From: Candidatus Dojkabacteria bacterium
GTDB lineage: Bacteria > Patescibacteriota > Dojkabacteria > SC72 > JAFGCJ01
Direction of reading: 5' to 3'
Assembly: GCA_016932785.1 (NCBI GenBank)
Contig: JAFGCJ010000002.1
Location: forward strand, 13,983 to 77,982
Length of the DNA stretch: 64,000 nucleotides
This document shows positions 1-64,000 of this stretch, one piece after another. Position 1 is the first letter of the stretch. The number at the start of each line of letters is the position of its first letter. The notes under the pieces are model-generated. The model saw nothing but the letters and a program-made list of their open reading frames with translations, was not told the DNA's origin and ran no database searches. The translations under genes were made by a program, and so were the position numbers.

Positions 1-58
1 TGTTGCAGTAAGAAGTGTTTTAGATATTAAAGGTAGGAGTAATAATCAAGGTTCTGAC

Positions 59-916
59 ATGATTATTATGACGTCTGATGAAGATGTGTTGGGAATTGAT
101 GGTGTTCCTTCCTATCCGGGTGCAGTTTTTATGTTCAGGAGGAATGTCAAGACTGACTTGGTACAGGATTTTTTGTCTAAAGGCAGATCTGCCTATATTA
201 TGCCGACCGATGCAGAATGGGATGATGTGAAAAAATACTACTCTCGTGAACTAGTGGATTTGGGATGGACGCATGAACTGTCTATTGATTTTGGTGACGA
301 AAAAATGATGGATGGGGAGTATTACACTTTTGAACCAGATAGCGGTGTTGGTCAGGGGCTCAGAATTTATACGAAGTTTAATGATATATGGTATGAAACT
401 ATTACTGTGAGTGAGGCAAAGAGCGGTCTAGCTGACAGGTTTGCCCAAGAAAAGGAATTAGAGATGATAATTGAGATGAGTTCTGGAGATTCTCTTCCTG
501 ATAGCTATCCGTGGGCATTGGATTTCCCCAAAAAATGGAGCTATGAGATTAGAAAATCCGATCTACTTGATATCGAGCTCGTGGAATTTACCAGCAGTGA
601 CTCTGATGGGTCTCTTGTTATCGAACCTGTTGATTTTTCTAGTTTAGAAGGTCTTAAGACTATTGGAGTGTCTTTTGTTGAGGAGATCAATACCCACCGT
701 GATAGTGAGGATAAGTTTGAGATTGTTAGTGACAGTGAAATTGAGGTGGCCGATCAGGATGGTGTCTTTTTTGAATTAAGATCAAGTACAGGGGAAGGGC
801 GTTTGTGCGTAACGACTAATCCCAATAATGGAGTTGTTTATGCAATATTAACTTTGAATGGAGAAATAGGATTTTTCAATTATGTGCTTGATAATCTTGA
901 GATTACCGGGGACTAG
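59..916 (+). CDS. Hypothetical acidic protein (285 aa), no recognised domain
   Basis: Long ORF, D/E-rich. Overlaps the uvrC 3' end by 14 nt on the opposite strand. No motif recognised. Confidence 0.35.
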   Translation: MIIMTSDEDVLGIDGVPSYPGAVFMFRRNVKTDLVQDFLSKGRSAYIMPTDAEWDDVKKYYSRELVDLGWTHELSIDFGDEKMMDGEYYTFEPDSGVGQGLRIYTKFNDIWYETITVSEAKSGLADRFAQEKELEMIIEMSSGDSLPDSYPWALDFPKKWSYEIRKSDLLDIELVEFTSSDSDGSLVIEPVDFSSLEGLKTIGVSFVEEINTHRDSEDKFEIVSDSEIEVADQDGVFFELRSSTGEGRLCVTTNPNNGVVYAILTLNGEIGFFNYVLDNLEITGD

Positions 917-2474
917 AGACTTGTTTTTTCGAGCGACTGCGAAGATTTTTTCCGTTGTAATTGGCTATTGATTCTGCTACTGTTTTGTTGTTAACGACAT
1001 CGTTGATTTCCTCAAAGGATGCCATTTTTATCTTTGATATGGTTTTGAATTTTTTGATTAATTGTTTTTTTCTTCTAGGGCCGACACCTGGTATCTCATC
1101 GAGCCAGGATTTGGTTTGTAGGTATCGTTTCCCCTTTCTGTGGTGTTTTATTGCAAAGCGATGGGCTTCATCACGTAATAATTGGAATATAAACGGATTT
1201 TGGAATTTAAGTTTAACGAATTTTCCGCTAGGTTTAACTGTCCAAAACTCATCGAGCTGCTTTTTTCCTGCTCTTTTTAATCTTTTTCCTTTTGATATAG
1301 CGAGAAGACCAACTCCCTCAGGTACGATATCTTTGACGGCAGAGAGCTGGCTTTTTGCCCCGTCAAGAAGGATAAGGTCCGGCTTTTGCAGTAGGCTTTC
1401 ATTCGACTCCTTGTTGTCGCTGTTGAGGTATTTGATTCTTCTTCTCAGCACTTCGTTCATCATTTTTGTGTCGTCTGCTTTGCCTTCAATGTCGATTTTG
1501 AATATCCGGTATTGAGAATTTTCGATATTTGGACCAATTGATACGGTCATTGAGCCGTAGGCTACTTCTCCTGCCAGGTTTGACATGTCGTAGCATTCCA
1601 CCCTCATTTTCTTTAACTTTTCATCGGGAATATTGAGCGACAGTTTGCTCACGGCCTCCTTAAGGCCTTCGACGTACCTGATATTTCGAATTTTGTGAAA
1701 TTCTGACTCTGTGTCTCCGAAATCAATATCAATTCTTTGGCTCAAATATCTTAGATCTGAAATTTTGTCCCTTAATTCTGCAGCTTTCTCGAATTTCTGT
1801 GTTTTGGAATATTTCGCCATCTTGTCCTCCAGCTCTCTGATTTGGTTTTTCTTCTTTCCTTCTAGTGTTTTAATAAGATTTTTGATGTTCTTCTTGTACT
1901 CCTGAGAGGTAATTAGGTTGTCGCAGGGGCCTGAGCATGTGCCAAGATGATAGTAAAGACATATCCTATTGTTTTTTACTTCATCAGGTTTTCTTAGGGG
2001 GTAGAATTTCAGCTTGCAGTCGGCAAATGGATATAATTTACGTAAATATTTAAGCATCCTTTTCATTGGACGGCCATCTGGATATGGACCAAAATATCGT
2101 CCGCTTTTTCCTGGGTCGCGAGTAGTTCTCACCCTGGGAAAAGGACTGTATGTGTCAATGTAAATCCATGCATATCTCTTGTTGTCTTTTAATGAAGCAT
2201 TATACTTGGGTTGGTATTTCTTTATTAAGTTAGCCTCGAGAATAAGTGCCTCAATCTCATTTTCTGTTTCTATCGTTTTTACGTCAAATATGTGAGGTAT
2301 CATCTGTTGGATCCATGGTCTATCTGTGTGATTTGATGTGAAATAGCTTTTCACCCTTGACCTTAGACGGAGAGCTTTTCCAACATATAGTATCTTTTCT
2401 CTCGAATCTATGAATTGGTAAATGCCTGTTTTATTTTGTATCTGCTCGATCTTTTGCTGAAGTTTTTTATCCAT
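903..2474 (-). CDS. uvrC: Excinuclease ABC subunit C (UvrC), short form
   Basis: N-terminal GIY-YIG motif (GIYQFIDSREKILYVGKALRLRSRV). C-terminal helix-hairpin-helix region (LDEIPGVGPRRKKQL). 523 aa is shorter than the typical ~600 aa. Confidence 0.85.
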   Translation of the reverse strand: MDKKLQQKIEQIQNKTGIYQFIDSREKILYVGKALRLRSRVKSYFTSNHTDRPWIQQMIPHIFDVKTIETENEIEALILEANLIKKYQPKYNASLKDNKRYAWIYIDTYSPFPRVRTTRDPGKSGRYFGPYPDGRPMKRMLKYLRKLYPFADCKLKFYPLRKPDEVKNNRICLYYHLGTCSGPCDNLITSQEYKKNIKNLIKTLEGKKKNQIRELEDKMAKYSKTQKFEKAAELRDKISDLRYLSQRIDIDFGDTESEFHKIRNIRYVEGLKEAVSKLSLNIPDEKLKKMRVECYDMSNLAGEVAYGSMTVSIGPNIENSQYRIFKIDIEGKADDTKMMNEVLRRRIKYLNSDNKESNESLLQKPDLILLDGAKSQLSAVKDIVPEGVGLLAISKGKRLKRAGKKQLDEFWTVKPSGKFVKLKFQNPFIFQLLRDEAHRFAIKHHRKGKRYLQTKSWLDEIPGVGPRRKKQLIKKFKTISKIKMASFEEINDVVNNKTVAESIANYNGKNLRSRSKKQVSSPR

Positions 2475-2562
2475 TTATACCCTAAAGTATAAATCTTTTT
2501 GGGGTTTTAATAAAACAATAATGAAAAAACTGATGTGCGATATTTTGGTGAAGTTTTTCAGT

Positions 2563-5500
2563 CTACTCTATTCTAAAAGGCTCAATTATCTCTTTTACCT
2601 CGTCTGTAAGCTCGATACCACGTTTAAGCTGCATTGTTTTTACGTCATCTCCGTCGGGAATGGATATCATTACGGGTGTATCGCCGGGGTTTTCTTTTAA
2701 GGCTTGCTTAAGCCTCTTTATATCATCTTTGTTAGCGTTCGTAGGTATTCTCAAACTAAGTCCATCAGAAGACTTTGTAGCTTTGTCTAGATCAATGACT
2801 CTTAGCGAATCACAGATAATGCTTCTCGTTCCATCGCGAACATTAACCTTTCCTATAAATATGGTCGGAGTGCTCTCTTCAAGATTTTTTGAAAATTTTT
2901 CATACGTACTGGGAAAAAGAATTACCTCAATCTCACTGGTCTGATCTTCTATGAGGAGAAAGGCCATACGTTTATTTTCTTTCTTTGTCGAAATAGCTTT
3001 TATATTGGTTATAAGCCCGCATGCTTGTACGTGTGCATTTGGTTTCATCTGTTTTATTTCAGAAATATCCTTGACACCTATTGCTGAAAGGTATGACTTA
3101 ATTCTTCCAAGGGGATGGGCGGTAATATACATACCTAGAAGTTCCTTTTCCCATTCGATTTTGTTTGTGTCTGTGGCTGGCTCAACCTGTGGAAGTGGTG
3201 TCGGAGTAATCTTATGAGTCTGGCCTTCCTCTTTGCCCATAGAAAATATGTCAATCTGACCCTCTGCTTCAGAATTTTGTCTCTTCTTATAAGTCTCATG
3301 CATGGATGGGAGAGCGGCAAGTAGGCTGTTTCTTTCTCCAAAGTTGTCCAGAGCTCCTACTTGAACCAGATAGCTTATGGTTTTCTGGTTAATTTTATTA
3401 AGAGGAATTCGATACAGGAAGTCATCAAAGTTCTTGTATGGTCCGTCTTTGTCTCGAATATTTATGATAGTTCTGACTGCTGATTCACCGATATTCTTGA
3501 TTGCCGCCAGGCCAAATCTAATGTTGTATTTCTCTTCAATGGAAAAGCCAGATTTGCTTTTGTTTACGTCCGGAGGAAGGATGTTTATCCCTTTTCTGTT
3601 ACACTCCGCAATTATAAGAGAAATTTTATCGAAATCGTCGATTTCAGACTTGAGTAGTGCTGCCATAAATTCCACAGGATAATGAGTCTTTAGGTAGGCC
3701 GTTTGAAAAACGACTAGAGCATAGGATGCTGCATGTGGTTTGTTGAAAGCATAGTTTGTAAATGGAATGAATAGTTCAAACAGTGCCTCGGCTTTCTTTT
3801 CTGAGAGTCCGTTTTCCTCGAATCTCTTTAGTAGGTCGTCCTTCATATCAAACAATATCTCGGGTTTCTTTTTACCGGTAAACTTCCTCGCTTTGTCGGC
3901 TTCTGGCCAGGTCATTCCCGCAAGTGCTACTGTTGTCATCATTATATCCTCTTGATAAACAAGGAGTCCGTATGTAAGTGAGAGAAAGTCCTTCATTCTT
4001 GGATCAATGAAAGTAACAGATTTTTTCCCGGATTTTCTGTCGGCATATTCTTGTTGAAACTGGTTTGGTCCTGGTCTTACAAGAGCTAGAGATGCTGAGA
4101 TATCAAATATTGATTCTGGTCTAAGAACTTTCGCAGTGTTTTTCATGGGACCTGTCTCTAGCTGGAAGACCCCAAGAGTATCCAGATCTTTTATCAATTT
4201 GTATGTTGCTTCGTCATCAAGAGGGAATTTTGTTGGGTCAATATCAATTCCTCTTTCTTCTTTAATGATTTTTACTGATTCTGAAATAGTATCTAGACCG
4301 GTAAGACCAAGAAAGTCAACCTTGAGAAGCTTTAATTCCTCGAGTGAGTCCATTTCGTATTGAGTGATCATTCTGCCGTCTTCGCCTAGTGTTTTATCCC
4401 AGATTACAGGGCAATAGTCGACTATTGGTCCTGGCGTGACCAGGATTCCACATGCATGTATTCCCTGGCTTTTGGCGACACCCTCGATTTTTTTTGCGGT
4501 ATCTATCAATTTCGCCGCGTCGGGGTCTTGCTTGGTTAGCTCCTTTAATTCTGGAACTTCTCTTAGTGCCCTATCGATATCTACTTTTGCAAGTCCCTGT
4601 CCAGATGGCGGAATCAATTTTGCTATCCTGTCTACATATGCCAGGGGAAGTCCCAGTACTCGTCCGGCATCTCTTATGGATCCTCTGGCCTGCATTCTTC
4701 CAAAGGTAACAATATGGGCTACCGATTCTTTGCCATATAAATCTATAGCGTAGTTAATAACCTCTTCTCTTCTTGAGCTTGCTACGTCGATGTCAATATC
4801 CGGTGCTGACGGCCTTCCCTTGTAAAGGAACCGTTCAAAAGGAACCTGGAAATCCAGAGGATTTGCTGTGACTATACCTAGTATGTAGGATACGAAACTT
4901 CCCGCCGCTGATCCTCGAGTTGTGAAGGGAATATTGTTGTTCTTGATCCAATCTGTGAAATCCATGTTCATTACTATGTAGCTTGAGTACCCCATCTCAG
5001 AGATTACTTCAAATTCGTACTCTGCCCTCTTCTTCTCGTCTTTTGTTAATTCTCTATTGATTACTTTAGGAGCCCGCTGTTTTATGAGGTCGTACAGATA
5101 TTTGTCGTAGTCTTTTTTGTATGAATCCGGTATTGGAGGCTCAGGAAAAACCCAATCCTCAAATCCCAAATCAAAGACCTCGCACATATCTGTGACTTTC
5201 TGGGTGTTTTCTATGGCCTCAGGAATGTCTTGGAATAGCTCTTCCATTTGTTCAGGACTTTTGAGGTAGAATTCGTCTGTTTCCCTTGTCAGCCGCTGTT
5301 CATCCTCAAGTCTTTTCCCGGTATTTATGCACATAAGAACCTCTTGTGCCAGGGCATCCTCTTCTTTTATATAATGAACGTCGCAGGTTGCTATTAGTGG
5401 AAGCTCGAGATCTTCTGCTACCTGGATAAGGCCTTTATTTGCAACTTCCTGATCTTTCATACCGTTTCTCTGGAGTTCAACATAGAATCTATCCTTCCCA

Positions 5501-5991
5501 AATAGCTCCTTGTACCACTGTGCAATGTTGTGAGCATCTTTCAAATCTCCGCCGAAAACCTTTTTAGATATTTCGCCTGTGAGACATCCGGATAGTGCAA
5601 TCAAGCCGTCTTTATGTTTTTCCAGAAGCTCCTTGTCGATTCTAGGTTTGTAATAGAAACCGTCGATGTGTGATTTGGAAACAAGTTTGATCAGGTTGTC
5701 GTAGCCTTTTCTGTTTTCTGCAATTAGTACAAGATGATGAGGCTTTTCGTCTAGCTTTGCAATTTTTTGTGTGTGTTTTCTTGGTGCAACATATACTTCA
5801 CAACCTATGATCGGTTTGATATCTTCCTTCTGGCATTCTTTATGAAATTTGTGAGCACCGTACATTACTCCGTGATCGGAGATGCCGAGAGATTGCATGC
5901 CCAGTTCTTTTGCTTGAGGAATTAGCTTTTTAATTTTTGGTAATCCATCGAGTAAAGAGAACTCAGTGTGTACGTGCAGGTGGGTAAACAT
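2563..5991 (-). CDS. dnaE: DNA polymerase III alpha subunit (DnaE)
   Basis: N-terminal PHP domain (MFTHLHVHTEFSLLDG...GISDHG). 1142 aa with polymerase core and an OB-fold-containing C-terminal region. Confidence 0.9.
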   Translation of the reverse strand: MFTHLHVHTEFSLLDGLPKIKKLIPQAKELGMQSLGISDHGVMYGAHKFHKECQKEDIKPIIGCEVYVAPRKHTQKIAKLDEKPHHLVLIAENRKGYDNLIKLVSKSHIDGFYYKPRIDKELLEKHKDGLIALSGCLTGEISKKVFGGDLKDAHNIAQWYKELFGKDRFYVELQRNGMKDQEVANKGLIQVAEDLELPLIATCDVHYIKEEDALAQEVLMCINTGKRLEDEQRLTRETDEFYLKSPEQMEELFQDIPEAIENTQKVTDMCEVFDLGFEDWVFPEPPIPDSYKKDYDKYLYDLIKQRAPKVINRELTKDEKKRAEYEFEVISEMGYSSYIVMNMDFTDWIKNNNIPFTTRGSAAGSFVSYILGIVTANPLDFQVPFERFLYKGRPSAPDIDIDVASSRREEVINYAIDLYGKESVAHIVTFGRMQARGSIRDAGRVLGLPLAYVDRIAKLIPPSGQGLAKVDIDRALREVPELKELTKQDPDAAKLIDTAKKIEGVAKSQGIHACGILVTPGPIVDYCPVIWDKTLGEDGRMITQYEMDSLEELKLLKVDFLGLTGLDTISESVKIIKEERGIDIDPTKFPLDDEATYKLIKDLDTLGVFQLETGPMKNTAKVLRPESIFDISASLALVRPGPNQFQQEYADRKSGKKSVTFIDPRMKDFLSLTYGLLVYQEDIMMTTVALAGMTWPEADKARKFTGKKKPEILFDMKDDLLKRFEENGLSEKKAEALFELFIPFTNYAFNKPHAASYALVVFQTAYLKTHYPVEFMAALLKSEIDDFDKISLIIAECNRKGINILPPDVNKSKSGFSIEEKYNIRFGLAAIKNIGESAVRTIINIRDKDGPYKNFDDFLYRIPLNKINQKTISYLVQVGALDNFGERNSLLAALPSMHETYKKRQNSEAEGQIDIFSMGKEEGQTHKITPTPLPQVEPATDTNKIEWEKELLGMYITAHPLGRIKSYLSAIGVKDISEIKQMKPNAHVQACGLITNIKAISTKKENKRMAFLLIEDQTSEIEVILFPSTYEKFSKNLEESTPTIFIGKVNVRDGTRSIICDSLRVIDLDKATKSSDGLSLRIPTNANKDDIKRLKQALKENPGDTPVMISIPDGDDVKTMQLKRGIELTDEVKEIIEPFRIE

Positions 5992-6180
5992 AGCAATATT
6001 CTACAGAAATTAAACTTTAATGAAAATTGTGTTGTAGAAATAGTGTTACTATGGGTATTTTTTGTGTAGATGTATGGTGGGTGTTTGAATAGGTTTGCAT
6101 ATTTAATAAAGACGTTATTAATAGTATAATCCTATAGTAATAAGATTCTACCTAAGTATCTTATATTTGTTTAGAAATTT

Positions 6181-6681
6181 TTGGGAAAGGAACAATCAGA
6201 ACAATCAAAAGATTTTAGTCCCGAAGAGGCAGACGAAGTGGAGGCACAGATGTTGGCGACAATGGGCAATACTGCTATGACGGAACAGCTTTGCGCTGAT
6301 TTCGGAGTGCTCTTTGGAACTGTAAATATCCCGGCTATCGGTATATATAAAAATTGTGTATATGTTAAGGGCTCGGAAAAAGGAAAAGGACATTTCGCAG
6401 CATTGACTAATTATGCTGATAACGGGGCTTCTGCCAGAGTTGCGTTTTTATTTCCAAGTGAAGATTCAAAAGGTCCGTACAGGCCATTTGATTTATTTGT
6501 TACAGCTGTATTAGCGGCTGGGGCTAAGCACGACGTGAAGTTGGCATTTGTTCGGGTTGGGGATGTTGTTGCCGGGTGTAAGGATGATCCCTTTGGTCAA
6601 GGGGGGCCAGTAGAATGCTGGAGAAATTTGGGATTTGATATGTCGCCTGATGGGGATTGGTTGGTTAAGGCTGTGAAATAG
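6181..6681 (+). CDS. Hypothetical protein (166 aa), TTG start, locally GC-richer
   Basis: ORF with non-ATG start. No recognisable motif. Codon usage is G/C-richer than neighbouring genes. Confidence 0.3.
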   Translation: MGKEQSEQSKDFSPEEADEVEAQMLATMGNTAMTEQLCADFGVLFGTVNIPAIGIYKNCVYVKGSEKGKGHFAALTNYADNGASARVAFLFPSEDSKGPYRPFDLFVTAVLAAGAKHDVKLAFVRVGDVVAGCKDDPFGQGGPVECWRNLGFDMSPDGDWLVKAVK

Positions 6682-6776
6682 TCTATCGTGCCGTTGAATG
6701 AGAGCTACTCAGGCAGCGGCGTTTATGTGAATCATGATTTCATCGCAGCTGCCTGGGTTTTGTGATCTATGTATTG

Positions 6777-7112
6777 CTATTCGCTTGATGCAAGAGAGGC
6801 CAGATCCTCTATATTTTCAGCATTGCAAACATCACTCATCTCTACCTTGATTACTGTAAAATTTGATCCTTCCGGTGGAGATTCCAAAAGATCTGAGATT
6901 TCTTTTCCATTTTGGCACGTTGTTGAGCGGTTACCATTCGTCTCAACAATGACGTAAGTGAATGGATCGGTCTCGATCTCAAGTATTTTATTGTCCTCGA
7001 GTTTAATATAGTATTTAGGAAAGGCAATACTTCTTGCAAGAAATCCACATCCGAGTTGAGCTATACATAGAATCACAACTATGACTAAAGTGACCCTCTT
7101 CAAGTCAACCAC
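6777..7112 (-). CDS. Small secreted/membrane-anchored hypothetical protein
   Basis: N-terminal hydrophobic helix (LVIVVILCIAQLGCGF) consistent with a signal peptide or anchor. 111 aa. Confidence 0.3.
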   Translation of the reverse strand: MVDLKRVTLVIVVILCIAQLGCGFLARSIAFPKYYIKLEDNKILEIETDPFTYVIVETNGNRSTTCQNGKEISDLLESPPEGSNFTVIKVEMSDVCNAENIEDLASLASSE

Positions 7113-7231
7113 CTCCTTTTGAAGTGGAAACTATGATGTAAAGAGCTTCTTACATTTATATTTTACCCCAATTACCTGTCCTTTAACAGTCACGAATAAG
7201 TCACATATATATATTTCATGTAATTGCTAGT

Positions 7232-7957
7232 TTGAAATCCCCTACTCAATCAGCTAGACTGTATCTAATGCAAACCAAGACCCAGAAAATAATCAAAATA
7301 GTCTTTAGATTCCTTTGTCTTGCTGTGTGGCTTGCGTTCTTTGTCATATTGGTGAAACCTGAGATCGCAAAGTACGCTATACCCAAACTAATAAACTTCA
7401 CCGAAACCTATGCTGAATCCAATAGCGGTATCGATCTAGATCCGATACTTGCATCAAGTCTTGATGATTATTCTGGTCCAAGTTCTTCACTTTATGCTAC
7501 TAAGTTTGGCGATAGCAGCAGCGGCATATATGGTGACCTTGTTACGTCTGACACCAGGGTTATCGCTTTAAATAGGTTCTTGGTCGATTATGGCTCTCCT
7601 ATGGCGCCGTATGCTGAGACTTTTGTTACTTCAGCAGAAGATGTCGGGTTAGATTGGAGGCTTGTTCCCGCAATATCGGGTGTTGAATCGGCTTTTGGAA
7701 GAATTATTCCTTATAACTCATATAATGCCTGGGGATGGCGGGGAGGTGCTTATGGCGCGTTTAGCGAATTTGGTTCGTGGGAAAATGGTATAGAACATGT
7801 TACAACAAGAATAGCAGTTGGTTATGGTACTGATATTGATGTGTTTACCATGGAGCCAATTTATTGTCCTCCATGCGGGCAAAATCCACAGCATGCCTGG
7901 GCGAATGGTGTTGCGAGATATATGGCTGAGATCTCTGAATATAGGAAAAACCTTTAG
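7232..7957 (+). CDS. Membrane-anchored lysozyme-like (glucosaminidase/SLT-like) putative peptidoglycan hydrolase, paralog A
   Basis: N-terminal TM helix. C-terminal ~120 aa block SPMAPYAETFVTSAEDVGLDWRLVPAISGVESAFG...YNAWGW carries an E-S catalytic-type motif. Clear paralog of the CDS at 24543-25166. Confidence 0.45.
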   Translation: MKSPTQSARLYLMQTKTQKIIKIVFRFLCLAVWLAFFVILVKPEIAKYAIPKLINFTETYAESNSGIDLDPILASSLDDYSGPSSSLYATKFGDSSSGIYGDLVTSDTRVIALNRFLVDYGSPMAPYAETFVTSAEDVGLDWRLVPAISGVESAFGRIIPYNSYNAWGWRGGAYGAFSEFGSWENGIEHVTTRIAVGYGTDIDVFTMEPIYCPPCGQNPQHAWANGVARYMAEISEYRKNL

Positions 7958-7978
7958 AATATGCTATAATTTAGGTAT

Positions 7979-8284
7979 ATGATATTCAGAATTCTTGCAC
8001 AGATTTTTTATACGATACTTCTTATCATAGAGACTCTGATTTCTTTTCGCTTTATTTTTAAGCTTTTTGGTGCTAATCCTGATAATGATATAGTAAGGCT
8101 TATTTACGATTTAAGTTATATTTTTGTGAGGCCTTTTGTAGGAATACTAACTGGGGACTGGAAGATCGGAAGGTTTTATATAGATATTGATGCTGTTATT
8201 GCCCTGATTGTTTATATGATAATTGCTTTTGTTGTTGTTGAAATAATTAAGGCTTTTAGGCCTTCTGTTACCCGACGTGCATAG
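7979..8284 (+). CDS. YggT/Ycf19-family small integral membrane protein
   Basis: 101 aa. Hydrophobic N-terminus (ILLIIETLISFRFIFKLFGANPDN), central loop and C-terminal helix match the YggT pattern. Confidence 0.45.
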   Translation: MIFRILAQIFYTILLIIETLISFRFIFKLFGANPDNDIVRLIYDLSYIFVRPFVGILTGDWKIGRFYIDIDAVIALIVYMIIAFVVVEIIKAFRPSVTRRA

Positions 8285-8362
8285 ATTTTCAGTGTTTTTT
8301 TGTCTTAGATTACGATTTGCCTATAATTAAGGCAAAATTCCGTCTTATGCTATAATAAGGCC

Positions 8363-9133
8363 ATGGCGATGATCGATTTGAAAAAGTATTCAGGCCTTGC
8401 TTTGGCATTCGATGGCTCGAAGCTTCTACCTCAGGAGAATGGGATAGAAATCGGATCAAGGGATGTAGTCAATATTGGTGATGTCAGACCTCAGCTTCTC
8501 AACCCTGAGCTTACCTGCCCTACTGTTTTTTATTATATATTCTCAAATATCGACAGAAAGTCTCTTCTTAAGAGGAAACGTCTAAGATTTGACATGTATG
8601 TTATCCCACCCAATCTTGCCGGTATTGAGTATGTAAAGACACTCGGTACTTCTGCTGGGAAATACCCCCTTCTTTTGGAGGTTGTTCATGGTTATCTTAC
8701 TTTGCTGTTGCAGACTTCCAATGAGGAGCCCGGATCGATTCCTCAGGTTAAAACCACGACTATAAGGTTGAAGAAAGGTGAGAAATTGGTGATACCACCT
8801 AACCATGATTTTGTCTTTGTAAATTCCAGGCAGACTCTCTCGGTTGTTGCAATAATGTACAGCTCAAAGTGTAGAATGAAGAATATCTTCGACGATACTC
8901 GTGGAGCGGCAAGCTATGTTATAAGAAAGAACGCGCGATTGGAAACTGTGCTTAATCCTTCCTTCAGGAATGTCAGTATAGTTAAGCCCTGGAAACCTGA
9001 ATCAATTTATAAAGATTTTAACTTAACAGCAAAAACTCCTATTTTCAAACAGATTCTAAGAAAATACCAAAGATTTAAATGGCTTCATGATAATTCTAAG
9101 ATAGAATGGACTAATCTTCCAGGTTGTTACTAA
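8363..9133 (+). CDS. Cupin-fold protein resembling cupin-type phosphoglucose isomerase, with metal ligands not conserved
   Basis: Segments ...TLLLQT... and KLVIPPNHDFVFVNS...VVAIM resemble archaeal cupin-type PGI (MLLQT / VVYVPPYWAHRTVN). The GHFH metal-binding box is replaced by GTSAG. Confidence 0.35.
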   Translation: MAMIDLKKYSGLALAFDGSKLLPQENGIEIGSRDVVNIGDVRPQLLNPELTCPTVFYYIFSNIDRKSLLKRKRLRFDMYVIPPNLAGIEYVKTLGTSAGKYPLLLEVVHGYLTLLLQTSNEEPGSIPQVKTTTIRLKKGEKLVIPPNHDFVFVNSRQTLSVVAIMYSSKCRMKNIFDDTRGAASYVIRKNARLETVLNPSFRNVSIVKPWKPESIYKDFNLTAKTPIFKQILRKYQRFKWLHDNSKIEWTNLPGCY

Positions 9134-11056
9134 ATGTATTCCAAAATAATCAGACTCATTTCGAGAATATCTATTGCTATTGCAGGGGTTGCCTCAGCTG
9201 TTTTGTTTTTGTCCTCTAGTGTATGTGCTCTGGAAAAGTCTGATGTGACGTCTACTTTTTCCGCAGATTATAGTGTAAACGAAGAAAATGAGGCGGACGT
9301 CACTATAAGTATTATTTTCCACAATAACGCCGAAAACCCGACAATTCTTACTTCATATGATTTGAATCTTGGAAATATAAAGCCTGAATCTGTGAAGGTT
9401 TATCATAATAACAGTACTTTGAGTTATGAAGTTACTGAGGCTAAGGGGTATATCGTGACAATTCTTATTGGAGATGTTCTGTTAAGATCTGGTGCTGATT
9501 ATGAAGTAAAGGTCAGTTATGTACTGAAGCCTTTCTTTCATGAGAATGGAGGAGCATATGATGCCGGATTTCCTTTGTTCAAACTTAATAGCAAGTCGAA
9601 GCTGGATAAAATAGGGGTAAGCTATCCTGAGGTATATGGCCCAGTAAATTACTCGAATGCTATTTATGAAGCCGACTTGAATGATAATAGATGGGACATA
9701 GATTTTGAAGATTCTGATGAACTTTCCGATATATATTTTTCAGCTGGAAGTAAAAAATTCTTTAGTTTCACTTCAGAACGAAAATTGGTGAATGATCAGG
9801 ACGTATATGTTAATAAGACTGTCCTGCTTTTTCCCGATTTGACGAGCCAGTCTATTGTGATGTCCAGCATCTCAGAATATCCCGGCGATGTATATAAAAG
9901 CGATACCGACAATTATGTACTTACTTATGATGTGCCCCCGGAAGATGATCTTTGGGTAAGATTTCGTGGGTATATAGAGGTCTCCTTGCCGACAGAAGAA
10001 CAAAGATGGCTTTCTCTTTCACCGGCTGAAAAGACAGTCGCTTTGGATACTCAGCAGAAATGGTGGAAAATTTCTGACGATAAGATAATTAAAGACCTTG
10101 GCCAGGCAGAAGAAATGGAGTTCGAGAAAAAGCTAGAATGGATATATGGATATGTCATGGAAAGTCTTAACCTGAGTGGCGATTTTCGGACCCAGCATGA
10201 CACAGAATATAGGAAAGGTGCTAACGTTTCTTTGAGGACCTACAAAAACGCTACAGCTGAGGATTTTGCAGATGCGTATGTTGGTCTTGCCAGATATCTT
10301 AATATACCTTCTCGTGTTGTTGCCGGCTATGTGTTCCCCTACGCCGCATCTGGGGATATGATTGGAATGTTTCATGTTTGGCCTCAATATTGGGATCCAG
10401 ATCTTGGTTGGATTTCTGTTGATCCTGCATATGAAAAGTATACTGATTTGAATATGGAGTATCAGGTTGGTCTGAACCGTGTGATTACGATGATAGTAAC
10501 CGATGAATTGGATGAGTCTCTTTTTAGTGAAACGTCAAGTGAGATCTTCTTAACGAACGAGGAGATTGCAAAAACTGCTCACCTGGAGGCTGAAATCGAA
10601 ATCGATGATAAAATTTCAGCAGGTTTATCTCAAACAGGTGTTCTAAAGGTGAAAAATGATGGTAATACTATCCTCAGCGGCTTTAGTTTTACTGAGGAAG
10701 ATGCCGGGTTTTCTGTTGAAGTTGATGAAAACAACCTTAGAGATGTGATTCTTCCTGGTGAAGAGGTTGAATTCAAATTTAATGTTAAGATTGATAACTG
10801 GTATTGGTCCGGGGATAAGAAACTTAAATTCCTTGTTGTTGCAGAAGGCGCAGATAACACATTACGAACTGGTATAGAGAAAACCTTTGAGGTTAAGCCA
10901 TTGTGGTGGGCTGAACCTGTTACCTGGATTGTCACATTGCTTGTATTTGCTGTAATAACATTTTTGATGTTCCTTTTTTCCAAAATGGCAGTATTGTTAT
11001 TTCGTCGTGTTCAACCGTCAATAGCTAAGTTATGGCAAAGGATAAAAAAGAAATGA
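9134..11056 (+). CDS. Secreted, C-terminally anchored transglutaminase-like (Cys-less) surface protein
   Basis: Signal peptide. Transglutaminase-like core ATAEDFADAYVGLARYLNIPSRVVAGY...FHVWPQYWDPDLGWISVDP: His and Asp are retained but the catalytic Cys position is Ala. C-terminal TM helix (WIVTLLVFAVITFLMFLF). Confidence 0.55.
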   Translation: MYSKIIRLISRISIAIAGVASAVLFLSSSVCALEKSDVTSTFSADYSVNEENEADVTISIIFHNNAENPTILTSYDLNLGNIKPESVKVYHNNSTLSYEVTEAKGYIVTILIGDVLLRSGADYEVKVSYVLKPFFHENGGAYDAGFPLFKLNSKSKLDKIGVSYPEVYGPVNYSNAIYEADLNDNRWDIDFEDSDELSDIYFSAGSKKFFSFTSERKLVNDQDVYVNKTVLLFPDLTSQSIVMSSISEYPGDVYKSDTDNYVLTYDVPPEDDLWVRFRGYIEVSLPTEEQRWLSLSPAEKTVALDTQQKWWKISDDKIIKDLGQAEEMEFEKKLEWIYGYVMESLNLSGDFRTQHDTEYRKGANVSLRTYKNATAEDFADAYVGLARYLNIPSRVVAGYVFPYAASGDMIGMFHVWPQYWDPDLGWISVDPAYEKYTDLNMEYQVGLNRVITMIVTDELDESLFSETSSEIFLTNEEIAKTAHLEAEIEIDDKISAGLSQTGVLKVKNDGNTILSGFSFTEEDAGFSVEVDENNLRDVILPGEEVEFKFNVKIDNWYWSGDKKLKFLVVAEGADNTLRTGIEKTFEVKPLWWAEPVTWIVTLLVFAVITFLMFLFSKMAVLLFRRVQPSIAKLWQRIKKK

Positions 11057-11454
11057 TTCCTTTGATTATTGCATCAGTTGTTGCTGTTATACTTATCGTA
11101 GTCTTGGTTCTTTTGGGAGGAAGGCCAAATAAACAGGAAAGGGAAAATATTTACTCTTCTCTTAATGAATGTTTGGCCAAGCGCGGCGGAGGTGACGCTG
11201 AACGGCGGGATTGCATTATAAAGATGGATAACCTGCTTGGAAGAAGCATGAAATATGCCTTAGTCCGTGGTGAGACTGTTGGGGAAAGGTTGAAGAACGC
11301 TAAGACGCTTTTTAATCGTGATGACTACAATGGGATCTGGGAGGCACACAAACTTAGAAATAGAATTGTTCATGAGGATGTTGCTATGGCTAGCGGAGAG
11401 TTTGATCGTGCTGTAAAATATTTTCAACTAGCTATTAGGAGGTTGCTTAAATGA
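11032..11454 (+). CDS. Small N-terminally anchored hypothetical protein
   Basis: TM helix IPLIIASVVAVILIVVLVLLGG. Overlaps the previous gene's end. The true start may be an internal Met. Confidence 0.35.
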   Translation: MAKDKKEMIPLIIASVVAVILIVVLVLLGGRPNKQERENIYSSLNECLAKRGGGDAERRDCIIKMDNLLGRSMKYALVRGETVGERLKNAKTLFNRDDYNGIWEAHKLRNRIVHEDVAMASGEFDRAVKYFQLAIRRLLK

Positions 11455-12140
11455 AGAAAATATTAAATATATTAGTATTAGTGTTCTGCCTGACTTTAGT
11501 GGTTATACCTGTAAACGCTCAGGAGTCAGGTGAGGAAGATCTTCAAGAAGAAGATCTGAATACTGAAAAAAGTGATACCGTTGATAGTCAGAATGATGCT
11601 GATACCGTTGATGCTGAAGAAGATTTGGATTCTGAAGATACTCAGCAAGAGGGTGACTCTGAGGAGAAGGTGGAAACTTTTTTTGAGGTAGAATCTGAGA
11701 TTGGAACGCAGTCGGTTATTACCGGTGAGATTCCAATCTATTTATATCTGCGTCCTAAAATTGATTCTTCAAAAGCTCAACTGGAATGGAGTGTTCCGAG
11801 AGGACTTGAGGCTGGGTCATCAACAGAGGTTTGGTTTGAGATGAAGGAAGATGAGGGCAGAACTTTTGTTTTGTATGTTAAGCCTGAGGAGTCTGGTAAA
11901 TACAAAGTTACAGTGAACGTGACTGCTTGGCGGTATGATACGACGTATTTTGACTCAGCAGATGTAGAATTCGAGGTGGATGATAATCTTCTTGTAACTC
12001 CGCAGTCTGCTGAATATAAAAGAAATAAGATGTTTCTTGCTGTGGGATTAGTCTTGGGGGTTCTGGTTGTACTTTCAGGAAGTTTTTTCCTCATTAAATT
12101 CCTAATTGGAAAATTCAAACAATGGATGGCAGAAGATTAA
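11451..12140 (+). CDS. Secreted acidic protein with C-terminal membrane anchor
   Basis: Signal peptide (ILVLVFCLTLVVIPVNA), D/E-rich region, C-terminal TM (FLAVGLVLGVLVVLSGSFFLI). ATGA overlap with the upstream gene. Confidence 0.4.
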   Translation: MKKILNILVLVFCLTLVVIPVNAQESGEEDLQEEDLNTEKSDTVDSQNDADTVDAEEDLDSEDTQQEGDSEEKVETFFEVESEIGTQSVITGEIPIYLYLRPKIDSSKAQLEWSVPRGLEAGSSTEVWFEMKEDEGRTFVLYVKPEESGKYKVTVNVTAWRYDTTYFDSADVEFEVDDNLLVTPQSAEYKRNKMFLAVGLVLGVLVVLSGSFFLIKFLIGKFKQWMAED

Positions 12141-13093
12141 CAGTAAGAAGACCTTCGATAAAGGATAGGTTTCGTAAAATGTTGAAGAAAATTAGTCTGG
12201 GTAAGATTTTTCTTTTTATAGGTGGGGCGGTTGTCGTTGCCGGGTTCTGTTTCCTTGTTTATTATTTTTATGAAGACATACTTCTTCTTTTCCCTGGTTA
12301 TTACAATAATCGGGAGTACAATTCTTTGACTGCTGATAAAAATGATCTGATAGATGAAAATGCCCTTCTTCTTGAAAAGAATGACGCTTTAAATGAAGAA
12401 ATTTCCCAGCTTGGTACGTCATCTTCTGATTTTCAGAGCAAAGTAGATATAAACTTGGAGGTAACAGAAAATCTGGAAAAAATTGAGAATAACTTGGAGA
12501 AAATTGATGAATACAATGAGAAATTTACGAATATGCGGCTGCCACTGGTTATCGAAAGATATACCAAACTTTCTGCAGAGCTTGATGATGTTAGAAAAGA
12601 TATGATTTCAAAATCTAAGGAGATCGTTGCGGCCAGGATTGAGATGGATGAACTTAATAAGATGAGAGCGGAATTTGATGAATGTCTTGGAAAAATAAAC
12701 TGGAATAAACCCAATTCAGAAATAGCGTCTTCATTAAAAACATGTAATCAGAAGATTGATGACATGCAAAGTGAGATAGATGAGATGGAGAAAGATTACG
12801 ACGTCGAGCTTGATCAGCTCGATAATTACTTCAAAATTCTTGAGGAACAGTGGACTACAAGTGTCTCTTATCATGAAGCTTTGGCAAAAAAGAACTATAC
12901 GGAAGCGAACAAATTTGATTCGATTTATGCCGACAAGAAGAAGATTATCTCAGAAATGGATATTGCAGTGTTTAATGAATTTAATGGAGAAGCAATAGAT
13001 CATCTGATCGATGAATTTGAGAAACTTGCAGAAAAGGAAGTTGAAAAGGAGCAGGAAGCAAATAAGTGGTATGAGGACAATATTAGAAAGTAA
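12122..13093 (+). CDS. N-terminally anchored coiled-coil protein
   Basis: TM helix (IFLFIGGAVVVAGFCFLVYYF) followed by ~250 aa of heptad-like E/K/L/N-rich sequence. Confidence 0.4.
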   Translation: MDGRRLTVRRPSIKDRFRKMLKKISLGKIFLFIGGAVVVAGFCFLVYYFYEDILLLFPGYYNNREYNSLTADKNDLIDENALLLEKNDALNEEISQLGTSSSDFQSKVDINLEVTENLEKIENNLEKIDEYNEKFTNMRLPLVIERYTKLSAELDDVRKDMISKSKEIVAARIEMDELNKMRAEFDECLGKINWNKPNSEIASSLKTCNQKIDDMQSEIDEMEKDYDVELDQLDNYFKILEEQWTTSVSYHEALAKKNYTEANKFDSIYADKKKIISEMDIAVFNEFNGEAIDHLIDEFEKLAEKEVEKEQEANKWYEDNIRK

Positions 13094-13103
13094 CAGACTG
13101 AGA

Positions 13104-15014
13104 CTATATATCTTTATCTTTCACCCCGACTTTTTTAAGAGTGGCCAGGCAATCTGTAACATCAACTTTTAGAACTACATCCCCTAGCCCGTCCGTTGTT
13201 CCTAGTTTTGCAGATTCGATGAAAAGCCATAAGAGAATTGTTCTGGCATCTTTGCTTTCCATCCACTCTTTTCCGAATCTCTTCTGAATTGCTGCCTTTA
13301 TGGACATTTCTTTTGGTTTTGCATTTGCTTTGGAAGTACTTTTGGACTGGTCTTTTCTTACTATAAAGCTTCTTATATATCTCAATCCGTCGTCGGGACT
13401 GGGCGGACTTACTCTGTAGGAATAACCTGAGTCCTTTGACGAAACCTTGAGTCCCCTTTCCCTCCAGTCTTTTTCTTTTTCCCCAAGCTCCCATTTGGTT
13501 CTCCAGAGGAATTCTTCCTTGAGGTCACCTCTTTCCCCTTTGTCCCAGAGTTCGTCAAATTTCTTTCTTAGTAGAATTTGGGAGCGTGAAAATGGGGCCT
13601 GAGATCTGGTAACCCACGCTGAGAATAAATTGGGAAACTCTTTTCCATGGTATTTTTTCTTGTACGGAAGTTTGACCTTGCTGTAGAAATAGTCTTGAAC
13701 AATTTGTGTGTATACTTCTTGTACAGATTGGGCTACTCTTTTTTGGGTTCCCTCCGGTAAAACGGATGATTTTTCAGCCATTTCAATTAAAGTGTTAAAT
13801 ACTGCGTGTATTGATTCGTGTGCAAGTGTCGGGAGGTATTCGTCAAGAAGGTTGATCCGCGGTGTCATATATATAACTATTATTGATTCCCCGCTACTAT
13901 TTTTTGTTGTAGATTGAAGCGCTCTGGTCGCAGACGCCGGATGGGTAGGATTAAGTATTACATTTCGCGGGGATCTTTTCTTTGCAAGAGGGAGATAGTC
14001 ATAAAGAATCTCCTCCGCTTTCTTGATCATTTCCTTAAGCTCTTTTTCGGATCGTAGCCTTTTAGGACGTTTCTTCCTTCGTGCTTCTTCGGCGATAAGA
14101 TCACTGCTGTATATTACCCCAGTCTTTTTGTATCTGGAATAGGTTTGCGGTGCCTCATCTTCCATATGTTTTAGCATCTCTTTTGTTAGTTCTTTATCGA
14201 AAAGAAACTTTTCGAGCCCTTGAATTGTCTTCTGATGGTCAGGATAATCATAGAATTTGAGATAGCTGTCAATGTCTAGTCCAATTTCTCTGATGTCCTT
14301 CCATATTTCCCAGGCGATTTTTATTGCCATGAAATCAAGAGTCTCGTCTCTGGAGAGTATTCCAAGAATTTTTAGCATCTCATCCCGTAGGTCGTCAGGA
14401 ATGTCGCATGTATAGAAATAGTCTGTTATAAGTCCAGGACGTCCTCCTGTAAGCTTGTCGTATTTCTTTTTTAATTTGGTATAGTCTTCATTGTTAAATC
14501 TGGCATATTCTTTGATTGCGTAATCTACCCGGTTTAAAATATAGTCTGTGGGATCGACCTTGCCATCGTCTCTTTCTTCTTCTGTCCTTCCGGCAAGAGT
14601 ATCGGCGAGTCTCATGGGCTCAGTATCGTATCTTGCATTGATTGCGCAATCCAGAAGATAACGTGCGGATCTTCCCAGTTGGTCTTTGTAATCGGATTTT
14701 CTTAGTTTATTCCAATAAGTGTAGCTGTCTTTGAGGACCTGTTTAATGAAGGGATACTTTTCTTTGTAGGATTTGGGGAGGGATTTTACTTTCGTTTGGT
14801 AGGGTTTTCTTTGTGGATGGTATCGTAATTCTTGCCACTTTTTTTTGTTCAGGACTGCGTCGTATCTTATGGAAACAAGGTCCCACTGTTCTTCGGAGAC
14901 GTCTGTGAGATCGAGTAGAAGTTCCAGCCATTCTTTTCTGAAGTTTTTCTTGCCGTCACGAAGGTATTTCAGCTCACTTTGGTATTTTCTTGCAAGGGTT
15001 TGCACGAGTTTCAT
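13104..15014 (-). CDS. Large hypothetical protein (636 aa) with possible HExxH zinc-metallopeptidase motif
   Basis: LAHESIHAVFNTL contains HExxH. No other recognisable domain. Low-complexity basic C-terminal region. Confidence 0.35.
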   Translation of the reverse strand: MKLVQTLARKYQSELKYLRDGKKNFRKEWLELLLDLTDVSEEQWDLVSIRYDAVLNKKKWQELRYHPQRKPYQTKVKSLPKSYKEKYPFIKQVLKDSYTYWNKLRKSDYKDQLGRSARYLLDCAINARYDTEPMRLADTLAGRTEEERDDGKVDPTDYILNRVDYAIKEYARFNNEDYTKLKKKYDKLTGGRPGLITDYFYTCDIPDDLRDEMLKILGILSRDETLDFMAIKIAWEIWKDIREIGLDIDSYLKFYDYPDHQKTIQGLEKFLFDKELTKEMLKHMEDEAPQTYSRYKKTGVIYSSDLIAEEARRKKRPKRLRSEKELKEMIKKAEEILYDYLPLAKKRSPRNVILNPTHPASATRALQSTTKNSSGESIIVIYMTPRINLLDEYLPTLAHESIHAVFNTLIEMAEKSSVLPEGTQKRVAQSVQEVYTQIVQDYFYSKVKLPYKKKYHGKEFPNLFSAWVTRSQAPFSRSQILLRKKFDELWDKGERGDLKEEFLWRTKWELGEKEKDWRERGLKVSSKDSGYSYRVSPPSPDDGLRYIRSFIVRKDQSKSTSKANAKPKEMSIKAAIQKRFGKEWMESKDARTILLWLFIESAKLGTTDGLGDVVLKVDVTDCLATLKKVGVKDKDI

Positions 15015-15021
15015 TTGCCTA

Positions 15022-17943
15022 TTATTTAAGATGCTTTTTCAACGATTGACCAGTATGGCTTCTTTTAACTTTGATTAGATCTTCAACTGTTCCCTGGGCT
15101 ACGATTTCTCCGCCCTTCTCACCGCCTTCCGGTCCAAGATCTATTATCCAGTCAGATGATTTTATCACATCGAGATTGTGTTCGATCAGTATTACGGTGT
15201 GTCCTTGATCCACCAGACGGTGTAAAACCTGAATAAGCTTATCTACATCATGAAAGTGGAGACCGGTAGTAGGCTCATCCAGAAGATATACAGTATGCCC
15301 TCTTGGAACTTTTGAGAGCTCTGTTGCGAGCTTGATTCTCTGCGCTTCACCGCCTGAGAGGGTTGTGGCAGGTTGTCCTAATCTGATGTAGCCTAGTCCG
15401 ACATCGACCAGAGTGTCAAGCCTTCTTTTTACTCTTCCAAAGCTGCTGAAGAAATCCTGTGCTTCGGTAACAGTCATGTCAAGAACGTCCGAGATGTTCT
15501 TACCCTTGAAATCTACCTGAAGAACTTCTCGGTTATACCTTTTTCCATCGCATTCCTCACATTTTACGTACATGTCAGGAAGAAACTGCATCTCAATTTT
15601 TATTGCTCCGTCGCCCTTGCAGGTTTCACATCTTCCACCCTTGACATTAAAGCTGAATCTTCCAGGTTTATATCCCCTGGCCCGAGCTTCCTGTGTTTGG
15701 GAGAATAACTCACGTATTGGTGTGAATAGTCCTGTGTAAGTTGCCGGGTTGGAGCGCGGGGTTCTACCTATTGGGGATTGATCTATATTTATAACTTTAG
15801 TTATATTCTCTATTCCCTCAAAGGAGTCATGTTTTCCCGGTATTTGTTTACCATTTTGCAGCTCGTTAACGAGAATCTTGTATAGAGTGTCATTTACAAG
15901 TGTTGATTTGCCGCTTCCTGATACTCCGGTTACGCTGATCATCTTCCCAAGAGGGAATTCGGCTGTGATTTTCTTGAGGTTGTGCTCCTTGGCGCCTATT
16001 ATTGTGAACTTATTAATGCTTTTAGACTCCCTTCTATCTGGTCTATGGACCTCAAGTTTACCGGAAAGATATTTACCAGTCAGAGATTTGGGATCCTTTT
16101 CTATTTGCTTTGGAGTGCCCTCGGATACGATCTTTCCTCCATGTTCTCCAGCACCCGGTCCCATATCGATAATCCAGTCTGCTGTTCTCATTGTCTCTTC
16201 GTCGTGTTCGACTACAATTACTGTATTTCCGAGTTCACGGAGACCGGTAAGTGTATCGAGTAGCCGTCCCATGTCTCTGTCGTGAAGTCCGATCGAGGGC
16301 TCGTCTAGCACGTAAAGAACTCCGGTAAGGCCGGTTCCTATTTGGGAAGCAAGTCGGATTCTTTGTGCTTCGCCTCCTGATAATGTGTTGGCCTTTCGGG
16401 AAAGATTAAGATATTCGAGTCCAACGTTCTGCAGGAAGCTGAGTCTTAATGAAATCTCTTTTAGAATAGGTTTCGCAATGACTTTTTTCTGTGAGGATAG
16501 ATCTAGTTTTTTGATCCATTCCTGAAGATCCTTAATTGTCATGTCTTGAGTCTCAGAGATATTCTTTTTACCTACTGTTACGGCGAGGCTTGTAGGTCTA
16601 AGTCTCTTTCCCTCACACTCCTCGCAGAGAATATCTCGCATGTATTTTTCGTACTCATTTCTTGCATACTCAGAGTTTGTCTCACTGTATCGACGTTCAA
16701 TTTCGGGTATAACTCCTTCGTATTCTGTTTCATAGACCTGTTTTTTCCCAAATCTGTTCACGTACTCGATTGCGTATGGTGGTTTGCTGCCCTTTCCATA
16801 GAATATAAGGTCGAAGATTTCCTGGGGTAATTCCCCTATTGGTGTTCTTAAATTGAATCTGTGTTTTTTTGACACCGCCTCGAGTTTGCGGAGGGTCCAT
16901 GAGTCGGTTGTTGTCTTATTAGACCATGGGAATATGCCGCCTTCGGTGATGGACAGGTTGGGATTGTAAACAAGTTCGATTGCGACTCTTTTGATCTCTC
17001 CCAGGCCGCTGCAGTTTGGGCAGGCACCATGTGGCGAGTTAAAGGAAAATGAGTGCGGCTCGAGTTTTGGGAATGAAATGTCGCATACCGGACAACTGTT
17101 GTTCTCTGAATAAAAGAACTCTCTATCGTTGATAATAATCAGGGCTTCTCCTTCTGCGTTGTTGAGTGCCACCTCTAGTGAATCTGTTAATCTTTTCTTT
17201 GTGTCTTCTTTTTTCTCTTGGTTAGATGTTTTGCTGTATGTTAGACGATCAACAATTATTTCTATTGTATGCTTTTGGAACTTCTTAAGCTTAATGTCCT
17301 CTTCAAGGTTTCTTGTGTCGCCATCTACTCTTACCCTTATAAATCCCTTGGATAGTAAGCTGTCAAAAAGGTCTGAATATTCTCCTTTCCGTCCTTTCAC
17401 AATTGGTGAAAGGACTTGAACTTTAGCCTCGCCAGTTTTCTCTAGTCTTTGCAGAATGCTGTCTGTAATCTGCTGAACTGACTGTGCCTTTACCGGTTTT
17501 CCGCATTTGGGACAGTGAGGAATACCTATTCTTGCGTAGAGTAATCTCATGTAGTCGTTTATTTCAGTAATGGTTCCTACCGTTGATCTTGGGTTACGAC
17601 CAGCAGTCTTTTGGTCGATTGATATTGCCGGTGAAAGTCCTGTAATTAGGTCAACATCAGGCTTCTCCATGAGCTCGAGGAATTGTCTTGCGTAGGAAGA
17701 TAAAGACTCGACATATCTTCTCTGACCCTCTGCATAAAGAGTGTCAAAGGCAAGAGAGGACTTTCCACTTCCTGATACACCTGTTAAAACAACAAATTTG
17801 AATTTGGGTATCTTTACATTGATATTCTTTAGATTGTGTACACGTGCCCCTTTGATGAAAATCTCTTCATCACCGTGATTTATCGCAGAGGAAGCTTTAG
17901 TTTCGGCTTTTATTCGGTTGCTTTGGGTCTTTATTTTTGCCAT
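15022..17943 (-). CDS. uvrA: Excinuclease ABC subunit A (UvrA)
   Basis: Two ABC ATPase modules ([35 protein letters not shown]; second Walker [11 protein letters not shown]). Zinc-finger CxxC pairs. 973 aa. Confidence 0.9.
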
Positions 17944-17985
17944 TTGATTTATTTTAGGTCACAAATAAGTTATTTTAACAGAAGA

Positions 17986-18330
17986 TTATTGTTTTGGGGA
18001 AGGATCGGAGGACTGTATTCTTTCCTGAGGAATCTTTAGATAGTCCTGTATTTTATGGATTTCTGATAGCAGTTTTATTACTACCTGTTCCATCGCGGCG
18101 ATTCTTGTTTCAAGTTTGTACTCATTTGCATTGCTTTGGATAAAATAGTCAAGAGGTTTATTCAGTTCTTCAGCGATTCTTACAAGTGTCTCCAATGGAG
18201 GAATTGTACGTCCGGCTTCATATGCGCTGACCGCTTTGTCTGAAAGGCCTAGGGCCATCCCGAGATCCTTCTGGGAAATTGCCTGAGACTCTCTCGCATC
18301 TCTGATTTTAGTCCCTATTTCTTCAAGCAT
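17986..18330 (-). CDS. XRE-family helix-turn-helix transcriptional regulator
   Basis: ISQKDLGMALGLSDKAVSAYEAGRTIPPLETLVRIAEEL is a classic Cro/C1-type HTH. Confidence 0.6.
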   Translation of the reverse strand: MLEEIGTKIRDARESQAISQKDLGMALGLSDKAVSAYEAGRTIPPLETLVRIAEELNKPLDYFIQSNANEYKLETRIAAMEQVVIKLLSEIHKIQDYLKIPQERIQSSDPSPKQ

Positions 18331-18373
18331 GTATAGCGAGATTATACATAAACTACACTGGTATTAAAAGTGT

Positions 18374-19450
18374 TTAAAAAAATCTAGATAAAATATCTGC
18401 GACAAATCCTTTTGTTCTGCTACTTGTTGATGGTTGCTGCGGTTGTATCTGATCGGTAAATGTAGCCTTCGGCGGCTCCGGCGGGGGCATTTTTTCAGAT
18501 GTCAGTTCTGTTTGAGGTGGTTGAGTCTGTAGGGTTGGTTGGTCTGTTTGTGCAGGCTGCAATGTCTGAGGTGTTGGTTGGTTGGCTTGCATGTCCTGTG
18601 TCGGTTGTTGAGCTTGCTCAGTAGACGGCAGCTGTGGTGTAGGTTCTGCTGGTGCTGTTGTTTGCTGCGGTTGTAACCTTGTCGGCTGTGGTTTTGGTAA
18701 AAGATCTCTTTCCTCTCTTATCTTTTGGAGGTACTCGTTTTTTTCCTTTAGTAAATCGTTTAGCTCTCTGAATTCTTCAAGCTGATCTTTGATTTGTGTC
18801 TCGAGCATCTTACATCTAGATTGGAGTTGATCGCTTTGCGACTTAATTTTATTAAATTCTTGACCTTTTTCTATGAGTTCTTTATGTTCAGCCGAAGTTA
18901 ATAGTTGCTTCTTTATTTGCTCTTCATCAAGAGTGCTATATTTATAGTAGTTTATGTCTCTTGTATCCGGTTCTCTTCCCAACACTTCACTGTAAACAGT
19001 TTTTATCATCTGAATTCTCTCTTCAGGGGTGAGCCTTTTTTGCTGCTGTTGTTGACCATACATTCCGTTCATTCCTCCGAGATCTCCATATCCGCCAAAT
19101 CCTCCGTATGATCCGAATTCTCCAGGACTTCCATATTGATTTCCTCCTGTTTGCCAGGGGTTTTGTGTTGGCTGGGGAGGTTGTGCAGGCGGATTTGATT
19201 GTCGAGCTGATGAGCTGGAAGTTTGTTGTTGAGTGTTTTGAGTTTGCTTGGTTGTATTTGATTTTGGAGTGTCGGTCGGGATTTTGGCGATAGGTTTATC
19301 AGTTATCTTTGACTGAGATTTATGTGACTGAACTGGCGATTTAGTAGGATCGTTCTTTACGACCTTTTGATCATTATGTTTCTTCAAAGGAATAGTTTTG
19401 GGCTGTGCTGTATTGTTAGATCCCGTCTGTGATAGTGTTATTTCTGGCAT
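18374..19450 (-). CDS. Low-complexity Q/P/T-rich protein with central DUF4214-like and coiled-coil region
   Basis: TPEERIQMIKTVYSEVLGREPDTRDINYYK resembles the DUF4214 core. Flanks are Q/P/T-rich with G/Y/F repeats (GSYGGFGGYGDLGG). Confidence 0.35.
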   Translation of the reverse strand: MPEITLSQTGSNNTAQPKTIPLKKHNDQKVVKNDPTKSPVQSHKSQSKITDKPIAKIPTDTPKSNTTKQTQNTQQQTSSSSARQSNPPAQPPQPTQNPWQTGGNQYGSPGEFGSYGGFGGYGDLGGMNGMYGQQQQQKRLTPEERIQMIKTVYSEVLGREPDTRDINYYKYSTLDEEQIKKQLLTSAEHKELIEKGQEFNKIKSQSDQLQSRCKMLETQIKDQLEEFRELNDLLKEKNEYLQKIREERDLLPKPQPTRLQPQQTTAPAEPTPQLPSTEQAQQPTQDMQANQPTPQTLQPAQTDQPTLQTQPPQTELTSEKMPPPEPPKATFTDQIQPQQPSTSSRTKGFVADILSRFF

Positions 19451-19565
19451 AGTTGAGTGTTAGAGCTCTATAATGCTTATAATTGTACATTATGCTGGGT
19501 CGATTGTGAATGATAGGTTTTTGTTTCTAAGCAGGGAGCCTTGGTGGTCTTTTATTTTATGGATA

Positions 19566-20048
19566 CTATCCGAGTACCCCCTTATAAAAGCCTCCTATAC
19601 CAGCCATTAGGCAAATCTCTCCGGTGTGAAGCATAATTTGAGTGATCCCTTGCCATAATGCTAACTCCTTTGTCATCTCTTGTCCCCACTCGGTCTTGAT
19701 TGTGGTGTTGAGATCTTCGATGCTTAAATTTTCTATCTGAGAATTAGTCTGATCCAAGTTCTCCTGGATCATTTCAAGTGCCTGTTTAATTGTTTTTATT
19801 GTTGGCTCATCATAGTTTTCAATGCTCTTTCCCTCAGCGAGGTGTCCTATAAAGTAATATCTTTCGGTAGTTAATGTATGCGATATTACCTGGGCTATGT
19901 TTCTGTCGTATTCTTTTACCATATGTTTGAGATTTTGGTCTAGAAAGCTTTCAACTACCGAGTAAAGCTGACTGTGTACGTCATTGTTAACTTGAAGCAG
20001 CGATCTGTACGGATATTCTTTGGAAGAGACGTCTGGGGTGTTGAGCAT
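19566..20048 (-). CDS. DinB/YfiT-like (DinB_2 superfamily) four-helix-bundle putative metal-dependent protein
   Basis: Spaced His residues (ISHTL...; IMLHTGEI) in a 160 aa helical protein. Weak family assignment. Confidence 0.3.
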   Translation of the reverse strand: MLNTPDVSSKEYPYRSLLQVNNDVHSQLYSVVESFLDQNLKHMVKEYDRNIAQVISHTLTTERYYFIGHLAEGKSIENYDEPTIKTIKQALEMIQENLDQTNSQIENLSIEDLNTTIKTEWGQEMTKELALWQGITQIMLHTGEICLMAGIGGFYKGVLG

Positions 20049-20176
20049 TTAGGGCAAGGCTAAACTTAGTGTTGAAATATTATCCATAATTGTACAACAC
20101 TGTTGATTGAACGTTAATGTTGATTATATCGAATAGGCTTGAAATCTTGTATGATGCAGCCGAGGGTTATCAGATA

Positions 20177-20887
20177 TTACAGAACAATCTTCTCAAGCTT
20201 CTCGATGACGGTCTCAGCATTATCGAAAATTGTCCAATTTCGTTCTCGAGATATCCTCATCATGTCAGGATGATGGTCATTCTTTAAGACAAAGGCATGG
20301 TTCATTAGTTCAAGCATATGAATGTCTCCAGTGCTGTCACCGAAACCGACAGAAAAATAATCTTTCTGTTTTCCTGTTAGTTCATCTATGATCTTTACTT
20401 TCTCGTGTTCGTTTAGGATATGCGGGTTTTGACCTGTGAAAATACCATTCTGGGTTAAAATTTTTGTTGCAAATACGTTGTTTGCATCAAGTAGCTCTGA
20501 CACTTCTTTTACTACAGTATCTGGTCCAGCTGACACTAGAGTTATTTCGAAGTTGTTTTCCCGAAGATGATCGATTACCGGTTTGACCCATTCAAAGAAT
20601 ATCTGTGTTTTCCTCTGTAGTAGGTCTTTTACAGTCTGAGATACATAATCAACTGTTTTTCCCTGTAGTGATTCTGAGAAAAGGTTAAGCGTGCCTTCTG
20701 TTATCGTGGCGTAGTTGATCTCACCCTTTTGATATTTGTTTGCTAGTTTTTTAAACTCATCAGTAAGTCTTTGCGGTGAGGATTTCTCTTTCACTAGATA
20801 AAAGAGAAGCTCTGAAGCTGTATAGCCGTTATAAATAGTATTATCTACATCGAAAAAGGCATGTCGTTTAGTTTTTGTGGGTGTCAT
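20177..20887 (-). CDS. HAD-superfamily subfamily IB phosphatase (phosphoserine phosphatase-like)
   Basis: Motif I FFDVDNTIY (DxDxT). Motif IV GFGDSTGDIHMLE. Confidence 0.6.
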   Translation of the reverse strand: MTPTKTKRHAFFDVDNTIYNGYTASELLFYLVKEKSSPQRLTDEFKKLANKYQKGEINYATITEGTLNLFSESLQGKTVDYVSQTVKDLLQRKTQIFFEWVKPVIDHLRENNFEITLVSAGPDTVVKEVSELLDANNVFATKILTQNGIFTGQNPHILNEHEKVKIIDELTGKQKDYFSVGFGDSTGDIHMLELMNHAFVLKNDHHPDMMRISRERNWTIFDNAETVIEKLEKIVL

Positions 20888-20956
20888 AGTCGATAGCTGA
20901 GAGATTATGATAAGAAATGTCGTGCTGTCTGTTATTCGGCAGTCTCTAATCTAGGT

Positions 20957-21033
<77 letters not shown>

Positions 21034-21065
21034 TACAGAGAGCATTATATCATTGGATTTTCTGA

Positions 21066-22121
21066 TTACCAAGTTTCTATTATTCCTCCGCCGAGAACCA
21101 TTTCTTTGTCAAATATTACTAGAGATTGTCCTGGTGTTGGTGCCCACAGAGGTTTAAGGAACTTGATTTTTGAGTCAGCAATTTTACATGGGACAGGGAT
21201 TTGTCTGTATCTTGTTGAGGCTGATATAGAAGCAGAAATACTTGGGGTCTTGTTAATCCAGGTTAGTTGATCAACAGCAACTGTGTCGCTGAATAGTGAT
21301 GGGTTTTCTTTTCCCTTTGCGACGTAGAGTGTATTTGATTTTGCATCTATTTTGGCCACGAAGTACGGTTGTTCGGTTCCCCCTACTCTTATTCCTTCCC
21401 TTTGACCGAGAGTAAAATTCCAGACACCTTGGTGTGCTCCTACCTCTTTTTTTGTATCAATGTCTATTATTCTTCCTTGATGTGGAGCTAAGTCTTCTAA
21501 GAGAGTATTGTTGAGCTTGTTTCTCTTCAAGAAGCATATATCTTGACTCTCATCTCTGGCTTTAACTGGTAGGTTTTTCTGCGTTGCTATTTTCTTTACA
21601 TTCTCCTTGGTTAAGTCTCCTACGGGAAATATGGTTTTCGATAACTGTTTTTGTGTTATTCGGTAGAGAAAATATGATTGATCTTTTTTTGGGTCCAATC
21701 CTCTTAGTAAATCGAAAGAACCGGTCTTGTTTGTCCTTTTTCTTGCGTAGTGTCCTGTGGCAATATATTCGGCTCCGGTTTCCAGGGCTTTATCAAATAG
21801 TAATCCAAATTTGATTTTTTCGTTGCACAGCACGCAGGGATTGGGTGTTCTTCCCCGGCTGTATTCTGAAATAAAGTTTTCTACAATTTTGGCTTGAAAT
21901 TCTTTGGACAGATCGATTGTCTTTAGCGGAACTTTTAGAAAATCACATACCTTTTGGGCATTCTCTTTATCTTCTTGACTTGTGTATCCGGTCTCCATAA
22001 AAAGTCCTGTGACAATGAAGCCGGCATCTTTTAGTAGGTATGCTGATGTTGAGCTATCTATTCCTCCTGACATTGCAACAAATACGTTAGATTGTTTTGA
22101 AATTGATAAATCTGTCATCAT
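21066..22121 (-). CDS. mnmA: tRNA-specific 2-thiouridylase MnmA
   Basis: PP-loop SGGIDSS near the N-terminus. Conserved MnmA blocks (GHYAR, CFL). 351 aa. Confidence 0.85.
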   Translation of the reverse strand: MMTDLSISKQSNVFVAMSGGIDSSTSAYLLKDAGFIVTGLFMETGYTSQEDKENAQKVCDFLKVPLKTIDLSKEFQAKIVENFISEYSRGRTPNPCVLCNEKIKFGLLFDKALETGAEYIATGHYARKRTNKTGSFDLLRGLDPKKDQSYFLYRITQKQLSKTIFPVGDLTKENVKKIATQKNLPVKARDESQDICFLKRNKLNNTLLEDLAPHQGRIIDIDTKKEVGAHQGVWNFTLGQREGIRVGGTEQPYFVAKIDAKSNTLYVAKGKENPSLFSDTVAVDQLTWINKTPSISASISASTRYRQIPVPCKIADSKIKFLKPLWAPTPGQSLVIFDKEMVLGGGIIETW

Positions 22122-22585
22122 GCTAACTCGGATGTTTCGATTTTTATAATTTTAAATTTTTTACTGTTGACTTCAATTATATCTCCTATTTTCTTCTTGT
22201 TAATTTTCTTTCCAAGCGTCGAGTCTATTGAGAGCATTCTCTCCTGAGTAGTATTAATTTTGCTGCCTAGTATTTCGGTATCCGTTTCAGAACAAATATG
22301 TAGTATTAATGATGTTTCCTGATCGGTTTGGAGCGTAACTTTATGTCCTACATGGACACTTTTGTTGTCCTGAGGTTTTGAAAGTGGTTGGCTGGTGGCA
22401 TAGGTTTCCCTGAGTTCATCCAGAGTAATCTGTTTTGCTTCCTTCAGCTGTTTATTTGGATTATGCCAGTTATCTCCTCCGGTTTTGCTTTCGATTTCTC
22501 GAATTAGCTCTTCCTGGAACTCATTCTCCATGAGTTTTATTCTCTTCGAGATTTCTTCTATTGTAGAGTGAAATAGTTTACTCAT
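22118..22585 (-). CDS. greA: Transcription elongation factor GreA
   Basis: N-terminal coiled-coil plus C-terminal FKBP-like domain (VHVGHKVTL...ILGSKINTTQERMLSIDSTLGKKINKKKIGDIIEV). ATGA overlap with mnmA. Confidence 0.7.
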   Translation of the reverse strand: MSKLFHSTIEEISKRIKLMENEFQEELIREIESKTGGDNWHNPNKQLKEAKQITLDELRETYATSQPLSKPQDNKSVHVGHKVTLQTDQETSLILHICSETDTEILGSKINTTQERMLSIDSTLGKKINKKKIGDIIEVNSKKFKIIKIETSELA

Positions 22586-22830
22586 AATATATTTGGTAAA
22601 ACGTTAGATAAATGAGACTCGCTGAGCCTTTTCTGTAAGTTCCTGATTCTTGACTGGAATAGTATGGGCATTGGGGGGCCTGCTTTTCAATTAACTCTAT
22701 GGTCATATTGAAAAGTTTAGCCATAATGGGGCTGATTCTATCACACGTCGATTATGTATAACAAGGGGTCTTTCTAAGGTAGCCTTGGAAATCTCTTGAT
22801 AGAAAATTTCAGGTCAGCTATATTCATATT

Positions 22831-23403
22831 ATGTTATTTAACTGGAATCGACTTAAAAAAATAGTTCCGTTAATTGTTCTTGTTGTCGTTGTAACTGCAG
22901 GTTTTGCGTACTGGGAAAAGATTAGCGGAACTTTTAACTTTTTAAAGAATCCGTTTGAATTTTCTCGGAATGACAATAATGAGAAGGATTCTTCGGATGA
23001 TAATAAGAAAAAAGATGACAACGACTCTCTGCAGGTTGAGGTAGTGACTGATACTGATAGACTGGTTGTCAAAGTTGAGGAGGCGAGAACACCTGAGGAA
23101 CTTGGTCAGGGCCTGATGTACCGGGAGAACCTTTGTGAAAACTGCGGTATGGTTTTCTATTTCAAAACTGACAGAACTGGCGGTTTCTGGATGAAAAATT
23201 GTGAAATTCCTTTGGATATTATCTTCATTGATTCTGCTGGTGAGATTGTTGATATCAAACGGGATTTTGAGCCGTGTAATGAGGAAATTTGTCCGAGTTA
23301 TACCCCGATGAAGGTATACCGTTATGCACTGGAGGTTAATGCTGGATGGTGTGAGAAAAATGATGTCGAGGTTGGCGATAAGGTTGAGGGATTAGATCCT
23401 TAG
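22831..23403 (+). CDS. DUF192-domain protein with N-terminal membrane anchor
   Basis: GQGLMYRENLCENCGMVFYF...GGFWMKNCEIPLDIIFIDSAGEIV...YALEVNAGW matches DUF192 (GLM / FWMKN / LDIIF). Confidence 0.6.
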   Translation: MLFNWNRLKKIVPLIVLVVVVTAGFAYWEKISGTFNFLKNPFEFSRNDNNEKDSSDDNKKKDDNDSLQVEVVTDTDRLVVKVEEARTPEELGQGLMYRENLCENCGMVFYFKTDRTGGFWMKNCEIPLDIIFIDSAGEIVDIKRDFEPCNEEICPSYTPMKVYRYALEVNAGWCEKNDVEVGDKVEGLDP

Positions 23404-23545
23404 TGTTTCGTTTTAGTGAGTAATGCAGATTTTAATGAAGATTTCTTGTTTTAATAGTTTATCTGTTTTTTGCCCGTGTGCCGTTGCCATAAAAGCCTCT
23501 GGTTAATATAATTAATTAGAAGTTAAATTTAATCTTTCATTTTTA

Positions 23546-24403
23546 ATGAAATTTCCTAATGTTCTTGACGGTCTGAATCGTGTTCTCAGACTTTGGCCGG
23601 TTGCTCTTGCAGTGATTGTTTTCTTAGTGATTCTTAACTCCACAGTGTTTACAGTCAAATATGGAACTGTCGGTGTGGTTACCAGATTCGATCGGGTCAC
23701 CGGAGATGTTGTAAAGCCAGGCTTGCACGTGAAGATCCCTTTTGTCGACCGTGTAGTCCTCTATAGAACTCAGAAGGTGATATACGAGACATTGGAGCAA
23801 GGATCAACCTCGAATGCAGACTACACTGACTATCCGGTGGACACGACCACGAGTGACGGCCAGCAGGTTTCTATTAGATATACTGTCCGTTTTTCCGTTA
23901 ATCCTAAGAAGGCAACATTTGTAGCAAACAACCTTGGAACGGAATCAGAAGTTGTTGAGAAAATTGTTAAAACCGACTCAAGAATTCACGCGAGAAGTAT
24001 ACCGAGAAAGTACAAGGCAATAGATCTTTACTCAGGGAACGTGGAGGTAGTCCAGGAAGAAATTGAGGAAATTCTTAGGCCGTTGTTTGAGGAGAACGGC
24101 TTAATTCTTGATGAATTTGGAATTCGAAGTATTAATTTCCAGGATGAATATGTTACAGCCGTTGAGGAAAAACAGATCGAGAGTGAACGGGTAAAGACAG
24201 AGGAATACAGAGCGCAGCAGGAGGAGTACAAGAAACAGGCAAAAATAACTCGTGCTGAGGGTGATGCCGAGGCTCAGCGCTTGGTGCAGTCTACTTTGAC
24301 TGATGCAATGTTGAAGAAGTTGTATATTGATAAGTGGGATGGTATTTTGCCTGGTGTTGTGGCTGGGGATAAGGGTGTGATTTTGGATCTGGGATCGCTT
24401 TAG
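23546..24403 (+). CDS. SPFH/band-7 (prohibitin/HflKC-like) membrane protein
   Basis: N-terminal TM followed by an SPFH core (VFTVKYGTVGVVTRFDRVTGDVVKPGLHVKIPFVDRVVLY). C-terminal coiled-coil with E/Q/K-rich segment. Confidence 0.7.
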   Translation: MKFPNVLDGLNRVLRLWPVALAVIVFLVILNSTVFTVKYGTVGVVTRFDRVTGDVVKPGLHVKIPFVDRVVLYRTQKVIYETLEQGSTSNADYTDYPVDTTTSDGQQVSIRYTVRFSVNPKKATFVANNLGTESEVVEKIVKTDSRIHARSIPRKYKAIDLYSGNVEVVQEEIEEILRPLFEENGLILDEFGIRSINFQDEYVTAVEEKQIESERVKTEEYRAQQEEYKKQAKITRAEGDAEAQRLVQSTLTDAMLKKLYIDKWDGILPGVVAGDKGVILDLGSL

Positions 24404-24413
24404 GCTTATAGTT

Positions 24414-24543
24414 GGGGGTCTGACCCCCGTCAGGTTTGACCCCGTTCTATAACGGTTACGGTCTATTTTTTAATGAAAATTTTGTTAAAACCCCAAGGTT
24501 AAAGTGTTTTCTTTGGGGACAGACCCAACGCGGGTCAGACCCC
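24414..24543. repeat. 130 bp MITE-like element, copy 1, with 13 bp terminal inverted repeats (GGGGTCTGACCCC / GGGGTCAGACCCC)
   Basis: Begins GGGGTCTGACCCCCGTCAGGTTTGACCCCGTT and ends GGGGACAGACCCAACGCGGGTCAGACCCC. Each end carries two tandem ~12 bp GGGTCNGACCCC-type motifs. AT-rich core. Lies between convergent genes and abuts the stop codon of the CDS at 24543. Confidence 0.6.
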
Positions 24544-25166
24544 TAGATCTGGTTCATCAATGCATTGACCTTAGCACCCCAGGCATCTGGAGTTACCGGA
24601 TTATAAGTAGGTGCTATTGCATAAGGATTGCTTGTACCATATCCATACCGCAAACCATATCCAACCGTGTATATAGCCTCATTGAAACTGTTGAATCCCC
24701 TTTGACCCCATCCGAAAGGATTGTATGAACGGAAACAATGGATTCCACCTGAAGATTCAACTATAGAAATTGCAGGTAACAAACGGTAGTCAAGTCCGAA
24801 TAAGTCAGAGACTTCAACTATGTAGTAAGCATTGGCGGCCATAGGCGAATTCCATCTGGCGTAGAAATTTCTGACTCTCTGAGCCTTGGCTTCTCTATCA
24901 GCAATTTGTTTTAGCTCGATTCCATGATTTTTTGCAAGATCGGCTTGTTTATTAAGGTGCGCAACTGAGATTTGCTCCTGATTTTCAGTATAGGGAGTAT
25001 TAATTTTACCTCTTCCAATATCTGTAGAAAATGAGGCATGTGCCTGTTGGATTGAGCTGTAGCTTGAGAGAACTCTTGACCAGAGGAGAATAAATAATAC
25101 GCTGCCAAGCAGAATCTTTTTTGTAATGTCGATTAGCTTCGTAACGTTTTTCTTTTTGGATATCAT
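24543..25166 (-). CDS. Membrane-anchored lysozyme-like putative peptidoglycan hydrolase, paralog B
   Basis: C-terminal block NSPMAANAYYIVEVSDLFGLDYRLLPAISIVESSGG...YNPFGWGQRG is homologous to the CDS at 7232-7957. N-terminal TM. Confidence 0.45.
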   Translation of the reverse strand: MISKKKNVTKLIDITKKILLGSVLFILLWSRVLSSYSSIQQAHASFSTDIGRGKINTPYTENQEQISVAHLNKQADLAKNHGIELKQIADREAKAQRVRNFYARWNSPMAANAYYIVEVSDLFGLDYRLLPAISIVESSGGIHCFRSYNPFGWGQRGFNSFNEAIYTVGYGLRYGYGTSNPYAIAPTYNPVTPDAWGAKVNALMNQI

Positions 25167-25336
25167 TCATGATATCATCAATATTATTCCGGTTGATGCT
25201 GGGTTTCGTTGTTTCATTGAGTGTCCCAGCGGTCTTCCGGTAAAGTTGCCCGTTTTTGGCAACTTTGGTCATTTTGTCATTATCGAAGCAGAATTATATA
25301 TGTTATGGGATATAAATTCAAGACTAAGAAAAGACT

Positions 25337-25987
25337 ATGATAGGGGCAATAAAAGACTATTTAATCGAGATTATTGACGCAATAGGCTATTTGGGGGTAT
25401 TCATTACTATGACCTTAAGTTCATGCTTAATACCAATACCTTCAGAGGTAGTTTTACCTTTAACAGGGGCACTTTCATATGAGGGGAAAATGAATGTGCA
25501 TCTTGCGGTTTGGGTTGCTACTGCGGGAAATATGGTGGGTTCGCTTATTGCATATTGGATTGGCATTAAAATAAATGAAAAGAAGCTGGTTGAATTAATA
25601 AACAGGTGGGGGAAGTTTATTCTGGTAAGTGAGCATGAATATAATATTGCAAGAAAATGGGTAAAGAAATATGGGAATGGAGTGTCTTTCTTTGGGCGTC
25701 TTATTCCTGGAATCAGGACGATTGTCTCTCTCCCTGCCGGAGTTGTAGGTGTAAAGCTTGTCCCTTTTGTGCTCTACTCTTTTGCGGGTTCTGTTGTGTG
25801 GAACTACATTTTGGCATTTTTGGGATATAAATTCGGCGAAAAATGGGAGGATTTGGAAGTTTATTTTGAGAAGTTCGATATTGCAATACTGGTGTTAATG
25901 GTGCTAGCTGTTGGTTTTTATGTTTATAAGAAAATATCTGGTAGGAGTGCAAAGAATGCTACAAAGAGGGCTAGGAAAGAAGCCTAG
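25337..25987 (+). CDS. DedA/SNARE-associated (VTT domain) membrane protein
   Basis: YLGVFITMTLSSCLIPIPSEVVLPLTGAL...GRLIPGIRTIVSLPAG is the DedA family signature. Confidence 0.7.
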   Translation: MIGAIKDYLIEIIDAIGYLGVFITMTLSSCLIPIPSEVVLPLTGALSYEGKMNVHLAVWVATAGNMVGSLIAYWIGIKINEKKLVELINRWGKFILVSEHEYNIARKWVKKYGNGVSFFGRLIPGIRTIVSLPAGVVGVKLVPFVLYSFAGSVVWNYILAFLGYKFGEKWEDLEVYFEKFDIAILVLMVLAVGFYVYKKISGRSAKNATKRARKEA

Positions 25988-27525
25988 CGAATAAGGCTTT
26001 TTCCTGTGATTTGCTCTGGTTTATTAATGCCCATAATGTCCAATATTGTTGGCGTGACGTCAGATAAAGCACCACTTTCGAGCATTTCTCTTGTGGTAAT
26101 TCTTTTGGGGGTGGCGAGTATGAATGGGACTGGATTGATTGAGTGTTCGGTATCAGTCTCTCCGGTTTTCAGGTTTGTCATTTCCTCAATATTTCCGTGA
26201 TCCGCTGTTATTATGGCTGTTCCTCCGAGTGAGTGGGTCGCTTTGACGATGTGTTGGACACTTTTGTCTACAGTCTGCATTGCCTTTAAGCCGGCATCGA
26301 AGACTCCCGTATGTCCTACCATATCGCCGTTTGCTAGATTTACAAGAATGAAGTTGTAGATTCTAAGTGAAATCTTCTCAAGGAGAATTCTTGTTACCTC
26401 GGGTAAGCTCATTTCTGGCTTGAGATCGTAGGTTGCAACGTCCGGTGATGGAACTTCGACCCTATCTTCAGCTTGGAATTTGATCGATCTTCCTCCATTG
26501 AAGAAGTACGTGACATGGGGAAATTTCTCTGACTCTGCTATTCTTAATTGTCTTCTTCCATCTTCAGCGATGATTCTGCCAAGAGGAAGACTAATATTCT
26601 CTTTTGGAAATGCTATGTGTTGTGGGATTCCCTTAGCATATTGAGTCATTCCGACAAAAAAGAGGTTTTGTGGTACCTTTTCTCTTTTAAAATAGGTAAA
26701 TTCTGGTGCTATGAAGGCATAAGTTAGTTCTACGGCCCTATCTGATCTAAAGTTGAGGAAGACGAACGCATCGTTGTTTTCAATTGTAATAGGTGTTGAA
26801 GTGCTAGTTATTTGGGTTGGCTGGATAAATTCGTCGGTCTCGCCTCTTTGGTAGGCCTGGTCCAGAGCTTCTTGCCAGGTATTTGCCTCGAGTCCCTTGC
26901 CTTCTGTGAAAAGGTCGTAGGCTTTCTGAATTCTTTCCCAAACCTGGTTTCTATCCATACCGTAGTATCTTCCCCCGATAGTTCCAATTGTGCCGATTTT
27001 GTATTTTTTGAGGAATTCTTGTGTTCTTTTTAGATAAGTAGCGGCGGATTTTGGTGGCGTGTCTCGGCCGTCAGTAAATGCGTGAACGATTACGGGCTGC
27101 TGAAAGTTGTGAAGTGATAGGGTTTTTATGAAGGCCTCCAAGTGGTTGATTGAGCCGTGTACTTCCCCGTCACTGAGGCAAACTGCGACGTGAAGTTTAC
27201 TTTTGTTTTCGTTGGCGTGGTTTATTGCTTCGAGAAATTCCTGATTCTGGAAAAATTGTCCTTTCTGGATCGAGCGGTTGATTCTCGGAAGGTCTTGGTA
27301 GACGACTCTTCCGCTTCCAAGGTTCATGTGGCCGACTTCGCTATTTCCTTTTACTCCGGGGGGAAGTCCGACATATTCTTCAGATGCCTGGAGATATGTG
27401 TGAGGGTAGCTGCTCCAAGCTTTTTCAAGAAATGGTGTAGGAGCTTTGGTTACAGCGTTGCCGGTTGTGTTTGGGGCTATTCCTACTCCGTCGAGTATCA
27501 GTAGTACAACGAGGGTGTTTTCCAT
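25984..27525 (-). CDS. gpmI: 2,3-bisphosphoglycerate-independent phosphoglycerate mutase (iPGM)
   Basis: N-terminal LILDGVGIAP...GNSEVGHMNLGSGRVVYQDL. C-terminal ADHGN metal-binding block. 513 aa. Confidence 0.85.
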   Translation of the reverse strand: MENTLVVLLILDGVGIAPNTTGNAVTKAPTPFLEKAWSSYPHTYLQASEEYVGLPPGVKGNSEVGHMNLGSGRVVYQDLPRINRSIQKGQFFQNQEFLEAINHANENKSKLHVAVCLSDGEVHGSINHLEAFIKTLSLHNFQQPVIVHAFTDGRDTPPKSAATYLKRTQEFLKKYKIGTIGTIGGRYYGMDRNQVWERIQKAYDLFTEGKGLEANTWQEALDQAYQRGETDEFIQPTQITSTSTPITIENNDAFVFLNFRSDRAVELTYAFIAPEFTYFKREKVPQNLFFVGMTQYAKGIPQHIAFPKENISLPLGRIIAEDGRRQLRIAESEKFPHVTYFFNGGRSIKFQAEDRVEVPSPDVATYDLKPEMSLPEVTRILLEKISLRIYNFILVNLANGDMVGHTGVFDAGLKAMQTVDKSVQHIVKATHSLGGTAIITADHGNIEEMTNLKTGETDTEHSINPVPFILATPKRITTREMLESGALSDVTPTILDIMGINKPEQITGKSLIR

Positions 27526-27548
27526 GTTTATATATTAGCATAAGATTT

Positions 27549-27678
27549 GGGGTTTGACCCCCGTTGGGTTTGACCCCGTTTTATAAAGCAGAGGAAACGT
27601 TTTATAATGAATTTTTTGTTAATTCGTTGGAATAAAGGGATTTCTGTTGGGGACAGACCTAGCCGGGGTCAGACCCCC
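27549..27678. repeat. 130 bp MITE-like element, copy 2, same family as 24414-24543
   Basis: GGGGTTTGACCCCCGTTGGGTTTGACCCCGTT ... GGGGACAGACCTAGCCGGGGTCAGACCCCC. The ends are near-identical to copy 1, the core has diverged, and the length is the same. Sits upstream of gpmI. Confidence 0.6.
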
Positions 27679-27720
27679 AACTATAGGACTTGCTTATAGC
27701 CTTAACTCCCCCCGAGTTAC

Positions 27721-28476
27721 TTACTTCTTCAAAAAAGACAGGATTTTTGTGAAATCCCTTATAACAAAATCTGCGCTGTTTACATAGCTATCATTCAATC
27801 CCTCAGTCAAAACCCCAACACAAAGAATTCCTGCGGATTTTGCAGATGCTATGCCATTTCGCGAGTCTTCAAAAACAACTGCCTCCTGTTTATCTACCCC
27901 AACTCTTTCTACAGCAATATTATATATTTGCGGACTAGGTTTTCCTTCTGATACGTCTTCGGCCGTCAAGGTAAAATCGAACAGCTTTTCAAGATCAAAG
28001 TGTTTCAATATAAGAGTCGCAAATTCTCTTACCGACGATGTTGCCAGACATGTCGGGTAGCACCTGTTTTTAAGAAAATGCAATAGATCTGGGACGCCAT
28101 CTTTAAGTTTTATAACCTCATCGGGGTGATTTTCCAGGTTATACCGTTTGCCTTTTCTAAAGTCGGAAATTAGCTCGTCTACGTCGTATTCGCTGACTTT
28201 TCTGTCTGCTAAGACTCCATCAAAGCCCTCTTTTGTTCTTTTACCGGAGAAAAACCTTTGGTAATCATCATTACTTAGGTCAATGTTGAAGAATTTTTTT
28301 AGAGTGTCAGCGTAGCCTCGATAGTTTAGTTGTTCTAGATCAACAATTGTTCCATCCATATCGAATATGAATGCTTTTTTGCGTCGAATTTCTTCTTTAA
28401 TTCCTTCAGGAATTTCTTCATTAATATCTGCCATATTTTTTTCTGTTGGAGGTTTTCTTGTCATAAACTTAGTCAT
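27721..28476 (-). CDS. HAD-superfamily IA hydrolase (beta-phosphoglucomutase/phosphatase-like)
   Basis: Motif I FIFDMDGTIVD. Motif IV VVFEDSRNGIASAKSAG. Confidence 0.6.
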   Translation of the reverse strand: MTKFMTRKPPTEKNMADINEEIPEGIKEEIRRKKAFIFDMDGTIVDLEQLNYRGYADTLKKFFNIDLSNDDYQRFFSGKRTKEGFDGVLADRKVSEYDVDELISDFRKGKRYNLENHPDEVIKLKDGVPDLLHFLKNRCYPTCLATSSVREFATLILKHFDLEKLFDFTLTAEDVSEGKPSPQIYNIAVERVGVDKQEAVVFEDSRNGIASAKSAGILCVGVLTEGLNDSYVNSADFVIRDFTKILSFLKK

Positions 28477-28540
28477 TGTAGCAGAAAAGGCTGTGAGTTC
28501 CCAAATATAGGGTTTTATTCATTGACTACTTACCTGTTAT

Positions 28541-29227
28541 GTGTTATTTTTACCCGCGATGGATACGAATTTCATGAAGAAAGTTGAACAGGATACTGTT
28601 AAAAGAAATCTGGATGTGAGGCCTGGCGATACAGTCAAGGTTCATATTCTTATTAAAGAGGCCGGTAAGGAGAGAGAGCAGATCTTTGAAGGTGTTGTTC
28701 TGTCTGTTAGCGGTTCCGGTGCGCGTAAGACTTTTACGGTGAGGAAAATTAGTCACGGTGTAGGTGTAGAGAAGATTTTTCCCGTTAATTCTCCTTTGAT
28801 AAAGAAGATTGATGTTATGGAAAGGGGTAATGCACGGCGATCCAAGCTTTACTATATGAGAAAGAGGATTGGTAAGAGATCTTTGGATGTAAATCTTAAA
28901 GAGGGTTTTGAAGCTATTATTGAAGAGGAAGAAGTTGAGGAAAAACCGGAGAAGAAAGACGAAGAGCCTGCAGAAGAAAAGGTCGAGAAGAAGGCAGAAG
29001 AACCGGCCGAGGAAAAGGTTGAGAAGAAGACTCCCGCAGCCGAGGAAAAAGTTCCTGAAGCAGAAGAAAAATCCGGTGATGCTAAAGAGAAGAAGGCTCC
29101 TGCAAAAGCCAAAGCAGAACCTGAGAAAAAAGACGAGAAAAAAGAACCCAAGGATAACAAGAAATCCGCTGAGAAAGGATCTGAAAAGGCCCCTAAAAAA
29201 GACCCCCCAAAAGAAGCCAAAAAGTAA
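28541..29227 (+). CDS. rplS: 50S ribosomal protein L19 with ~110 aa K/E-rich C-terminal extension
   Basis: L19 core VRPGDTVKVHILIKEAGKEREQIFEGVVLSV...TFTVRKISHGVGVEKIFPVNSPLIKKIDVMERGNARRSKLYYMRKR. The tail contains EEPAEEKVEKKA twice (tandem 30 nt DNA repeat) and further KE/AP repeats. The true start is probably an internal Met near 28559-28574. Confidence 0.75.
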   Translation: MLFLPAMDTNFMKKVEQDTVKRNLDVRPGDTVKVHILIKEAGKEREQIFEGVVLSVSGSGARKTFTVRKISHGVGVEKIFPVNSPLIKKIDVMERGNARRSKLYYMRKRIGKRSLDVNLKEGFEAIIEEEEVEEKPEKKDEEPAEEKVEKKAEEPAEEKVEKKTPAAEEKVPEAEEKSGDAKEKKAPAKAKAEPEKKDEKKEPKDNKKSAEKGSEKAPKKDPPKEAKK

Positions 29228-29323
29228 TCTCCTACCCCGTTTGGCTATTTTTCAATCATTTATGTATCATTAGTTCGTGCCTAAAAAATTCATGTTTTAT
29301 TTTTCATAAAAAAATTAGCAGCC

Positions 29324-29989
29324 ATGACTCCTAAAGACTCAACAGCCAGGTTCAGCAATTTCTCCCTAGAATATGAATATCTAAGCAGTGGTTGTAAATA
29401 CGTTGCAGGTATGGATGAAGTTGGACGGGGGTGTCTGGCAGGACCTGTTGTTGCCGCTGTTGCGGTTATTTCAAAAGAGGATCAGTATATTCCAGGAGTT
29501 TGGGACAGCAAAACCATGACCGCAAAGAGACGGGAGGATGTTTACGATCAGCTTCTGGATACCGTAGATGCCTATGGAATTGGTGAGGCATCCTGTGCTG
29601 AAATTGATGAATTAGGAATTGGTCCGGCATCGTCTCTTGCTATGCAGCGTGCCTACGATGTTCTTGATATTAAGCCGGATATTGTACTTATCGATGGTGA
29701 AAAAGTACAGGCTCCGAATTTGCACAGTCGGCATCTTAAGCAGGGTGACCGCAAGCATTTCATTATTTCCGTGTCATCTGTCATAGCTAAGGTCTATCGT
29801 GACCGAATGATGATCAAACTAAGTAAACAGTATAGTGGTTATGGTTTTGAGAAGAACGTTGGGTACGGGACGAAGGAGCATCGGTTGGCCCTGGAGTCGC
29901 AGGGAGTTTGTGAAATACATAGGAAAACGTTTTCCCCCGTGAAGGATATTATTTCTAAGGGGAAATTTTATGAGAAAGGTTCGGGATAG
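29324..29989 (+). CDS. rnhB: Ribonuclease HII
   Basis: VAGMDEVGRGCLAGPVVAAVAVI (DEVGRG catalytic motif). 221 aa. Confidence 0.8.
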   Translation: MTPKDSTARFSNFSLEYEYLSSGCKYVAGMDEVGRGCLAGPVVAAVAVISKEDQYIPGVWDSKTMTAKRREDVYDQLLDTVDAYGIGEASCAEIDELGIGPASSLAMQRAYDVLDIKPDIVLIDGEKVQAPNLHSRHLKQGDRKHFIISVSSVIAKVYRDRMMIKLSKQYSGYGFEKNVGYGTKEHRLALESQGVCEIHRKTFSPVKDIISKGKFYEKGSG

Positions 29990-30377
29990 CAGTTTGTGGG
30001 GTGTCGGTCTGCGGCCAGATAGGAAAACTCTCGGTAAAATGTCGGAATCGCTTGTCGCTGAAAGACTGGAGGCTAAAGGGTTCAAGGTCGTTGCTCGAAA
30101 CTATTCCTGCAGATTCGGAGAAATTGATATTGTAGCAGTAAAGGATGGTGTTATCTGGTTTGTTGAGGTAAGGTCGAGATGGATTGGTGCCGGAGGCAAC
30201 TTGGCAGTGAAGGCCGTTGAGACCGTAGGGGCGTTGAAGTTGCAAAGAATATTGAAAACAAGTGATTTTTTTATACAGGAGCGAGGTTTAAGCAATATAG
30301 ATAGAAATGTTTTAGTTGTTGAGGTAAACTGGTATAATCGCAGTCGCGTTAGAGTGAGAATGATACCGGTTTACTGA
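29970..30377 (+). CDS. YraN-family (UPF0102) PD-(D/E)xK endonuclease-like protein
   Basis: GEIDIVAVKDGVIWFVEVRSR matches the YraN core. The likely real start is the Met at about 30033 (MSESLVAERL). Confidence 0.6.
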   Translation: MRKVRDSSLWGVGLRPDRKTLGKMSESLVAERLEAKGFKVVARNYSCRFGEIDIVAVKDGVIWFVEVRSRWIGAGGNLAVKAVETVGALKLQRILKTSDFFIQERGLSNIDRNVLVVEVNWYNRSRVRVRMIPVY

Positions 30378-30407
30378 GGTTCTTTTGATTTATTGATGTT
30401 TTGATGA

Positions 30408-30483
30408 GGGGCGCTAGCTCATCCGGTAGAGCAACTGGCTTTTAACCAGTAGGTGCGGGGTTCGAGTCCCCGGCGCCTCACCA
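30408..30483 (+). tRNA. tRNA-Lys (anticodon UUU)
   Basis: Manual fold: acceptor GGGGCGC/GCGCCTC, D arm GCTC-ATCCGGTA-GAGC, anticodon stem ACTGG/CCAGT with loop CTTTTAA (anticodon TTT), T arm CGGGG-TTCGAGT-CCCCG, discriminator A, encoded CCA. Coordinates are +/-1 nt. Confidence 0.85.
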
Positions 30484-30518
30484 CTTTTTATCGAGTTTTT
30501 TGGATTTTTCTGCTGTTA

Positions 30519-31322
30519 ATGTTATCTAAATATGCAATAAATAAGCAAAAGGGGAATATTGGAGAGGCATTTGTACAGTTTTTCTTATCTAGATTTGCGC
30601 TTGTTCATAAGGTGGATGGTGGAAATGATCTTGGTAATGATTTCTTCTGTGAACTATTTTTGGAGGAATATCCTACGAACATACTATTTTATGTACAGGT
30701 AAAGCTTTGGTGCTCTGAGCCTAGGGTTAAAGAATCTACAAAAGATTATTGGAGAAAGGCTCAGATACCTGTGTATTTATTCTGGGTGAAATGTGCAGGT
30801 AAAGAATTCGATGATATTGTTTTGGACGATGCTTTAGATGAAGCTTCATGGGTAGTTAAATATAAAAGAATGACAGCTGAGTTGCACAAAGAAAAGGCTG
30901 AAGGATTTGAAGATTTTGATTTGTTGAAATTTAAGAGAGATTTAATGATTGATTATGCTAGGTCGATGTTTATACGTGGTTTCACCCCTGTTTTTGATGC
31001 GGGAATGTTTTTCACAGAAAAGGAGAGAAGTAATCTTGACCTGGCTAGATTTCAAAATCCCGCGAGGAGCCTCATAAAGGAAGATCAATACGTAGAGACA
31101 GTACTTGATGAAAGCTGGTCTCATTTTATCTCTGTAGCACATTTGTTACATAGAATGTACAAAGAACTTAAGAAAGAAGAATATTTGAAAGGTGCTGAAG
31201 ACTGCATTAATCTTGCCGAAACATTATATGGAATATCTAATGTCACAGATGTTGATCATGTCTTGGCCTATTTATGGAGCGTAAAGAAAGAAATACGTAA
31301 TTCACGAAATCAGTTAGGTTAA
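30519..31322 (+). CDS. DUF4365-type PD-(D/E)xK nuclease-fold protein
   Basis: GNIGEAFVQFFLSRFALVHKVDGGNDLGNDFFCELF...ILFYVQVK reproduces the DUF4365 pattern (iGE...D.GxD...E...hVQVK, a restriction-endonuclease-like D/E-K core). The ORF-track GTG start at 30453 would overlap the tRNA-Lys 3' end, so the internal Met at about 30519 is preferred. Confidence 0.5.
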   Translation: MLSKYAINKQKGNIGEAFVQFFLSRFALVHKVDGGNDLGNDFFCELFLEEYPTNILFYVQVKLWCSEPRVKESTKDYWRKAQIPVYLFWVKCAGKEFDDIVLDDALDEASWVVKYKRMTAELHKEKAEGFEDFDLLKFKRDLMIDYARSMFIRGFTPVFDAGMFFTEKERSNLDLARFQNPARSLIKEDQYVETVLDESWSHFISVAHLLHRMYKELKKEEYLKGAEDCINLAETLYGISNVTDVDHVLAYLWSVKKEIRNSRNQLG

Positions 31323-31477
31323 AGGGTGCCTAATAAGTATTGATTGTCAATAATTTTCCTTGAAGCCAGATGAGAGAGCAATTCCTCACAGCAATGTTTA
31401 AAGCGATAGGCTGGGATATCAATAATGAACAAGGTTATGCAGAACAGTATAAAGAGGTTGTTCATGGAGACAAAGAG

Positions 31478-33049
31478 TTAATCCATATATTCTTTCAAAT
31501 ATTTTCTTAACCTCTTATCCACAACATACACATAAGTTCCACGAATGCCCCGTGTAAGCAATGTTTTGTAAATATTTTTAATGTAGCTTTCAAGCTCGTT
31601 CGGATCAGAAATAGCTCTTTTACCATTAAAATCAAGATATTTACTTTTGTCTATAACAATACTCTTTTTATCCTTGTCATATGAGATTTCCGGCCCAATA
31701 ATAACTCCAGCATAGTTAAGGTCATACCCCTGAATTGTATGGATGCAACCAACCTCATTTACGGCATTCTCTGAGTTGACCCAATCCTTTGTAACGCTGT
31801 TCCATCTTAACTTAACGTCGTCAATTTCTATATCGTAATCAATAGACTCATCTTTTTTGGTTTTCCATTCCCATGAGTACCCAGCTAATAGTCTTGAAAG
31901 TCCGATATTCTTGTCTTGTTCTTTTATGGCATCAACTAGTTCTCTTATATCGCCGAATAGCTTAAGTTCATATTCGTCGAATTTGACCTTCTCTTTCTGC
32001 TCGACATTGAGTATTCGTCTTATATATTCGATATAGTCCTGTCCGCCCCTCACTCTCATTTGGGAAATCAACGCGTATTCTTTCATCTTGTACTTTCTTA
32101 TATGGTGCTCCCTTATATCTGCTGGCTTAATGCTCTGATTTTTGTCGTAGAAAAGAACTTGATGTTTGGAGGAGTTAATAATCCAGTCTAGCTCAGTCCC
32201 CTCTTCTTTTTTGAGGCCTAAGGTTTTGTTTATCCTATCGAAGTCTCTGTAGTTAGTTAGGTTTACTCTTCTTTGTAATCTGTGCGCTTCATCAACAATT
32301 AATATGTCGTAATCGAATTTGATGACGTCGTTTGGTCCTATGACCATACCCGGATTTAATCCTTTTACTGATTTGAAGACTTTTTTTAGTGTTTTCCTTA
32401 GGGAAGTCATAGGAATTACCAAACCAATCCTGAGGTCTTGTGCCCAATCCTGTTCATATAGATATTTCATTAAGTATACCGCCACTATTGTCTTTCCGGT
32501 TCCTGGCTCTCCTGAAACAATACTGGTTTGGTGGCTGTCTTTTTTAATACTTTCCGTTATCTCCTGAACAACATTAAGCTGGTCTTCGCTAAGGCTTTTA
32601 TAGGGAGAATATTTAAACAAGTCACTATTTTCTATCTGAACAAGAGCTTGATTAGCCAGTTCTCTCTTTAGTAGTTCTTTCCATATAACTTCAAATTTTG
32701 CTTGATAACGTTCTCGGTCATAGTAGTCCGATTCTTTAACACCTGAATTACCGTTCTGGAGTAGATATTTGCCATCGCCGGACATGTATTTTATTAAGGA
32801 AGATTCAATGTCTAGAGTAGCCGATTTATTGTACTCGTCATCAGCAATTACATGTAAATTCTTCAGCCTTGCTCTTTCAGGATTTTCTATTTGTTGTTTT
32901 GCCCTATTATAAGCACTTACTGATTCTCCAACATATGCTTCTCTTCCATCTTCGATTATGTATACAATCGGCCAATTTAAGCCAAATCTGTAATCCTTAA
33001 TTTTCTGGATTGTGCTTGGAGTAAAACTGTATTTGGTTATCTCATACAT
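31478..33049 (-). CDS. GIY-YIG nuclease-like N-terminal domain fused to DUF2075 (Schlafen-helicase-like) P-loop NTPase
   Basis: N-terminal WPIVYIIEDGREAYVGESVSAYNRAKQ (GIY-YIG-like). Walker A IVSGEPGTGKT. Walker B/DEAH-like ILIVDEAHRL. The C-terminal region is typical of DUF2075 proteins. Confidence 0.6.
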   Translation of the reverse strand: MYEITKYSFTPSTIQKIKDYRFGLNWPIVYIIEDGREAYVGESVSAYNRAKQQIENPERARLKNLHVIADDEYNKSATLDIESSLIKYMSGDGKYLLQNGNSGVKESDYYDRERYQAKFEVIWKELLKRELANQALVQIENSDLFKYSPYKSLSEDQLNVVQEITESIKKDSHQTSIVSGEPGTGKTIVAVYLMKYLYEQDWAQDLRIGLVIPMTSLRKTLKKVFKSVKGLNPGMVIGPNDVIKFDYDILIVDEAHRLQRRVNLTNYRDFDRINKTLGLKKEEGTELDWIINSSKHQVLFYDKNQSIKPADIREHHIRKYKMKEYALISQMRVRGGQDYIEYIRRILNVEQKEKVKFDEYELKLFGDIRELVDAIKEQDKNIGLSRLLAGYSWEWKTKKDESIDYDIEIDDVKLRWNSVTKDWVNSENAVNEVGCIHTIQGYDLNYAGVIIGPEISYDKDKKSIVIDKSKYLDFNGKRAISDPNELESYIKNIYKTLLTRGIRGTYVYVVDKRLRKYLKEYMD

Positions 33050-33066
33050 AATTTTCGATCAGTTTT

Positions 33067-33423
33067 TTAGAGTTTTGTATATTTTTTGCTTGTTCCCTTA
33101 GCCTTCTCTACCGGGTATTTTTTGCTGTTTTGTTCGATTTTTTTTTGAACGATTTCGTCAATGTTAACATCGAGTGTTTCTGCTAGCAGTGCGATATATA
33201 TTAATATGTCGGCTAATTCCTCGATCACTTCTTTCTTGTCATACTTGGAGGTCCATTGAAAGCATTCTAGTAATTCTCCTGCCTCTATTGATATTGATTT
33301 GGCAAGATTTTCTTCTGAATGGAACTGTTTCCAATCTCTATCATCTCTAAATTTAATGAGTTTCTCTATGATTTCTCTTTTCATTAAAATTTCATTAAGA
33401 ATTGTTTTTTTTAATTCTAGCAT
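33067..33423 (-). CDS. MazG-like nucleoside triphosphate pyrophosphohydrolase
   Basis: EENLAKSISIEAGELLECFQW...EELADILIYIALLAETLDVNIDEIV carries the EExxE/D metal-binding helices of all-alpha NTP-PPase (MazG/HisE) proteins. 118 aa. Tail-to-head with the DUF2075 gene, 17 nt gap. Confidence 0.65.
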   Translation of the reverse strand: MLELKKTILNEILMKREIIEKLIKFRDDRDWKQFHSEENLAKSISIEAGELLECFQWTSKYDKKEVIEELADILIYIALLAETLDVNIDEIVQKKIEQNSKKYPVEKAKGTSKKYTKL

Positions 33424-33518
33424 AATGTGTGGGTTTACTAAACAAAGGAGATACAGTAATGAAGGTCTATCAGTTGTAATAGGTTAGCAAATATTCTCTC
33501 AACATGGTTCGATTTCTT

Positions 33519-33570
33519 TCCCCAGTTCCTACCCCTACCCCATCCCCACCCTCACCTCCGCTCCCCGCCC
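33519..33570. repeat. C-rich homopyrimidine tract; strong G-quadruplex motif on the minus strand
   Basis: Plus strand: CCCCAGTTCCTACCCCTACCCCATCCCCACCCTCACCTCCGCTCCCCGCCC. Minus strand: GGGCGGGGAGCGGAGGTGAGGGTGGGGATGGGGTAGGGGTAGG, with at least four G3-4 runs separated by 1-2 nt loops. Located in the divergent intergenic region between the MazG-like gene and the CDS at 33625. Confidence 0.6.
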
Positions 33571-33624
33571 AAATATTTTTCTATGCTACAATGAAGTTGT
33601 ACTAACCTAATCGCTTCACCCACC

Positions 33625-33939
33625 ATGAACAAAATCACTCTCGGTATTATCTGCGGACTAGCCTTTGGAATTCTCGATGTTCTCATAATGATCCCTATGC
33701 CTGAAAAAGATAAACGTAAAAAGACTGAAGCCATGATTGGAGCTTTCCTCGAGCGATTCATGGTCGGATTGATAATTCCGAATTTAAATCTCGGAACCGG
33801 ATACGTAGTTACTGGTATCATTGTTGGACTTGGGCTTAGTGTCCCTACTGCGGTTATTACTCGGGCTTATGCCCCTATCATCGGGATCGGCGTTGTTGGC
33901 GGTTTGATTATTGGGCTAATTTCTAATGCTGTAATATAA
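33625..33939 (+). CDS. Small glycine-zipper integral membrane protein
   Basis: 104 aa. Three hydrophobic segments rich in GxxxG (GIICGLAFGILDVLIMI; GIIVGLGLSV; GIGVVGGLIIGLI). Confidence 0.4.
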   Translation: MNKITLGIICGLAFGILDVLIMIPMPEKDKRKKTEAMIGAFLERFMVGLIIPNLNLGTGYVVTGIIVGLGLSVPTAVITRAYAPIIGIGVVGGLIIGLISNAVI

Positions 33940-33951
33940 CACGGTAATATA

Positions 33952-34209
33952 ATGCGGCAATATTCAAAGTTTACAGACAACAAGGATCCTGTAGTCGCTG
34001 TACTCCTTGATCGACTGTTTCAGGTTCTTGATGAAATCACGGGCGGTGAATATGAAGTGGAAGGTAAAAAACCTATCTCACTTATTGATGGAAAAGCTCT
34101 GGTGGATCGGACTCTAAATCATTTCTCGGAGATTGATACGAAGTATCAAAAGATAATTGGGGTTAAGGAGAAACAAGTAGCCATTGGTGACAAATTTGAA
34201 TTTGTATAG
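33952..34209 (+). CDS. Small hypothetical protein (85 aa)
   Basis: Compact ORF immediately after the membrane protein. No motif recognised. Confidence 0.3.
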   Translation: MRQYSKFTDNKDPVVAVLLDRLFQVLDEITGGEYEVEGKKPISLIDGKALVDRTLNHFSEIDTKYQKIIGVKEKQVAIGDKFEFV

Positions 34210-34235
34210 TACTCTAATTTAGTAGTATATAGATA

Positions 34236-34970
34236 GTGCAAAAATCTTACAAAAACCTAGCAAAATACTACGATCTCTGCTTTCAGCAAAAAGATTACCA
34301 GAAGGAGGTAGATTTCATATTGGAACTTGTTGATAAATATGGCATCAATAAAGAATCAATCCTAGATGTTGGTTGTGGGACCGGGACACATCTTTGCCTT
34401 CTGAAAAACCATTTTGACAATCTCTATGGCGTCGATTTAAACAAGGAAATTCTTGAAATCGCAAAAACCAAGGTTCCTGGCGCTCATTTTCTCAATGCAG
34501 GAATGTCCGACTTTAAGATTAAAGAGAAGTTTGATGTCATTACCTCTTTATATTCAGTTTTTAACTACAATAAAGATGTGGATTCTGCCACTAAGACGCT
34601 GCAGAATTTCCATAAGCACTTACAGGAAAAAGGAGTTGTAATAATTGCTCTGTATAACGAAAGAACTACTGATAAGAAAATTTCCCTTCATGTGGGTAAA
34701 GATGACGATACAAAAGTGGCAAAGATAGATCAGTTCAGGTATATACCTAAGGACAAAACTGTGAAATCCGAACATTTAGTTCTGATTAAAGACAATGAAG
34801 AGATAGATTTTGAAGTTGAGGATGATGATATTTATAGGATTTTTGATTTTGATGAAATAGAGAGTATGGTAAAGGAGTCAGGATTTTCGAATAGCGAGAT
34901 ATATGATAGGTTTTCGTTCGATAAAGCGGCAAATAAGTCTAAATTTCCTGTGTTGGTGTTAAGGAGGTGA
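34236..34970 (+). CDS. Class I SAM-dependent methyltransferase (TylM1/DesVI-like small-molecule N-methyltransferase family)
   Basis: YYDLCF...ILDVGCGTGTHLCLL (SAM motif I), GVDLNKEILEIAK, DVITSLYSVFNY. The overall layout matches sugar N,N-dimethyltransferase-like MTases. Confidence 0.6.
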   Translation: MQKSYKNLAKYYDLCFQQKDYQKEVDFILELVDKYGINKESILDVGCGTGTHLCLLKNHFDNLYGVDLNKEILEIAKTKVPGAHFLNAGMSDFKIKEKFDVITSLYSVFNYNKDVDSATKTLQNFHKHLQEKGVVIIALYNERTTDKKISLHVGKDDDTKVAKIDQFRYIPKDKTVKSEHLVLIKDNEEIDFEVEDDDIYRIFDFDEIESMVKESGFSNSEIYDRFSFDKAANKSKFPVLVLRR

Positions 34971-34979
34971 GTATGCACA

Positions 34980-35125
34980 TAACTCATCCCTCTCAAGATG
35001 TGTAATATCAAGGGCTTGGTTACAGAGGGCCCGTGCCTTTTGAGCAGTTATCCCTTTAAGTAGTTGTGAATATGGTAGTTGAAGATCAGCTATAGGTGAC
35101 GTGAATTAATTATATCATATGTAGC
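34980..35125 (-). pseudogene. Degenerate duplicate of the 5' end (first ~45 codons plus ~25 bp upstream) of the gene at 36876-37697
   Basis: About 88% nucleotide identity to 37560-37725 over ~145 bp. Start codon ATG is mutated to ACG. Reading frame is retained for ~45 codons (TSPIADLQLPYSQLLKGITAQKARALCNQALDITHLERDEL) before ending. Confidence 0.55.
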
Positions 35126-35316
35126 GAGTACATATTATAGGATAACAAAGTCTTTTGCTGATGGAAGTTCCTCTTTTGTGGTATAATGCACCAGTTCGAA
35201 ACAAAGTAGGACTTTTGTGAATTTGTTTGTCTCCCCTTCAGAGTAAATCTTAATTCCCAGGTAACTATTTTGGCATGACCGGAATTACCGGGAATTAAAT
35301 TCTACATAATAATACA

Positions 35317-36513
35317 GTGAGTAAATACAATTATAACCACAGAAATCGTGGATACAATGACTATGCAAAGCGAAACGGAAGACGTCGTGGGGGGCGTAAT
35401 AGCTTTCATGGGAGTAAGATTGATCCCAAAAAATATGTCTCAAGTGCTGAGGCTGGACCATCGTGCTCTATTTATCAGGATGACTGCAAATTTGAAGATT
35501 TCAACGTTGCTTCGGTGATCCAGTCGAATATCAGAGCTAAGAATTTCAGCCAACCGACAAAGATACAAGCCCAGGCAATTCCATATGTACTTTCCGGTAA
35601 GGATATTTTGGGATTAGCGGGAACTGGATCTGGTAAAACTGCGGCTTTTCTCGTTCCGATGATTGATAAGGCTCTCAAAGATCGTGGTCAGAAGATCTTG
35701 ATTGTCACTCCAACAAGAGAGCTTGCCGCCCAGATTAGAGATGAATTTGTTACTTTCTCAAAAGGAACGAATCTCAGGTCGGCCGTTGTTATCGGAGGTG
35801 CAAGTATGGGGAAACAAATTTCGGTATTGAAGCAAAACCCTCAGTTTGTTATTGCTACTCCTGGAAGATTGAAAGATCTTTCTCAAAGGGGGGTGATTCA
35901 TTTTGATGTATTTAACAATATTGTACTTGATGAGGTGGATAGGATGCTCGATATGGGTTTTGTCCATGAGATAAAGCAAGTTATTTCAAAATTGAGCCAA
36001 AACAAGCAGTCGATGTTTTTTTCAGCTACTATGAATCCTAAGATCGAGGAAATTGCCAGATCGTTACTTAGGGATCCTGTGAAAATTCAGGTTGAGAGGC
36101 TTTCTTTAAAGAGAAACGTGGAACAGAATGTCGTTAAAGTTAGACCAGAAGAGAAAATTGAGAAGCTCCATGATCTGCTGAATGGCGAAGATTTTCACAA
36201 AGTTCTGATCTTTTCGAGGACTAAATATGGCTCTGATAAACTTTCAAAGACGCTTTTAAAAAGAGGCTTTTGTGTAGATTCGATACATGGTGGCAAAACA
36301 CAGTCAAGAAGAGAAAGAGTAATACGTAAGTTTCGTCAGGATGAGATTAAGATTCTCGTTGCAACAGATGTTGCTGCAAGAGGATTGGATATTGACGATA
36401 TTACCCATGTTATAAACTACGACGAGCCGAATTGTTATGATGACTATATTCACAGGATCGGCCGTACTGGCAGAGCCGGGAAAAAAGGTAACGCGCTCAC
36501 ATTTGTTGGGTAG
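35317..36513 (+). CDS. DEAD-box ATP-dependent RNA helicase (motif II variant DEVD)
   Basis: Q motif, Walker A AGTGSGKT, PTRELA, VLDEVDRMLDMGF, SAT, HRIGRTGRAG. R/G-rich N-terminus. Confidence 0.8.
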   Translation: MSKYNYNHRNRGYNDYAKRNGRRRGGRNSFHGSKIDPKKYVSSAEAGPSCSIYQDDCKFEDFNVASVIQSNIRAKNFSQPTKIQAQAIPYVLSGKDILGLAGTGSGKTAAFLVPMIDKALKDRGQKILIVTPTRELAAQIRDEFVTFSKGTNLRSAVVIGGASMGKQISVLKQNPQFVIATPGRLKDLSQRGVIHFDVFNNIVLDEVDRMLDMGFVHEIKQVISKLSQNKQSMFFSATMNPKIEEIARSLLRDPVKIQVERLSLKRNVEQNVVKVRPEEKIEKLHDLLNGEDFHKVLIFSRTKYGSDKLSKTLLKRGFCVDSIHGGKTQSRRERVIRKFRQDEIKILVATDVAARGLDIDDITHVINYDEPNCYDDYIHRIGRTGRAGKKGNALTFVG

Positions 36514-36875
36514 ATTAATTGCTTGTATTTCCTATGTTGTTAAACCTTCTTGCAATAACCTCGAGATCATCGATGAGATAGATAACGGTGTTAGAGCCCG
36601 TTTTCCGGCGGGTCACCATTTCTCTACTTAGTGAAATTTGCTCAAAGAAGTAATTACTTATAGGGTATTTACAGCTCAAAGAGAGTCGAGAGAGACAATC
36701 AATACTGTAATTTTATTAGAGAACGGTCAATTAGTAGAAGACAGATCATCAGTAAAAATGAATCCTGGTTTTCGTGATGAACGAATTGTCGGTGGAGCAG
36801 ATGATGCCGTTGATTTCACAGAACGAATGGTTGAAAAACTAAAATCGATTGGTGCTGCTTAATACTTTCCGGGAT

Positions 36876-37697
36876 CTATTCAAACTCTCTCTCATAGGGT
36901 CTATTTTGCCTGATCCAGACTTCGGCCTCTCCGTCTCTGGTCAGGGGATCCTCGTTTAGAACAGCTTCAGCTGTAAGAGCGAGGTAATCCCTTACTCCCT
37001 CCGGCAGTACTTCACCTTCTGTTCGACAATCAAATTCCACTGAAAAATCTGCGTCAGCATCAAGAGTTGTAATGACTTCTGTTTTAATGCCGTCAATAGG
37101 AATTCCCAGTATTTTAGAAAATCTTGTTGCTACCTCTGTAGTGACGCGTTGAAATTGTTCGGTTTCTTTCTGTGATTCAGTCATATGTTCTGGACTAGAA
37201 ATTTCTCCGCTTAATAAATGAGCATTTGGAGAGAGAAAAAGTCTGATCTGGGGATTTCTTACTGCTGAGCCCCATCTACGCATTTCATCTTCTGTGAGTG
37301 TAGGAACTGGGTCTGGTGCGTCTTTTCTCCTTAGCATCCAAGCGGTTTCATCCCATACTCTAATGACGGTTCCTAGACCTGGGATTCCAGATTCCTTACA
37401 TAATTCCTGTATTTGTGTCCCAGCTGCGCTGATTTGTTCTTCGTTGGGACGAAAATCAACTCCTTCTTCATAAGTTCCGACACCCGCGGTTAGTTCTATT
37501 GCAAGAACTGTTCCGTCAGTTGCCTCTTTAGCTCCTTTCCCGACTCGTACCTCTCGATCATCTGGATCTAGCGTGTCTATTCCTAGCTCACGATGAGTTA
37601 TATCCAGGGCTTGGTCGCAGAGGGCCCGTGCCTGTTGTGGAGTTACCCCTTTAGGGAGTTGTGAATCTGGTAGTTGAAGATCAGCTATAGGTGACAT
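36876..37697 (-). CDS. Hypothetical protein (273 aa), locally GC-rich (about 47%)
   Basis: No recognisable motif. Codon usage is distinctly G/C-richer than surrounding genes. Its 5' end is duplicated as the pseudogene at 34980-35125. Confidence 0.45.
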   Translation of the reverse strand: MSPIADLQLPDSQLPKGVTPQQARALCDQALDITHRELGIDTLDPDDREVRVGKGAKEATDGTVLAIELTAGVGTYEEGVDFRPNEEQISAAGTQIQELCKESGIPGLGTVIRVWDETAWMLRRKDAPDPVPTLTEDEMRRWGSAVRNPQIRLFLSPNAHLLSGEISSPEHMTESQKETEQFQRVTTEVATRFSKILGIPIDGIKTEVITTLDADADFSVEFDCRTEGEVLPEGVRDYLALTAEAVLNEDPLTRDGEAEVWIRQNRPYEREFE

Positions 37698-37821
37698 GGT
37701 GCAATTATATCATAGGAGATAGAGTTTATGTTATGGGATAGTAGGGTTTTGGTTTGCGTGGGTTTGTCTTGTGGGGCGTGGCTGGTGTGTTGTAATTTTG
37801 CTTTCCACTATTTCGTATGTC

Positions 37822-38601
37822 TTAATTCAGCTTTGCAAGGATCTTGTTTAGTACTGTCTCGCTTTTTGCCATTACGACTGTTGGAAGTAACTTTATGAAT
37901 TTTTTAAACTCAAAGTTCTTGCCATCTAATGTCTTTATTTTGTATCCAAGCTCTTGTGCAAGAATTATTCCTGGTAGTAAATCCTCAGTTTCATTTTTTA
38001 TTGCCACTATTGCGTCTGTTTGTCCTCTAAGTAATAGGAGTGCATCGTATGATGGACACCATAGGGAGAGTATTCTTTTAAAGTCTTTTTTCAGTTTTTT
38101 CTTTGCTTTTTCCTGTTCTTTCTGAGCTGCGTATCCTCCTATTAACGATATAATACCTGTTTCCTTTGAATCGGGCTTTGTTGGCGATTTACCATTTATT
38201 GTAACGCCATCGTCTTTCACTGCTTGCACAAAAATATCTAGAATTGGGTAATAAAATGCAGAAAACCCAGTTCCGTTATCACCAATGAATGTTGCAGTAA
38301 TAGAAAATATAGGCAATCCAGCCAGATAATTGCTTGTTCCATCAAGCGGATCAAGCACCCACAGGTTATTTTGACCTTTTGAAAGGCCCATTTCTTCTGA
38401 ATAGATTGAGTCTTTAGGGAATCTCTGCTTTATTCCAGTTACTATTGTTTTTTCGGCATAAATATCTGCCTCTGTCTGTTGATTGAAGTTTCCTTTGTCT
38501 TTATATTCGTGAGGGAGACCAAACTGTGTGGCTATTTGGTCCCCTACTAATTTTGATATGTCATTAAATAGGCTTAATCTCTCTTTAATCTGTTCTATCA
38601 T
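37822..38601 (-). CDS. Inositol monophosphatase / FBPase-family phosphatase (SuhB/CysQ-like)
   Basis: WVLDPLDGTSNYLAGLP (DPxDGT motif). Upstream E...EE metal-binding motif. Confidence 0.7.
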   Translation of the reverse strand: MIEQIKERLSLFNDISKLVGDQIATQFGLPHEYKDKGNFNQQTEADIYAEKTIVTGIKQRFPKDSIYSEEMGLSKGQNNLWVLDPLDGTSNYLAGLPIFSITATFIGDNGTGFSAFYYPILDIFVQAVKDDGVTINGKSPTKPDSKETGIISLIGGYAAQKEQEKAKKKLKKDFKRILSLWCPSYDALLLLRGQTDAIVAIKNETEDLLPGIILAQELGYKIKTLDGKNFEFKKFIKLLPTVVMAKSETVLNKILAKLN

Positions 38602-38716
38602 GAGAATACTTTACTATCAGTGGTAGTTAATTTCAATACTTAATTTCTATTTTCAGTACTATCTGGAATCGTGCTATTATGAATAGTAATAAGATTAATT
38701 TATTAATCTAACTATT

Positions 38717-39034
38717 ATGCCCAAGACAAAATTAGGTAACTGGTCGATCGGACTTATAATCGCAATGCCCTTTTTGTTTCTTCTCGGCCGATTTTTTATA
38801 GATTTGTTTTACGAGTCGGTATCATCTGGAGATACTATTCTTGAGGATATTGCTAAGAGGCCCGCTTTGGGACTTTCGATGCTTGCTGGAATGGGTTCTG
38901 GAGTCTCAGCCTTTGTTACTGGGCTGATAGCGATCATAAAACAGAAGGAACGGGCGTTACTGGTCTTTGTGTCAACTGTGTTAGGTGCATTGGTGGTTTT
39001 ATTTCTCATAGCTGAAATAGTATATCCACACTGA
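38717..39034 (+). CDS. Small integral membrane protein
   Basis: Three hydrophobic helices in 105 aa. Confidence 0.35.
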   Translation: MPKTKLGNWSIGLIIAMPFLFLLGRFFIDLFYESVSSGDTILEDIAKRPALGLSMLAGMGSGVSAFVTGLIAIIKQKERALLVFVSTVLGALVVLFLIAEIVYPH

Positions 39035-39366
39035 TAGATCGCTACTAATAAATCGCCGGGAATTTATTCTGAAGTAGGTTTCACTTTTCGGCAGTGTAGA
39101 TGCAGTATTTGAACAGACCTCTTAGGGCTAAATTGTAGTACTCTACTCCATTGGTCACGTTGACGAAATACTTTATCAATCTGAGAAAGTTTACATTTTT
39201 GAATTGCATCTCGACGTGTTTGTGCAATCTAATGAATGATTTTGCTGCATTATACCTGATGTCTTACTCCTGAATATTTTTGTATCCAAATTGCATTGTT
39301 TGGACTATGTTGCATAAACAGTCGGGCCTATAGTGTAATCACCATTAAGAGCTGTGGTCATTAAAT

Positions 39367-39405
39367 AGCAACATTTGCTTTTAGCGAAGTGTTGCTTTTT
39401 GACTG
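39367..39405 (+). terminator. Candidate Rho-independent terminator / orphan hairpin in a 500 bp non-coding region
   Basis: AGCAACA-(16 nt)-TGTTGCT followed by TTTTT. Confidence 0.25.
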
Positions 39406-39567
39406 CTCTTTTACAATCAAAGGACAGTATGCTCTTCCTGATATTGAAATAATGGCCGTATTAAGTGGATATTTTTAATGTCTTCTTATATCGGTCATTA
39501 ATCGATTCAGAAGGAGGTGATGCGAAAAGAAAAGTTTTGTGGATGTTTTTGGGGTTACTAGAAGAAA

Positions 39568-40104
39568 GTGGAGGAAAAAGCTATGAAGAAATTGAAAATT
39601 GCGGGTTTGTTTTTTTTGATCCTTGCCGTGGCACTGGCATGTGCGCCTACCGGCGGTGGAGCAGAAGTTCCACCTACCGAGACGCCTGCACCGACTTTGT
39701 CTCCCACTCAGGCTCCGACATTGGGGCCACCTGCGCCCACAAAGGGGCCAGAGATTCAGACTCAGGAGGCAGAGAAACCGGTCGAGACCCCAGAAATTCC
39801 AGGCTATATGCAGACAATAGAGGCTGGGCATGATTTCATAATAAGCCGTAAGTGTCCTCCAGGCAGCGATTCAACTGCCATAGAGCTGTATATCAACTTG
39901 GACGGGTCTGGTCCCAAAGGGGCCAGTATCCGTGGGGTTGATGGTCTCCTCCAAGAAGGAGATGAGATCATCCGTGTCGTTAAATGTAACGATGAGGGAG
40001 AGGGGGTTCCATACCGATTCGGAATGATAATCGAAATTCGGTACAACTCCGTGGACGTCTGGGTATATACTCCCCCTCTACCTGTTCAAGGTTCAGACCT
40101 GTAA
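39568..40104 (+). CDS. Lipoprotein (lipobox LAC), GC-rich (about 55%)
   Basis: MKKLKIAGLFFLILAVALACAPTGG gives a signal peptidase II lipobox. P/T-rich linker followed by a globular domain. Confidence 0.5.
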   Translation: MEEKAMKKLKIAGLFFLILAVALACAPTGGGAEVPPTETPAPTLSPTQAPTLGPPAPTKGPEIQTQEAEKPVETPEIPGYMQTIEAGHDFIISRKCPPGSDSTAIELYINLDGSGPKGASIRGVDGLLQEGDEIIRVVKCNDEGEGVPYRFGMIIEIRYNSVDVWVYTPPLPVQGSDL

Positions 40105-40372
40105 ATCAGTATGTAAACCATTGGAAGTCGATCCCAAAACTTTCCCGCCTAGAGCGGATGAATTTGTCGCACTGTCCTTTGGTTTACTAAATCAATCGAA
40201 ATTTTGAGTTTTCTCAGGCCTTTTCCTGTTTCTATCAATTTCTGGAACTCCTCAGTAACATTTTCCTTTTCAAAAAAACTTCAGAGTTACATGCAAAATT
40301 ATAAGTACACTCTTCCCTGTGGTATTTGTGATATTACTTCAGCTATAATAGAGCATAAGTTATCCGGGAAGA

Positions 40373-41779
40373 TTGATTTCAAAAATGCAAGACTTGAAAG
40401 ATAAAATTGCAGACTTTTTAGAGAACGTTCCAATTTCGACAGAGCAGCCAGTTTCTTCTTCATCAATAGGCAAGGATTTGAAAGGTGAGACACTCCATTC
40501 TGTGATTGTCTTTTTACAGTTATTTAACTGTGTAGAAATTAAATCCAAAGGAAAGAAAGCGGGAGAATGGAAAGTTAAGTCGGTATCGCCTACCGCCGAT
40601 TATTTTCTCAGAAGTCTTGCGAGATACATCAGAAAAGAAAATTCCTTGATCAGCTCGTGGGCCAAACTTGGGACAACAGACGAGAAGGGTTCAATATTTG
40701 ATTGGGGGACCAAATATCTTGCTGAAATGGAGAAGCGGCGGACAGTGAAATTTAGTGATAAGTATCCAACGAGGCTGGTTTCAGTTTCACAAGCTATTAT
40801 AAAGGCCCGTGTAAAAGGATATGAGGAACCTCTTTTTCTTGTCCAGCTTGATGAAAAGATAGATCAGTACCAGTTCATTGGAGGCAGGAAAATTGGTTCT
40901 GATAAGGATCTTAAGGCAACTATTGAGAGGGAACTAAGTGAGGAGTTGTATAAGAATGACATGGTAAAAAAACATAATTACACGCTGGAACCTTTAGCTG
41001 AGAATATGAGGCATTATGAGATTTCTCCGACATTCGGAGCCTTTACTGAATATACCTTTTCTATCTATCAGATCATGTTTGCTGAGGAGGATATCAAGCT
41101 TGGCGGAGGAGACATATGGGTCTCTGCAAAAGAATTAGAAGCGGAGCAATCTTATGACGGAAAGCATATTAGGTTAACCTTCGAGCCGGAGAAAGTTATA
41201 GGAAAGACATATGATGAACTCCCCTTGTCCACTGTTCGGGTACAGCCGGAGTTTGCTAGAAAAAAGGCTGCCTCAAAAGATTCCACAGCGAGTGCCCAGA
41301 AGATACAGGATCTTATTTCTGAAGGTGAAAGTACTAATCTTGAATTTAAGGCTACAATTAGGTGGGATAAGAGGAGAAATCAGGTCAACAAAGATTTAGA
41401 GAAGGTTGTTGTCAAAGAAATATCGGCTTTTCTAAATTCCAAAGGAGGAACTCTTTTAATAGGTGTTGACGATGATGGGACTGTAATCGGATTAGGTGAT
41501 GATATCAAGACCCTGCGAAAACAGAATCTGGATGGTTATATGCAGGCTGTAGTTAGTCTTATTTCGGATAACATAGGTGTTCAATATTGCTCTAATGTGG
41601 ACGTTTCTTTTGAAAAAATAAATGGTGACGACATTTGCGTTCTTTCTATACGTAAAGCCTCGGGACCTGTGTTTGTGAAGAATAATGATAAAAAAGAGTT
41701 CTATGTTAGAAGGTCAAATACCTCTAGGCTTCTCGATAGTGAGGAAACTTATAACTATATCCTGCATACTTGGGGCTAG
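40373..41779 (+). CDS. Fusion protein: N-terminal region with degenerate Nudix-like box plus C-terminal AlbA_2 (Schlafen-box-like) putative DNA-binding domain
   Basis: C-terminus ESTNLEFKATIRW...VVKEISAFLNSKGGTLLIGVDDDGTVIGL matches the AlbA_2 signature (E..LEFK ... AFaNt.GG.lliGV.d.G.i.Gl). Mid-region YQFIGGRKIGSDKDLKATIERELSEELY resembles the Nudix box (GG...REL.EE) with the catalytic Glu positions substituted. Confidence 0.5.
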   Translation: MISKMQDLKDKIADFLENVPISTEQPVSSSSIGKDLKGETLHSVIVFLQLFNCVEIKSKGKKAGEWKVKSVSPTADYFLRSLARYIRKENSLISSWAKLGTTDEKGSIFDWGTKYLAEMEKRRTVKFSDKYPTRLVSVSQAIIKARVKGYEEPLFLVQLDEKIDQYQFIGGRKIGSDKDLKATIERELSEELYKNDMVKKHNYTLEPLAENMRHYEISPTFGAFTEYTFSIYQIMFAEEDIKLGGGDIWVSAKELEAEQSYDGKHIRLTFEPEKVIGKTYDELPLSTVRVQPEFARKKAASKDSTASAQKIQDLISEGESTNLEFKATIRWDKRRNQVNKDLEKVVVKEISAFLNSKGGTLLIGVDDDGTVIGLGDDIKTLRKQNLDGYMQAVVSLISDNIGVQYCSNVDVSFEKINGDDICVLSIRKASGPVFVKNNDKKEFYVRRSNTSRLLDSEETYNYILHTWG

Positions 41780-41821
41780 GTCTTTACTGCAAGTTCTAAG
41801 TATCCTATAATGGTTAATTAA

Positions 41822-42349
41822 ATGATATCAGGAAATGCTTCAAAACCAAAATTAAGAATACTTATTGTTGATGATGATAAGGGCTGGAGAGAAATTCTTT
41901 CTGATGTAGTCAGTAGAAAATTTTTAGAGTCAGAGTCCGCTGATAAGTACGAACTTGAATTAGTAGTCATCGAGCCTGGTGAAGGCGAAGGTAAACATAT
42001 GGAAGGACGAAAATATATAGAAAGAGCTAGAGATGTTTTGCGTGCAGGCGGTATTCATGGTGCTCTTATTGACTGGAATGTGGGTGATCAAGGAGATATC
42101 TTTATTCCTAAAGAAGATAAGGTCTATACTGGAGAGTTATTGAAGGAGGTTTATGGTATGCGTATCCCTTTGATAGCTGTAACCGGGAGTGGTAAATCGT
42201 TTACTAATTTTGAGGCTCAGTTAATGGAGCAAGGTATAGGACTTGATTCAATAAGAAAGAATACTGTTAGTACATCGGATCCTATTTTCCAGCAATTTAT
42301 TGAGGGAGCCATTTCGCTTTGTGATCAAGAGCTTAAGGGGGGGTATTGA
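41822..42349 (+). CDS. Stand-alone CheY-like receiver (REC) domain protein
   Basis: LRILIVDDDKGWREIL...HGALIDWNVGD...LIAVTGSGK: receiver-fold acidic pocket and phospho-acceptor Asp candidate (LIDW). No output domain. Confidence 0.45.
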   Translation: MISGNASKPKLRILIVDDDKGWREILSDVVSRKFLESESADKYELELVVIEPGEGEGKHMEGRKYIERARDVLRAGGIHGALIDWNVGDQGDIFIPKEDKVYTGELLKEVYGMRIPLIAVTGSGKSFTNFEAQLMEQGIGLDSIRKNTVSTSDPIFQQFIEGAISLCDQELKGGY

Positions 42350-42435
42350 AGGATCCGTTTCAAGTATTGAGAGTTAGTACTGCTCTTGAAGTTTTGTCTT
42401 AGAAGAAGTTCGAAATTTTTTGCCTGATTAGATTC

Positions 42436-42816
42436 TTATTCTTTATTTTTAAATTCCAGGGCTAAGGAGTTTATGCAATATCGGTGTCCTGTCGGCTCTG
42501 GGCCGTCGTCGAATTTGTGACCGAGGTGAGCTCCGCATTTTGAGCAGGTTACTTCTGTTCTATTCATGCTGTAGGAAGTGTCGGGCTGTTCTGTTACGGT
42601 GGCATTGTTTATTGGCTGAAAGAAACTTGGCCATCCGGATTTAGAGTCGTATTTGGCCTCAGACGAAAAAAGTTGCTGACCGCAGTTTACACAGCTATAT
42701 GTCCCCTTTTGGAAATTTTTATAATATTTTCCGCTTCCTGGTGGTTCAGTTCCTTTCAGAAAACAAATGTTGTACTGTTCGTCAGTTAGTTTGGGATTTG
42801 TCTTTCTCAGCAGAAT
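42436..42816 (-). CDS. msrB: Peptide methionine sulfoxide reductase MsrB (not in the ORF track; no canonical start codon)
   Basis: Manual minus-strand translation: ...LTDEQYNICFLKGTEPPGSGKYYKNFQKGTYSCVNCGQQLFSSEAKYDSKSGWPSFFQPINNATVTEQPDTSYSMNRTEVTCSKCGAHLGHKFDDGPEPTGHRYCINSLALEFKNKE*. Contains the CxxC...CxxC zinc motif, GWPSF, HLGH and RYCINS. The only in-frame ATG gives ~50 aa. Upstream to the in-frame stop there are only ATT/CTG/ATA codons. Confidence 0.6.
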   Translation of the reverse strand: MLLRKTNPKLTDEQYNICFLKGTEPPGSGKYYKNFQKGTYSCVNCGQQLFSSEAKYDSKSGWPSFFQPINNATVTEQPDTSYSMNRTEVTCSKCGAHLGHKFDDGPEPTGHRYCINSLALEFKNKE

Positions 42817-42961
42817 TGCTTGAAAAGTTATTTACCAATATTATTTGTTCATTTGTTGGGGGGTTATTGAATTCTTTCTTGTCCATAGTTACCGGATAGT
42901 AAGATGATTTTATCTATTGTAGAACTTTTATAAAAATAATTGAAGGATCTGTGCAGTAATA

Positions 42962-43771
42962 ATGATTGGTTCTGCTATAATCGATTCTGTGCAAAAAAAG
43001 AAGCTATCATACAAAACTGATGACGACATAGATCTAGTTGGAATTCTAACCAGGCCACCTACCCCTTCTTCTGAAAAGGGTTGTGTGATCATGTGTCATG
43101 GAATCACTGTCGACAAGGATGAAGGAGGCACTTTTGTTGGATTATCAAAAAGTCTATATGAGAATGACTTCTCTTCTTTTCGTTTCGATTATCGTGGACA
43201 CGGAGAAAGTGGTGGTAAGCCTGCGGAGATGACTATTACTGGGGAACACAGAGATCTTCAGGCTACAATCAGATTAGTTAGAGAATTGGGGTATCGGAAG
43301 CTATTTTTGCTTGGTGCGAGTTTCGCTTGCGGATCGGTGGCTTTGGAGCTTTCACAAAACGAGGATGATTTTGAGGCAGTTGTGTTGTGGAATCCTGTTG
43401 TGGATTATGAAAGCCTGCTTGAACCTAGATTACCTTGGTCAAAAAAATATTTCGGTCCTGTTGCTGAAAAGAGGGCCAAAGAAAAGGGATACACAAAGGT
43501 CGGCAGTCACGAATTTCCTGTAGGATATAAGCTCTTCAAAGAGATGAGAGAAATTAATCTGTGCGGTCTACTTTCAAGGGTAAGACTTCCGATTCTTTTT
43601 ATTCATGGGGATTGCGATACATATATTCCATATGAAGATACCAAAAAGTGTTCCGAGCTTGTTGAGAATGGCGAGTTATATATAGCTCAAGGTTCAGAAC
43701 ATGGATTTCACGATGAGAATATTCTGGCTGTAGTGATCAAAAAGACTGTGGGTTTCTTTGATATATCCTAG
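42962..43771 (+). CDS. Alpha/beta-hydrolase fold protein (dienelactone hydrolase / BAAT-like)
   Basis: Nucleophile elbow LLGASFACG (GxSxG). C-terminal D...H pair (HGDCDTY...EHGFHDE). Confidence 0.6.
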   Translation: MIGSAIIDSVQKKKLSYKTDDDIDLVGILTRPPTPSSEKGCVIMCHGITVDKDEGGTFVGLSKSLYENDFSSFRFDYRGHGESGGKPAEMTITGEHRDLQATIRLVRELGYRKLFLLGASFACGSVALELSQNEDDFEAVVLWNPVVDYESLLEPRLPWSKKYFGPVAEKRAKEKGYTKVGSHEFPVGYKLFKEMREINLCGLLSRVRLPILFIHGDCDTYIPYEDTKKCSELVENGELYIAQGSEHGFHDENILAVVIKKTVGFFDIS

Positions 43772-44348
43772 ATCTGGAAGTCTGAGAACTTATGCTTTTG
43801 TGTGTTTCAATCTTACCTCTTTATGTTATTATGGATTTAACGTGAGAAGAATTTTAGACCGAAAACTAGGAATGCTACGCAATGCAATATTCGGAGTACA
43901 AGATAGTCTTGGTTCGACTTGTGGTTTTTTGTCTGGTGTGGCAGTGAGTGGTGCAGAGAAGAGATATATCCTGGTTTCAGGAGTGGTTCTGATATTCGTT
44001 GAGGCTTTTTCTATGGCTGTTGGCACATTGATTTCTGAGCACTCGATTGAAGAATTTAATGAGAAAAAAAGCTTGAATATTTTTAGATCGATTAGAAACT
44101 CAGGTGTGATGTTTTTTTCGTATTTTGTTGCAGGGTTTATACCGCTTGTACCCTATTTGATTTTTGATGAGAGGATACGACTTTATATTTCTATAGTATT
44201 CTCTGTTTTGGTGTTGGTGTTATTGGCCATTGTTAATTCAAAACTTCTCGGGTTGAAGGTTGTCCATCATTTGATTGAAATTGTAGTTGTAGGATCGATA
44301 GCAATAGTTGCAGGAGTGATTATTGGGGGACTTGTTTCGGTTGGGTGA
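43758..44348 (+). CDS. VIT1/CCC1-family (vacuolar iron transporter-like) membrane protein
   Basis: FGVQDSLGSTCGFLSGVAVSGA...FVEAFSMAVGTLISE matches VIT-family helices. The probable true start is the Met at about 43873. Confidence 0.5.
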   Translation: MIYPRSGSLRTYAFVCFNLTSLCYYGFNVRRILDRKLGMLRNAIFGVQDSLGSTCGFLSGVAVSGAEKRYILVSGVVLIFVEAFSMAVGTLISEHSIEEFNEKKSLNIFRSIRNSGVMFFSYFVAGFIPLVPYLIFDERIRLYISIVFSVLVLVLLAIVNSKLLGLKVVHHLIEIVVVGSIAIVAGVIIGGLVSVG

Positions 44349-44585
44349 TTGTTTACTTCGAAACCTCTAGAATGTCCAATTGTTAAGAGAAATTCTTAAT
44401 AATGTAGTCAGGTTTATGCCCTTTTTTCTTTGTAAGCCTTTTTCCATCAGGATTAAACCAGGCTGTGTCTATCCCTACTTTCTGAATTTCAATATTTATA
44501 GTCTATCTTTTGGTCTGATTCAAATGTATTTTTAACCTTTTTAAGTGATTGACTTATATTGAGCTAAAATACTACACTTTAAGCT

Positions 44586-45266
44586 ATGGATTCAATTAAG
44601 GAAGCCGAGAAAAAATTAGCAGGAAGAAAGGCACCGGAATTTTTGAAAAATGGTATGGTCGTTGGATTAGGTTCAGGCAGTACCGTTCCCTACGCAATCG
44701 AACGGATAGCGGAGCTGGTCTCTCAGGGTTTACAGATAACGATGGTCTCGACTTCGAACAAGACTAGTGCCTTGGCAAAAAAGTGCAAACTTGAGATCTC
44801 CGGTATCGACTCTATAGATAGAATCGATGTGACAATCGATGGAGCCGACGAAGTAGATCCTAACATGCGAGGGATAAAAGGAGGAAAAGGTGCGCTTCTT
44901 TTTGAGAAAATTGTTGCCTCTATTTCGGATAAAAACATCTGGATTGTGGACTCAAGTAAACTTGTTGAAAAATTAGGTAAGTTTCCTTTATCGGTTGAGG
45001 TTGTTCCATTTGGTCTAAAGACTGTATTGGCAGAATTCCAAAGAAGAGGTTTTAAATCTGAGATTAGGGTACGTGAAGGAGAAAAATACTTGACTGATAG
45101 CGGGAATTATATTGTTGATCTTCATCTTGGCTCGATCGAAAATCCAGAAGAACTTGATGTGGAACTGAATATGATTCCAGGGGTTGTCGAGAATGGGTTG
45201 TTTGTTGGCTATGCTGATATGGTGATTGTTGGAAGGGGTAAGGAAACAGAGATTACTAGTCGCTAG
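44586..45266 (+). CDS. rpiA: Ribose-5-phosphate isomerase A
   Basis: GMVVGLGSGSTVPYAIERIAEL...IDGADEVDPNMRGIKGGKGALLFEKIVA (RpiA active-site blocks). Confidence 0.8.
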   Translation: MDSIKEAEKKLAGRKAPEFLKNGMVVGLGSGSTVPYAIERIAELVSQGLQITMVSTSNKTSALAKKCKLEISGIDSIDRIDVTIDGADEVDPNMRGIKGGKGALLFEKIVASISDKNIWIVDSSKLVEKLGKFPLSVEVVPFGLKTVLAEFQRRGFKSEIRVREGEKYLTDSGNYIVDLHLGSIENPEELDVELNMIPGVVENGLFVGYADMVIVGRGKETEITSR

Positions 45267-45320
45267 TGGCTGGATGTTTCTGTAGATCAATATTTTGATT
45301 AATGACTTCCAGTCTGATTC

Positions 45321-45959
45321 CTAGATCCTTCCGCCGCATTCCGGACAAAACTTCGTATCAGCTTCAATCTCTTTTCCACACTTGGGGCACTTAATAGTCG
45401 AAGACAATTTCTCACCACATTCTCCGCAGAATTTCGCGTGAGCCTCTATTGTTGCACCGCATTTGGGACAAGTCGCTACTTTAGCGTCGTCCCAGTCTTT
45501 TTCTGATAGATGTTTGTCTTTTTTTGCCATTCTTGCGTGTGCGAATGCCTCTTCCTTTGAATGTTGCGCTTGGGCGGCAGCCATCTCCTCCCCTAGTTCG
45601 GGTGCGCATTGTTTGCATAAACCCCTGTCCTCATTCCAGCAGACTTCTTTGCAAACCCACGTCCCACATCTTTTACACTGTGCAAATTTAGGACTTATTT
45701 CTTGTACAGCCTTCTTGAGTGCCTTGTCGTGCTGGGGTCCTGCGGCCATCCTGTGAATATCGTCTGATGTTGATGCTAAGTTTGAAGCTGTTCCACCAAG
45801 GAAACCTCCTACTATACCTAGTGCACCAGAGACCACACCTGTTGCCGATTTTTGAAATGTACTCATATAACCATTTCCGCACCTTTCACATATGAATTTG
45901 AATTGATAGCCTTTGTCGGTGGATAGGTCTTGGTAGTTATCTGTAAAGGGAATGTCCAT
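45321..45959 (-). CDS. Multi-zinc-ribbon protein
   Basis: Six or more CxxC pairs (CERCG; CKRCG...CKQC; CPKCG...CGECG; CPKCG...CPECG). Central hydrophobic/Gly-rich segment. Confidence 0.45.
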   Translation of the reverse strand: MDIPFTDNYQDLSTDKGYQFKFICERCGNGYMSTFQKSATGVVSGALGIVGGFLGGTASNLASTSDDIHRMAAGPQHDKALKKAVQEISPKFAQCKRCGTWVCKEVCWNEDRGLCKQCAPELGEEMAAAQAQHSKEEAFAHARMAKKDKHLSEKDWDDAKVATCPKCGATIEAHAKFCGECGEKLSSTIKCPKCGKEIEADTKFCPECGGRI

Positions 45960-46145
45960 TTTTCTAAGGGTAAAAACTTATCTAGCTCTTCGAAGAACTT
46001 AATTATTTATAGAATCGGCTAGTACAAAATATTTTATGTCATATGGCTCACTTCATCAATGGTCTGTTTTTTAATATTGTTCACACAATCTTCACAGGTT
46101 ATATGTTTTATTCATTGTTTGATCTCGTAAGGTGAATGTATTATT

Positions 46146-46835
46146 ATGAGTTTTATTATGAAGTGGAGATTTCTAACAATATTGACGGTTGCCATTGCTG
46201 GTCTCATTGCCCTTCCTGTGGCTGCTTTGGCATGGGACGACTGTCCTCATGGTGAGGTGAATGATGAGTATCCAGGTGACTGTCCAAGGTATGTAGATAC
46301 TGATGGTGATGGGATCTGTGATAGGAGCCAACCTGCTCCCGAGGACAGAGTTACTGAAGAGGAGACCTATGGGCAAGATATTGAAAGCACAACGGAGATT
46401 ATTGCGAGGCGAAATACAGATTCCAGTAATAATGAAACCTCCGATAGTTCTGCTGATTCTGGAAATAGCTCCTCGAGTAAGGGAAAAAAGTCTTCTCACT
46501 ATAATTTTGTAGTTCCCTTTTTTACGTCCTTGGTACTCTATCTGATTTCTTGGTATCTTGCTAAGAGTAAGAAAATTGAAAGATATATCATGCCTATTCA
46601 CAATGGGATTTGGAATACGGTTCTACTTGTCTCTCTCATTCCGTCGGTAGCATTTGGTTTTTATTTAGTGCTCCGATATGCCTTCCCTGAGATAAGGATC
46701 AGCTACTTTGATTTTCTGTATTGGCATGTGGAAGGTTCCATTGTCATGGGGACCGTGGCTATTATGCACCTCATTCAAAGGCTTACTACCTATATAGGAC
46801 AGTTAAAACTAGCTGGAAGACTGCTAGGAAAATAA
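46146..46835 (+). CDS. Secreted/membrane protein with Cys/Asp-rich metal-binding-like N-domain and C-terminal TM helices
   Basis: Signal peptide. DCPHGEVNDEYPGDCPRYVDTDGDGICD. S/N-rich linker. Three or four C-terminal TM segments. Confidence 0.35.
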   Translation: MSFIMKWRFLTILTVAIAGLIALPVAALAWDDCPHGEVNDEYPGDCPRYVDTDGDGICDRSQPAPEDRVTEEETYGQDIESTTEIIARRNTDSSNNETSDSSADSGNSSSSKGKKSSHYNFVVPFFTSLVLYLISWYLAKSKKIERYIMPIHNGIWNTVLLVSLIPSVAFGFYLVLRYAFPEIRISYFDFLYWHVEGSIVMGTVAIMHLIQRLTTYIGQLKLAGRLLGK

Positions 46836-46879
46836 GCATATCCTGTAAATTTGGCTGGAGATTTCTATCAAAGGTTTCT

Positions 46880-47137
46880 CTATGAGCCAGCCTCCTTTTC
46901 CATTTTGTCGAGTCTATCATAGTAATCTGGAAGTTCTTTAAGGTGTGCAAGTGCTATTTTACCTGTCATTATAAGATCGTCATTTGTTACATTTGTCTCA
47001 GGATCATGACTTCCGTGCTCAAGTTCGACGTTCATTCCCATGAGGAATTGTTGAAGATCGAATTTATCGAATGTAATGCCTAGCTGCTCTGCGACACTGG
47101 CGGCTTCTTCCTCGGTGATCTGTTTTGTGACGCTCAT
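46880..47137 (-). CDS. Small conserved hypothetical protein (DUF5661-like)
   Basis: GMNVELEHGSHDPETNVTNDD...KIALAHLKELPDYYDRL. Recalled only from memory as a family common in phages and small genomes. Confidence 0.3.
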   Translation of the reverse strand: MSVTKQITEEEAASVAEQLGITFDKFDLQQFLMGMNVELEHGSHDPETNVTNDDLIMTGKIALAHLKELPDYYDRLDKMEKEAGS

Positions 47138-47322
47138 CTTTATGATTGAATGAATTTATATAACTACATGATAACACTTATACTGGAGTTTTTGGTGAAG
47201 ATCTTATTGATTGGAACGGGAGGTAATTAAAACAAATACGGAGTTTGCCTCAAACAAAAACTTATGAGATTGTGCTATGATGAAATATCCTATCAATACT
47301 TAATTTTTAATTTCATTAATAA

Positions 47323-47886
47323 ATGAGTAAAAATAAGAAGACACTACTGGTTGTTTTGGTTACGGTGGCTCTTCTTCTAGGGGGAGCTATGCTTATGGTT
47401 CAGCAGGCGGATGCCGCGGTACCAGGAGACTTTCTGTATGGGGTTGACCGGGCATATGAGAGTTTTCAGCGAGGTATAAGGTTCTCCGATGAGGCAAAAG
47501 CAGATTTTGAGCTTGAGCTTCTATCTGAGCGGATGTCTGAGCTCGATGAGGTTAGTAAAAATGATGAAGATCTTGTCGATGAAGCTGTTGAAAATCTTGA
47601 TGATCAGCGTGTAAGGACCGAGGAATGTGTTCGCGAAATGGAGGATAATGAAAATTCTGATGAGGGAGAACTCGAGCGTATTAGAAATAGATATGAAGAA
47701 GAGGTTCAGGATCAGTATGAGAATATGGAACAGGTACAGGAAAAGGTTCAGAATAACGGTGATGAAAGCCAGATAGAAACAGTTAATAAGGTTATGGAGA
47801 ACTATAAGAAGGAAGTCGATAGTTTTGGGAATGGTTCTCAGAATAAGCAGAATGATAATGGTAAGGGTAATTCTGGTAGTGATTAG
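47323..47886 (+). CDS. Secreted acidic coiled-coil protein
   Basis: Signal peptide (LLVVLVTVALLLGGAMLMVQQADA) then an E/D-rich helical region. Confidence 0.35.
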   Translation: MSKNKKTLLVVLVTVALLLGGAMLMVQQADAAVPGDFLYGVDRAYESFQRGIRFSDEAKADFELELLSERMSELDEVSKNDEDLVDEAVENLDDQRVRTEECVREMEDNENSDEGELERIRNRYEEEVQDQYENMEQVQEKVQNNGDESQIETVNKVMENYKKEVDSFGNGSQNKQNDNGKGNSGSD

Positions 47887-48001
47887 TGTGACTGGTTTTT
47901 ACAATAAGAGCAGGTGATCTATGTTGTAGGTCTCAGTTTTTTGATATGTTTGACTTCATGATATATCTAGGTGGGTTAAGATATTCGTAGTAATCTTTTA
48001 G

Positions 48002-48442
48002 TTGCACATTTTGGATCATGTCGCAATAATGAAAAAATCCTGGGGGCTAACCCAGAAAATACTTAAGGGTGAGAAGACAATAGAAACTCGGTGGTATAGG
48101 AGAAGAGCTAGACCTTGGGATTGTGTAAGCAAGGGAGATACTGTTTACTTTAAAGACTCAGGAGAGTCTGTTTCCGTAAAAGCGGTGGTTGCAGATGTTG
48201 AGCAATATGAGGATCTAGATGAGGAAAAAATTTCGGGACTTCTTGAAAGGTATGGTGAGCGTGATCTTGGCACGACTCACATTTCAGACGAGATAAAAGA
48301 CTATGTTCGTCACAAGAGATATCTTGTTGTGATTCATCTTAAATCAGTGAGAAAAGTGAAGCCGTTTGATATTGATAAGAAGGGTTTCGGTATGATGTCG
48401 GCGTGGTTGTGTGTTGGAGATATTGACTCGGTCAAAACTTGA
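48002..48442 (+). CDS. ASCH-domain protein
   Basis: KKSWGLTQKILKGEKTIETRWYRRRARP (GxKxxExR ASCH core). Confidence 0.5.
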   Translation: MHILDHVAIMKKSWGLTQKILKGEKTIETRWYRRRARPWDCVSKGDTVYFKDSGESVSVKAVVADVEQYEDLDEEKISGLLERYGERDLGTTHISDEIKDYVRHKRYLVVIHLKSVRKVKPFDIDKKGFGMMSAWLCVGDIDSVKT

Positions 48443-48451
48443 GTGTGGATC

Positions 48452-49312
48452 TTATGATTTGAACTTTTGGGTTAGCTCTTTCATGAATTTGACAACAGCC
48501 TTTACCTCGTCTGTACCTTTTGTAATTCCCGGATATCTGTTTACCTCTAGTAGATAAGGTCTCTTTCGATTTTTATCAACAACTATATCGGATCTACACC
48601 AATTGAGATTAAGAGCCGTTGCTGCCTTCACTGCAATTTCCTTTACATTGTCTGGACATTCTTTAACGTCAACAAAGACTTCTTTGGCTCCATTACATGC
48701 ATTATTTCTAAATTCGCCTTTCTTTGGAAAGCTTTTCTCAGCTGCGACAACTTTTCCTCTTGATACAAGGACTCCCCAATCGTATTCATTAGGAATATAT
48801 TGCTGGAACATGAATTTATGGCCTTCTGGAAGTTCAAGTGTTGCTTTTTCTAGCTCTTTTCTGTTATGTACTAAATGCGAGTTTCTACCCCTGCAGCCCA
48901 TGGTGTCCTTAATCACCATCGGATATCCGCAGGTTTCTTCTGCCTCGTCTAGATATTTCTTTGGAATTGTCGAATTTCTAAAAAATGTATTTGGTGAAGG
49001 AATGTTGTTTAAGCTAAAAACCATGTGATCAACTATTTTGGAGCCGGCTCGTTTTACTTTTGTGTGAGGTATAGAATTTCTTTCTAGATATAAATGGAGG
49101 GCGTAAGCAAGATCCTGAGTTGTCCAGTATGACGATATCCATGCAAGGTCATAGTTTTTGCAGTCCATATCCTTATACAGGACCTTAGGGCCATTTTCTG
49201 TGAATATAAAGCGTAGATTATGTGAATATGTTTTATCAAAAACAATATCCTCAAAATGTTTCTCCACCAAATCGAAGTTTTCAATTGACGGTGAGATCAA
49301 TACCCGCATCAA
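48452..49312 (-). CDS. ATP-grasp enzyme (RimK/glutathione-synthetase-like ligase)
   Basis: C-terminal KKGEFRNNACNGAKEV...WCRSDIVVDKNRKRPYLLEVNRYPG matches the ATP-grasp Mg-binding EVN..PG block. Confidence 0.6.
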   Translation of the reverse strand: MMRVLISPSIENFDLVEKHFEDIVFDKTYSHNLRFIFTENGPKVLYKDMDCKNYDLAWISSYWTTQDLAYALHLYLERNSIPHTKVKRAGSKIVDHMVFSLNNIPSPNTFFRNSTIPKKYLDEAEETCGYPMVIKDTMGCRGRNSHLVHNRKELEKATLELPEGHKFMFQQYIPNEYDWGVLVSRGKVVAAEKSFPKKGEFRNNACNGAKEVFVDVKECPDNVKEIAVKAATALNLNWCRSDIVVDKNRKRPYLLEVNRYPGITKGTDEVKAVVKFMKELTQKFKS

Positions 49313-49460
49313 GGTCTTCCTTTTAACGTTAGTTTTATGCTGTTTTACTTTTGTGGTTTTGTGCCAAAAGTGGCACGGAAAGAGAACAGGGGTTGAGTGT
49401 GTTCTCTTATTAACAACATTATTATAGGATAATTATACAGTAATTGAGAATCTATGTAAA

Positions 49461-50996
49461 ATGTTCAATTTAACACAAGACGTATTTACTGGTATTATTT
49501 TTTTTATAATCTTAAATTTTTTTGCTATGAAGAAGGTTGTTATTATTGGAGCAGGCCTTGCTGGTCTTGCCACCTCTGCCCTATTAGGTAAAAAGGGATA
49601 TAGTGTTACTGTTATTGAGAAGAATGAACAGCCTGGCGGTCGTGCGCGGAAAGAATTGGATAACAGTTTTCTTTATGACATTGGTCCGTCATGGTACATG
49701 ATGCCTGAAGTCTTTGATAGATATTTTGAACTTTTTGGCAAAAAGACAAGCGACTTCTATAAATTGATCCGTCTTGATCCTTCCTATCGTATTTTCTTTT
49801 CTGATTCTGAGTTTTATGACATAAGAGCAAGGGTTGAGGATAATAAAGATGTATTTAATAAGCTCGAAAAGGACGGATACAATAAGTTCCTAAAGTATCT
49901 TGAAAAGTCAAAGTTCATTTATGAAAGTTCACTTGAGCATCTTGTGTATAAAGATTATGATGATCTTGGAGATATTCTGGATCCAAAGATTTTGGCGATA
50001 GTTCCTAAGCTTTCTCTTTTAAGTACAGTGCACAAAGAGGTCTCAAGGTATGTTGAAGATCCTCGTTTACAGAAATTGCTTGAATTTACTACAGTGTTCC
50101 TTGGGGCTTCACCTTATGAGGCCTCCGGACTGTATAGTCTTATTTCACATGCTGATTTCAATCTTGGAATTTGGTATCCGGATGGAGGTATTTGGAAGGT
50201 TGCTGATGCATTGTATAGGCTTGCACAAGATAATAATGTTGAATTTAGATTTAATGAACCGGTCACGGCTATATCTGTCAGCAATGGTAGTGCTGTTTCT
50301 GTTAAAACTGACCAAGATTCATACGATGCGGACATTGTTGTAAGTGGGGCGGATTATCCTCATACAGAGCTTGATCTTTTGCCTGAGGTATATCGAACAT
50401 ATGGAAAGAAATATTGGGAAAAGAGAAAACTATCTCCATCTTGTTTCAATATTTTTCTTGGTGTTGGAAAGAAAATAGAGAAACTAAGGCATCATAATCT
50501 CTATCTTGATCCAAATTGGGATCAGCACTTTGCAGATGTGCGTGATAATCCTAGATGGCCTGATAATCCATCCTACTATGTCTGTGCAACTTCGAAAACA
50601 GATAAAACTGTTGCACCGGATGGGTGTGAGAATCTGTTCTTTCTTGTGCCTGTAGCCCCCGGGCTCGATGATACTGACGAAGTTAGGGACCATATGTATC
50701 AAAGGACTATTGCCCACTTTGAAGAGCTAGTTGGACAAAAGGTAAGCGATTCAATTCGTAGTAAAATGATATTTGCTCAGAGAGAATTTAGAAGCTATTA
50801 CAATTCGTACAAGGGAACTGCTTTTGGCTTAGCACATACCCTGCTCCAGACGGCCATCTTCAGACCGAGAGTGAAAAGTAAGAAAGTTAAGAATCTGTAC
50901 TATACGGGACAGTTTACTCAGCCGGGCGTTGGGATGCCTATTGCCTTAATATCAGCTGAGATCGTTGCTAACAAAATATTGAAGGAACAAAAGTAG
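49461..50996 (+). CDS. CrtI-family FAD-dependent oxidoreductase (phytoene desaturase-like)
   Basis: Rossmann dinucleotide-binding KKVVIIGAGLAGLATSALLGKKGYSVTVIEKNEQPGGRA. ~490 aa layout and C-terminal YYTGQFTQPGVGMP typical of CrtI/amine-oxidase family. The likely start is the Met at about 49527. Confidence 0.6.
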   Translation: MFNLTQDVFTGIIFFIILNFFAMKKVVIIGAGLAGLATSALLGKKGYSVTVIEKNEQPGGRARKELDNSFLYDIGPSWYMMPEVFDRYFELFGKKTSDFYKLIRLDPSYRIFFSDSEFYDIRARVEDNKDVFNKLEKDGYNKFLKYLEKSKFIYESSLEHLVYKDYDDLGDILDPKILAIVPKLSLLSTVHKEVSRYVEDPRLQKLLEFTTVFLGASPYEASGLYSLISHADFNLGIWYPDGGIWKVADALYRLAQDNNVEFRFNEPVTAISVSNGSAVSVKTDQDSYDADIVVSGADYPHTELDLLPEVYRTYGKKYWEKRKLSPSCFNIFLGVGKKIEKLRHHNLYLDPNWDQHFADVRDNPRWPDNPSYYVCATSKTDKTVAPDGCENLFFLVPVAPGLDDTDEVRDHMYQRTIAHFEELVGQKVSDSIRSKMIFAQREFRSYYNSYKGTAFGLAHTLLQTAIFRPRVKSKKVKNLYYTGQFTQPGVGMPIALISAEIVANKILKEQK

Positions 50997-51000
50997 AACT

Positions 51001-51672
51001 ATGAGCACATACCTATTAATAAATATTGCTATTATTATATTTCCTTTGATTTTTACTGTTTTTGATAGGAAGAGAATACGCTTTGTTGATAAGCTGCCGG
51101 CTCTTTTGGTATCCATTGGAGTTGTGGGGTCAATTTTCGTTATCTGGGACATAATTGCTACCAATAGAGGTCATTGGGCCTTCAATCCGGATCATGTGGG
51201 GGAATTTCATTTGTTTTCGATTCCTCTAGAGGAGGTTTTGTTCTTCATTACTGTGCCGTTTTCATGTCTTTTCACCTATGAATCAATCAGGTACTTTGTA
51301 AAAGAATCCAGGAATTTTGTTTTGGGAAAATATCTGGTGCTGGTGTTTTGTATTGTCGCAGCTGCTTCAGCGGTCGTTTTTCATGGAGAGTATACCGTAG
51401 TCGTATCGGTAGTCTCTATTCTAACATTTGGAACTATTTATCTTGTAGAACGAGATTTTTTTGACAGTAAAATTTACTGGCTATTTGTGATGGTAACCTT
51501 TGGCCTATTTTTCATTTTTAATTACTTCTTAACGTCCATTCCCATTGTTACCTATGGGAATGAAATTATAGGATTGAGGATTACGACAATCCCTGTAGAA
51601 GATTTTGCTTATAATTGGGCAATGCTTTCTGCTTATCTTTTTGTCTACTTGAAAACGAAGAGCCTGTTATGA
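51001..51672 (+). CDS. Lycopene cyclase domain (CrtYcd-type) integral membrane protein
   Basis: Two ~100 aa hydrophobic repeats starting YLLINIAIIIFPLIFTVFDRKRIRF, characteristic of heterodimeric-type lycopene cyclase domain proteins. 5 bp downstream of the CrtI-like gene. Confidence 0.5.
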   Translation: MSTYLLINIAIIIFPLIFTVFDRKRIRFVDKLPALLVSIGVVGSIFVIWDIIATNRGHWAFNPDHVGEFHLFSIPLEEVLFFITVPFSCLFTYESIRYFVKESRNFVLGKYLVLVFCIVAAASAVVFHGEYTVVVSVVSILTFGTIYLVERDFFDSKIYWLFVMVTFGLFFIFNYFLTSIPIVTYGNEIIGLRITTIPVEDFAYNWAMLSAYLFVYLKTKSLL

Positions 51673-51687
51673 GATTATTGTCTCCTA

Positions 51688-52152
51688 ATGGATAATCAGG
51701 TATTCCTTTTCCCTCAGACTATCAGTTCTATTAAGAAAAGGATCAAAGATTTAAAGAAGGATTTCGAATTAGAGGATGGACAAGATCCAACAGGAAGCAA
51801 TACAAGACTTCTTGACCCTGGCAGGGTTTCGTTATTTGAGGAAATTTCGCAGCTTGATTCTTTAGTAAACACTGTAAAGGTCCTCCCTACTCCCAAGCAG
51901 AATGACAAAGCCCAAAAAGGACATTTTATTGAGGTTGAGGATTCTGCAGGAAGAGAACTCCAATTCCATTTATGTTCCGAGTACGATGTTAAGTATCACT
52001 CCGGTTTCTCAGGAATTTCTGGAAGACTGCTATCTGCGGATAGTCCTTTAGGCGGGATATTTATTGGGAAAAAAGTAGATGAAAATATTAAATACGGGCA
52101 ACAGGTTTTCAGAATAAAGAAAATCCGAGTGTCAAAGTATTTTGAGATCTAG
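51688..52152 (+). CDS. GreA/GreB C-terminal-domain protein (Rnk-like regulator)
   Basis: GHFIEVEDSAGRELQFHLCSEYD...ISGRLLSADSPLGGIFIGKKVDENIKYGQQVFRIKKI matches the Gre FKBP-like domain (SxxSPLG...GkkxGD). Confidence 0.5.
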   Translation: MDNQVFLFPQTISSIKKRIKDLKKDFELEDGQDPTGSNTRLLDPGRVSLFEEISQLDSLVNTVKVLPTPKQNDKAQKGHFIEVEDSAGRELQFHLCSEYDVKYHSGFSGISGRLLSADSPLGGIFIGKKVDENIKYGQQVFRIKKIRVSKYFEI

Positions 52153-52156
52153 ATTT

Positions 52157-52801
52157 TCATACAATCATTGAAACGATATTGTTGAGAGAATGAGCAACAA
52201 TTGGTGACCACATAGATTCTGTTTTCCTATATAGATATCCCCAGATTAGACTCACAAGAAAAATTGAGCCTGCTGCTTCCAATGAAATTCCGTCTCCCCA
52301 AATCAGCCATCCAGGAAAGTGAATTCCAACGAATAAGATAGAGGTTATGAGATTTGCGTAGAAGAAGTTCATATTGTCGCCAAGCTTTCTTAGGATTAAA
52401 CCTCTGAATACAACCTCTTCGATTAGTGGTGCAGCGATAGCAACAGATAGTAATCCTCTGAAGTTGAGATTAAAATTGAGCATTGAATTAGTGAGGATTA
52501 TGTTGTAGATCATATTTAGGACGAGGAGTGCTACTCCCAGGGCAACAGCATAGAGAATCCCCTTTCTGTTTTCTTTGAACTTCAGTAAATCTAGTATTTT
52601 TTCCTTGTAGACATACCTGAAATATATAAACGAAAATCCTATCCAGAAAATAAATTTAAGAGCGATGCTCAGAAGAGTTTTGAAATAGCCGGTAAATTGC
52701 ATGTCTAAGTGAATGTAGATATATTGGCGTATGATCCATAGAATAAAAAAGACTATGATAAATATTGAGGTTTTGAGTAGTTCCTTTGCTTTGTTCTTCA
52801 C
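52157..52801 (-). CDS. CPBP-family (CAAX/Abi) intramembrane metalloprotease
   Basis: EEVVFRGLIL (EExxxR motif), FVGIHF (H motif), HSLNN. Multiple TM helices. Confidence 0.6.
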   Translation of the reverse strand: MKNKAKELLKTSIFIIVFFILWIIRQYIYIHLDMQFTGYFKTLLSIALKFIFWIGFSFIYFRYVYKEKILDLLKFKENRKGILYAVALGVALLVLNMIYNIILTNSMLNFNLNFRGLLSVAIAAPLIEEVVFRGLILRKLGDNMNFFYANLITSILFVGIHFPGWLIWGDGISLEAAGSIFLVSLIWGYLYRKTESMWSPIVAHSLNNIVSMIV

Positions 52802-53277
52802 TGGGATAGGTCCTTATAGTATATGAGTTTTGCAACATTATTGTTGTAATAGTGCGGGATAAGACCTACTCTTTTATATCCTTGGTTTTTGTAGAACTTT
52901 CTCGTGTTTTTAGTGAGCTTATCATCGTGGGAGACGGTTTCAATATATAGTCTAGGTGATGAAGATCTACGGATTTGATTCTCGATGTATTTTAACAATG
53001 ATGTGCCAATGCCCTTACCTTGATGATATTTATCTACGGCAAACCAACTTAGAAACCAGATAGTTTTTGTGTCCCATGGTTGTGCATAGCTTATAAATCC
53101 CAGAATCTTGTTATTATCCATGGCAACGTATTTTTTGTAGTCAAGTTCCGATTTTTCCGAGAGTCTTTTCTCTATTACCTCGAGGTCTTCTTTCGAAAAC
53201 ATTTCTGGCGACTGTTTAAATATCTTTCGAATTGCTCTTTTCTTCTGGGGAGTTGGTTTGTATTCAATTATTTTCAT
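52798..53277 (-). CDS. GNAT-family N-acetyltransferase
   Basis: AVDKYHQGKGIGTSLLKYIE (Q/RxxGxG/A acetyl-CoA loop). 159 aa. ATGA overlap with the CPBP gene. Confidence 0.65.
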   Translation of the reverse strand: MKIIEYKPTPQKKRAIRKIFKQSPEMFSKEDLEVIEKRLSEKSELDYKKYVAMDNNKILGFISYAQPWDTKTIWFLSWFAVDKYHQGKGIGTSLLKYIENQIRRSSSPRLYIETVSHDDKLTKNTRKFYKNQGYKRVGLIPHYYNNNVAKLIYYKDLSQ

Positions 53278-53555
53278 TTAGATGTGAATAACAAGTTTAT
53301 ACATAAATAATATAGATAACGGTTGTAAACTGCAAAGAACCTCTTTTAGTAGGACAGTTACTTGCTGGCCATTGTTATGAGTTAAATAGATCGATATAAT
53401 AGCCTCATAGAAATGAACTAGAAGATTATCGAAGGAAGACGAATCAATCTTTATTCTTTGTTGTTAATTTCTTTGGTTTGCCTTTCCCCGATGAGTCTCT
53501 CCGTAGATTGGCTACGGTGTAAAAACAGGTATTTTCCTGTGGACTTTCGGAGGTT

Positions 53556-54833
53556 GTGCCTCGTGGCACAGCTCTTTTAAAAACCAAGGGGTATATAAAA
53601 ATGAAGGGAGAAAGTGAGATGAATAGAAGGCTATTGGTAATCGTTGTGGTGATCGGCTTGGTGATATTGTCGTTGATATTCGGTGCTTGTGTCTTTCCTT
53701 TCCTACCGGCGCCATGGAGCGAGTATTCCGTTATATACGGTGACTCGTTTGACTATAAGGTCACAGATATCATTACTGAGACGAATGTAATCGTAGTCGA
53801 TACACTTCCTGAGGGCTATGCAGGTCCTGAGGATTTCGCGTTCGATTTTGAGCGCGGAATAGGATGTACGGGCACTGAGACAGAAGCAGAAGGCGAGAAC
53901 GGAGTTCTCTGGTGTTACCAGGGAGGAGAACGCTATAAAATAGAGGACAATGAGTTTTCGCGTTTAACAGGGATGGCGTTTCTCCCGGGTGAGAGGATTG
54001 TTGCTGCCGACTTTTTGACCGGGACCCTCCTGATAGATATCAGTGAAGGTTTGTCGGTTAAGCCTCGCGTTAGTCACTTGGACTATGAGGTTGGAGTTGA
54101 CGGCATCGCTGTTAGTCCTGATGGCAAGAAGGTTTTCGTAACAGACGGAATTGAAGTGCAAATGGAGTGGAACGGAGCTCTGGGGAGCCAGCCACTCGTA
54201 ATGGAAGGATTCTTCCAACTTCGGATGAATTCAGGATCCGTGTCATCCATTGACTTGGAAACTGGAGTTAAAAAGCCATTGATCGGAGAACTTTATTTTC
54301 CTGCCGGACTTGCTGTCGGCTCCAGTGGGGACAAGCTCCTTGTCCCGGAGATGTGGAAGTGTGGACTGCGAGAATTTGACCCTAGTACGAGTACTTTCGA
54401 CAGAGTTCTCATCGAAGATTCCCCGTTCCAAATCGATGGGGTGAGCGTTGGCCCCAACGGAGAAATAGTCGTGGCGTTTGTGGAGCCTCGTGAGGGATTT
54501 TTCGAGTTTCTTCAAGTCCGGCCAACCCTTCGAGCTTTACTTTGGCCGGCCTTCATGGACGTCATCATGTCCATGGATCAGGAACAGGCAGCGAGCGGGT
54601 TTCTGATTCTGTCAGAAGAAGGCAATTTAATTGCCTTCTATCGAGACACTGACGGGTCCGTGGCGGACCATATTTCGTCGGCATACTTGATTACCGCCGA
54701 CGACTACAGAAGAATCTTCGATCCAGACTACAAAGGAACAGGCTGGATCGTGATCCTTGGAACAGTCAGCAAAGTCGATGGCAACAAAATCAAAGCAATT
54801 GCCATCGAGAACCTGGTCCCGGAACTAGACTGA
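53556..54833 (+). CDS. Secreted/anchored hypothetical protein, possibly beta-propeller (SGL/strictosidine-synthase-like); GC-rich
   Basis: N-terminal TM/signal (LLVIVVVIGLVILSLIFGACVF). Repeated D-G-x-x-hydrophobic blocks. About 50% GC. The start is probably an internal Met near 53601-53619. Confidence 0.3.
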   Translation: MPRGTALLKTKGYIKMKGESEMNRRLLVIVVVIGLVILSLIFGACVFPFLPAPWSEYSVIYGDSFDYKVTDIITETNVIVVDTLPEGYAGPEDFAFDFERGIGCTGTETEAEGENGVLWCYQGGERYKIEDNEFSRLTGMAFLPGERIVAADFLTGTLLIDISEGLSVKPRVSHLDYEVGVDGIAVSPDGKKVFVTDGIEVQMEWNGALGSQPLVMEGFFQLRMNSGSVSSIDLETGVKKPLIGELYFPAGLAVGSSGDKLLVPEMWKCGLREFDPSTSTFDRVLIEDSPFQIDGVSVGPNGEIVVAFVEPREGFFEFLQVRPTLRALLWPAFMDVIMSMDQEQAASGFLILSEEGNLIAFYRDTDGSVADHISSAYLITADDYRRIFDPDYKGTGWIVILGTVSKVDGNKIKAIAIENLVPELD

Positions 54834-54954
54834 AAATTTCTGTCTTCACCTATACCTCATTCCCTCAAACTTGTACCCCTTGGTGAAGACCTCTCCATTT
54901 ACAACCGATTTTCAGTTACGTTAAAATATGACAACAAAAGCTTGATAAGCGAGG

Positions 54955-56673
54955 ATGACGATTTTAAAAAATATTGTAAAACGGCTATATCCTGAGGCAT
55001 ACTCAAAGATATATGACTTTATAGACTCAGAACTTCAAAATTCTTCCATCAAGAACGATAATAAAGAATGGTATAAGGAGATGAATCTCTATGTTGTCTA
55101 TCCAGATTCATTTTGTGATGATAATAAATGTGACCTTTCTACCTTAGAAGGTAAAATACCCTACCTGAAAGATCTTGGATTCAATGCAATTCACGTACTT
55201 CCCTTTTTGAAATCCCCAATGATAGATATGGGGTTTGACGTATCAAATTATTTGAGTGTGAGGTATGAGATCGGTGGGAATGAGGCATTTGATAAATTGA
55301 TTGAGACTGCCCAACGGAATAATATTAATATTTTCGCGGATATTATCCTTAACCATGTTTCGTACAGGCATGATTGGTTTCAAAAGGCTGTTTCGGGTGA
55401 TCTTAAATATAGAGATTATTTTGCTTGGAGTAAGACGAGACCGGAATTCATCAAGAAATTTAAGGATGAGGATGGCGTTTGGGCAAGATATCTGATCGAC
55501 AATGAAGAGAGGGATATTTACGTTATTTTTCCCGAGCAGTGTGGAGAGATTCCCCATTGGTACAAAGCCGAAGATGGGAATTGGTATTACCATACTTTTT
55601 ATCCTCACCAGATAGATACAAACTGGAGCAATGCCGATGTCTTTCTTGAATATGCAAAAATACTTATGTATTGGGCAAGAAAAGGTGTTAGTTTCCGATT
55701 GGATGCGATACCTTTTATCGGAAAAGATATAAAGAATGGCTTATTAAAAGACGATAACAGAACCCACCTCATTGTTACAGCGCTGAATATTATAGTTAAG
55801 ACTGTGAATGAGCACTCGATCTTTCTTGCTGAGGCGTGTGTTCCAAGTCAGGATCTTAAAAAGTATTTCGAAACTGATGGTATTGTTGAGTCGGAGTGTT
55901 GTTATAACTTTGATCTTTCTGTTGCTCTCTGGATTGCACTTCTGACAGGCGAGACCAGTAAAATCTGGGAGGTACTGAATAAGCATTTGGAAGACATACC
56001 GGACTTTGCTTGTTGGGTGAATTTTCTGAGAAATCATGACGAAGTATCGCTTGAAGAGGTAGAGCCGGAGATAAGAAAAGAACTCTATGAAAAGATGGCG
56101 AAGGGCGGATTAGGATTTCGAGATGGCTTTGGTGTTTCCGGGCGTACTGCATCTTTTCTTGATGGAAATCCAGCAAAGATTGTATGTGCATATTTTCTGC
56201 TTGATTCACTACCTGGGGTTCCTGCTGTTATTTATGGTGATGAGATTGGCAAGGAAAATGACTTTGATTACATGAAATTGATGACTCAGAAAAAGATTGA
56301 AACTTCTGGTGACAAAAATATCAAGGACGACACAAGAGATATAAATCGTGGACAGATAAAGAATTCAGAACTTATGCAGCCGCACTCTCAGAAGATTTAT
56401 TCAGATTTTTGCAAGGTATTTAATGCACGGAACGAGTGTATAGATTTCTTCAATGTAAAACCGGAAAAGATTGAAACAAAAAAGGGAGTTTTTTCCTGCA
56501 TATATAAGGTCGAAAATAAAGAGCTCGTCGTACTGGTAAATCTAAATGATTATCCATTAGAACTTGAAGTCAATAATGGTTTGCACCTGAAAGCATCAAT
56601 TAATGGGGCGACTTATCAAAAAGGTGTGGTTCAACTATCACAGTATGGCGGTATCTGGTTGAGTAATTCCTGA
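54955..56673 (+). CDS. Glycoside hydrolase family 13 (alpha-amylase superfamily) enzyme
   Basis: GH13 conserved regions DIILNHVS (I), GVSFRLDAIPFI (II), FLAEA (III), FLRNHDE (IV). Confidence 0.7.
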   Translation: MTILKNIVKRLYPEAYSKIYDFIDSELQNSSIKNDNKEWYKEMNLYVVYPDSFCDDNKCDLSTLEGKIPYLKDLGFNAIHVLPFLKSPMIDMGFDVSNYLSVRYEIGGNEAFDKLIETAQRNNINIFADIILNHVSYRHDWFQKAVSGDLKYRDYFAWSKTRPEFIKKFKDEDGVWARYLIDNEERDIYVIFPEQCGEIPHWYKAEDGNWYYHTFYPHQIDTNWSNADVFLEYAKILMYWARKGVSFRLDAIPFIGKDIKNGLLKDDNRTHLIVTALNIIVKTVNEHSIFLAEACVPSQDLKKYFETDGIVESECCYNFDLSVALWIALLTGETSKIWEVLNKHLEDIPDFACWVNFLRNHDEVSLEEVEPEIRKELYEKMAKGGLGFRDGFGVSGRTASFLDGNPAKIVCAYFLLDSLPGVPAVIYGDEIGKENDFDYMKLMTQKKIETSGDKNIKDDTRDINRGQIKNSELMQPHSQKIYSDFCKVFNARNECIDFFNVKPEKIETKKGVFSCIYKVENKELVVLVNLNDYPLELEVNNGLHLKASINGATYQKGVVQLSQYGGIWLSNS

Positions 56674-57276
56674 AGACTCTTGGATTATGAAATTTTCTTC
56701 ATGTCCTGGATATGCCTGATATCCAGAAAATCTCTGAATTATCGTCTGTAGTGATTTTTCAAGCTGGGGTTTTGAACTGTATGAAAGATCAGTCCTCCCT
56801 ACTCCGGATTTAAAGATAGTGTCTCCGGTGAATACAATTTTCTCATTTTCGTTATAGAGACAGATGCTTCCGGGAGTATGGCCGGGAGTGTGTAGAACTG
56901 TGAGACTGGATTTACCGAATTCAATTATACCGCCATCTTCTAGTACATCATCTATGTTAGGCGGCGGTACATCAATTGTCATTTGAAGCCAATGTTGGGC
57001 TGAGGATTTCATTTTCGATAGTAGAACCTCGTCAGCTTTGTGTATGACAAATGGTATCTCAAAGGCCATTTGAAGCTCGTAAGCTGCCAGAACATGGTCG
57101 AAATGCCCGTGTGTTGCAATAACAAGATGAGGGCTAAGGTTATGTGTTAGGATATAATCGCTTATAACATCAGCACCATCGCCAGGATCTATTACAATGC
57201 ATTTTTGCGATTCTGGGTCACTTGCTATGTAGCAGTTGGTTTGAAGTTGTCCTGTAATTATTGTCTGTATTTCCAT
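56638..57276 (-). CDS. MBL-fold metallo-hydrolase (glyoxalase II-like)
   Basis: ATHGHFDHV (HxHxDH). Downstream HTPGHTPG and D...H ligands. Confidence 0.7.
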   Translation of the reverse strand: MEIQTIITGQLQTNCYIASDPESQKCIVIDPGDGADVISDYILTHNLSPHLVIATHGHFDHVLAAYELQMAFEIPFVIHKADEVLLSKMKSSAQHWLQMTIDVPPPNIDDVLEDGGIIEFGKSSLTVLHTPGHTPGSICLYNENEKIVFTGDTIFKSGVGRTDLSYSSKPQLEKSLQTIIQRFSGYQAYPGHEENFIIQESSGITQPDTAIL

Positions 57277-57312
57277 ATAGTAAAGTATCGTAAAGCGTAA
57301 GGTGTAAATCGG

Positions 57313-57921
57313 TCACGTGGCAATGTTCTTGACTAGAAGATTAGTGACTTCGAGAACTTCGAGTTTTAGTTTTCGTGCATTATTCTCATTAATTTTTGTA
57401 TTGTCAATTTCTATCTCGATTTGTCTTTTCACTTTTGAACCTCTGCTTACTAACGTAAAATCTACATGGCAGTAGTCGTATTGAAAAGTTGTTCGATCTT
57501 TTCTCGTAGCTGACCTAGGTAATGTCTCAGAATTCGTTGGTTGTGGAATTTCCTTTGATATGGAAATTCGTATGTGCATGTTTGAGCCCGAGATTTCGAC
57601 TCCGCTCTTTTTTAATTTCTTTTTCTTAACCGATTCGAGTATGTCGCCTTTGGGAGAGAATCTGGTCCGTATCCTGTTTCGCTTAACTTCAAAGAAGGTT
57701 GTTGTGAATTTTTTTGTGTACGTTTTGTCTTGTTCAACACTCTTTAGCAATCGGTTGAATAAAACTAATGGGAGGTTTGTTTCGAAGTATTTCCTGGTGC
57801 CCGATGTCTTTGCCTGCCCCAATCTGATTTCAAGCTCGAAGTTCTCTTCGTTTTTATTAATAATCTGAGTAAATGTGTCCAGTGTTTTGAATAGGTCTTG
57901 CTCTTCGATTGAGATAGACAT
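57313..57921 (-). CDS. Possible triphosphate-tunnel-metalloenzyme (CYTH/Cet1-like) fold protein
   Basis: N-terminal FELEIRLG (ExExK/R strand) and C-terminal RQIEIEID (alternating Glu strand), typical of TTM-family tunnel strands. Weak. Confidence 0.3.
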   Translation of the reverse strand: MSISIEEQDLFKTLDTFTQIINKNEENFELEIRLGQAKTSGTRKYFETNLPLVLFNRLLKSVEQDKTYTKKFTTTFFEVKRNRIRTRFSPKGDILESVKKKKLKKSGVEISGSNMHIRISISKEIPQPTNSETLPRSATRKDRTTFQYDYCHVDFTLVSRGSKVKRQIEIEIDNTKINENNARKLKLEVLEVTNLLVKNIAT

Positions 57922-57934
57922 GGCCTGGGCTTGG

Positions 57935-58708
57935 TTAGTTATTGTAGACAGTTCCCATCAAGGCTTCTAGTTGTGAGTTGTTTAGTTTCTCATTTCGAAT
58001 TCCAAAAATGTAACCACCAGCCGTAATCTGTCTTCCGAAGGCAACGAGGTCTATGTCTCTTGTTGTTCCATAAAAATCCAGACAGTCCTGATCCGGAATA
58101 TCTTTGATTTTTCGATAGTTTACTCCGGAAAAGGACACATTAGAGTACTGGGCGTCATTCGTACAGGCGTTAGCGGTCATGTTTGAAAGCATATTATCCA
58201 AAGTACCGGATGTTCTTACCCAAACAGCAAATACGTCTATTGATCCACCACCTTTAAACAAAATATCTATTTCGTTTGTAGCAGGATCAGTAACGATTTC
58301 TGTATAAGTAATGTCTACAGGATATTTAAATCCGAAATCCCACGTAGAGTTGTAGTATTCGCTCCAACCTTCTGTCATATCTGGCTCCTCTGTTTCTTCA
58401 GTTGTATCCTCTTGTTGTTCATCGTCTCCTGTCTGCTCTGATTCATCTTGACTATCGTCCTCCTCATCATCAGAGGTTTCTTCCTGGGTTTCCTGGTCTT
58501 CGTCTTCTTCGTCGTTACTATCCTGATTGCGAAGTAATAGCCAAGCCATAATAGATCCAACAGCAAGAAGAATTACGATAAGTCCTGTCATCATGAGTAT
58601 TATCATCTTTGATCTCTTGTTACCTGTCGGAGGTGATACTGACTCGACCTTAGTATTTTGCGGAGTGGGTGACTTGGGGGTACTTGCTGACATTTTAGGA
58701 ATCTTCAA
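57935..58708 (-). CDS. N-terminally anchored, D/E-rich secreted protein
   Basis: TM helix (MIILMMTGLIVILLAVGSIMAWLLL) then ~70 aa acidic low-complexity segment then a globular domain. Confidence 0.35.
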   Translation of the reverse strand: MKIPKMSASTPKSPTPQNTKVESVSPPTGNKRSKMIILMMTGLIVILLAVGSIMAWLLLRNQDSNDEEDEDQETQEETSDDEEDDSQDESEQTGDDEQQEDTTEETEEPDMTEGWSEYYNSTWDFGFKYPVDITYTEIVTDPATNEIDILFKGGGSIDVFAVWVRTSGTLDNMLSNMTANACTNDAQYSNVSFSGVNYRKIKDIPDQDCLDFYGTTRDIDLVAFGRQITAGGYIFGIRNEKLNNSQLEALMGTVYNN

Positions 58709-58829
58709 ATTTATATTCTTTATTTTAGCACTTTAGATTCTGAAATCGAAATTGGAGATAAGTGATCGTTATGGTGGGTTTTCCCTAGCCGTGCTATTAT
58801 GGTTATATATAATTTAAATATCTCCACCT

Positions 58830-59330
58830 ATGACCCACAAGGACGAAGAAGGAAATGAGGTGTGTTGTCCCAGATTTGATCCATCCCCTTGGGATGAAAA
58901 AATACATCACTGGGATAACAAACTTTTTATTAAGGACTCAGTACCACAATTTCTCCATATTCCTCTACCTATGATGTATTCGAAAAAAGTTAGTAAGATG
59001 TGGAATATGATTCAGGAGGCTCATGCCGATCCCGAAATCAAAGACTTTCTGCTTCTTGCCTATGACCCTTCACCGTGGAAATCTGAACTCTATATGTCTA
59101 CTACTAAAGAAGTCCCGGGTGCTGAAAATGTTAGATTATCAGGGACTTTTCTTACGAAGGTGTTTGATGGACCATACAATGCAGTACCTTCCTGGATTCC
59201 AGAGATGGACGAGTATGTAGAAAAACAAGGTAAGAAGGTAAAAAAATACTATCTTTACTATACTACATGTCCAAAATGTGCAAAAAAGTATGGACATAAT
59301 TATGCCGTAATGTTTGCTGAGATAGAATAG
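58830..59330 (+). CDS. Hypothetical Cys-containing protein (166 aa)
   Basis: CCPRFDPSPW...CPKCAKKYGH. No family recognised. Confidence 0.3.
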   Translation: MTHKDEEGNEVCCPRFDPSPWDEKIHHWDNKLFIKDSVPQFLHIPLPMMYSKKVSKMWNMIQEAHADPEIKDFLLLAYDPSPWKSELYMSTTKEVPGAENVRLSGTFLTKVFDGPYNAVPSWIPEMDEYVEKQGKKVKKYYLYYTTCPKCAKKYGHNYAVMFAEIE

Positions 59331-59435
59331 AAATTTGAGAACAGAGATAGTTGGGGTTATAATGAAATATTGAATGATCAAGTCGAAATGCTTCATGTTT
59401 TCTTGGTCATAAAGTAACTTAATGAAGACTTTACT

Positions 59436-59861
59436 ATGATTTCCAAATCAATTGCTGCCGTTTTTGTTTCTGTTGTGGTCTCTGCTGCCTTAGTAGTTTT
59501 TTGGATGATATTGATGTCTAATTATATTGGAGGAGGAGAACTTATTGTGCTTTTTTGGCTATTAACGTTTTTACTTGGAGGGGCTCTTGCTGTAATGACT
59601 TTCAGACAGAAAGTTAAAGGTACTATGAGAAGATTTCTATTGCTTACGGGTTTTTCAGCTGTGGGTTTTCCTCTTTTTGTTTTTGCCCATAATATGTTCT
59701 ATGCTTTGGCTATAGTATTTGAAGATTCTGATGTGCTTAGGACTATTTGTGAGGTCTTGGAGGTGTCGGGTTTTCTGATAGCTATATTTGCTTGTCCGAT
59801 TGGGTTTCTTGTGGGTGCGACTGGAGTGGGAGTTCTTCTTCTTAAGGGCAAAAAGAAGTAA
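59436..59861 (+). CDS. Integral membrane protein (4 predicted TM helices)
   Basis: Hydrophobic profile only. Confidence 0.3.
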   Translation: MISKSIAAVFVSVVVSAALVVFWMILMSNYIGGGELIVLFWLLTFLLGGALAVMTFRQKVKGTMRRFLLLTGFSAVGFPLFVFAHNMFYALAIVFEDSDVLRTICEVLEVSGFLIAIFACPIGFLVGATGVGVLLLKGKKK

Positions 59862-59946
59862 TAGTTTCTTTACTAAAAAGTTTTTCAGTTGACGGCCTTT
59901 GTATTTAACTGGACAATAGTCTTGGTTAAATTTTTTTGTTTGCCTT

Positions 59947-60663
59947 ATGAATAGCAATGCCATTATTCTCCACAAGTTTCAAAGAGATATTCTGAAAAAA
60001 ATGATTGTTAAGAGAGAATCGAGATTCAATGAGCTTCTTATTGATGGGTTGGCTAGTGAGCATGTGAACTATCATCTAAAGAAGTTAATTAGTTTTGGTT
60101 TAGTGGGTAAGATTTCTGGGAGATATGTCTTAACAGATATGGGTAAGGATTATTCAAACCTGATGGATGATGAGATTAAGATGATTGAAAAGCAGCCTAA
60201 AACATCTGTCGTTGTCCGTGCGGTTCGTGTTAATCCAGACACGGGAGAGGTAGAGCACTTGCTCAATAAACGACTTCGTGAGCCTTACTTTGGGAAGGTT
60301 GGTCACATAACGGGTAAGGTTAGATTTGGAGAAAAGATTGAAGAGGCCGCAGCCAGGGAGTTAATGGAAGAGACCGGACTTAAAGCTGGCCGGGTCGAAA
60401 TTGAAGGTATATATAGAAAGATGCGTCATCGTGAAGATGGTTCTTTTGTCCAAGACGTATTTTTTTACTGTTCGTTTGTTAAAGATCTCAGCGGAGAAAT
60501 GATAAAAAGAACGGAATATCAGGAGAATTTCTGGCTTTCTGAGACGGAGTATAAGAGAAGATATGACATTGATCTTTATGATGATTTTGAGTGGCATAAT
60601 GATGTTGAGTGTAGAAGCTTTGGATTTATTGAGAATGTTGATCAGGCTGAAGATGCTTTTTAA
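59947..60663 (+). CDS. Winged-helix DNA-binding domain fused to Nudix hydrolase domain
   Basis: N-terminal wHTH (NELLIDGLASEHVNYHLKKLISFGLV). Canonical Nudix box GKVRFGEKIEEAAARELMEETGL (Gx5Ex7REUxEExGU). Confidence 0.6.
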   Translation: MNSNAIILHKFQRDILKKMIVKRESRFNELLIDGLASEHVNYHLKKLISFGLVGKISGRYVLTDMGKDYSNLMDDEIKMIEKQPKTSVVVRAVRVNPDTGEVEHLLNKRLREPYFGKVGHITGKVRFGEKIEEAAARELMEETGLKAGRVEIEGIYRKMRHREDGSFVQDVFFYCSFVKDLSGEMIKRTEYQENFWLSETEYKRRYDIDLYDDFEWHNDVECRSFGFIENVDQAEDAF

Positions 60664-60722
60664 TATCGGCGGACATATTTATTATGCTATACTGTTTTAG
60701 AGTAACTTTTTATGTATAGCAT

Positions 60723-61055
60723 ATGAAGAAAGAGAAATCTGCTGACAACGATAGGTCAAAGCTGATTCTGAAAATAAGTATAATCGCTGGTGCTGTGTTG
60801 TTGATTTTGGGTGTTGTTGTTTTCCTTATATTGCGCTCTTCTTCTGGGGAATCCTCTACTCCGAGCGAGTCAGAGGAGGATAGCTTTGTTTCGTTTGTTC
60901 CTGTGTGGGCAGCTATTTTCCCTGCAATCTATGCTGGAAGAAAAAGAAAAGAAGTTGATGATAATTCGAGAAAGTGGTTGCTGATTTTTGTTGGGGTAAC
61001 CGCTCTTCTTGTAGTGATAAGTATTGTTGCGTGGATAATTTTTGCCTCGAGATAG
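60723..61055 (+). CDS. Small two-TM membrane protein
   Basis: Hydrophobic helices at both ends of a 110 aa ORF. Confidence 0.3.
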   Translation: MKKEKSADNDRSKLILKISIIAGAVLLILGVVVFLILRSSSGESSTPSESEEDSFVSFVPVWAAIFPAIYAGRKRKEVDDNSRKWLLIFVGVTALLVVISIVAWIIFASR

Positions 61056-61078
61056 GTATAACTTTTGATGTCTATTGA

Positions 61079-61669
61079 ATGAAAATTGGAGTAATATCAG
61101 ATGTACACGATAATGCGCATAATCTAGTACTTGCACTTGAGGAATTGGAAAGCCATAAAGTCGAGAAAATATGGTTTCTTGGTGATTTCGCTGGTGCTGC
61201 CATTTCAAGAATAATGATTTCATCTGTCATCCCGATTTTTGCAATCTGGGGAAATAATGATGGAGATAAGTCTTTGATTACGAAGTTTTCACTTGAGGAA
61301 GGAAGCAATCTTGAAGTAGGTTTTGCTACCTTTGATGTTGTGGAGGCTGATAAGAGAAAGGTGTTTCTTACTCATTTCCCGTTGATTGCTAAGTCTATGG
61401 CTAAGTCCGGGGAATACAATGCCGTTTTCTATGGTCATGATCATCTCAAACACGAGGAAAAGGTTGGTGATTGTCTTTTGATGAATCCCGGAGAAATTGG
61501 TGCGTATAAGACTGGTATTTGCAGTTATGCAGTCTATGATACGAAAGATAACATGGCTAAGACTTATATTGTTAAAGACTCGGTTACGACTAACACTGAG
61601 ATCTCAAAGAAAAAGTTCGAGGAGATAAAGTTTAGATGGAATTCTCTTAAGGGTCACAAACTTAACTGA
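61079..61669 (+). CDS. Calcineurin-like metallophosphoesterase (YfcE/MJ0936 family)
   Basis: MKIGVISDVHDN, LGDFAG, GNND, GHDH metal-ligand motifs in order. Confidence 0.65.
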   Translation: MKIGVISDVHDNAHNLVLALEELESHKVEKIWFLGDFAGAAISRIMISSVIPIFAIWGNNDGDKSLITKFSLEEGSNLEVGFATFDVVEADKRKVFLTHFPLIAKSMAKSGEYNAVFYGHDHLKHEEKVGDCLLMNPGEIGAYKTGICSYAVYDTKDNMAKTYIVKDSVTTNTEISKKKFEEIKFRWNSLKGHKLN

Positions 61670-61686
61670 TTTTCCAGTAGATCAAG

Positions 61687-62709
61687 GTGTCCCGCACTAT
61701 TTCAAGAAAAAAGTCTATTTCTGGTCTTGGCTTAAATCTTGTTACCCACACTAACGATCCGGTAAGAATTAAGAAGTATGTTGATTCTGTAAAGAAACTT
61801 AATGCCTGGATCAGGATGGAGTTTGATTTCTACAGATATGAAAAAAATCCTTCAGCTCAAATAGAACTTCTGGACTCCCTTGTGGGCAATTTTGCAGCAG
61901 CTGATATTCCGATTTTGGGACTTTTGTGCGGTAATACACCTGGGGACTTTTCGTCTCTGTTCTATCCTCAGTTGAAGTATCGATCTGTTGTAAACAGATT
62001 AAATAGCTTTCGTAAGTTTGTTAGGTTTTGCGTTAAAAGGTATGGGAATATAGTTTCACACTGGGAAATCTGGAACGAGCCAAATCTTAAGAGGTTCTGG
62101 GTGAAAAAGCTGGATTTCAGAGAGTATTCTGAAATGCTCAAAAAGGTTAGTGAAGATATTAGATCTATTCAATCTCAGTCTGTAATCGTCTGTTCCGGTA
62201 TGAGCGGAAACGACATGGATAACCTGCTTTGGTCCCCTAATTCATTGCTTAATTATAAGAAATACTTCAGCGGCATTATTGAGAATGATTACGGAAAATA
62301 TTTTGATGTAGCTAATTTTCATCCGTATTATATTCAGTGTTATGCCTCAGTTAGAAGAAGACAATATTTTGAAAAAAGATCAGTGGCAATTATTAGGGAA
62401 TTGAGATCAAGGGTAGCTGAATTAGTACCTGATAAGCCGATGTGGCTCACTGAGTTTGGAATTTCTACAACACTGAACCTTTTTTTGAGCCAGAAAGATA
62501 TCGCTAAGATTTATATTGAAGTAATAAAAGAATGTGTGAAAATGAATGTTCCTTTAGCTTTGTGGTGTCTTTATGATGAAAACAATAAAGGGTACGGGGT
62601 TACCAATCCAGAGAAGGGATTTAGTTTGTTGGATGAGGATTTAGTGCCAAACGCTATATATGATGAGCTGTTGAAGTTTGGCAGTGAAGCCTTGGGAGAG
62701 AGGAACTAG
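61687..62709 (+). CDS. Glycoside hydrolase clan GH-A (GH5/GH39-like) enzyme
   Basis: WEIWNEPNL (acid/base Glu in NEP) and MWLTEFG (nucleophile Glu), about 130 aa apart. Confidence 0.55.
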   Translation: MSRTISRKKSISGLGLNLVTHTNDPVRIKKYVDSVKKLNAWIRMEFDFYRYEKNPSAQIELLDSLVGNFAAADIPILGLLCGNTPGDFSSLFYPQLKYRSVVNRLNSFRKFVRFCVKRYGNIVSHWEIWNEPNLKRFWVKKLDFREYSEMLKKVSEDIRSIQSQSVIVCSGMSGNDMDNLLWSPNSLLNYKKYFSGIIENDYGKYFDVANFHPYYIQCYASVRRRQYFEKRSVAIIRELRSRVAELVPDKPMWLTEFGISTTLNLFLSQKDIAKIYIEVIKECVKMNVPLALWCLYDENNKGYGVTNPEKGFSLLDEDLVPNAIYDELLKFGSEALGERN

Positions 62710-62781
62710 ATGGTAGTTATAGAACATACCTTGTTGTAGTCCTAGTTCCTTCTCCTTGGGCAGTGTTGTTCTTTGCTCGAG

Positions 62782-63315
62782 TTATTTTCCGATAGATAGT
62801 AACATGTTCGCCAAAATTGCTGGTACGGAGACACATTCGTTCTGGGAGTCTAGGTTTCGATGTACACCCTTGATTTGTCCGATATCTCCAGACAGCTCGT
62901 GGGCCTGTTCCCAGGTTTGTGCATGGCCTTGCTTAATAAGCCAGTGCTCGAATGTCTGTGACCCGTTCTGTGTATAGAAATTCAACATGGTATTACCTAG
63001 TGTTGTCAGATTGCCTGCAGCATCAAGAATTCCTGCTGTCGACAGACGCAGGAGTGCTCTTGATAGAGCCTCCACTACAGCCGGATCCAGATCTAGACAC
63101 CTATCTGAGTTTGGATTACTCCCAAACCTCACAGGGTCCTGTGACGGAGATTGTGCCGAATTCGATTGGTTCGCCGGTTGGCTGGGTTGATTCAGCAGTA
63201 ACCAGCCTAGGGCACCTAGCATGATACAGATACAGATGCAAATGAATATCGACACTATGCGCGTGTTTACAAGTCTCAATTCCATTTTCGTCCTCCTTGT
63301 GATTGTATAGAGCAA
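62782..63315 (-). CDS. N-terminally anchored hypothetical protein, GC-richer
   Basis: TM helix (IVSIFICICICIMLGALGWLLL). No family recognised. Confidence 0.3.
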   Translation of the reverse strand: MLYTITRRTKMELRLVNTRIVSIFICICICIMLGALGWLLLNQPSQPANQSNSAQSPSQDPVRFGSNPNSDRCLDLDPAVVEALSRALLRLSTAGILDAAGNLTTLGNTMLNFYTQNGSQTFEHWLIKQGHAQTWEQAHELSGDIGQIKGVHRNLDSQNECVSVPAILANMLLSIGK

Positions 63316-63392
63316 AGAATCTTGGTGATTATACCAAACCCCATAGTAGAAGACTACTGTTTATATAGTGAAAAATCGGAAACAATAAAAAG

Positions 63393-63923
63393 CTACCCCT
63401 CCCTCATCTTTAAATACTCTTCCCTGCTCATAATCTTTTCCCAATCTTCAATCTTGTCTGTGAAAAGAATACCTTCAATGTGATCATTCTCATGCAGTAT
63501 TATTCTGGCAAGTAGTCCGCCTGATGGAATTTCAAATTTCTTCCCTTCTCTATCCAAAGCCATGGCAATAACCTCAGAGCTTCTTTTTACTTGTCCAAAG
63601 AAATTCCCGTTTGCGACGCTTCCACAGCCTTCGTAGTCTACGACCGTCTCTTTCGAAGCAGAGACGATTTCTGGATTTATAAAAGTAAGGATGTTAACAT
63701 CAGGCTTGTTTTTTTCATCGCGGCTTCTTACATCTTTGGCAACGAAAATTCTGAGATTTTCACCAATCTGAGGAGCTGCCAGTCCAACGAGCTTTGCTGC
63801 TTCCATTGTTTCGATCATGTCGTCAATCAAACTCTGAATGTCAGGTAATTGATTAAGATCGACCAGGGAGGATTTATTTCTTAGAATTTCATTTCCTGCC
63901 TGTACAACATTTTTTACTGCCAT
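63393..63923 (-). CDS. def: Peptide deformylase
   Basis: GLAAPQIG (motif 1), EGCGSV (motif 2), HENDHIEG (motif 3, HExxH). Confidence 0.8.
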   Translation of the reverse strand: MAVKNVVQAGNEILRNKSSLVDLNQLPDIQSLIDDMIETMEAAKLVGLAAPQIGENLRIFVAKDVRSRDEKNKPDVNILTFINPEIVSASKETVVDYEGCGSVANGNFFGQVKRSSEVIAMALDREGKKFEIPSGGLLARIILHENDHIEGILFTDKIEDWEKIMSREEYLKMREG

Positions 63924-64000
63924 AGTGTCTGATTATAGCAAAAAAGAGAGTGAAACTGGGGATTAAAGAAGGCTGCTGGAAAACATTACCAACTCATTAT

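Follow-up and report, generated by a model that had tools for sequence, protein, structure and literature searches.

The window, i.e. the whole 64-kb stretch of DNA analysed here, belongs to a Candidatus Dojkabacteria genome of ~600 kb, and it is to these 64 kb that the DNA-level examination applies. From a tRNA-Lys gene onwards, an accessory block of defence-like genes (DUF4365-like, Nhi/AbiO-like Schlafen-type helicase, MazG-like and mad2-like methyltransferase), with a GC content of 36.4% vs. 39.7% for the window, runs to 21 nt before a short and truncated copy of a gene start, named copy A, whose truncation point is thus separated by 21 nt from the methyltransferase stop codon. Further along come a DEAD-box RNA helicase gene and, convergent to it across a spacer, an intact gene encoding a protein of 273 aa, hereafter gene273, the 5' end of which constitutes copy B of the same repeat (Table 1).

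Table 1. Features of the locus, with positions numbered along the window.
Feature	Position	Strand	Description and basis
tRNA-Lys(UUU)	30408..30483	+	ARAGORN, Rfam; proximal edge of accessory block
SAM-dependent methyltransferase	34236..34970	+	Pfam Methyltransf_25/11/23; PADLOC mad2-like, 1.4e-17; last gene of block
Copy A	34992..35144	-	~43 nt of promoter region and codons 1-37 of a gene273 duplicate; blastn 82.5% over 154 nt, E=2e-39
Pseudo-coding part of copy A	34992..35102	-	37 codons in frame, ACG for ATG at 35100-35102; translation and codon table
Extended -10 box TGATATAAT, copy A	35109..35117 (hexamer 35109-35114)	-	intact; 6 nt upstream of former start codon
Helicase promoter and conserved 5' leader	35174..35316	+	extended -10 TGGTATAAT at 35179-35187
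DEAD-box RNA helicase, 398 aa	35317..36513	+	Pfam DEAD and Helicase_C; closest models CshA, RhlE
Spacer between convergent helicase and gene273, 362 nt	36514..36875	.	holds 74-aa ORFan 36638-36862 (+), JW710_00895
Intact 273-aa gene (gene273, NCBI JW710_00900)	36876..37697	-	rare uncharacterised family
Copy B	37587..37740	-	codons 1-37 and ~43 nt of promoter region of intact gene; repeat search, blastn
Extended -10 box TGATATAAT, intact gene	37704..37712	-	6-nt spacer to ATG at 37695-37697

Homologs of the helicase number in the thousands, with Dojkabacteria among the named top matches. Its upstream region at 35174-35234 is matched by blastn in the helicase upstream region of another locus (L012), and alignments over seven loci, namely the window and six other lineages, show that both promoter and leader are conserved. 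This conservation begins at 35174 according to blastn, possibly at ~35150 according to the alignment, copy A ending at 35144. Because promoter and leader are conserved in six other lineages, the helicase looks, as judged from sequence comparison, like an inherited housekeeping gene and not like cargo. Of note, the leader is possibly structured and is not in Rfam, and two of the loci that carry it come from assemblies labelled Dojkabacteria. A hairpin repeat element was also observed at 24.4 and 27.5 kb of the window.

Regarding gene order, the scan of reference-genome contigs with the helicase returned a single locus, at 50% identity, without a tRNA gene and without any sign of a common gene order; the closest helicase homologs (61-70% identical, on six contigs) all have unrelated neighbours, from which the ancestral order was not recovered. 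No close relative of this genome was found in the reference contigs or among the closest helicase homologs. The 362-nt spacer was considered as a pseudogene and discarded, having no family match and an ORFan whose only homolog is itself.

The gene273 family

The gene273 protein has no Pfam or NCBIfam match, nor any PDB match at the sequence level; a word-indexed search returned 4 homologs and a profile search 85 cluster representatives. The AlphaFold model (pLDDT 80.7, pTM 0.79) is predicted to comprise two MIF/tautomerase-like halves, the best Foldseek matches of the fold being MIF, CHMI and fused 4-OT, with a probability of up to 0.98 and E values of 5e-3 or weaker. A resemblance to the tautomerase superfamily (4-OT, MIF, CHMI, cis-CaaD) may lie in the repeated beta-alpha-beta units of the predicted fold, either half of which can be superposed on MIF, CHMI or fused 4-OT. 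A Met-Pro start is the hallmark of the catalytic Pro-1 of tautomerases, and 14 of the 15 distant family members inspected start in this way, the remaining one (MDNMP) bearing a short N-terminal extension. Unlike these enzymes, however, the chain of ~270 aa is twice as long as a MIF-type subunit and holds four beta-alpha-beta units, and the window's protein lacks the N-terminal catalytic proline, for it starts Met-Ser-Pro, as do its two closest homologs, P0002 and P0003, such that the proline is not residue 1 after removal of the Met. The sequence-only reading had described the gene as GC-rich, which holds for its overall GC content (45.5% vs. 39.7% for the window) but not for GC3, which amounts to only 30%; the GC excess therefore lies in the amino-acid composition.

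The -10 element precedes the start codon by 6 nt in gene273, 7 nt in the ortholog in L002 and 6 nt in that in L003, the box being conserved in both orthologs and no space being left for a Shine-Dalgarno site. The pattern TGNTATAATN6ATG occurs twice in the window vs. 0.06 times expected, and the 5' end of the gene has less structure than its shuffled counterparts (z +1.76). Since only 6 nt separate the -10 box from the ATG, the gene273 mRNA appears to be leaderless.

Extent and state of the two copies

A direct repeat had been proposed from the sequence and is borne out by an ungapped core of 128 nt with 86% identity (34992-35119 vs. 37587-37714, spacing 2,595 nt), which blastn extends to 154 columns with one indel and 82.5% identity (34992-35144 vs. 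37587-37740, E=2e-39). The left edge of homology is sharp, at 34992 in copy A and 37587 in copy B, meaning that the first coordinates, though they did designate a true repeat, were slightly off, the start of copy B having been set at 37560, some 27 nt too early. Likewise, the identity of about 88% first reported is best approached by the 87.4% measured over codons 1-37 alone (111 nt, 14 differences). By segment, the upstream region is 67% identical and the coding region 84-100%. The conserved upstream box corresponds to a 12-nt block, AATTATATCATA, identical in both copies (35108-35119 and 37703-37714), in which the -10 box of copy A is embedded with the same geometry as in the L002 and L003 orthologs. 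The 28 initial coding nt likewise show no difference at all, and 5 of the 8 nt between them and this block are changed; a run of identity of this length is not significant by permutation (P=0.15), and selection on it was consequently rejected.

Within the 64 kb, blastn finds this sequence in copies A and B only, and neither 35145-37586 nor the helicase has left a further trace anywhere in the window. A degenerate 26-nt pattern of the conserved 5' end retrieved only one already-known contig from the JGI metagenomes and nothing from viral contigs. The genome being a MAG, and repeats being classic points of misassembly, a chimeric join or a mis-collapsed repeat has to be envisaged; such an artefact is scarcely credible here, as the copies differ by 14-18%, too much to confuse an assembler, and the identical arrangement is present in the separately built Logan assembly of SRR13394437 (71,961-bp contig) and in the 598,548-bp NCBI contig.

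The homology of copy A to the intact gene is also detected at the protein level, where tblastn with the 273-aa protein aligns residues 2-37 (80.6% identity, E=2.5e-13). As first read, the ATG has become ACG on the minus strand, and no alternative in-frame start is available in copy A. The decay of the reading frame after about 45 codons was right in substance and imprecise in its limit: codon 37 is the last to show homology, which breaks off abruptly there, and an in-frame stop is first reached at codon 48, beyond the repeat. Polarisation was possible for only four changes between the copies, of which the two derived in copy A (M1T and P15L) are non-synonymous and the two derived in copy B are synonymous third-position changes, a direction expected of relaxed constraint in the dead copy, though on very small numbers; M1T and P15L affect second codon positions and replace residues that the three close homologs P0001-P0003 have in common. 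For these 111 nt, the two copies are 87.4% identical to each other, against 58-68% to the L002 and L003 orthologs; since the two copies are closest to each other, the duplication occurred in this lineage. By its sequence, copy A is thus the remnant of a duplicated gene, as indicated by homology to the intact gene, loss of the start, truncation and a nearest partner in the same genome. Segment by segment, the divergence is compatible with copy A decaying neutrally while only the coding part of copy B is under constraint.

We infer that copy A has no function. With its extended -10 box intact, the relic may still be transcribed, and, the mRNA of this type of gene appearing to be leaderless, the change from ATG to ACG should abolish translation. 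Two neighbouring candidates were discarded, namely a hairpin at the junction (34962-34991) as a terminator, with -10.9 kcal/mol, a z of -1.0 and no T-run, and a mini-ORF with a strong Shine-Dalgarno sequence and ATG (34963-35005) as the relic of a truncated downstream gene, the combination of GGAGG and a start codon being common inside genes of the window.

Origin of the truncated copy

The probable origin of copy A is a tandem duplication followed by a deletion, specific to this lineage, which would have left the start and promoter of gene273 as a non-functional relic. A unit of 2,595 bp, from the helicase promoter (~35145) to a point 43 nt ahead of the gene273 ATG (37740), would have been duplicated in tandem. 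The greater part of the upstream unit, i.e. the helicase copy, the spacer and gene273 codons 38-273, would have been deleted or replaced, and what remains, the promoter and 37 codons, would now adjoin the last gene of the methyltransferase block. The copies are in direct orientation and copy A ends, at 35144, next to helicase-native upstream sequence, as expected of the end-of-unit to start-of-unit junction of a tandem duplication. On the other hand, no second copy of the rest of the unit exists in the window, as a tandem duplication alone would have it, and the model therefore needs a later deletion, that is two events, in which the duplication would have preceded the deletion. Also against it, the relic has kept its -10 box and 28 initial coding nt without a single change, possibly a sign of residual function or of gene conversion, though this preservation is statistically unremarkable.

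Among the origins first suggested, the scar of a segmental duplication/deletion finds support in the copies being nearest relatives, in the lesions and truncation of copy A and in its abutting the native upstream region of the helicase. Gene remnants left in bacteria by tandem duplication and partial deletion resemble this locus in the direct repeat, with one intact 5' end and promoter and one truncated counterpart, in the lost start, in copies that are nearest relatives, in the end-to-start junction and perhaps, on four polarisable changes, in non-synonymous changes restricted to the dead copy. They differ from it in that only ~150 bp survives here and the second unit is no longer visible, and in that the host has a small CPR genome, where little dispensable DNA is expected.

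Alternatively, copy A could be what is left of an independent full-length gene273 paralogue, which lay divergently upstream of the helicase and was truncated by insertion of the defence-like block or by an associated deletion. The truncation point is indeed 21 nt from the end of this lower-GC block beside a tRNA gene, and the orthologs of gene273 occur in differing neighbourhoods, each with its own promoter, so that the gene does relocate. Such a history is nevertheless rather unlikely, for it needs the coincidence of a landing in direct orientation exactly at the helicase promoter, with the other copy just past the same helicase; moreover, no 3' remnant is present anywhere in the window, the tRNA side of the block included, and the block has neither an integrase nor a tRNA repeat that would mark an insertion. 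In this respect, the sequence-only reading had placed copy A at the distal edge of a tRNA-Lys island, which is accurate as a description, the block being no more than a putative integrated island; an island boundary was rejected in the absence of any repeat of the tRNA-Lys 3' end elsewhere in the window, up to 3 mismatches allowed, and of any recombinase or transposase family among the genes called within 10 kb of gene273.

The two copies could also be viewed as attL/attR-like sites, or as the footprint of an integrated or excisable 2.6-kb element carrying the helicase and gene273, considering that direct repeats surround a discrete segment and that the 28-nt identical stretch might serve as a core. 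With attL/attR repeats of integrative elements they share the direct orientation, a length above 100 bp, the inclusion of a gene end and the vicinity of a tRNA-linked accessory block. They depart from them by their divergence of 14-18%, by the absence of a nearby recombinase family and of a tRNA-derived repeat, by the housekeeping nature of the bracketed helicase, whose promoter and leader recur in six other lineages, a sign of inheritance, and by their topology, with the truncated copy downstream of gene273, on the wrong side for integration into that gene, which site-specific integration would not restore in this manner. The genes called within 10 kb of gene273 include no recombinase or transposase family (precomputed Pfam), and direct scans against Pfam and NCBIfam detected none in the nearest ones; similarity to phages, plasmids or viral contigs was likewise not found; and the 28-nt identity is not significant. 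An attachment-site origin is accordingly very improbable, and the initial proposals of a recombination site or an integration footprint are not upheld. Copy A is most likely the ordinary relic of an old local duplication and deletion, and not the site of a mobile element.

Possible function and biological meaning

Retention of copy A for a function, as an untranslatable antisense RNA, through read-through complementarity or by titration of a factor, was weighed as well and has a small chance of being correct. Transcription from its promoter could yield an antisense RNA against the 3' end of the methyltransferase gene; transcripts running on past the methyltransferase could include 128 nt with 86% complementarity to the gene273 mRNA at its 5' end; or a factor binding the conserved promoter and initial region could be titrated. 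The contrast between the preserved segments, i.e. the 12-nt -10 block and the first 28 coding nt, and the changed nucleotides between them speaks for such a role, but identity runs of this length are reached by chance at the frequency given above, and a comparable relic was found in no second genome. Neither a conserved or stable RNA structure nor an Rfam match is associated with copy A: from 29.5 to 39.5 kb, the tRNA excepted, Rfam gave no match at an E of 1 or better, and the repeat was rejected as an RNA element, with an RNAalifold energy of -4.6 kcal/mol without covariation and single-sequence folds weaker than those of shuffled sequences. The junction hairpin is equally unremarkable (z -1.0 and -1.6). 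That the relic is not inert, and that antisense RNA or read-through would, in this CPR bacterium, link expression of the defence-like block to a tautomerase-like gene, has a slender chance only.

Taken as a duplication followed by a deletion, the finding itself is minor: a single local event that befell a small CPR genome where a variable defence-like block ends. Relics of this kind serve chiefly to mark recent rearrangements. The by-products of the analysis may be worth more, namely a rare family with a predicted tautomerase-like fold and a putative leaderless promoter, and a conserved 5' leader of the DEAD-box helicase that is absent from Rfam.

The repeat pair and the relic copy

A direct repeat brackets the DEAD-box helicase gene, as claimed in the sequence-only reading: a repeat search of the window paired 34992-35119 with 37587-37714 (86% identity, 128 nt ungapped, 2,595-nt spacing) and a sensitive self-comparison by blastn extended the match to 34992-35144 (copy A) and 37587-37740 (copy B), with 82.5% identity over 154 columns, one indel and E=2e-39. 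Only the limits formerly given to copy B were slightly generous, homology beginning at 37587. The onset is abrupt at 34992/37587 and the similarity fades out near 35144/37740. An assembly artefact is unlikely, since the NCBI contig and a separately built Logan contig of SRR13394437 have the identical arrangement.

The sensitive self-blastn revealed no third copy in the window. Apart from this pair, the 64 kb contain just one repeat, at 24.4 and 27.5 kb and unrelated to it: an intergenic element, about 130 nt long, whose two copies are 74-80% identical and in which GC-rich terminal inverted repeats (GGGGTCTGACCCC ... GGGTCAGACCCC) enclose an AT-rich core. The copies fold as long hairpins (-61.7 and -64.5 kcal/mol, z -5.6 and -7.4). 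All 10 occurrences of the motif (0.57 expected) fall within the two loci, and the element looks MITE- or REP-like.

Copy B comprises codons 1-37 of gene273, i.e. the intact 273-aa gene annotated by NCBI as JW710_00900 in this Candidatus Dojkabacteria (CPR) genome, together with about 43 nt upstream. Read on the minus strand from 35102, copy A translates as TSPIADLQLPYSQLLKGITAQKARALCNQALDITHLE, which matches the intact protein at residues 2-37 with 80.6% identity. There, ACG replaces ATG, as had been noticed from the sequence alone, without an alternative in-frame start; the decay formerly placed after about 45 codons is also present, with similarity wholly lost past codon 37 and codon 48 being a stop. 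A distance of 21 nt separates the end of copy A from the stop codon (34968-34970) of the SAM-dependent methyltransferase ORF. Overlapping the latter stop is a perfect Shine-Dalgarno-like AAGGAGGTGA, and 5 nt beyond it an ATG begins a mini-ORF of 10 codons (MHITHPSQDV) that runs into copy A. This mini-ORF could be what is left of a gene cut off at the breakpoint of copy A, but the idea is unconvincing, since chance pairings of GGAGG with a following start codon are frequent in the window.

Coordinates of the features in the window and in the compared loci (L002 and L003, gene273 orthologs; L012-L017, other helicase loci)
Feature	Window (strand)	Other loci	Content
tRNA-Lys(UUU)	30408-30483 (+)
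tRNA-Lys-proximal block	30484-34970		DUF4365-like protein; Schlafen-group-3/DUF2075-type helicase (Nhi- and AbiO-like PADLOC matches); MazG-like protein; two unknown proteins; mad2-like methyltransferase
Methyltransferase	34236-34970 (+)
Mini-ORF with AAGGAGGTGA	34963-35005 (+)
Copy A	34992-35144 (-)
Helicase promoter and leader	35179-35316 (+)	L012 ~7692-7828; L013 ~6663-6819; L014 ~1119-1263; L015 ~2856-3006; L016 ~2879-3006; L017 ~2795-2935
DEAD-box helicase	35317-36513 (+)
Convergent spacer	36514-36875
gene273	36876-37697 (-)
Copy B	37587-37740 (-)
Leaderless-type site	37695-37712 (-)	L002 ~733-753; L003 ~3077-3094
Second leaderless-type match	8348-8365 (+)		TGCTATAATAAGGCCATG
Defence-flavoured clusters	30519-34970; 38717-41779
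About 130-nt element	24412-24543; 27546-27677

Age of the duplication and its junction

Over codons 1-37, copies A and B are 87.4% identical (14 differing positions), vs. only 58-68% for either copy against the L002 and L003 orthologs, which on these comparisons places the duplication within this lineage. Polarising was restricted to the four sites at which both outgroups agree. The derived state lies in copy A for M1T and P15L, both at second codon positions and at residues identical across three close homologs (P0001-P0003), and in copy B for two synonymous third positions; with just four polarisable sites, this asymmetry is that expected of a dead and a live copy. Along the repeat, identity is about 67% in the upstream region, 100% in the 12-nt -10 block, 3/8 around the start codon, 100% over coding nt 3-30 and 84% in the remainder of the coding region, a pattern that fits neutral decay of copy A and constraint on copy B in its coding part only. 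The 28-nt perfect run is not significant (permutation, P=0.15). Retention of the relic for regulation, as promoter, antisense RNA or decoy, is improbable and found no positive support; RNA structure in the repeat was unsupported by RNAalifold and by single-sequence folds, and the Rfam search matched the tRNA alone.

The right end of copy A (35144) adjoins the helicase's own upstream region, 35174-35234 matching the region upstream of the closest helicase ortholog (L012) in an intergenic blastn against all fetched loci. Copy A has the end of the methyltransferase block on one side and, on the other, the native start of the helicase's transcription unit. Such a position looks like the internal junction in a tandem duplication (period 2,595 bp), in which the unit end (37740, 5' of the gene273 promoter) would have been joined to the unit start (about 35145, 5' of the helicase promoter). 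Since no further trace of the duplicated unit, and no second helicase, is found elsewhere in the window, this model requires a later deletion or replacement, which would have taken the helicase of the upstream unit, its spacer and codons 38-273 of its gene273.

Copy A could instead derive from an independent paralogue that was cut short when the tRNA-Lys-proximal block was inserted. This block is lower in GC (36.4% vs. 39.7%) and has the look of a variable, tRNA-adjacent defence islet. Yet such an origin is unlikely: no recombinase or transposase family is recorded among the genes called within 10 kb of gene273, the tRNA-Lys 3' end has no repeat, no 3' remnant of such a paralogue was found, and the exact abutment with the helicase promoter would have to be a coincidence. 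The option of an att site or integration footprint, raised in the sequence-only reading, is effectively excluded, as the neighbourhood has no recorded recombinase family, the topology does not fit (the truncated copy sits downstream of the intact one), the bracketed helicase is a housekeeping gene with a leader conserved across lineages, and there is no phage, plasmid or viral similarity. The feature is an ordinary gene remnant of a well-known kind, and its reading as a duplication/deletion scar is upheld by the copies being nearest relatives, the lesions in copy A and the helicase-side junction.

The ancestral arrangement is unreadable from relatives because no gene order is common to the window and the nearest inspected helicase orthologs, themselves only 61-70% identical; the gene273 orthologs lie on short contigs with unrelated neighbourhoods. 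Besides, two defence-flavoured gene clusters flank the helicase locus, the second one, past an inositol monophosphatase gene, encoding a 468-aa protein with a Schlafen AlbA_2 domain and two ORFans; neither cluster was recognisable as a complete known defence system. Between the convergent helicase and gene273, the spacer is unusually long (362 nt) and one frame is open for ~118 codons save for a double stop. Its annotated 74-aa ORF, JW710_00895, has no homolog among 5.8 billion proteins; possible readings are an ORFan, a gene in decay or non-coding DNA.

Promoters of gene273 and of the helicase

The conserved box reported near the gene start is indeed present and is a promoter element, TTATATCATA reading as the extended -10 element TGATATAAT on the opposite strand; with its hexamer at 37704-37709, this element lies 6 nt 5' of the ATG. 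In L002 and L003, the orthologs have the same element at the same 6-7 nt from the start, so that it is kept in three lineages. TGNTATAATN6ATG occurs twice in the window vs. 0.06 expected. A Shine-Dalgarno site would not fit into the 6-nt space, and shuffled sequences fold more stably than the 5' end (z +1.76); we therefore infer a leaderless mRNA for gene273, in which case the one change from ATG to ACG would suffice to silence copy A despite its intact -10 box.

Upstream of DEAD-box helicase genes, an extended -10 promoter of the TGnTATAAT type is likewise conserved across seven divergent CPR-type loci (two belong to assemblies labelled Dojkabacteria); in the window it reads TGGTATAAT (35179-35187). 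The seven aligned loci share a conserved leader of about 115 nt with the blocks CAAAGTAG, GAAT, TTAATTCYCAG, TCTATTTTG, a CCGG/CYGG hairpin showing two compensatory sequences, and GGAATTAAATT. With the 4-helix structure proposed for it, pairing reaches 85.7% of cells vs. 34-52% with partners slid; covariation is weak, the observed score being reached by 70 of 500 shuffles, and Rfam gave no match. This leader is a candidate cis-regulatory element that might act, for example, in autoregulation or in the response to cold.

The family of the 273-aa protein

The family is tiny in a word-indexed search (four clusters) and counts 85 representatives in a full HMM scan of 1.84 billion representatives of 50%-identity clusters. 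Only one member belongs to this genome; the further paralogues considered in the sequence-only reading thus include no annotated intact one on record. The gene, formerly called GC-rich, has only a modest excess (45.5%) and a GC3 of 30%, which ascribes the excess to amino-acid composition; it is no sign of foreign origin.

The protein has no match in Pfam, NCBIfam, PADLOC or PDB sequences. Its AlphaFold model, from a four-sequence alignment (pLDDT 80.7, pTM 0.79), contains four repeated beta-alpha-beta units in one chain, and Foldseek against the PDB retrieved MIF, 5-carboxymethyl-2-hydroxymuconate isomerase, fused 4-OT and Cg10062, each covering one half (probability up to 0.98, E 5e-3 or weaker, target-normalised TM-score about 0.5). 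The predicted fold is thus of two MIF/tautomerase-like halves. A Met-Pro start is the Pro-1 hallmark of the tautomerase superfamily, and Met-Pro-Leu or Met-Pro-Ile opens 14 of the 15 distant members inspected, the remaining one being extended (MDNMP), whereas the window's protein and its two closest homologs begin with Met-Ser-Pro. A functionally important N-terminus would explain the strong conservation of the first ten codons among orthologs, and the family may represent an undescribed double-length branch of the tautomerase superfamily.

Follow-up and report, generated by a model that had tools for sequence, protein, structure and literature searches.

Two genes, here called ORF A and ORF B, lie next to each other on the forward strand of the window, as we call the whole 64 kb stretch of DNA that was analysed, which is part of a 598-kb contig. 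Their host is Candidatus Dojkabacteria, a CPR bacterium with a tiny, reduced genome. ORF A (40373-41779) reads from a TTG codon and encodes 468 aa, in which a putative winged-helix-like domain, a helical linker, a Nudix fold and an AlbA_2/Schlafen domain follow each other; the NCBI gene model (P0001) starts at the ATG at 40385 and gives a product of 464 aa. ORF B (41822-42349) encodes a divergent, single-domain CheY-like receiver of 175 aa. The gap between them measures 42 nt (41780-41821, forward strand), and both reading frames were recovered as an earlier note on this DNA had described them. Within the gap a promoter-like site is found (TTTACT-17-TATAAT, 41783-41811), of a kind that is regionally not more frequent than expected by chance, while no terminator-like site was detected in these 42 nt. 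Because the gene that follows, msrB, is convergent and located on the opposite strand, the two-gene unit stops at ORF B. A degraded third gene of the unit, considered for the apparent gap of ~600 nt after ORF B, was ruled out, as msrB occupies this region on the other strand.

The surrounding genes are housekeeping genes with an ordinary GC content, a DEAD-box helicase is encoded 4 kb upstream of ORF A (35317-36513), and neither mobile-element genes nor a GC anomaly were found near the pair. A scan against PADLOC-DB gave no significant match, only a weak one to a '2TM effector' model (E=0.026), PHROGs returned nothing specific, and none of the Pfam matches listed for the window is to a cas family. 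The PADLOC result, the housekeeping neighbours and the ordinary GC together leave a defence role unsupported by the context. As NCBIfam, Pfam and PADLOC scans of ORF A and ORF B gave no direct Nudix or receiver match, these two assignments derive from family profiles, structure prediction and profile-profile comparison.

The earlier note had also pointed to a Schlafen-related DUF2075 gene 8 kb away. This gene is indeed present on the reverse strand (31478-33049; SLFN-g3_helicase, E=2.3e-66), but no link to the pair was found: it is encoded on the opposite strand, is separated by housekeeping genes and has a MazG-like neighbour of its own. A functional connection between this helicase and ORF A/ORF B was dropped for lack of support.

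Domain architecture of ORF A

In agreement with the AlbA_2 module proposed earlier for the C-terminus, residues 319-454 of ORF A (41327-41734) match Pfam PF04326 with E=3.2e-21 and 76.5 bits (cut-off 25.3), covering profile positions 1-117 of 118. The domain aligns to the catalytic lobe of rSlfn13 (5yd0, E=1.6e-6), SLFN14 and SLFN11, and like these proteins ORF A keeps the ExxxxEFK and GVDD motifs. The catalytic E-x4-E/D-x-K motif is formed by E319-S-T-N-L-E324-F-K326 (41327-41350), and a GVDD-like segment, G364-V-D366-D367-D368-G (41462-41479), aligns to the GVDD segment of mammalian Schlafens, where D366/D367 fall on the site of the third acidic catalytic residue. The match to the mammalian proteins is of low identity over about 60-70 residues and, unlike them, ORF A contains a single AlbA_2 domain instead of a bilobed core and has neither a SWADL nor a helicase domain. 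All of the AlbA_2 relatives that were checked (16/16) retain the catalytic motif, as do 20 of the 21 fused family representatives described below. Close AlbA_2 relatives (31-50% identity) adjoin REC, dCache, bPH, DUF262/GmrSD-like and HsdM domains; such varied partners are what one expects of an output module whose inputs are exchangeable. From the analogy with SLFN11/13/14 and with bacterial Cash, we infer that the AlbA_2 domain of ORF A is an RNase that depends on metal and cleaves tRNA or another structured RNA.

Like Cash (Weickert, Liu & Strecker 2026, PMC13462974), ORF A joins a nucleotide-handling domain to a Schlafen/AlbA_2 nuclease, and the catalytic E-x4-[D/E]-x-K pattern is common to both. 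CbCash is a sensor-Schlafen fusion whose triad E17/D22/K24 is required for cA4-activated tRNA cleavage; its sensor, Csx15, is a Rossmann fold of the CARF/SAVED-like kind, and the cA4 that it binds is supplied by type III CRISPR (PMC13462974). The domain order differs, as the Schlafen domain is N-terminal in CbCash and C-terminal in ORF A. Furthermore, the sensor position of ORF A is taken by the putative winged-helix-like domain and the Nudix fold, a receiver accompanies the protein, and no CRISPR genes were noticed nearby. No Csx15/CARF-like domain was detected in ORF A, the non-Schlafen part of which has a Nudix fold; Nudix is not mentioned where the Cash study surveys seven further Schlafen clusters (PMC13462974).

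Residues 1-70 (40373-40582) appear to be winged-helix-like, judged by the topology of the predicted model, in which DSSP assigns three helices and a beta-hairpin; a profile of residues 1-130 gave no significant match to PDB sequences. A family-specific helical linker follows (aa 73-126, 40589-40750), with nearly invariant S81, W96, G112, E120 and R123 and the motifs SNWER, which contains W96, and ME..R. Residues 134-275 (40772-41197) adopt a Nudix fold in the predicted model of the N-terminal module (pLDDT 93.6). A Foldseek search of this fold against the PDB returned 134 matches at E<=1e-3, and all 50 of the 50 listed were Nudix proteins, with TM scores of ~0.6 on the target. Of 44 viral matches, most are likewise annotated as Nudix. 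The Pfam NUDIX profile (PF00293) did not match ORF A even at E<=1, but it matched 28 of 66 family relatives, with a best E of 3.6e-8. A weak match of the Nudix region to HetR (E=0.12) was rejected as chance, and a full-length AlphaFold model of ORF A built from three sequences was discarded (pLDDT 48).

The earlier note had assigned a Nudix domain with a degenerate box, in which replaced catalytic glutamates would leave a ligand-binding role only. While the Nudix identity stands, the second part of the claim does not apply to ORF A: its box, GG-x5-D177-x8-R186-E187-L-S-E190-E191-L (aa 170-192, 40880-40948), has an intact REUxEE motif, and R186, E187, E190 and E191 are invariant in the three closest homologues. 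Three deviations from the consensus GX5EX7REUXEEXGU are seen: Asp instead of the first Glu, one additional residue in the spacer, and Tyr in place of the terminal Gly. Judged by its sequence, the box in the branch of the window looks catalytic rather than sensor-like, and an enzymatic role would fit as well as gating. The best Foldseek matches include the RNA pyrophosphohydrolases BdRppH and E. coli RppH as well as Ap4A hydrolases, and the Nudix-related regulators NadQ (7q92/7q93) and AraR (5bs6) are also found; at 12-20% identity, Nudix substrate classes are not separable.

NrtR-type regulators are metabolite-sensing proteins in which a Nudix-like sensor at the N-terminus precedes a winged-helix DNA-binding domain at the C-terminus. 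Like NrtR, NadQ and Bacteroides AraR, ORF A would combine a Nudix fold with a winged-helix-type domain, if the model topology is read correctly. The order is reversed compared to the NrtR type, however, with the winged-helix-like part at aa 1-70 and the Nudix fold at aa 134-275. ORF A further differs from NrtR, NadQ and AraR in keeping REUxEE and in adding the linker with SNWER and ME..R as well as the C-terminal nuclease domain.

ORF B and its pairing with ORF A

ORF B matches Pfam Response_reg (PF00072) not even at E<=1, and a 173-aa paralogue from a related locus (L001, see below) stays below the cut-off with E=0.027. The receiver proposed by the earlier note is nevertheless supported by comparisons at the profile level. 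An hhalign of ORF B with CheY, Spo0F, PhoB and the receiver of a REC-AlbA_2 fusion (P0015, see below) gave a probability of 97.1% (E=5.7e-11, 83 columns), a profile search against the PDB matched CheY with E=2.7e-4 (hmmsearch), and an HMM of canonical receivers matched ORF B with E=7.5e-4. Like CheY and Spo0F, ORF B has the receiver signature. The acidic pair D17-D18 (41870-41875) aligns to CheY D12/D13, the predicted phospho-acceptor D84 within DWNVG (42071-42073) to CheY D57 within DWNMP, and T121 (42182-42184), which is Ser in both L001 paralogues, to CheY T87. K146 (42257-42259) lies outside the aligned region and is invariant across three homologues, which makes it a candidate for the equivalent of CheY K109. 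Unlike CheY and Spo0F, ORF B is below Pfam detection, has a divergent alpha4-beta5 region that lacks the usual K-P, and contains an insertion of ~20 aa between beta2 and alpha2; it ends in a short C-terminal tail.

The pair is conserved in L001, the sole close relative, where the ORF A homologue is followed by two tandem receiver paralogues with gaps of 8 and 11 nt. The pair is retained between different flanking genes in the window and in L001, although the conservation comprises two loci that may be mere syntenic relatives, and the receiver family has three known members. Other AlbA_2-fused relatives have no receiver neighbour, and a metagenome scan for ORF B relatives returned one generic tandem-receiver regulator only. 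A search for an EnvZ-like histidine kinase core and for other receivers among the ORFs of the 64 kb window found none, so that a cognate kinase, which the note had suggested to look for, is not encoded within this distance.

In an unrelated genome, a receiver has been coupled independently to this AlbA_2 clade: P0015 (GCA_027331455.1, L016) is a REC-AlbA_2 fusion with an AlbA_2 domain 43% identical to that of ORF A, and its operon encodes a multi-GAF histidine kinase, REC, REC, REC-AlbA_2 and TIR-REC. As in the window, a receiver is thus combined with the same Schlafen clade, and standalone receivers are present as well. Unlike in the window, the receiver of P0015 is fused to AlbA_2, a histidine kinase is adjacent and the Nudix module is absent. 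No specific similarity was observed between ORF B and the receiver of P0015.

The wider winged-helix-like and Nudix family

The N-terminal module of ORF A belongs to an unnamed family with at least 447 cluster representatives. The module is discrete and mobile, and is found fused to AlbA_2, protein kinase, PRTase-CE, EAD7 and TIR domains; the EAD7 fusions suggest that it can itself be an effector. Among the best 149 representatives, 116 are standalone proteins of roughly 260-340 aa and 21 are fused to AlbA_2. Within the same set the Nudix box is intact in 113 of 128 non-fused members compared to only 1 of the 21 AlbA_2 fusions.

Five AlbA_2-fused relatives from four loci are encoded in operons that end in a divergent RelA/SpoT homologue of 617-783 aa, assigned by a profile comparison with Rel structures (E=1.3e-9). 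All five have a degenerate Nudix box (RLLxKEL), and the description of a degenerate box, which fails for ORF A, fits this branch. At the two loci with a receiver next to the Nudix-AlbA_2 gene, the window and L001, the box is intact (2/2). The RelA/SpoT neighbour and the degenerate box in these fusions connect the module with the chemistry of nucleotide alarmones and with a role as a sensor. At the locus L011 two tandem Nudix-AlbA_2 genes are directly preceded by a DEAD-box helicase gene. The neighbourhoods of 39 standalone members from named genomes showed lineage synteny only, and no RelA/SpoT homologue, receiver or AlbA_2 partner was present there. A hidden RelA/SpoT-like partner within the window and an ORF B-like receiver inside the large RelA/SpoT-like partner of the fused relatives were both tested for and are absent.

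A profile search of genome contigs with one family alignment gave no relatives, and in a homologue search with the alignment of 66 members accessory domains dominated the result and 6 matches only were obtained. A literature search for Nudix-AlbA_2 fusions, for toxSAS plus Nudix and for PRTase-CE returned nothing relevant among the papers searched.

Possible functions of the gene pair

Taken together, the pair resembles an RNase under signal control and of undescribed design. The reading we favour, with a probability of about 0.4, is that the Schlafen-type RNase of ORF A is controlled by its own nucleotide-binding or nucleotide-hydrolysing Nudix module in cis and by ORF B in trans. The C-terminal AlbA_2 domain would be the output and would cut tRNA or other structured RNA. 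The winged-helix-like and Nudix module would bind a pyrophosphate-containing nucleotide and, because the REUxEE residues are intact, would probably hydrolyse it as well. Occupancy by the ligand may gate the RNase and hydrolysis may reset it, as in self-limiting CARF/ring-nuclease effectors. In such proteins, for example Csm6, a nucleotide signal activates the fused RNase and is degraded by the sensor; the folds of Csm6 and ORF A are unrelated and the analogy is conceptual only. ORF B, an orphan receiver, could obtain its phosphoryl group from an unlinked kinase or from a small phospho-donor, and it might modulate ORF A through direct contact. A likely role of such a unit would be the shut-down of translation on stress or infection. 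The nucleotide-sensing signalling unit that had been suggested for this pair remains a reasonable frame, given the domains, the pair in L001 and the operon of P0015, but the degenerate-box argument that accompanied it does not.

Some of the same observations could be explained by RNA decay. The Nudix domain may be an RppH/NudC-like pyrophosphohydrolase or decapper acting at RNA 5' ends, with the Schlafen domain cutting the same RNA, so that ORF A would be a housekeeping, 5'-end-dependent RNase of a reduced CPR genome and ORF B a loosely coupled regulator. The intact RE..EE residues, the housekeeping surroundings and the DEAD-box helicases, 4 kb upstream of ORF A and directly before the L011 genes, are in line with this, and so are BdRppH, E. 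coli RppH and the Ap4A hydrolases among the top structural matches, except that Foldseek has no power between Nudix substrate classes at 12-20% identity. As most AlbA_2-fused relatives have lost the catalytic glutamates, an obligatory enzymatic step is hard to reconcile with the family, and the recurrent RelA/SpoT homologue points to free nucleotides instead of RNA ends; we consider RNA decay unlikely. A transcription factor of the NrtR/NadQ/AraR kind is less probable still. Here the winged helix would bind DNA, the Nudix domain would sense a metabolite, AlbA_2 would bind nucleic acid and the controlled gene would be the downstream one, i.e. the receiver here and the RelA/SpoT homologue elsewhere. 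The structural matches to NadQ (7q92/7q93) and AraR (5bs6), the winged-helix-like topology predicted for the N-terminus, the 116 of the best 149 representatives that stand alone without an effector, and a downstream gene that is always close and co-directional would all suit such a regulator. The domain order is opposite to that of NrtR, however, and the putative winged helix has no significant PDB sequence match. Also, a box intact in 113/128 non-fused members is unlike typical NrtR sensors, the TIR, kinase, PRTase-CE and EAD7 fusions are atypical of such proteins, and a Schlafen catalytic motif kept in 20/21 fusions would be unexplained if AlbA_2 merely bound nucleic acid.

A toxin-antitoxin or abortive infection system, with the Schlafen RNase as the toxin, ORF B as an antitoxin or inhibitor released upon infection or stress, and the Nudix domain in an accessory enzymatic role, either depleting nucleotides or removing a signal made by the phage, appears just as improbable as the transcription factor. 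The arrangement would agree with it: a small gene comes after a large nuclease gene, and the small one is duplicated in L001, the large one in L011. The AlbA_2 clade is moreover attached to GmrSD-like (DUF262) and HsdM proteins, the family is fused to the conflict-system domains TIR, EAD7 and PRTase-CE, and prokaryotic Schlafens function in defence (PMC13462974). Against this, PADLOC and PHROGs gave nothing specific and the vicinity is free of mobile-element genes and of a GC anomaly; the complete phospho-acceptor pocket predicted for ORF B would be superfluous in a mere stoichiometric inhibitor, and elsewhere the neighbour is a RelA/SpoT homologue of 617-783 aa, not a small antitoxin-like protein. 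Finally, the two genes could be unconnected, with ORF A encoding an enzyme that works on its own and ORF B an orphan CheY-like protein, and their adjacency would then only reflect the common ancestry of two closely related genomes. The pair is seen at two loci only, the gap contains a promoter-like site, and a receiver neighbour is missing in other fused relatives, as would be expected from coincidence. Yet the pair persists in L001 in spite of different flanks, with gaps of 8 and 11 nt, and an independent REC-AlbA_2 fusion exists in the phosphorelay operon of P0015; we consider mere coincidence very unlikely.

Beyond the signal-controlled RNase that we favour for the window, a broader and rather doubtful proposal is that the winged-helix-like and Nudix module is an unrecognised alarmone sensor or 'timer' which gates Schlafen tRNases in CPR bacteria. 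A dead Nudix domain would read the product of the RelA/SpoT homologue in one branch, while in the branch of the window an active Nudix domain and a receiver would replace this input. If true, tRNA cleavage would be directly coupled to stringent-response or two-component signalling, and the proteins would be bacterial equivalents of the Schlafen RNases that are activated by stress. To our knowledge, the Nudix fold is not known as a sensor in such a gating role.

It was demonstrated only recently, with Cash (2026; PMC13462974), that prokaryotic Schlafen nucleases are tRNases activated by a ligand. ORF A and ORF B provide a concrete case with two new candidate Schlafen inputs, a Nudix-fold module and a receiver protein. 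If the link holds, alarmone or phosphorelay signalling would be joined to RNA cleavage, and the Nudix fold would be evolving from enzyme to sensor within one family, as the intact boxes (113/128 non-fused, 1/21 fused) may indicate. The source is a CPR bacterium, a group whose regulatory biology is little explored.

The gene pair and its surroundings

ORF A (40373-41779, +; 468 aa from a TTG, or 464 aa from an ATG at 40385 in the NCBI model) and ORF B (41822-42349, +; 175 aa) lie 42 nt apart on a 598 kb contig of Candidatus Dojkabacteria (CPR/Patescibacteria), and no terminator-like site was found between them. They are 100% identical to the NCBI entries 'ATP-binding protein' and 'hypothetical protein JW710_00925', respectively. 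As the apparent 600-nt gap downstream is filled by an msrB gene convergent with ORF B (SelR, E=1.8e-49; 42436-42831, -), the unit comprises ORF A and ORF B only. The flanking genes are ordinary (inositol monophosphatase, alpha/beta hydrolase, VIT1 protein, ribose-5-phosphate isomerase), and the GC content around the pair is unremarkable.

The msrB gene was wholly overlooked by the standard ORF listing. Its MsrB/SelR domain is complete (profile positions 1-115 of 116); the frame has no ATG, GTG or TTG start, opens with ATA ACT TTT CAA GCA ATT CTG CTG and is preceded in frame, just 5', by ATG AAC AAA, then TAA TAT TGG TAA. This could reflect use of a non-canonical start (ATA/ATT/CTG), disruption of the 5' end, or recoding. 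Directly upstream of ORF A, at 39568-40104 (+), is a 178-aa protein that has a lipoprotein-like signal peptide and a linker rich in Pro and Thr; further upstream is a 273-aa acidic protein (36876-37697, -), and neither has a Pfam match. A 212-aa protein (45321-45959, -) has a pair of double zinc ribbons in its C-terminal part (DZR, E=4e-13) and also weakly matches the prokaryotic RING-like Prok-RING_2 (E=5e-4).

The other Schlafen-related module of the window, which the earlier note had set beside the pair, is indeed a Schlafen group-3 helicase (DUF2075/SLFN-g3, E=2.3e-66; 31478-33049, -), but it has no demonstrable connection to ORF A or ORF B and has its own partner, a 118-aa MazG-like nucleotide pyrophosphohydrolase 17 nt before it (E=1.6e-19; 33067-33423, -). 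The two form a second nucleotide pyrophosphatase/Schlafen-associated pairing within the window, adjoined by a weak DUF4365 match (30453-31322, E=8e-4) and a UPF0102/NERD-like nuclease (29970-30377).

Domains of ORF A and its relatives

In Pfam, SLFN_AlbA_2 matches aa 319-454 (E=3.2e-21), in agreement with the AlbA_2 module proposed for the C-terminal end, and ORF A is a bona fide AlbA_2 member. The domain aligns with the catalytic lobe of rat Slfn13 (5yd0, E=1.6e-6), SLFN14 and SLFN11, 'GESTNLEFK...ISAFLNSKGGTLLIGVDDDG' of the window lying over 'SESASIEFK...ISAFANTQGGYLLFGVDDES'. E319-x4-E324-x-K326 has the same pattern as the E17/D22/K24 triad of CbCash, a bacterial Schlafen in which this triad is required for cA4-activated tRNA cleavage (PMC13462974). 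Since E-x4-E-[FY]-K is kept in 16/16 AlbA_2 relatives checked and 20 of the 21 family fusions, the domain is predicted to be a competent nuclease.

The N-terminal 300 aa of ORF A themselves gave no match in Pfam, NCBIfam or PDB sequences. An exhaustive profile search defined a family of at least 447 cluster representatives at E<=1e-3 (324 at <=1e-10), and 28 of 66 aligned members match Pfam NUDIX (best E=3.6e-8). The AlphaFold model built on the 66-member alignment (pLDDT 93.6, pTM 0.88) gave 134 Foldseek matches in the PDB at E<=1e-3; the 50 matches listed were all Nudix proteins (YfaO, BdRppH, Ap4A hydrolases, MutT1, NadQ and AraR among them; TM on target ~0.6), and a viral structure library returned Nudix-core matches only, mostly annotated as Nudix. 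The Nudix domain suggested from the sequence is thus borne out through relatives and the model, with no direct profile match, and ORF A belongs to the Nudix superfamily by its modelled fold, with a variant box. In the model, a winged-helix-like domain (three helices and a beta-hairpin; aa 1-70) is followed by helices (aa 73-126) and the Nudix fold (aa 134-275). The first domain is called winged-helix-like from its topology only, and a profile of aa 1-130 (25 sequences) had no match in the PDB. S81, W96, G112, E120, R123, L156, S218, G222, Y227, W249, E254 and S286 are near-invariant and family-specific.

The Nudix box of ORF A reads GG-x5-D177-x8-R186-E187-L-S-E190-E191-L-Y, so that E187, E190 and E191, the catalytic glutamates thought to be replaced, are all present. 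Among the best 149 of the at least 447 representatives, 116 are standalone, 21 carry a C-terminal AlbA_2 and 12 have other extensions; RE..EE is intact in 113/128 non-fused vs 1/21 AlbA_2-fused members. An HMM alignment of the box shows three groups. Fused members from operons with a RelA/SpoT homologue have RLLKKEL, RLLQKEL, RLLNKEL, RLVSREL or GQLSWEL. The second group comprises ORF A (RELSEEL) and its relative P0002 (RELREEL), both with intact boxes, together with P0048 (REIGEEL) and P0053 (KEIEEEL), where the box is intact or nearly so. The third consists of non-fused members, intact. The idea of a degenerate, ligand-binding Nudix domain therefore fits the RelA/SpoT-operon branch, but not ORF A.

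In that branch (L011 6407-8758; L013 3218-5230; L014 6481-8334; L015 5908-8199; degenerate box RLLxKEL), the Nudix-AlbA_2 gene is followed directly on the same strand by a protein of 617-763 aa (L013-L015) or, after two tandem fused paralogues, of 783 aa (L011), with spacings from a one-base overlap to 94 nt. The four downstream proteins are homologous to each other (E 3e-37 to 3e-4) and none has a significant Pfam match; their profile matches Rel/RelA structures (8acu, E=1.3e-9) over a region that takes in the end of the pseudo-hydrolase domain and extends into the synthetase domain, the hydrolase motif 'DRLHN' being apparently lost and the synthetase 'EVQLTT' kept. The window has no such partner gene. 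The L011 paralogues (455 and 468 aa; 2048-6407) come directly after a DEAD-box helicase; a DEAD-box helicase also lies ~4 kb upstream of ORF A (35317-36513, +), maybe by coincidence.

A degenerate-pattern scan of named genomes found 39 true members, mostly in Anaerolineae/Chloroflexota and Actinomycetes; all are standalone, and no RelA/SpoT homologue, receiver or AlbA_2 gene is a conserved neighbour of any of them. Among the 12 members with other extensions, the module is C-terminal to a protein kinase (P0092, P0108), PRTase-CE (P0134, 691 aa, a solitary gene amid housekeeping genes at L008-L010) or EAD7 (P0074), an adaptor recruiting effectors (Kaur et al. 2020, PMC7159879). The other extensions also include TIR_2, in one member of the family alignment A4, in which another member carries ApeA_NTD1. 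According to Kaur et al. 2020 (PMC7159879), conflict systems use Nudix and Macro domains to act on ADPr or NAD+. The 499-aa member P0196 (L004 1677-6796) lies downstream of an HTH_3 gene and is followed by a separate NUDIX gene (146 aa), a radical-SAM gene and adenosine deaminase; the cluster could be nucleotide-modifying.

ORF B and receiver-Schlafen coupling

In the indexed protein database ORF B matches only itself, and a metagenome scan gave no further relatives. The only close relative of ORF A, P0002 (53% identity), is at L001, where it is followed, with 8- and 11-nt gaps, by two tandem ORF B paralogues (197 and 173 aa, sharing 33% and 26% of residues with ORF B); the gene pair thus recurs, with the receiver in two copies. 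The three-sequence profile matches PDB CheY (E=2.7e-4), 'ILIVDD' and 'DWNVG' aligning with 'VVDD' and 'DWNMP', and hhalign against CheY/Spo0F/PhoB/P0015-REC gives 97.1% (E=5.7e-11, 83 columns). D17/D18, D84 and T121 correspond to CheY D12/D13, D57 and T87, and K146 is invariant, though outside the hhalign-aligned region; a ~20-aa insertion follows beta2. The earlier assignment as a CheY-like receiver stands: ORF B is a divergent receiver, below Pfam thresholds. Within the window, a canonical-REC HMM detected no further receivers, and a rough EnvZ probe (approximate query sequence) no histidine-kinase core.

In P0015 a REC domain is fused to an AlbA_2 domain that shares 43% identity with that of ORF A. 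Its operon (L016 406-6844; GCA_027331455.1, contig DAHWUE010000001.1) encodes a 1269-aa multi-GAF histidine kinase (HATPase_c E=3e-16), two standalone receivers, REC-AlbA_2 and TIR-REC. Judged by its domains, it is a two-component pathway with Schlafen-type and TIR outputs, and P0015 lends independent support to receiver-Schlafen coupling.

Possible function of the pair

An RppH-like enzyme, processing RNA ends and coupled to an endonuclease for decay, would join the Nudix fold to the AlbA_2 domain, and we regard it as unlikely. An NrtR-like transcription factor, to which the winged-helix-like domain could belong, is less probable still, and we would put a toxin-antitoxin or abortive-infection pair on the same low footing: the genomic context lends no support to a defence role, as the best match of a defence-protein scan (PADLOC) did not go beyond E=0.026 and mobile-element genes were not detected near the pair. 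That the two genes are adjacent by coincidence appears the least probable, given the same order at L001.

We favour as the most economical explanation, at a probability of about 0.4, a regulated Schlafen-type RNase with nucleotide gating, hydrolytic reset and receiver input in trans; the domain identities and gene associations are shown, and whatever goes further is inferred. Closest in mode of working is Cash (CRISPR-associated Schlafen), which likewise joins a sensor to a Schlafen domain and is switched on by a nucleotide, as is presumed for ORF A; lacking a Csx15/CARF domain, ORF A is not a Cash member. The survey of prokaryotic Schlafen clusters in the Cash paper does not mention Nudix (PMC13462974), and neither a Nudix-AlbA_2 fusion nor a Nudix/RelA-SpoT/Schlafen module was described in the literature searched, which is not proof of absence.

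AlbA_2 domains 31-50% identical to that of ORF A adjoin domains of very different kinds, namely DUF262/GmrSD-like (proteins of about 706 aa), receiver (P0015), bPH (P0017), dCache (P0044) and HsdM (P0045), a pattern that marks an output module with swappable inputs. In ORF A this output is retained and appears catalytically intact, and the position upstream, occupied by recognised sensor or receiver domains in relatives, is taken by the Nudix module. This module is tied to nucleotide chemistry by its fold and, in the sister branch, by the obligatory RelA/SpoT-homologue neighbour combined with the loss of catalysis. As the window branch keeps the catalytic box and has a phospho-receiver neighbour, we propose that nucleotide binding would gate the RNase of ORF A, that hydrolysis would reset it, and that the ORF B receiver may act in trans as a second input.

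Follow-up and report, generated by a model that had tools for sequence, protein, structure and literature searches.

An msrB gene with ATA in the place of a canonical start codon in a Candidatus Dojkabacteria genome

We analyzed a 64-kb stretch of the genome of a Candidatus Dojkabacteria bacterium (the window). On its minus strand, positions 42831 to 42436 form a frame of 131 open codons followed by a TAA stop (42438-42436); the features below lie on this strand, and their positions are given in reading direction, unless the plus strand is named. The first-pass annotation had recognized an MsrB (SelR) domain in this frame, and profile searches confirmed it. The product matches Pfam SelR, PF01641, with an E value of 1.8e-49 (166.9 bits against a cutoff of 24.9, profile positions 1-115 of 116) and the NCBIfam MsrB equivalog domain, TIGR00357, with 164.4 bits against a curated cutoff of 113.05 (profile positions 9-126 of 134). 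Solved MsrB structures align to it as well, with a best E value of 1.4e-39, and the catalytic cysteine motif RYCINS (residues 117-122, 42483-42466) aligns to the RYCINS of the solved MsrB3, 6qa0. Both zinc-binding CxxC motifs can be read directly, CVNC at residues 47-50 (42693-42682) and CSKC at residues 96-99 (42546-42535), and GWPSF and HLGH are present too. The resolving cysteine before GWPSF is absent: the sequence here is SKSGWPSF, and the closest homologues have SKTGWPSF or SESGWPSF. This cysteine belongs to the two-cysteine MsrB subclass only and does not define the family. From these features, the gene is predicted to encode an ordinary stand-alone MsrB enzyme of the zinc-site type without a resolving cysteine.

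The coding part is undamaged and shows no decay. At columns conserved in at least 90% of sequences (n = 60), the product departs twice, while the median for the homologues is one departure and the 75th percentile is two. One of the two departures is V106K, a lysine for the near-invariant valine of HLGHVF/GHVF (42528-42511), and the 107 other stand-alone homologues in the alignment all lack lysine at residue 106. Residue 88 has changed from glycine to serine, and serine is found there in two homologues too. The length of 131 amino acids is typical, most homologues having 120 to 135. Domain, motifs, and length are thus those of stand-alone bacterial and archaeal MsrB proteins (TIGR00357, PF01641); the gene differs from them in starting with ATA rather than with ATG, GTG, or TTG, and in V106K, which is peculiar to it.

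Besides the GenBank copy, we found no orthologue with more than 70% identity in a protein database of 5.8 billion clusters. The best match was 61% identical in the GTDB representative genomes and 68% identical in JGI metagenome contigs, and the best homologues, all at most 70% identical, are taxonomically scattered. Codon usage of msrB is 0.106 log-odds per codon, 2.5 standard deviations below that of the window's genes (0.302 ± 0.077). Atypical codon usage together with scattered relatives is consistent with an acquired accessory gene. The gene may therefore be foreign, and perhaps on its way out. The flanking genes (42962-45266) have no close relatives either: for the neighboring alpha/beta hydrolase, MBN2100447.1, the next best match is 49% identical, and for RpiA the next best matches are 58 to 59% identical, the named ones coming from WOR-3 and Ignavibacteria. 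The region is therefore either phylogenetically very isolated or a mosaic of acquired genes.

On the other side, msrB is convergent with a 175-amino-acid ORF on the plus strand (41822-42349). The convergent arrangement had been described correctly in the first-pass annotation, but its label of a receiver-domain gene did not hold up, since the ORF has no Pfam or NCBIfam match even at an E value of 5 or below. The ORF does open with a receiver-like stretch, KLRILIVDDD. We found no intrinsic terminator between the convergent genes. Two genes away from msrB, a 468-amino-acid protein encoded on the plus strand (40373-41779) carries a C-terminal Schlafen AlbA_2 domain (E value 3.2e-21).

On its upstream side, the msrB frame is closed by an in-frame TAA (42834-42832). 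From this stop to the conserved KLTDEQY block (42792-42772), the frame offers three kinds of near-cognate codon and no others: an ATA, which is the first codon after the stop (42831-42829), an ATT (42816-42814), and CTG CTG (42813-42808). The first canonical in-frame start is the ATG of Met89 (42567-42565), and a start there would delete both the first zinc CxxC and GWPSF. We thus agree with the first-pass annotation on three points: no ATG, GTG, or TTG precedes the domain, the sole in-frame ATG costs the protein its zinc-binding N terminus, and ATA, ATT, and CTG are the only start candidates. In a stop-to-stop survey of the window, the first canonical start of this frame was at offset 88 of 131 codons, deep in the conserved domain. 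When shadows of other genes are set aside, msrB is the only such ORF in the window. Seven codons upstream of the ATA, and in the msrB frame, lies a mini-ORF, ATG AAC AAA TAA (42852-42841). We rejected its ATG at 42852 as the msrB start because two in-frame TAA stops lie between them. When the sequence was read upstream of the ATA, ATT, and CTG codons, no Shine-Dalgarno-like sequence was seen.

The gene is already in GenBank. The record MBN2100446.1, [quoted passage not shown] on a contig of 598,548 bp, corresponds exactly to the msrB frame and reads the ATA, the start selected by PGAP, as methionine. The earlier statement that the gene is missed by the ORF track is therefore right for lists restricted to ATG, GTG, and TTG and does not extend to GenBank. 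Such lists drop real genes, which homology-guided pipelines such as that of NCBI recover. In NCBI translation table 11, ATA, ATT, ATC, and CTG are allowed as rare starts, and a homology-guided pipeline can settle on whichever permitted codon comes first after a stop. A start assigned in this way says nothing on whether the protein is made, and the ATA in the GenBank annotation is no evidence of its use.

A second assembly of the locus, made with a different assembler, is available as Logan contig SRR13394437_159065 (run SRR13394437, 71,961 bp), which we found by using the neighboring hydrolase protein as an anchor. It is identical to the window from 39962 to 46771, at 6,810 of 6,810 positions, the 5′ region of msrB included. 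An exact look-up of the MsrB protein itself in the contig index gave no match; the gene callers used there rely on canonical starts.

A -10-like hexamer, TAATAT (42843-42838), was picked up by our scan 6 nt upstream of the ATA; its first half is the TAA of the mini-ORF. If this putative box functions, transcription is predicted to start at or next to the A at 42831, a leaderless-type geometry. The scan counted a TANNNT hexamer with at least four of six matches to TATAAT that ends 6 to 7 nt before a start. Such a box stands before 10 of the 60 long ORF starts in the window, compared with 2.8% of random and 4.2% of intergenic positions (binomial P = 6.6e-6). A match at the spacing of TAATAT is expected by chance at 3 to 4% of positions, and its spacing of 6 is the modal one at the window's starts. 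TAATAT is without the TG extension found in the window's clearest leaderless-type promoters, and no good -35 element was seen for it in the sequence. Within 2 to 20 nt upstream of the ATT and CTG codons, no -10-like box passed the scan criteria.

The closest msrB homologues show similar arrangements: TATAAT-6-ATG in L081, TATAAT-6-GTG in L093, and TATAAT-7-ATG in L036. In further homologues the spacing is 9 (L082 and L107) or 13 (L084, L014, and L110). When we aligned the DNA of the 5′ region with that of the closest homologues, only the -10 box-like ATAATATTGG was common, with L081. Since the remainder could not be aligned in frame, we did not use this alignment as evidence of homology.

Many genes of the window have a TATAAT-like box, often TGn-extended, 6 to 7 nt before the start and without a Shine-Dalgarno sequence; examples are at 8363 on the plus strand and at 27525, 37697, 5991, and 63923 on the minus strand. 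The geometry suggests that a sizeable share of the mRNAs of this Dojkabacteria genome may be leaderless. We searched the literature for leaderless translation in CPR bacteria and found no relevant report. The presence of the box at about one sixth of the window's genes may be more useful than the case of msrB itself.

The length of the N terminus was compared with that of homologues by counting the residues before the L of the conserved K-L-T, which number 3 to 17 in 108 stand-alone homologues. A start at ATA gives 14, a start at ATT 9, and starts at the two CTG codons 8 and 7; these last three are the modal lengths in homologues. TIGR00357 aligns from its position 9 at residue 13 of MsrB, and this leaves eight profile positions for residues upstream. 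As judged by these comparisons, the ATA start would give an N terminus of normal length. The protein would then begin MTFQAILLR, and its N-terminal 13 residues, TFQAILLRKTNP, are unlike the hydrophobic-KKK pattern of homologues. We also scored alternative N termini with a profile HMM, namely those from the ATA, ATT, and CTG starts and from 22 simulated single-base deletions that fuse an upstream ORF to the msrB frame. All scores lay between 218.6 and 224.8 bits, a spread of about 6 bits at most, and profile scoring does not separate these alternatives.

Taking this evidence together, we somewhat favor the ATA at 42831-42829 as the initiation site, with a start-codon substitution having occurred at a promoter-proximal, leaderless-type start. 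msrB would then belong to the class of genes whose -10 box sits 6 to 7 nt before the start codon. Its mRNA would be leaderless or nearly so, with transcription beginning at or next to the A of the ATA, which would be the ancestral start site. In the simplest history, an accessory gene of unusual codon usage would have had its ATG turned into ATA by a single G-to-A transition, a type of change that often arises spontaneously in A+T-rich genomes. The consequence would be either low translation from a near-cognate codon or very recent silencing of the gene. The gene with its intact motifs, the lack of a canonical start, the same sequence in two assemblies, and the enrichment of the -10 geometry are observations; the transcription start, the ancestral ATG, and the present level of expression we infer from them. 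The first-pass annotation had offered a rare initiation codon, a recent start-codon mutation, or an upstream frameshift. The -10 geometry, the N-terminal length, and the architecture of homologues favor the first two; the third is disfavored.

Would a gene of this kind be expressed? In mycobacteria, leaderless translation needs ATG or GTG at the 5′ end, and no other codon works (PMC4633059). On leadered mRNAs of E. coli, AUA initiates at about 0.1 to 3% of the level of AUG (10.1101/063800). Given the weakness of AUA and the AUG/GUG rule for leaderless mRNAs, a leaderless AUA gene should be nearly silent. Near silence is hard to square with a streamlined genome in which this ORF is perfectly intact. 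That the gene is expressed as it stands, the 5′-terminal AUA of a transcript starting at or next to the A at 42831 being translated, we regard as improbable. If it were true, the ribosomes of this CPR bacterium would accept a near-cognate codon for leaderless initiation, unlike those of the model bacteria tested. Specialists in translation would find such a relaxation of the AUG/GUG rule for leaderless initiation moderately interesting; otherwise, the case matters little beyond annotation.

Two known situations resemble the one proposed here. In mycobacterial leaderless genes, the -10 box lies about 7 nt before an AUG or GUG that is itself the 5′ end of the mRNA (PMC4633059). The box of msrB is at 6 nt, but the first codon is AUA, and the transcription start is a predicted one. 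The E. coli genes infC and pcnB, which start with AUU (cited in 10.1101/063800), likewise have a near-cognate codon where homologues start. In msrB, however, the codon is AUA rather than AUU, no Shine-Dalgarno sequence is seen, and nothing points to conservation or to a regulatory loop.

A different origin of the N terminus is conceivable. An ORF of 34 codons, MDKKEF...KDKSQTN, runs from an ATG at 42886 to a TGA at 42784-42782. It shares 47 nt with the msrB frame, and a +1 shift would lead from its frame exactly into that of msrB. Translation could begin at this ATG, giving a protein that starts with MDKKEFNNPPTNEQ; the two frames would belong together if the present sequence carries one inserted nucleotide somewhere from 42831 to about 42795, or if ribosomes shift by +1 in that interval. 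In that case, the locus would be a pseudogene that has recently suffered a frameshift; programmed +1 frameshifting is a much less likely variant. We consider this unlikely, on the following grounds. The gene caller applied to the Logan contig called the 34-codon ORF as a gene, and its codon-usage score of 6.4 is nearer to that of coding frames (10.0 ± 4.6) than to that of off-frame sequence (-3.7 ± 5.2); but 14% of random open frames drawn with intergenic composition reach such a score (P of about 0.14), and similar upstream ORFs in another frame run across about 5 of 58 real starts. A promoter-like TTTATA-16-TAAAAT (42934-42907) lies upstream of the ATG, yet the number of such sites, one, is lower than the 2.4 expected in shuffled sequences, that is, fewer than chance. 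The fusion would also place 32 residues before the L of K-L-T, about twice the longest N terminus among the 108 stand-alone homologues. Among 1.84 billion representative proteins, the 34-residue peptide has no relative but itself, and in a search with the fused sequence, the alignments to MsrB homologues never covered this part. No other frameshifted gene was seen among the roughly 60 genes of the window.

The programmed variant invites comparison with prfB, the gene of RF2 and a programmed +1 frameshift system. There too, a short 0-frame ORF ends in UGA-C, the stop context shared by the 34-codon ORF, and the main product is read in the +1 frame. The likeness goes little further. We saw no CUU-U slip site beside the stop, where AAC UGA C leaves no option for re-pairing, and no Shine-Dalgarno-like or GGAGG-like stimulator; in addition, the upstream peptide shows no conservation. 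As to the two-frame arrangement, the homologous msrB loci that we examined, none of them closer than 70% identity, do not need a shift. Since the codons for the conserved K-L-T come before the UGA, a shift at the stop as in prfB is excluded. A run of four T residues (42826-42823) would let tRNA-Phe re-pair after a +1 slip; it is the only re-pairing site and has no distinguishing feature. A stable RNA structure is missing as well (fold z = -0.95). The suggestion of a programmed event in the first-pass annotation thus finds no support, as slippery and stimulatory motifs and significant structure are missing and the peptide has no relatives.

Near-cognate initiation could also take place on an mRNA with a leader. 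Transcription would begin near 42900, and MsrB would be initiated at the ATT at 42816, at a CTG at 42813 or 42810, or at the ATA, perhaps by translational coupling to the overlapping upstream ORF. The level of MsrB would then be deliberately low, comparable with what AUU starts do for infC and pcnB. We think this rather unlikely. The ATT and CTG starts do give N termini of 9, 8, or 7 residues, the modal lengths; the ORF is undamaged, and the promoter-like site lies upstream of 42900. Such initiation has also been measured, with near-cognate codons working at 0.1 to 3% of AUG in E. coli (10.1101/063800) and ATT working well as a start with a Shine-Dalgarno sequence in mycobacteria (PMC4633059). 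Here, however, neither the ATA nor the ATT nor the CTG codons are preceded by a Shine-Dalgarno-like sequence, and the ATT and CTG codons are not preceded by a -10-like box. There is no sign of conservation, no other gene of the window uses such a start, and coupling would need a backward movement of about 25 to 47 nt from the stop of the upstream ORF.

An error of sequencing or assembly, which the first-pass annotation had listed as an option, would mean that the real sequence reads ATG at 42831-42829 or is one base shorter in the overlap, and we consider it very improbable. In favor of an error, the genome was assembled from a metagenome, and the two assemblies probably go back to one set of reads; but an assembler artefact is unlikely because the GenBank contig and the Logan contig agree at all 6,810 positions, and no broken gene was seen elsewhere among the approximately 60 genes of the window.

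Two further ideas can be dismissed. Reassignment of the genetic code is ruled out, as TAG, TAA, and TGA end 24, 20, and 16 long ORFs, respectively, and ORFs of up to 1142 amino acids are intact under table 11; with all three stops in use and msrB the sole case, there is neither recoding nor a genome-wide use of odd starts. A riboswitch or other RNA element in the leader is ruled out as well, since Rfam finds only two tRNAs in the window and the fold z is the -0.95 given above.

Several other features of the window deserve mention. On the plus strand, at 28541-29227, a ribosomal protein L19 domain occupies residues 11-113 of a 228-amino-acid ORF, and the C-terminal extension, about 115 residues long, matches no family. 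Also on the plus strand, at 39465-40104, two overlapping ORFs of 122 and 178 amino acids lie in different frames and have no Pfam match; the pair could be one frameshifted gene or include a shadow ORF. Finally, a tRNA-Lys(UUU) gene is found at 30408-30483 on the plus strand, and a mechanically called ORF (30453-31322, plus strand) opens with GTG at 30453. Because this GTG lies inside the tRNA gene, the true start of the ORF is further downstream.
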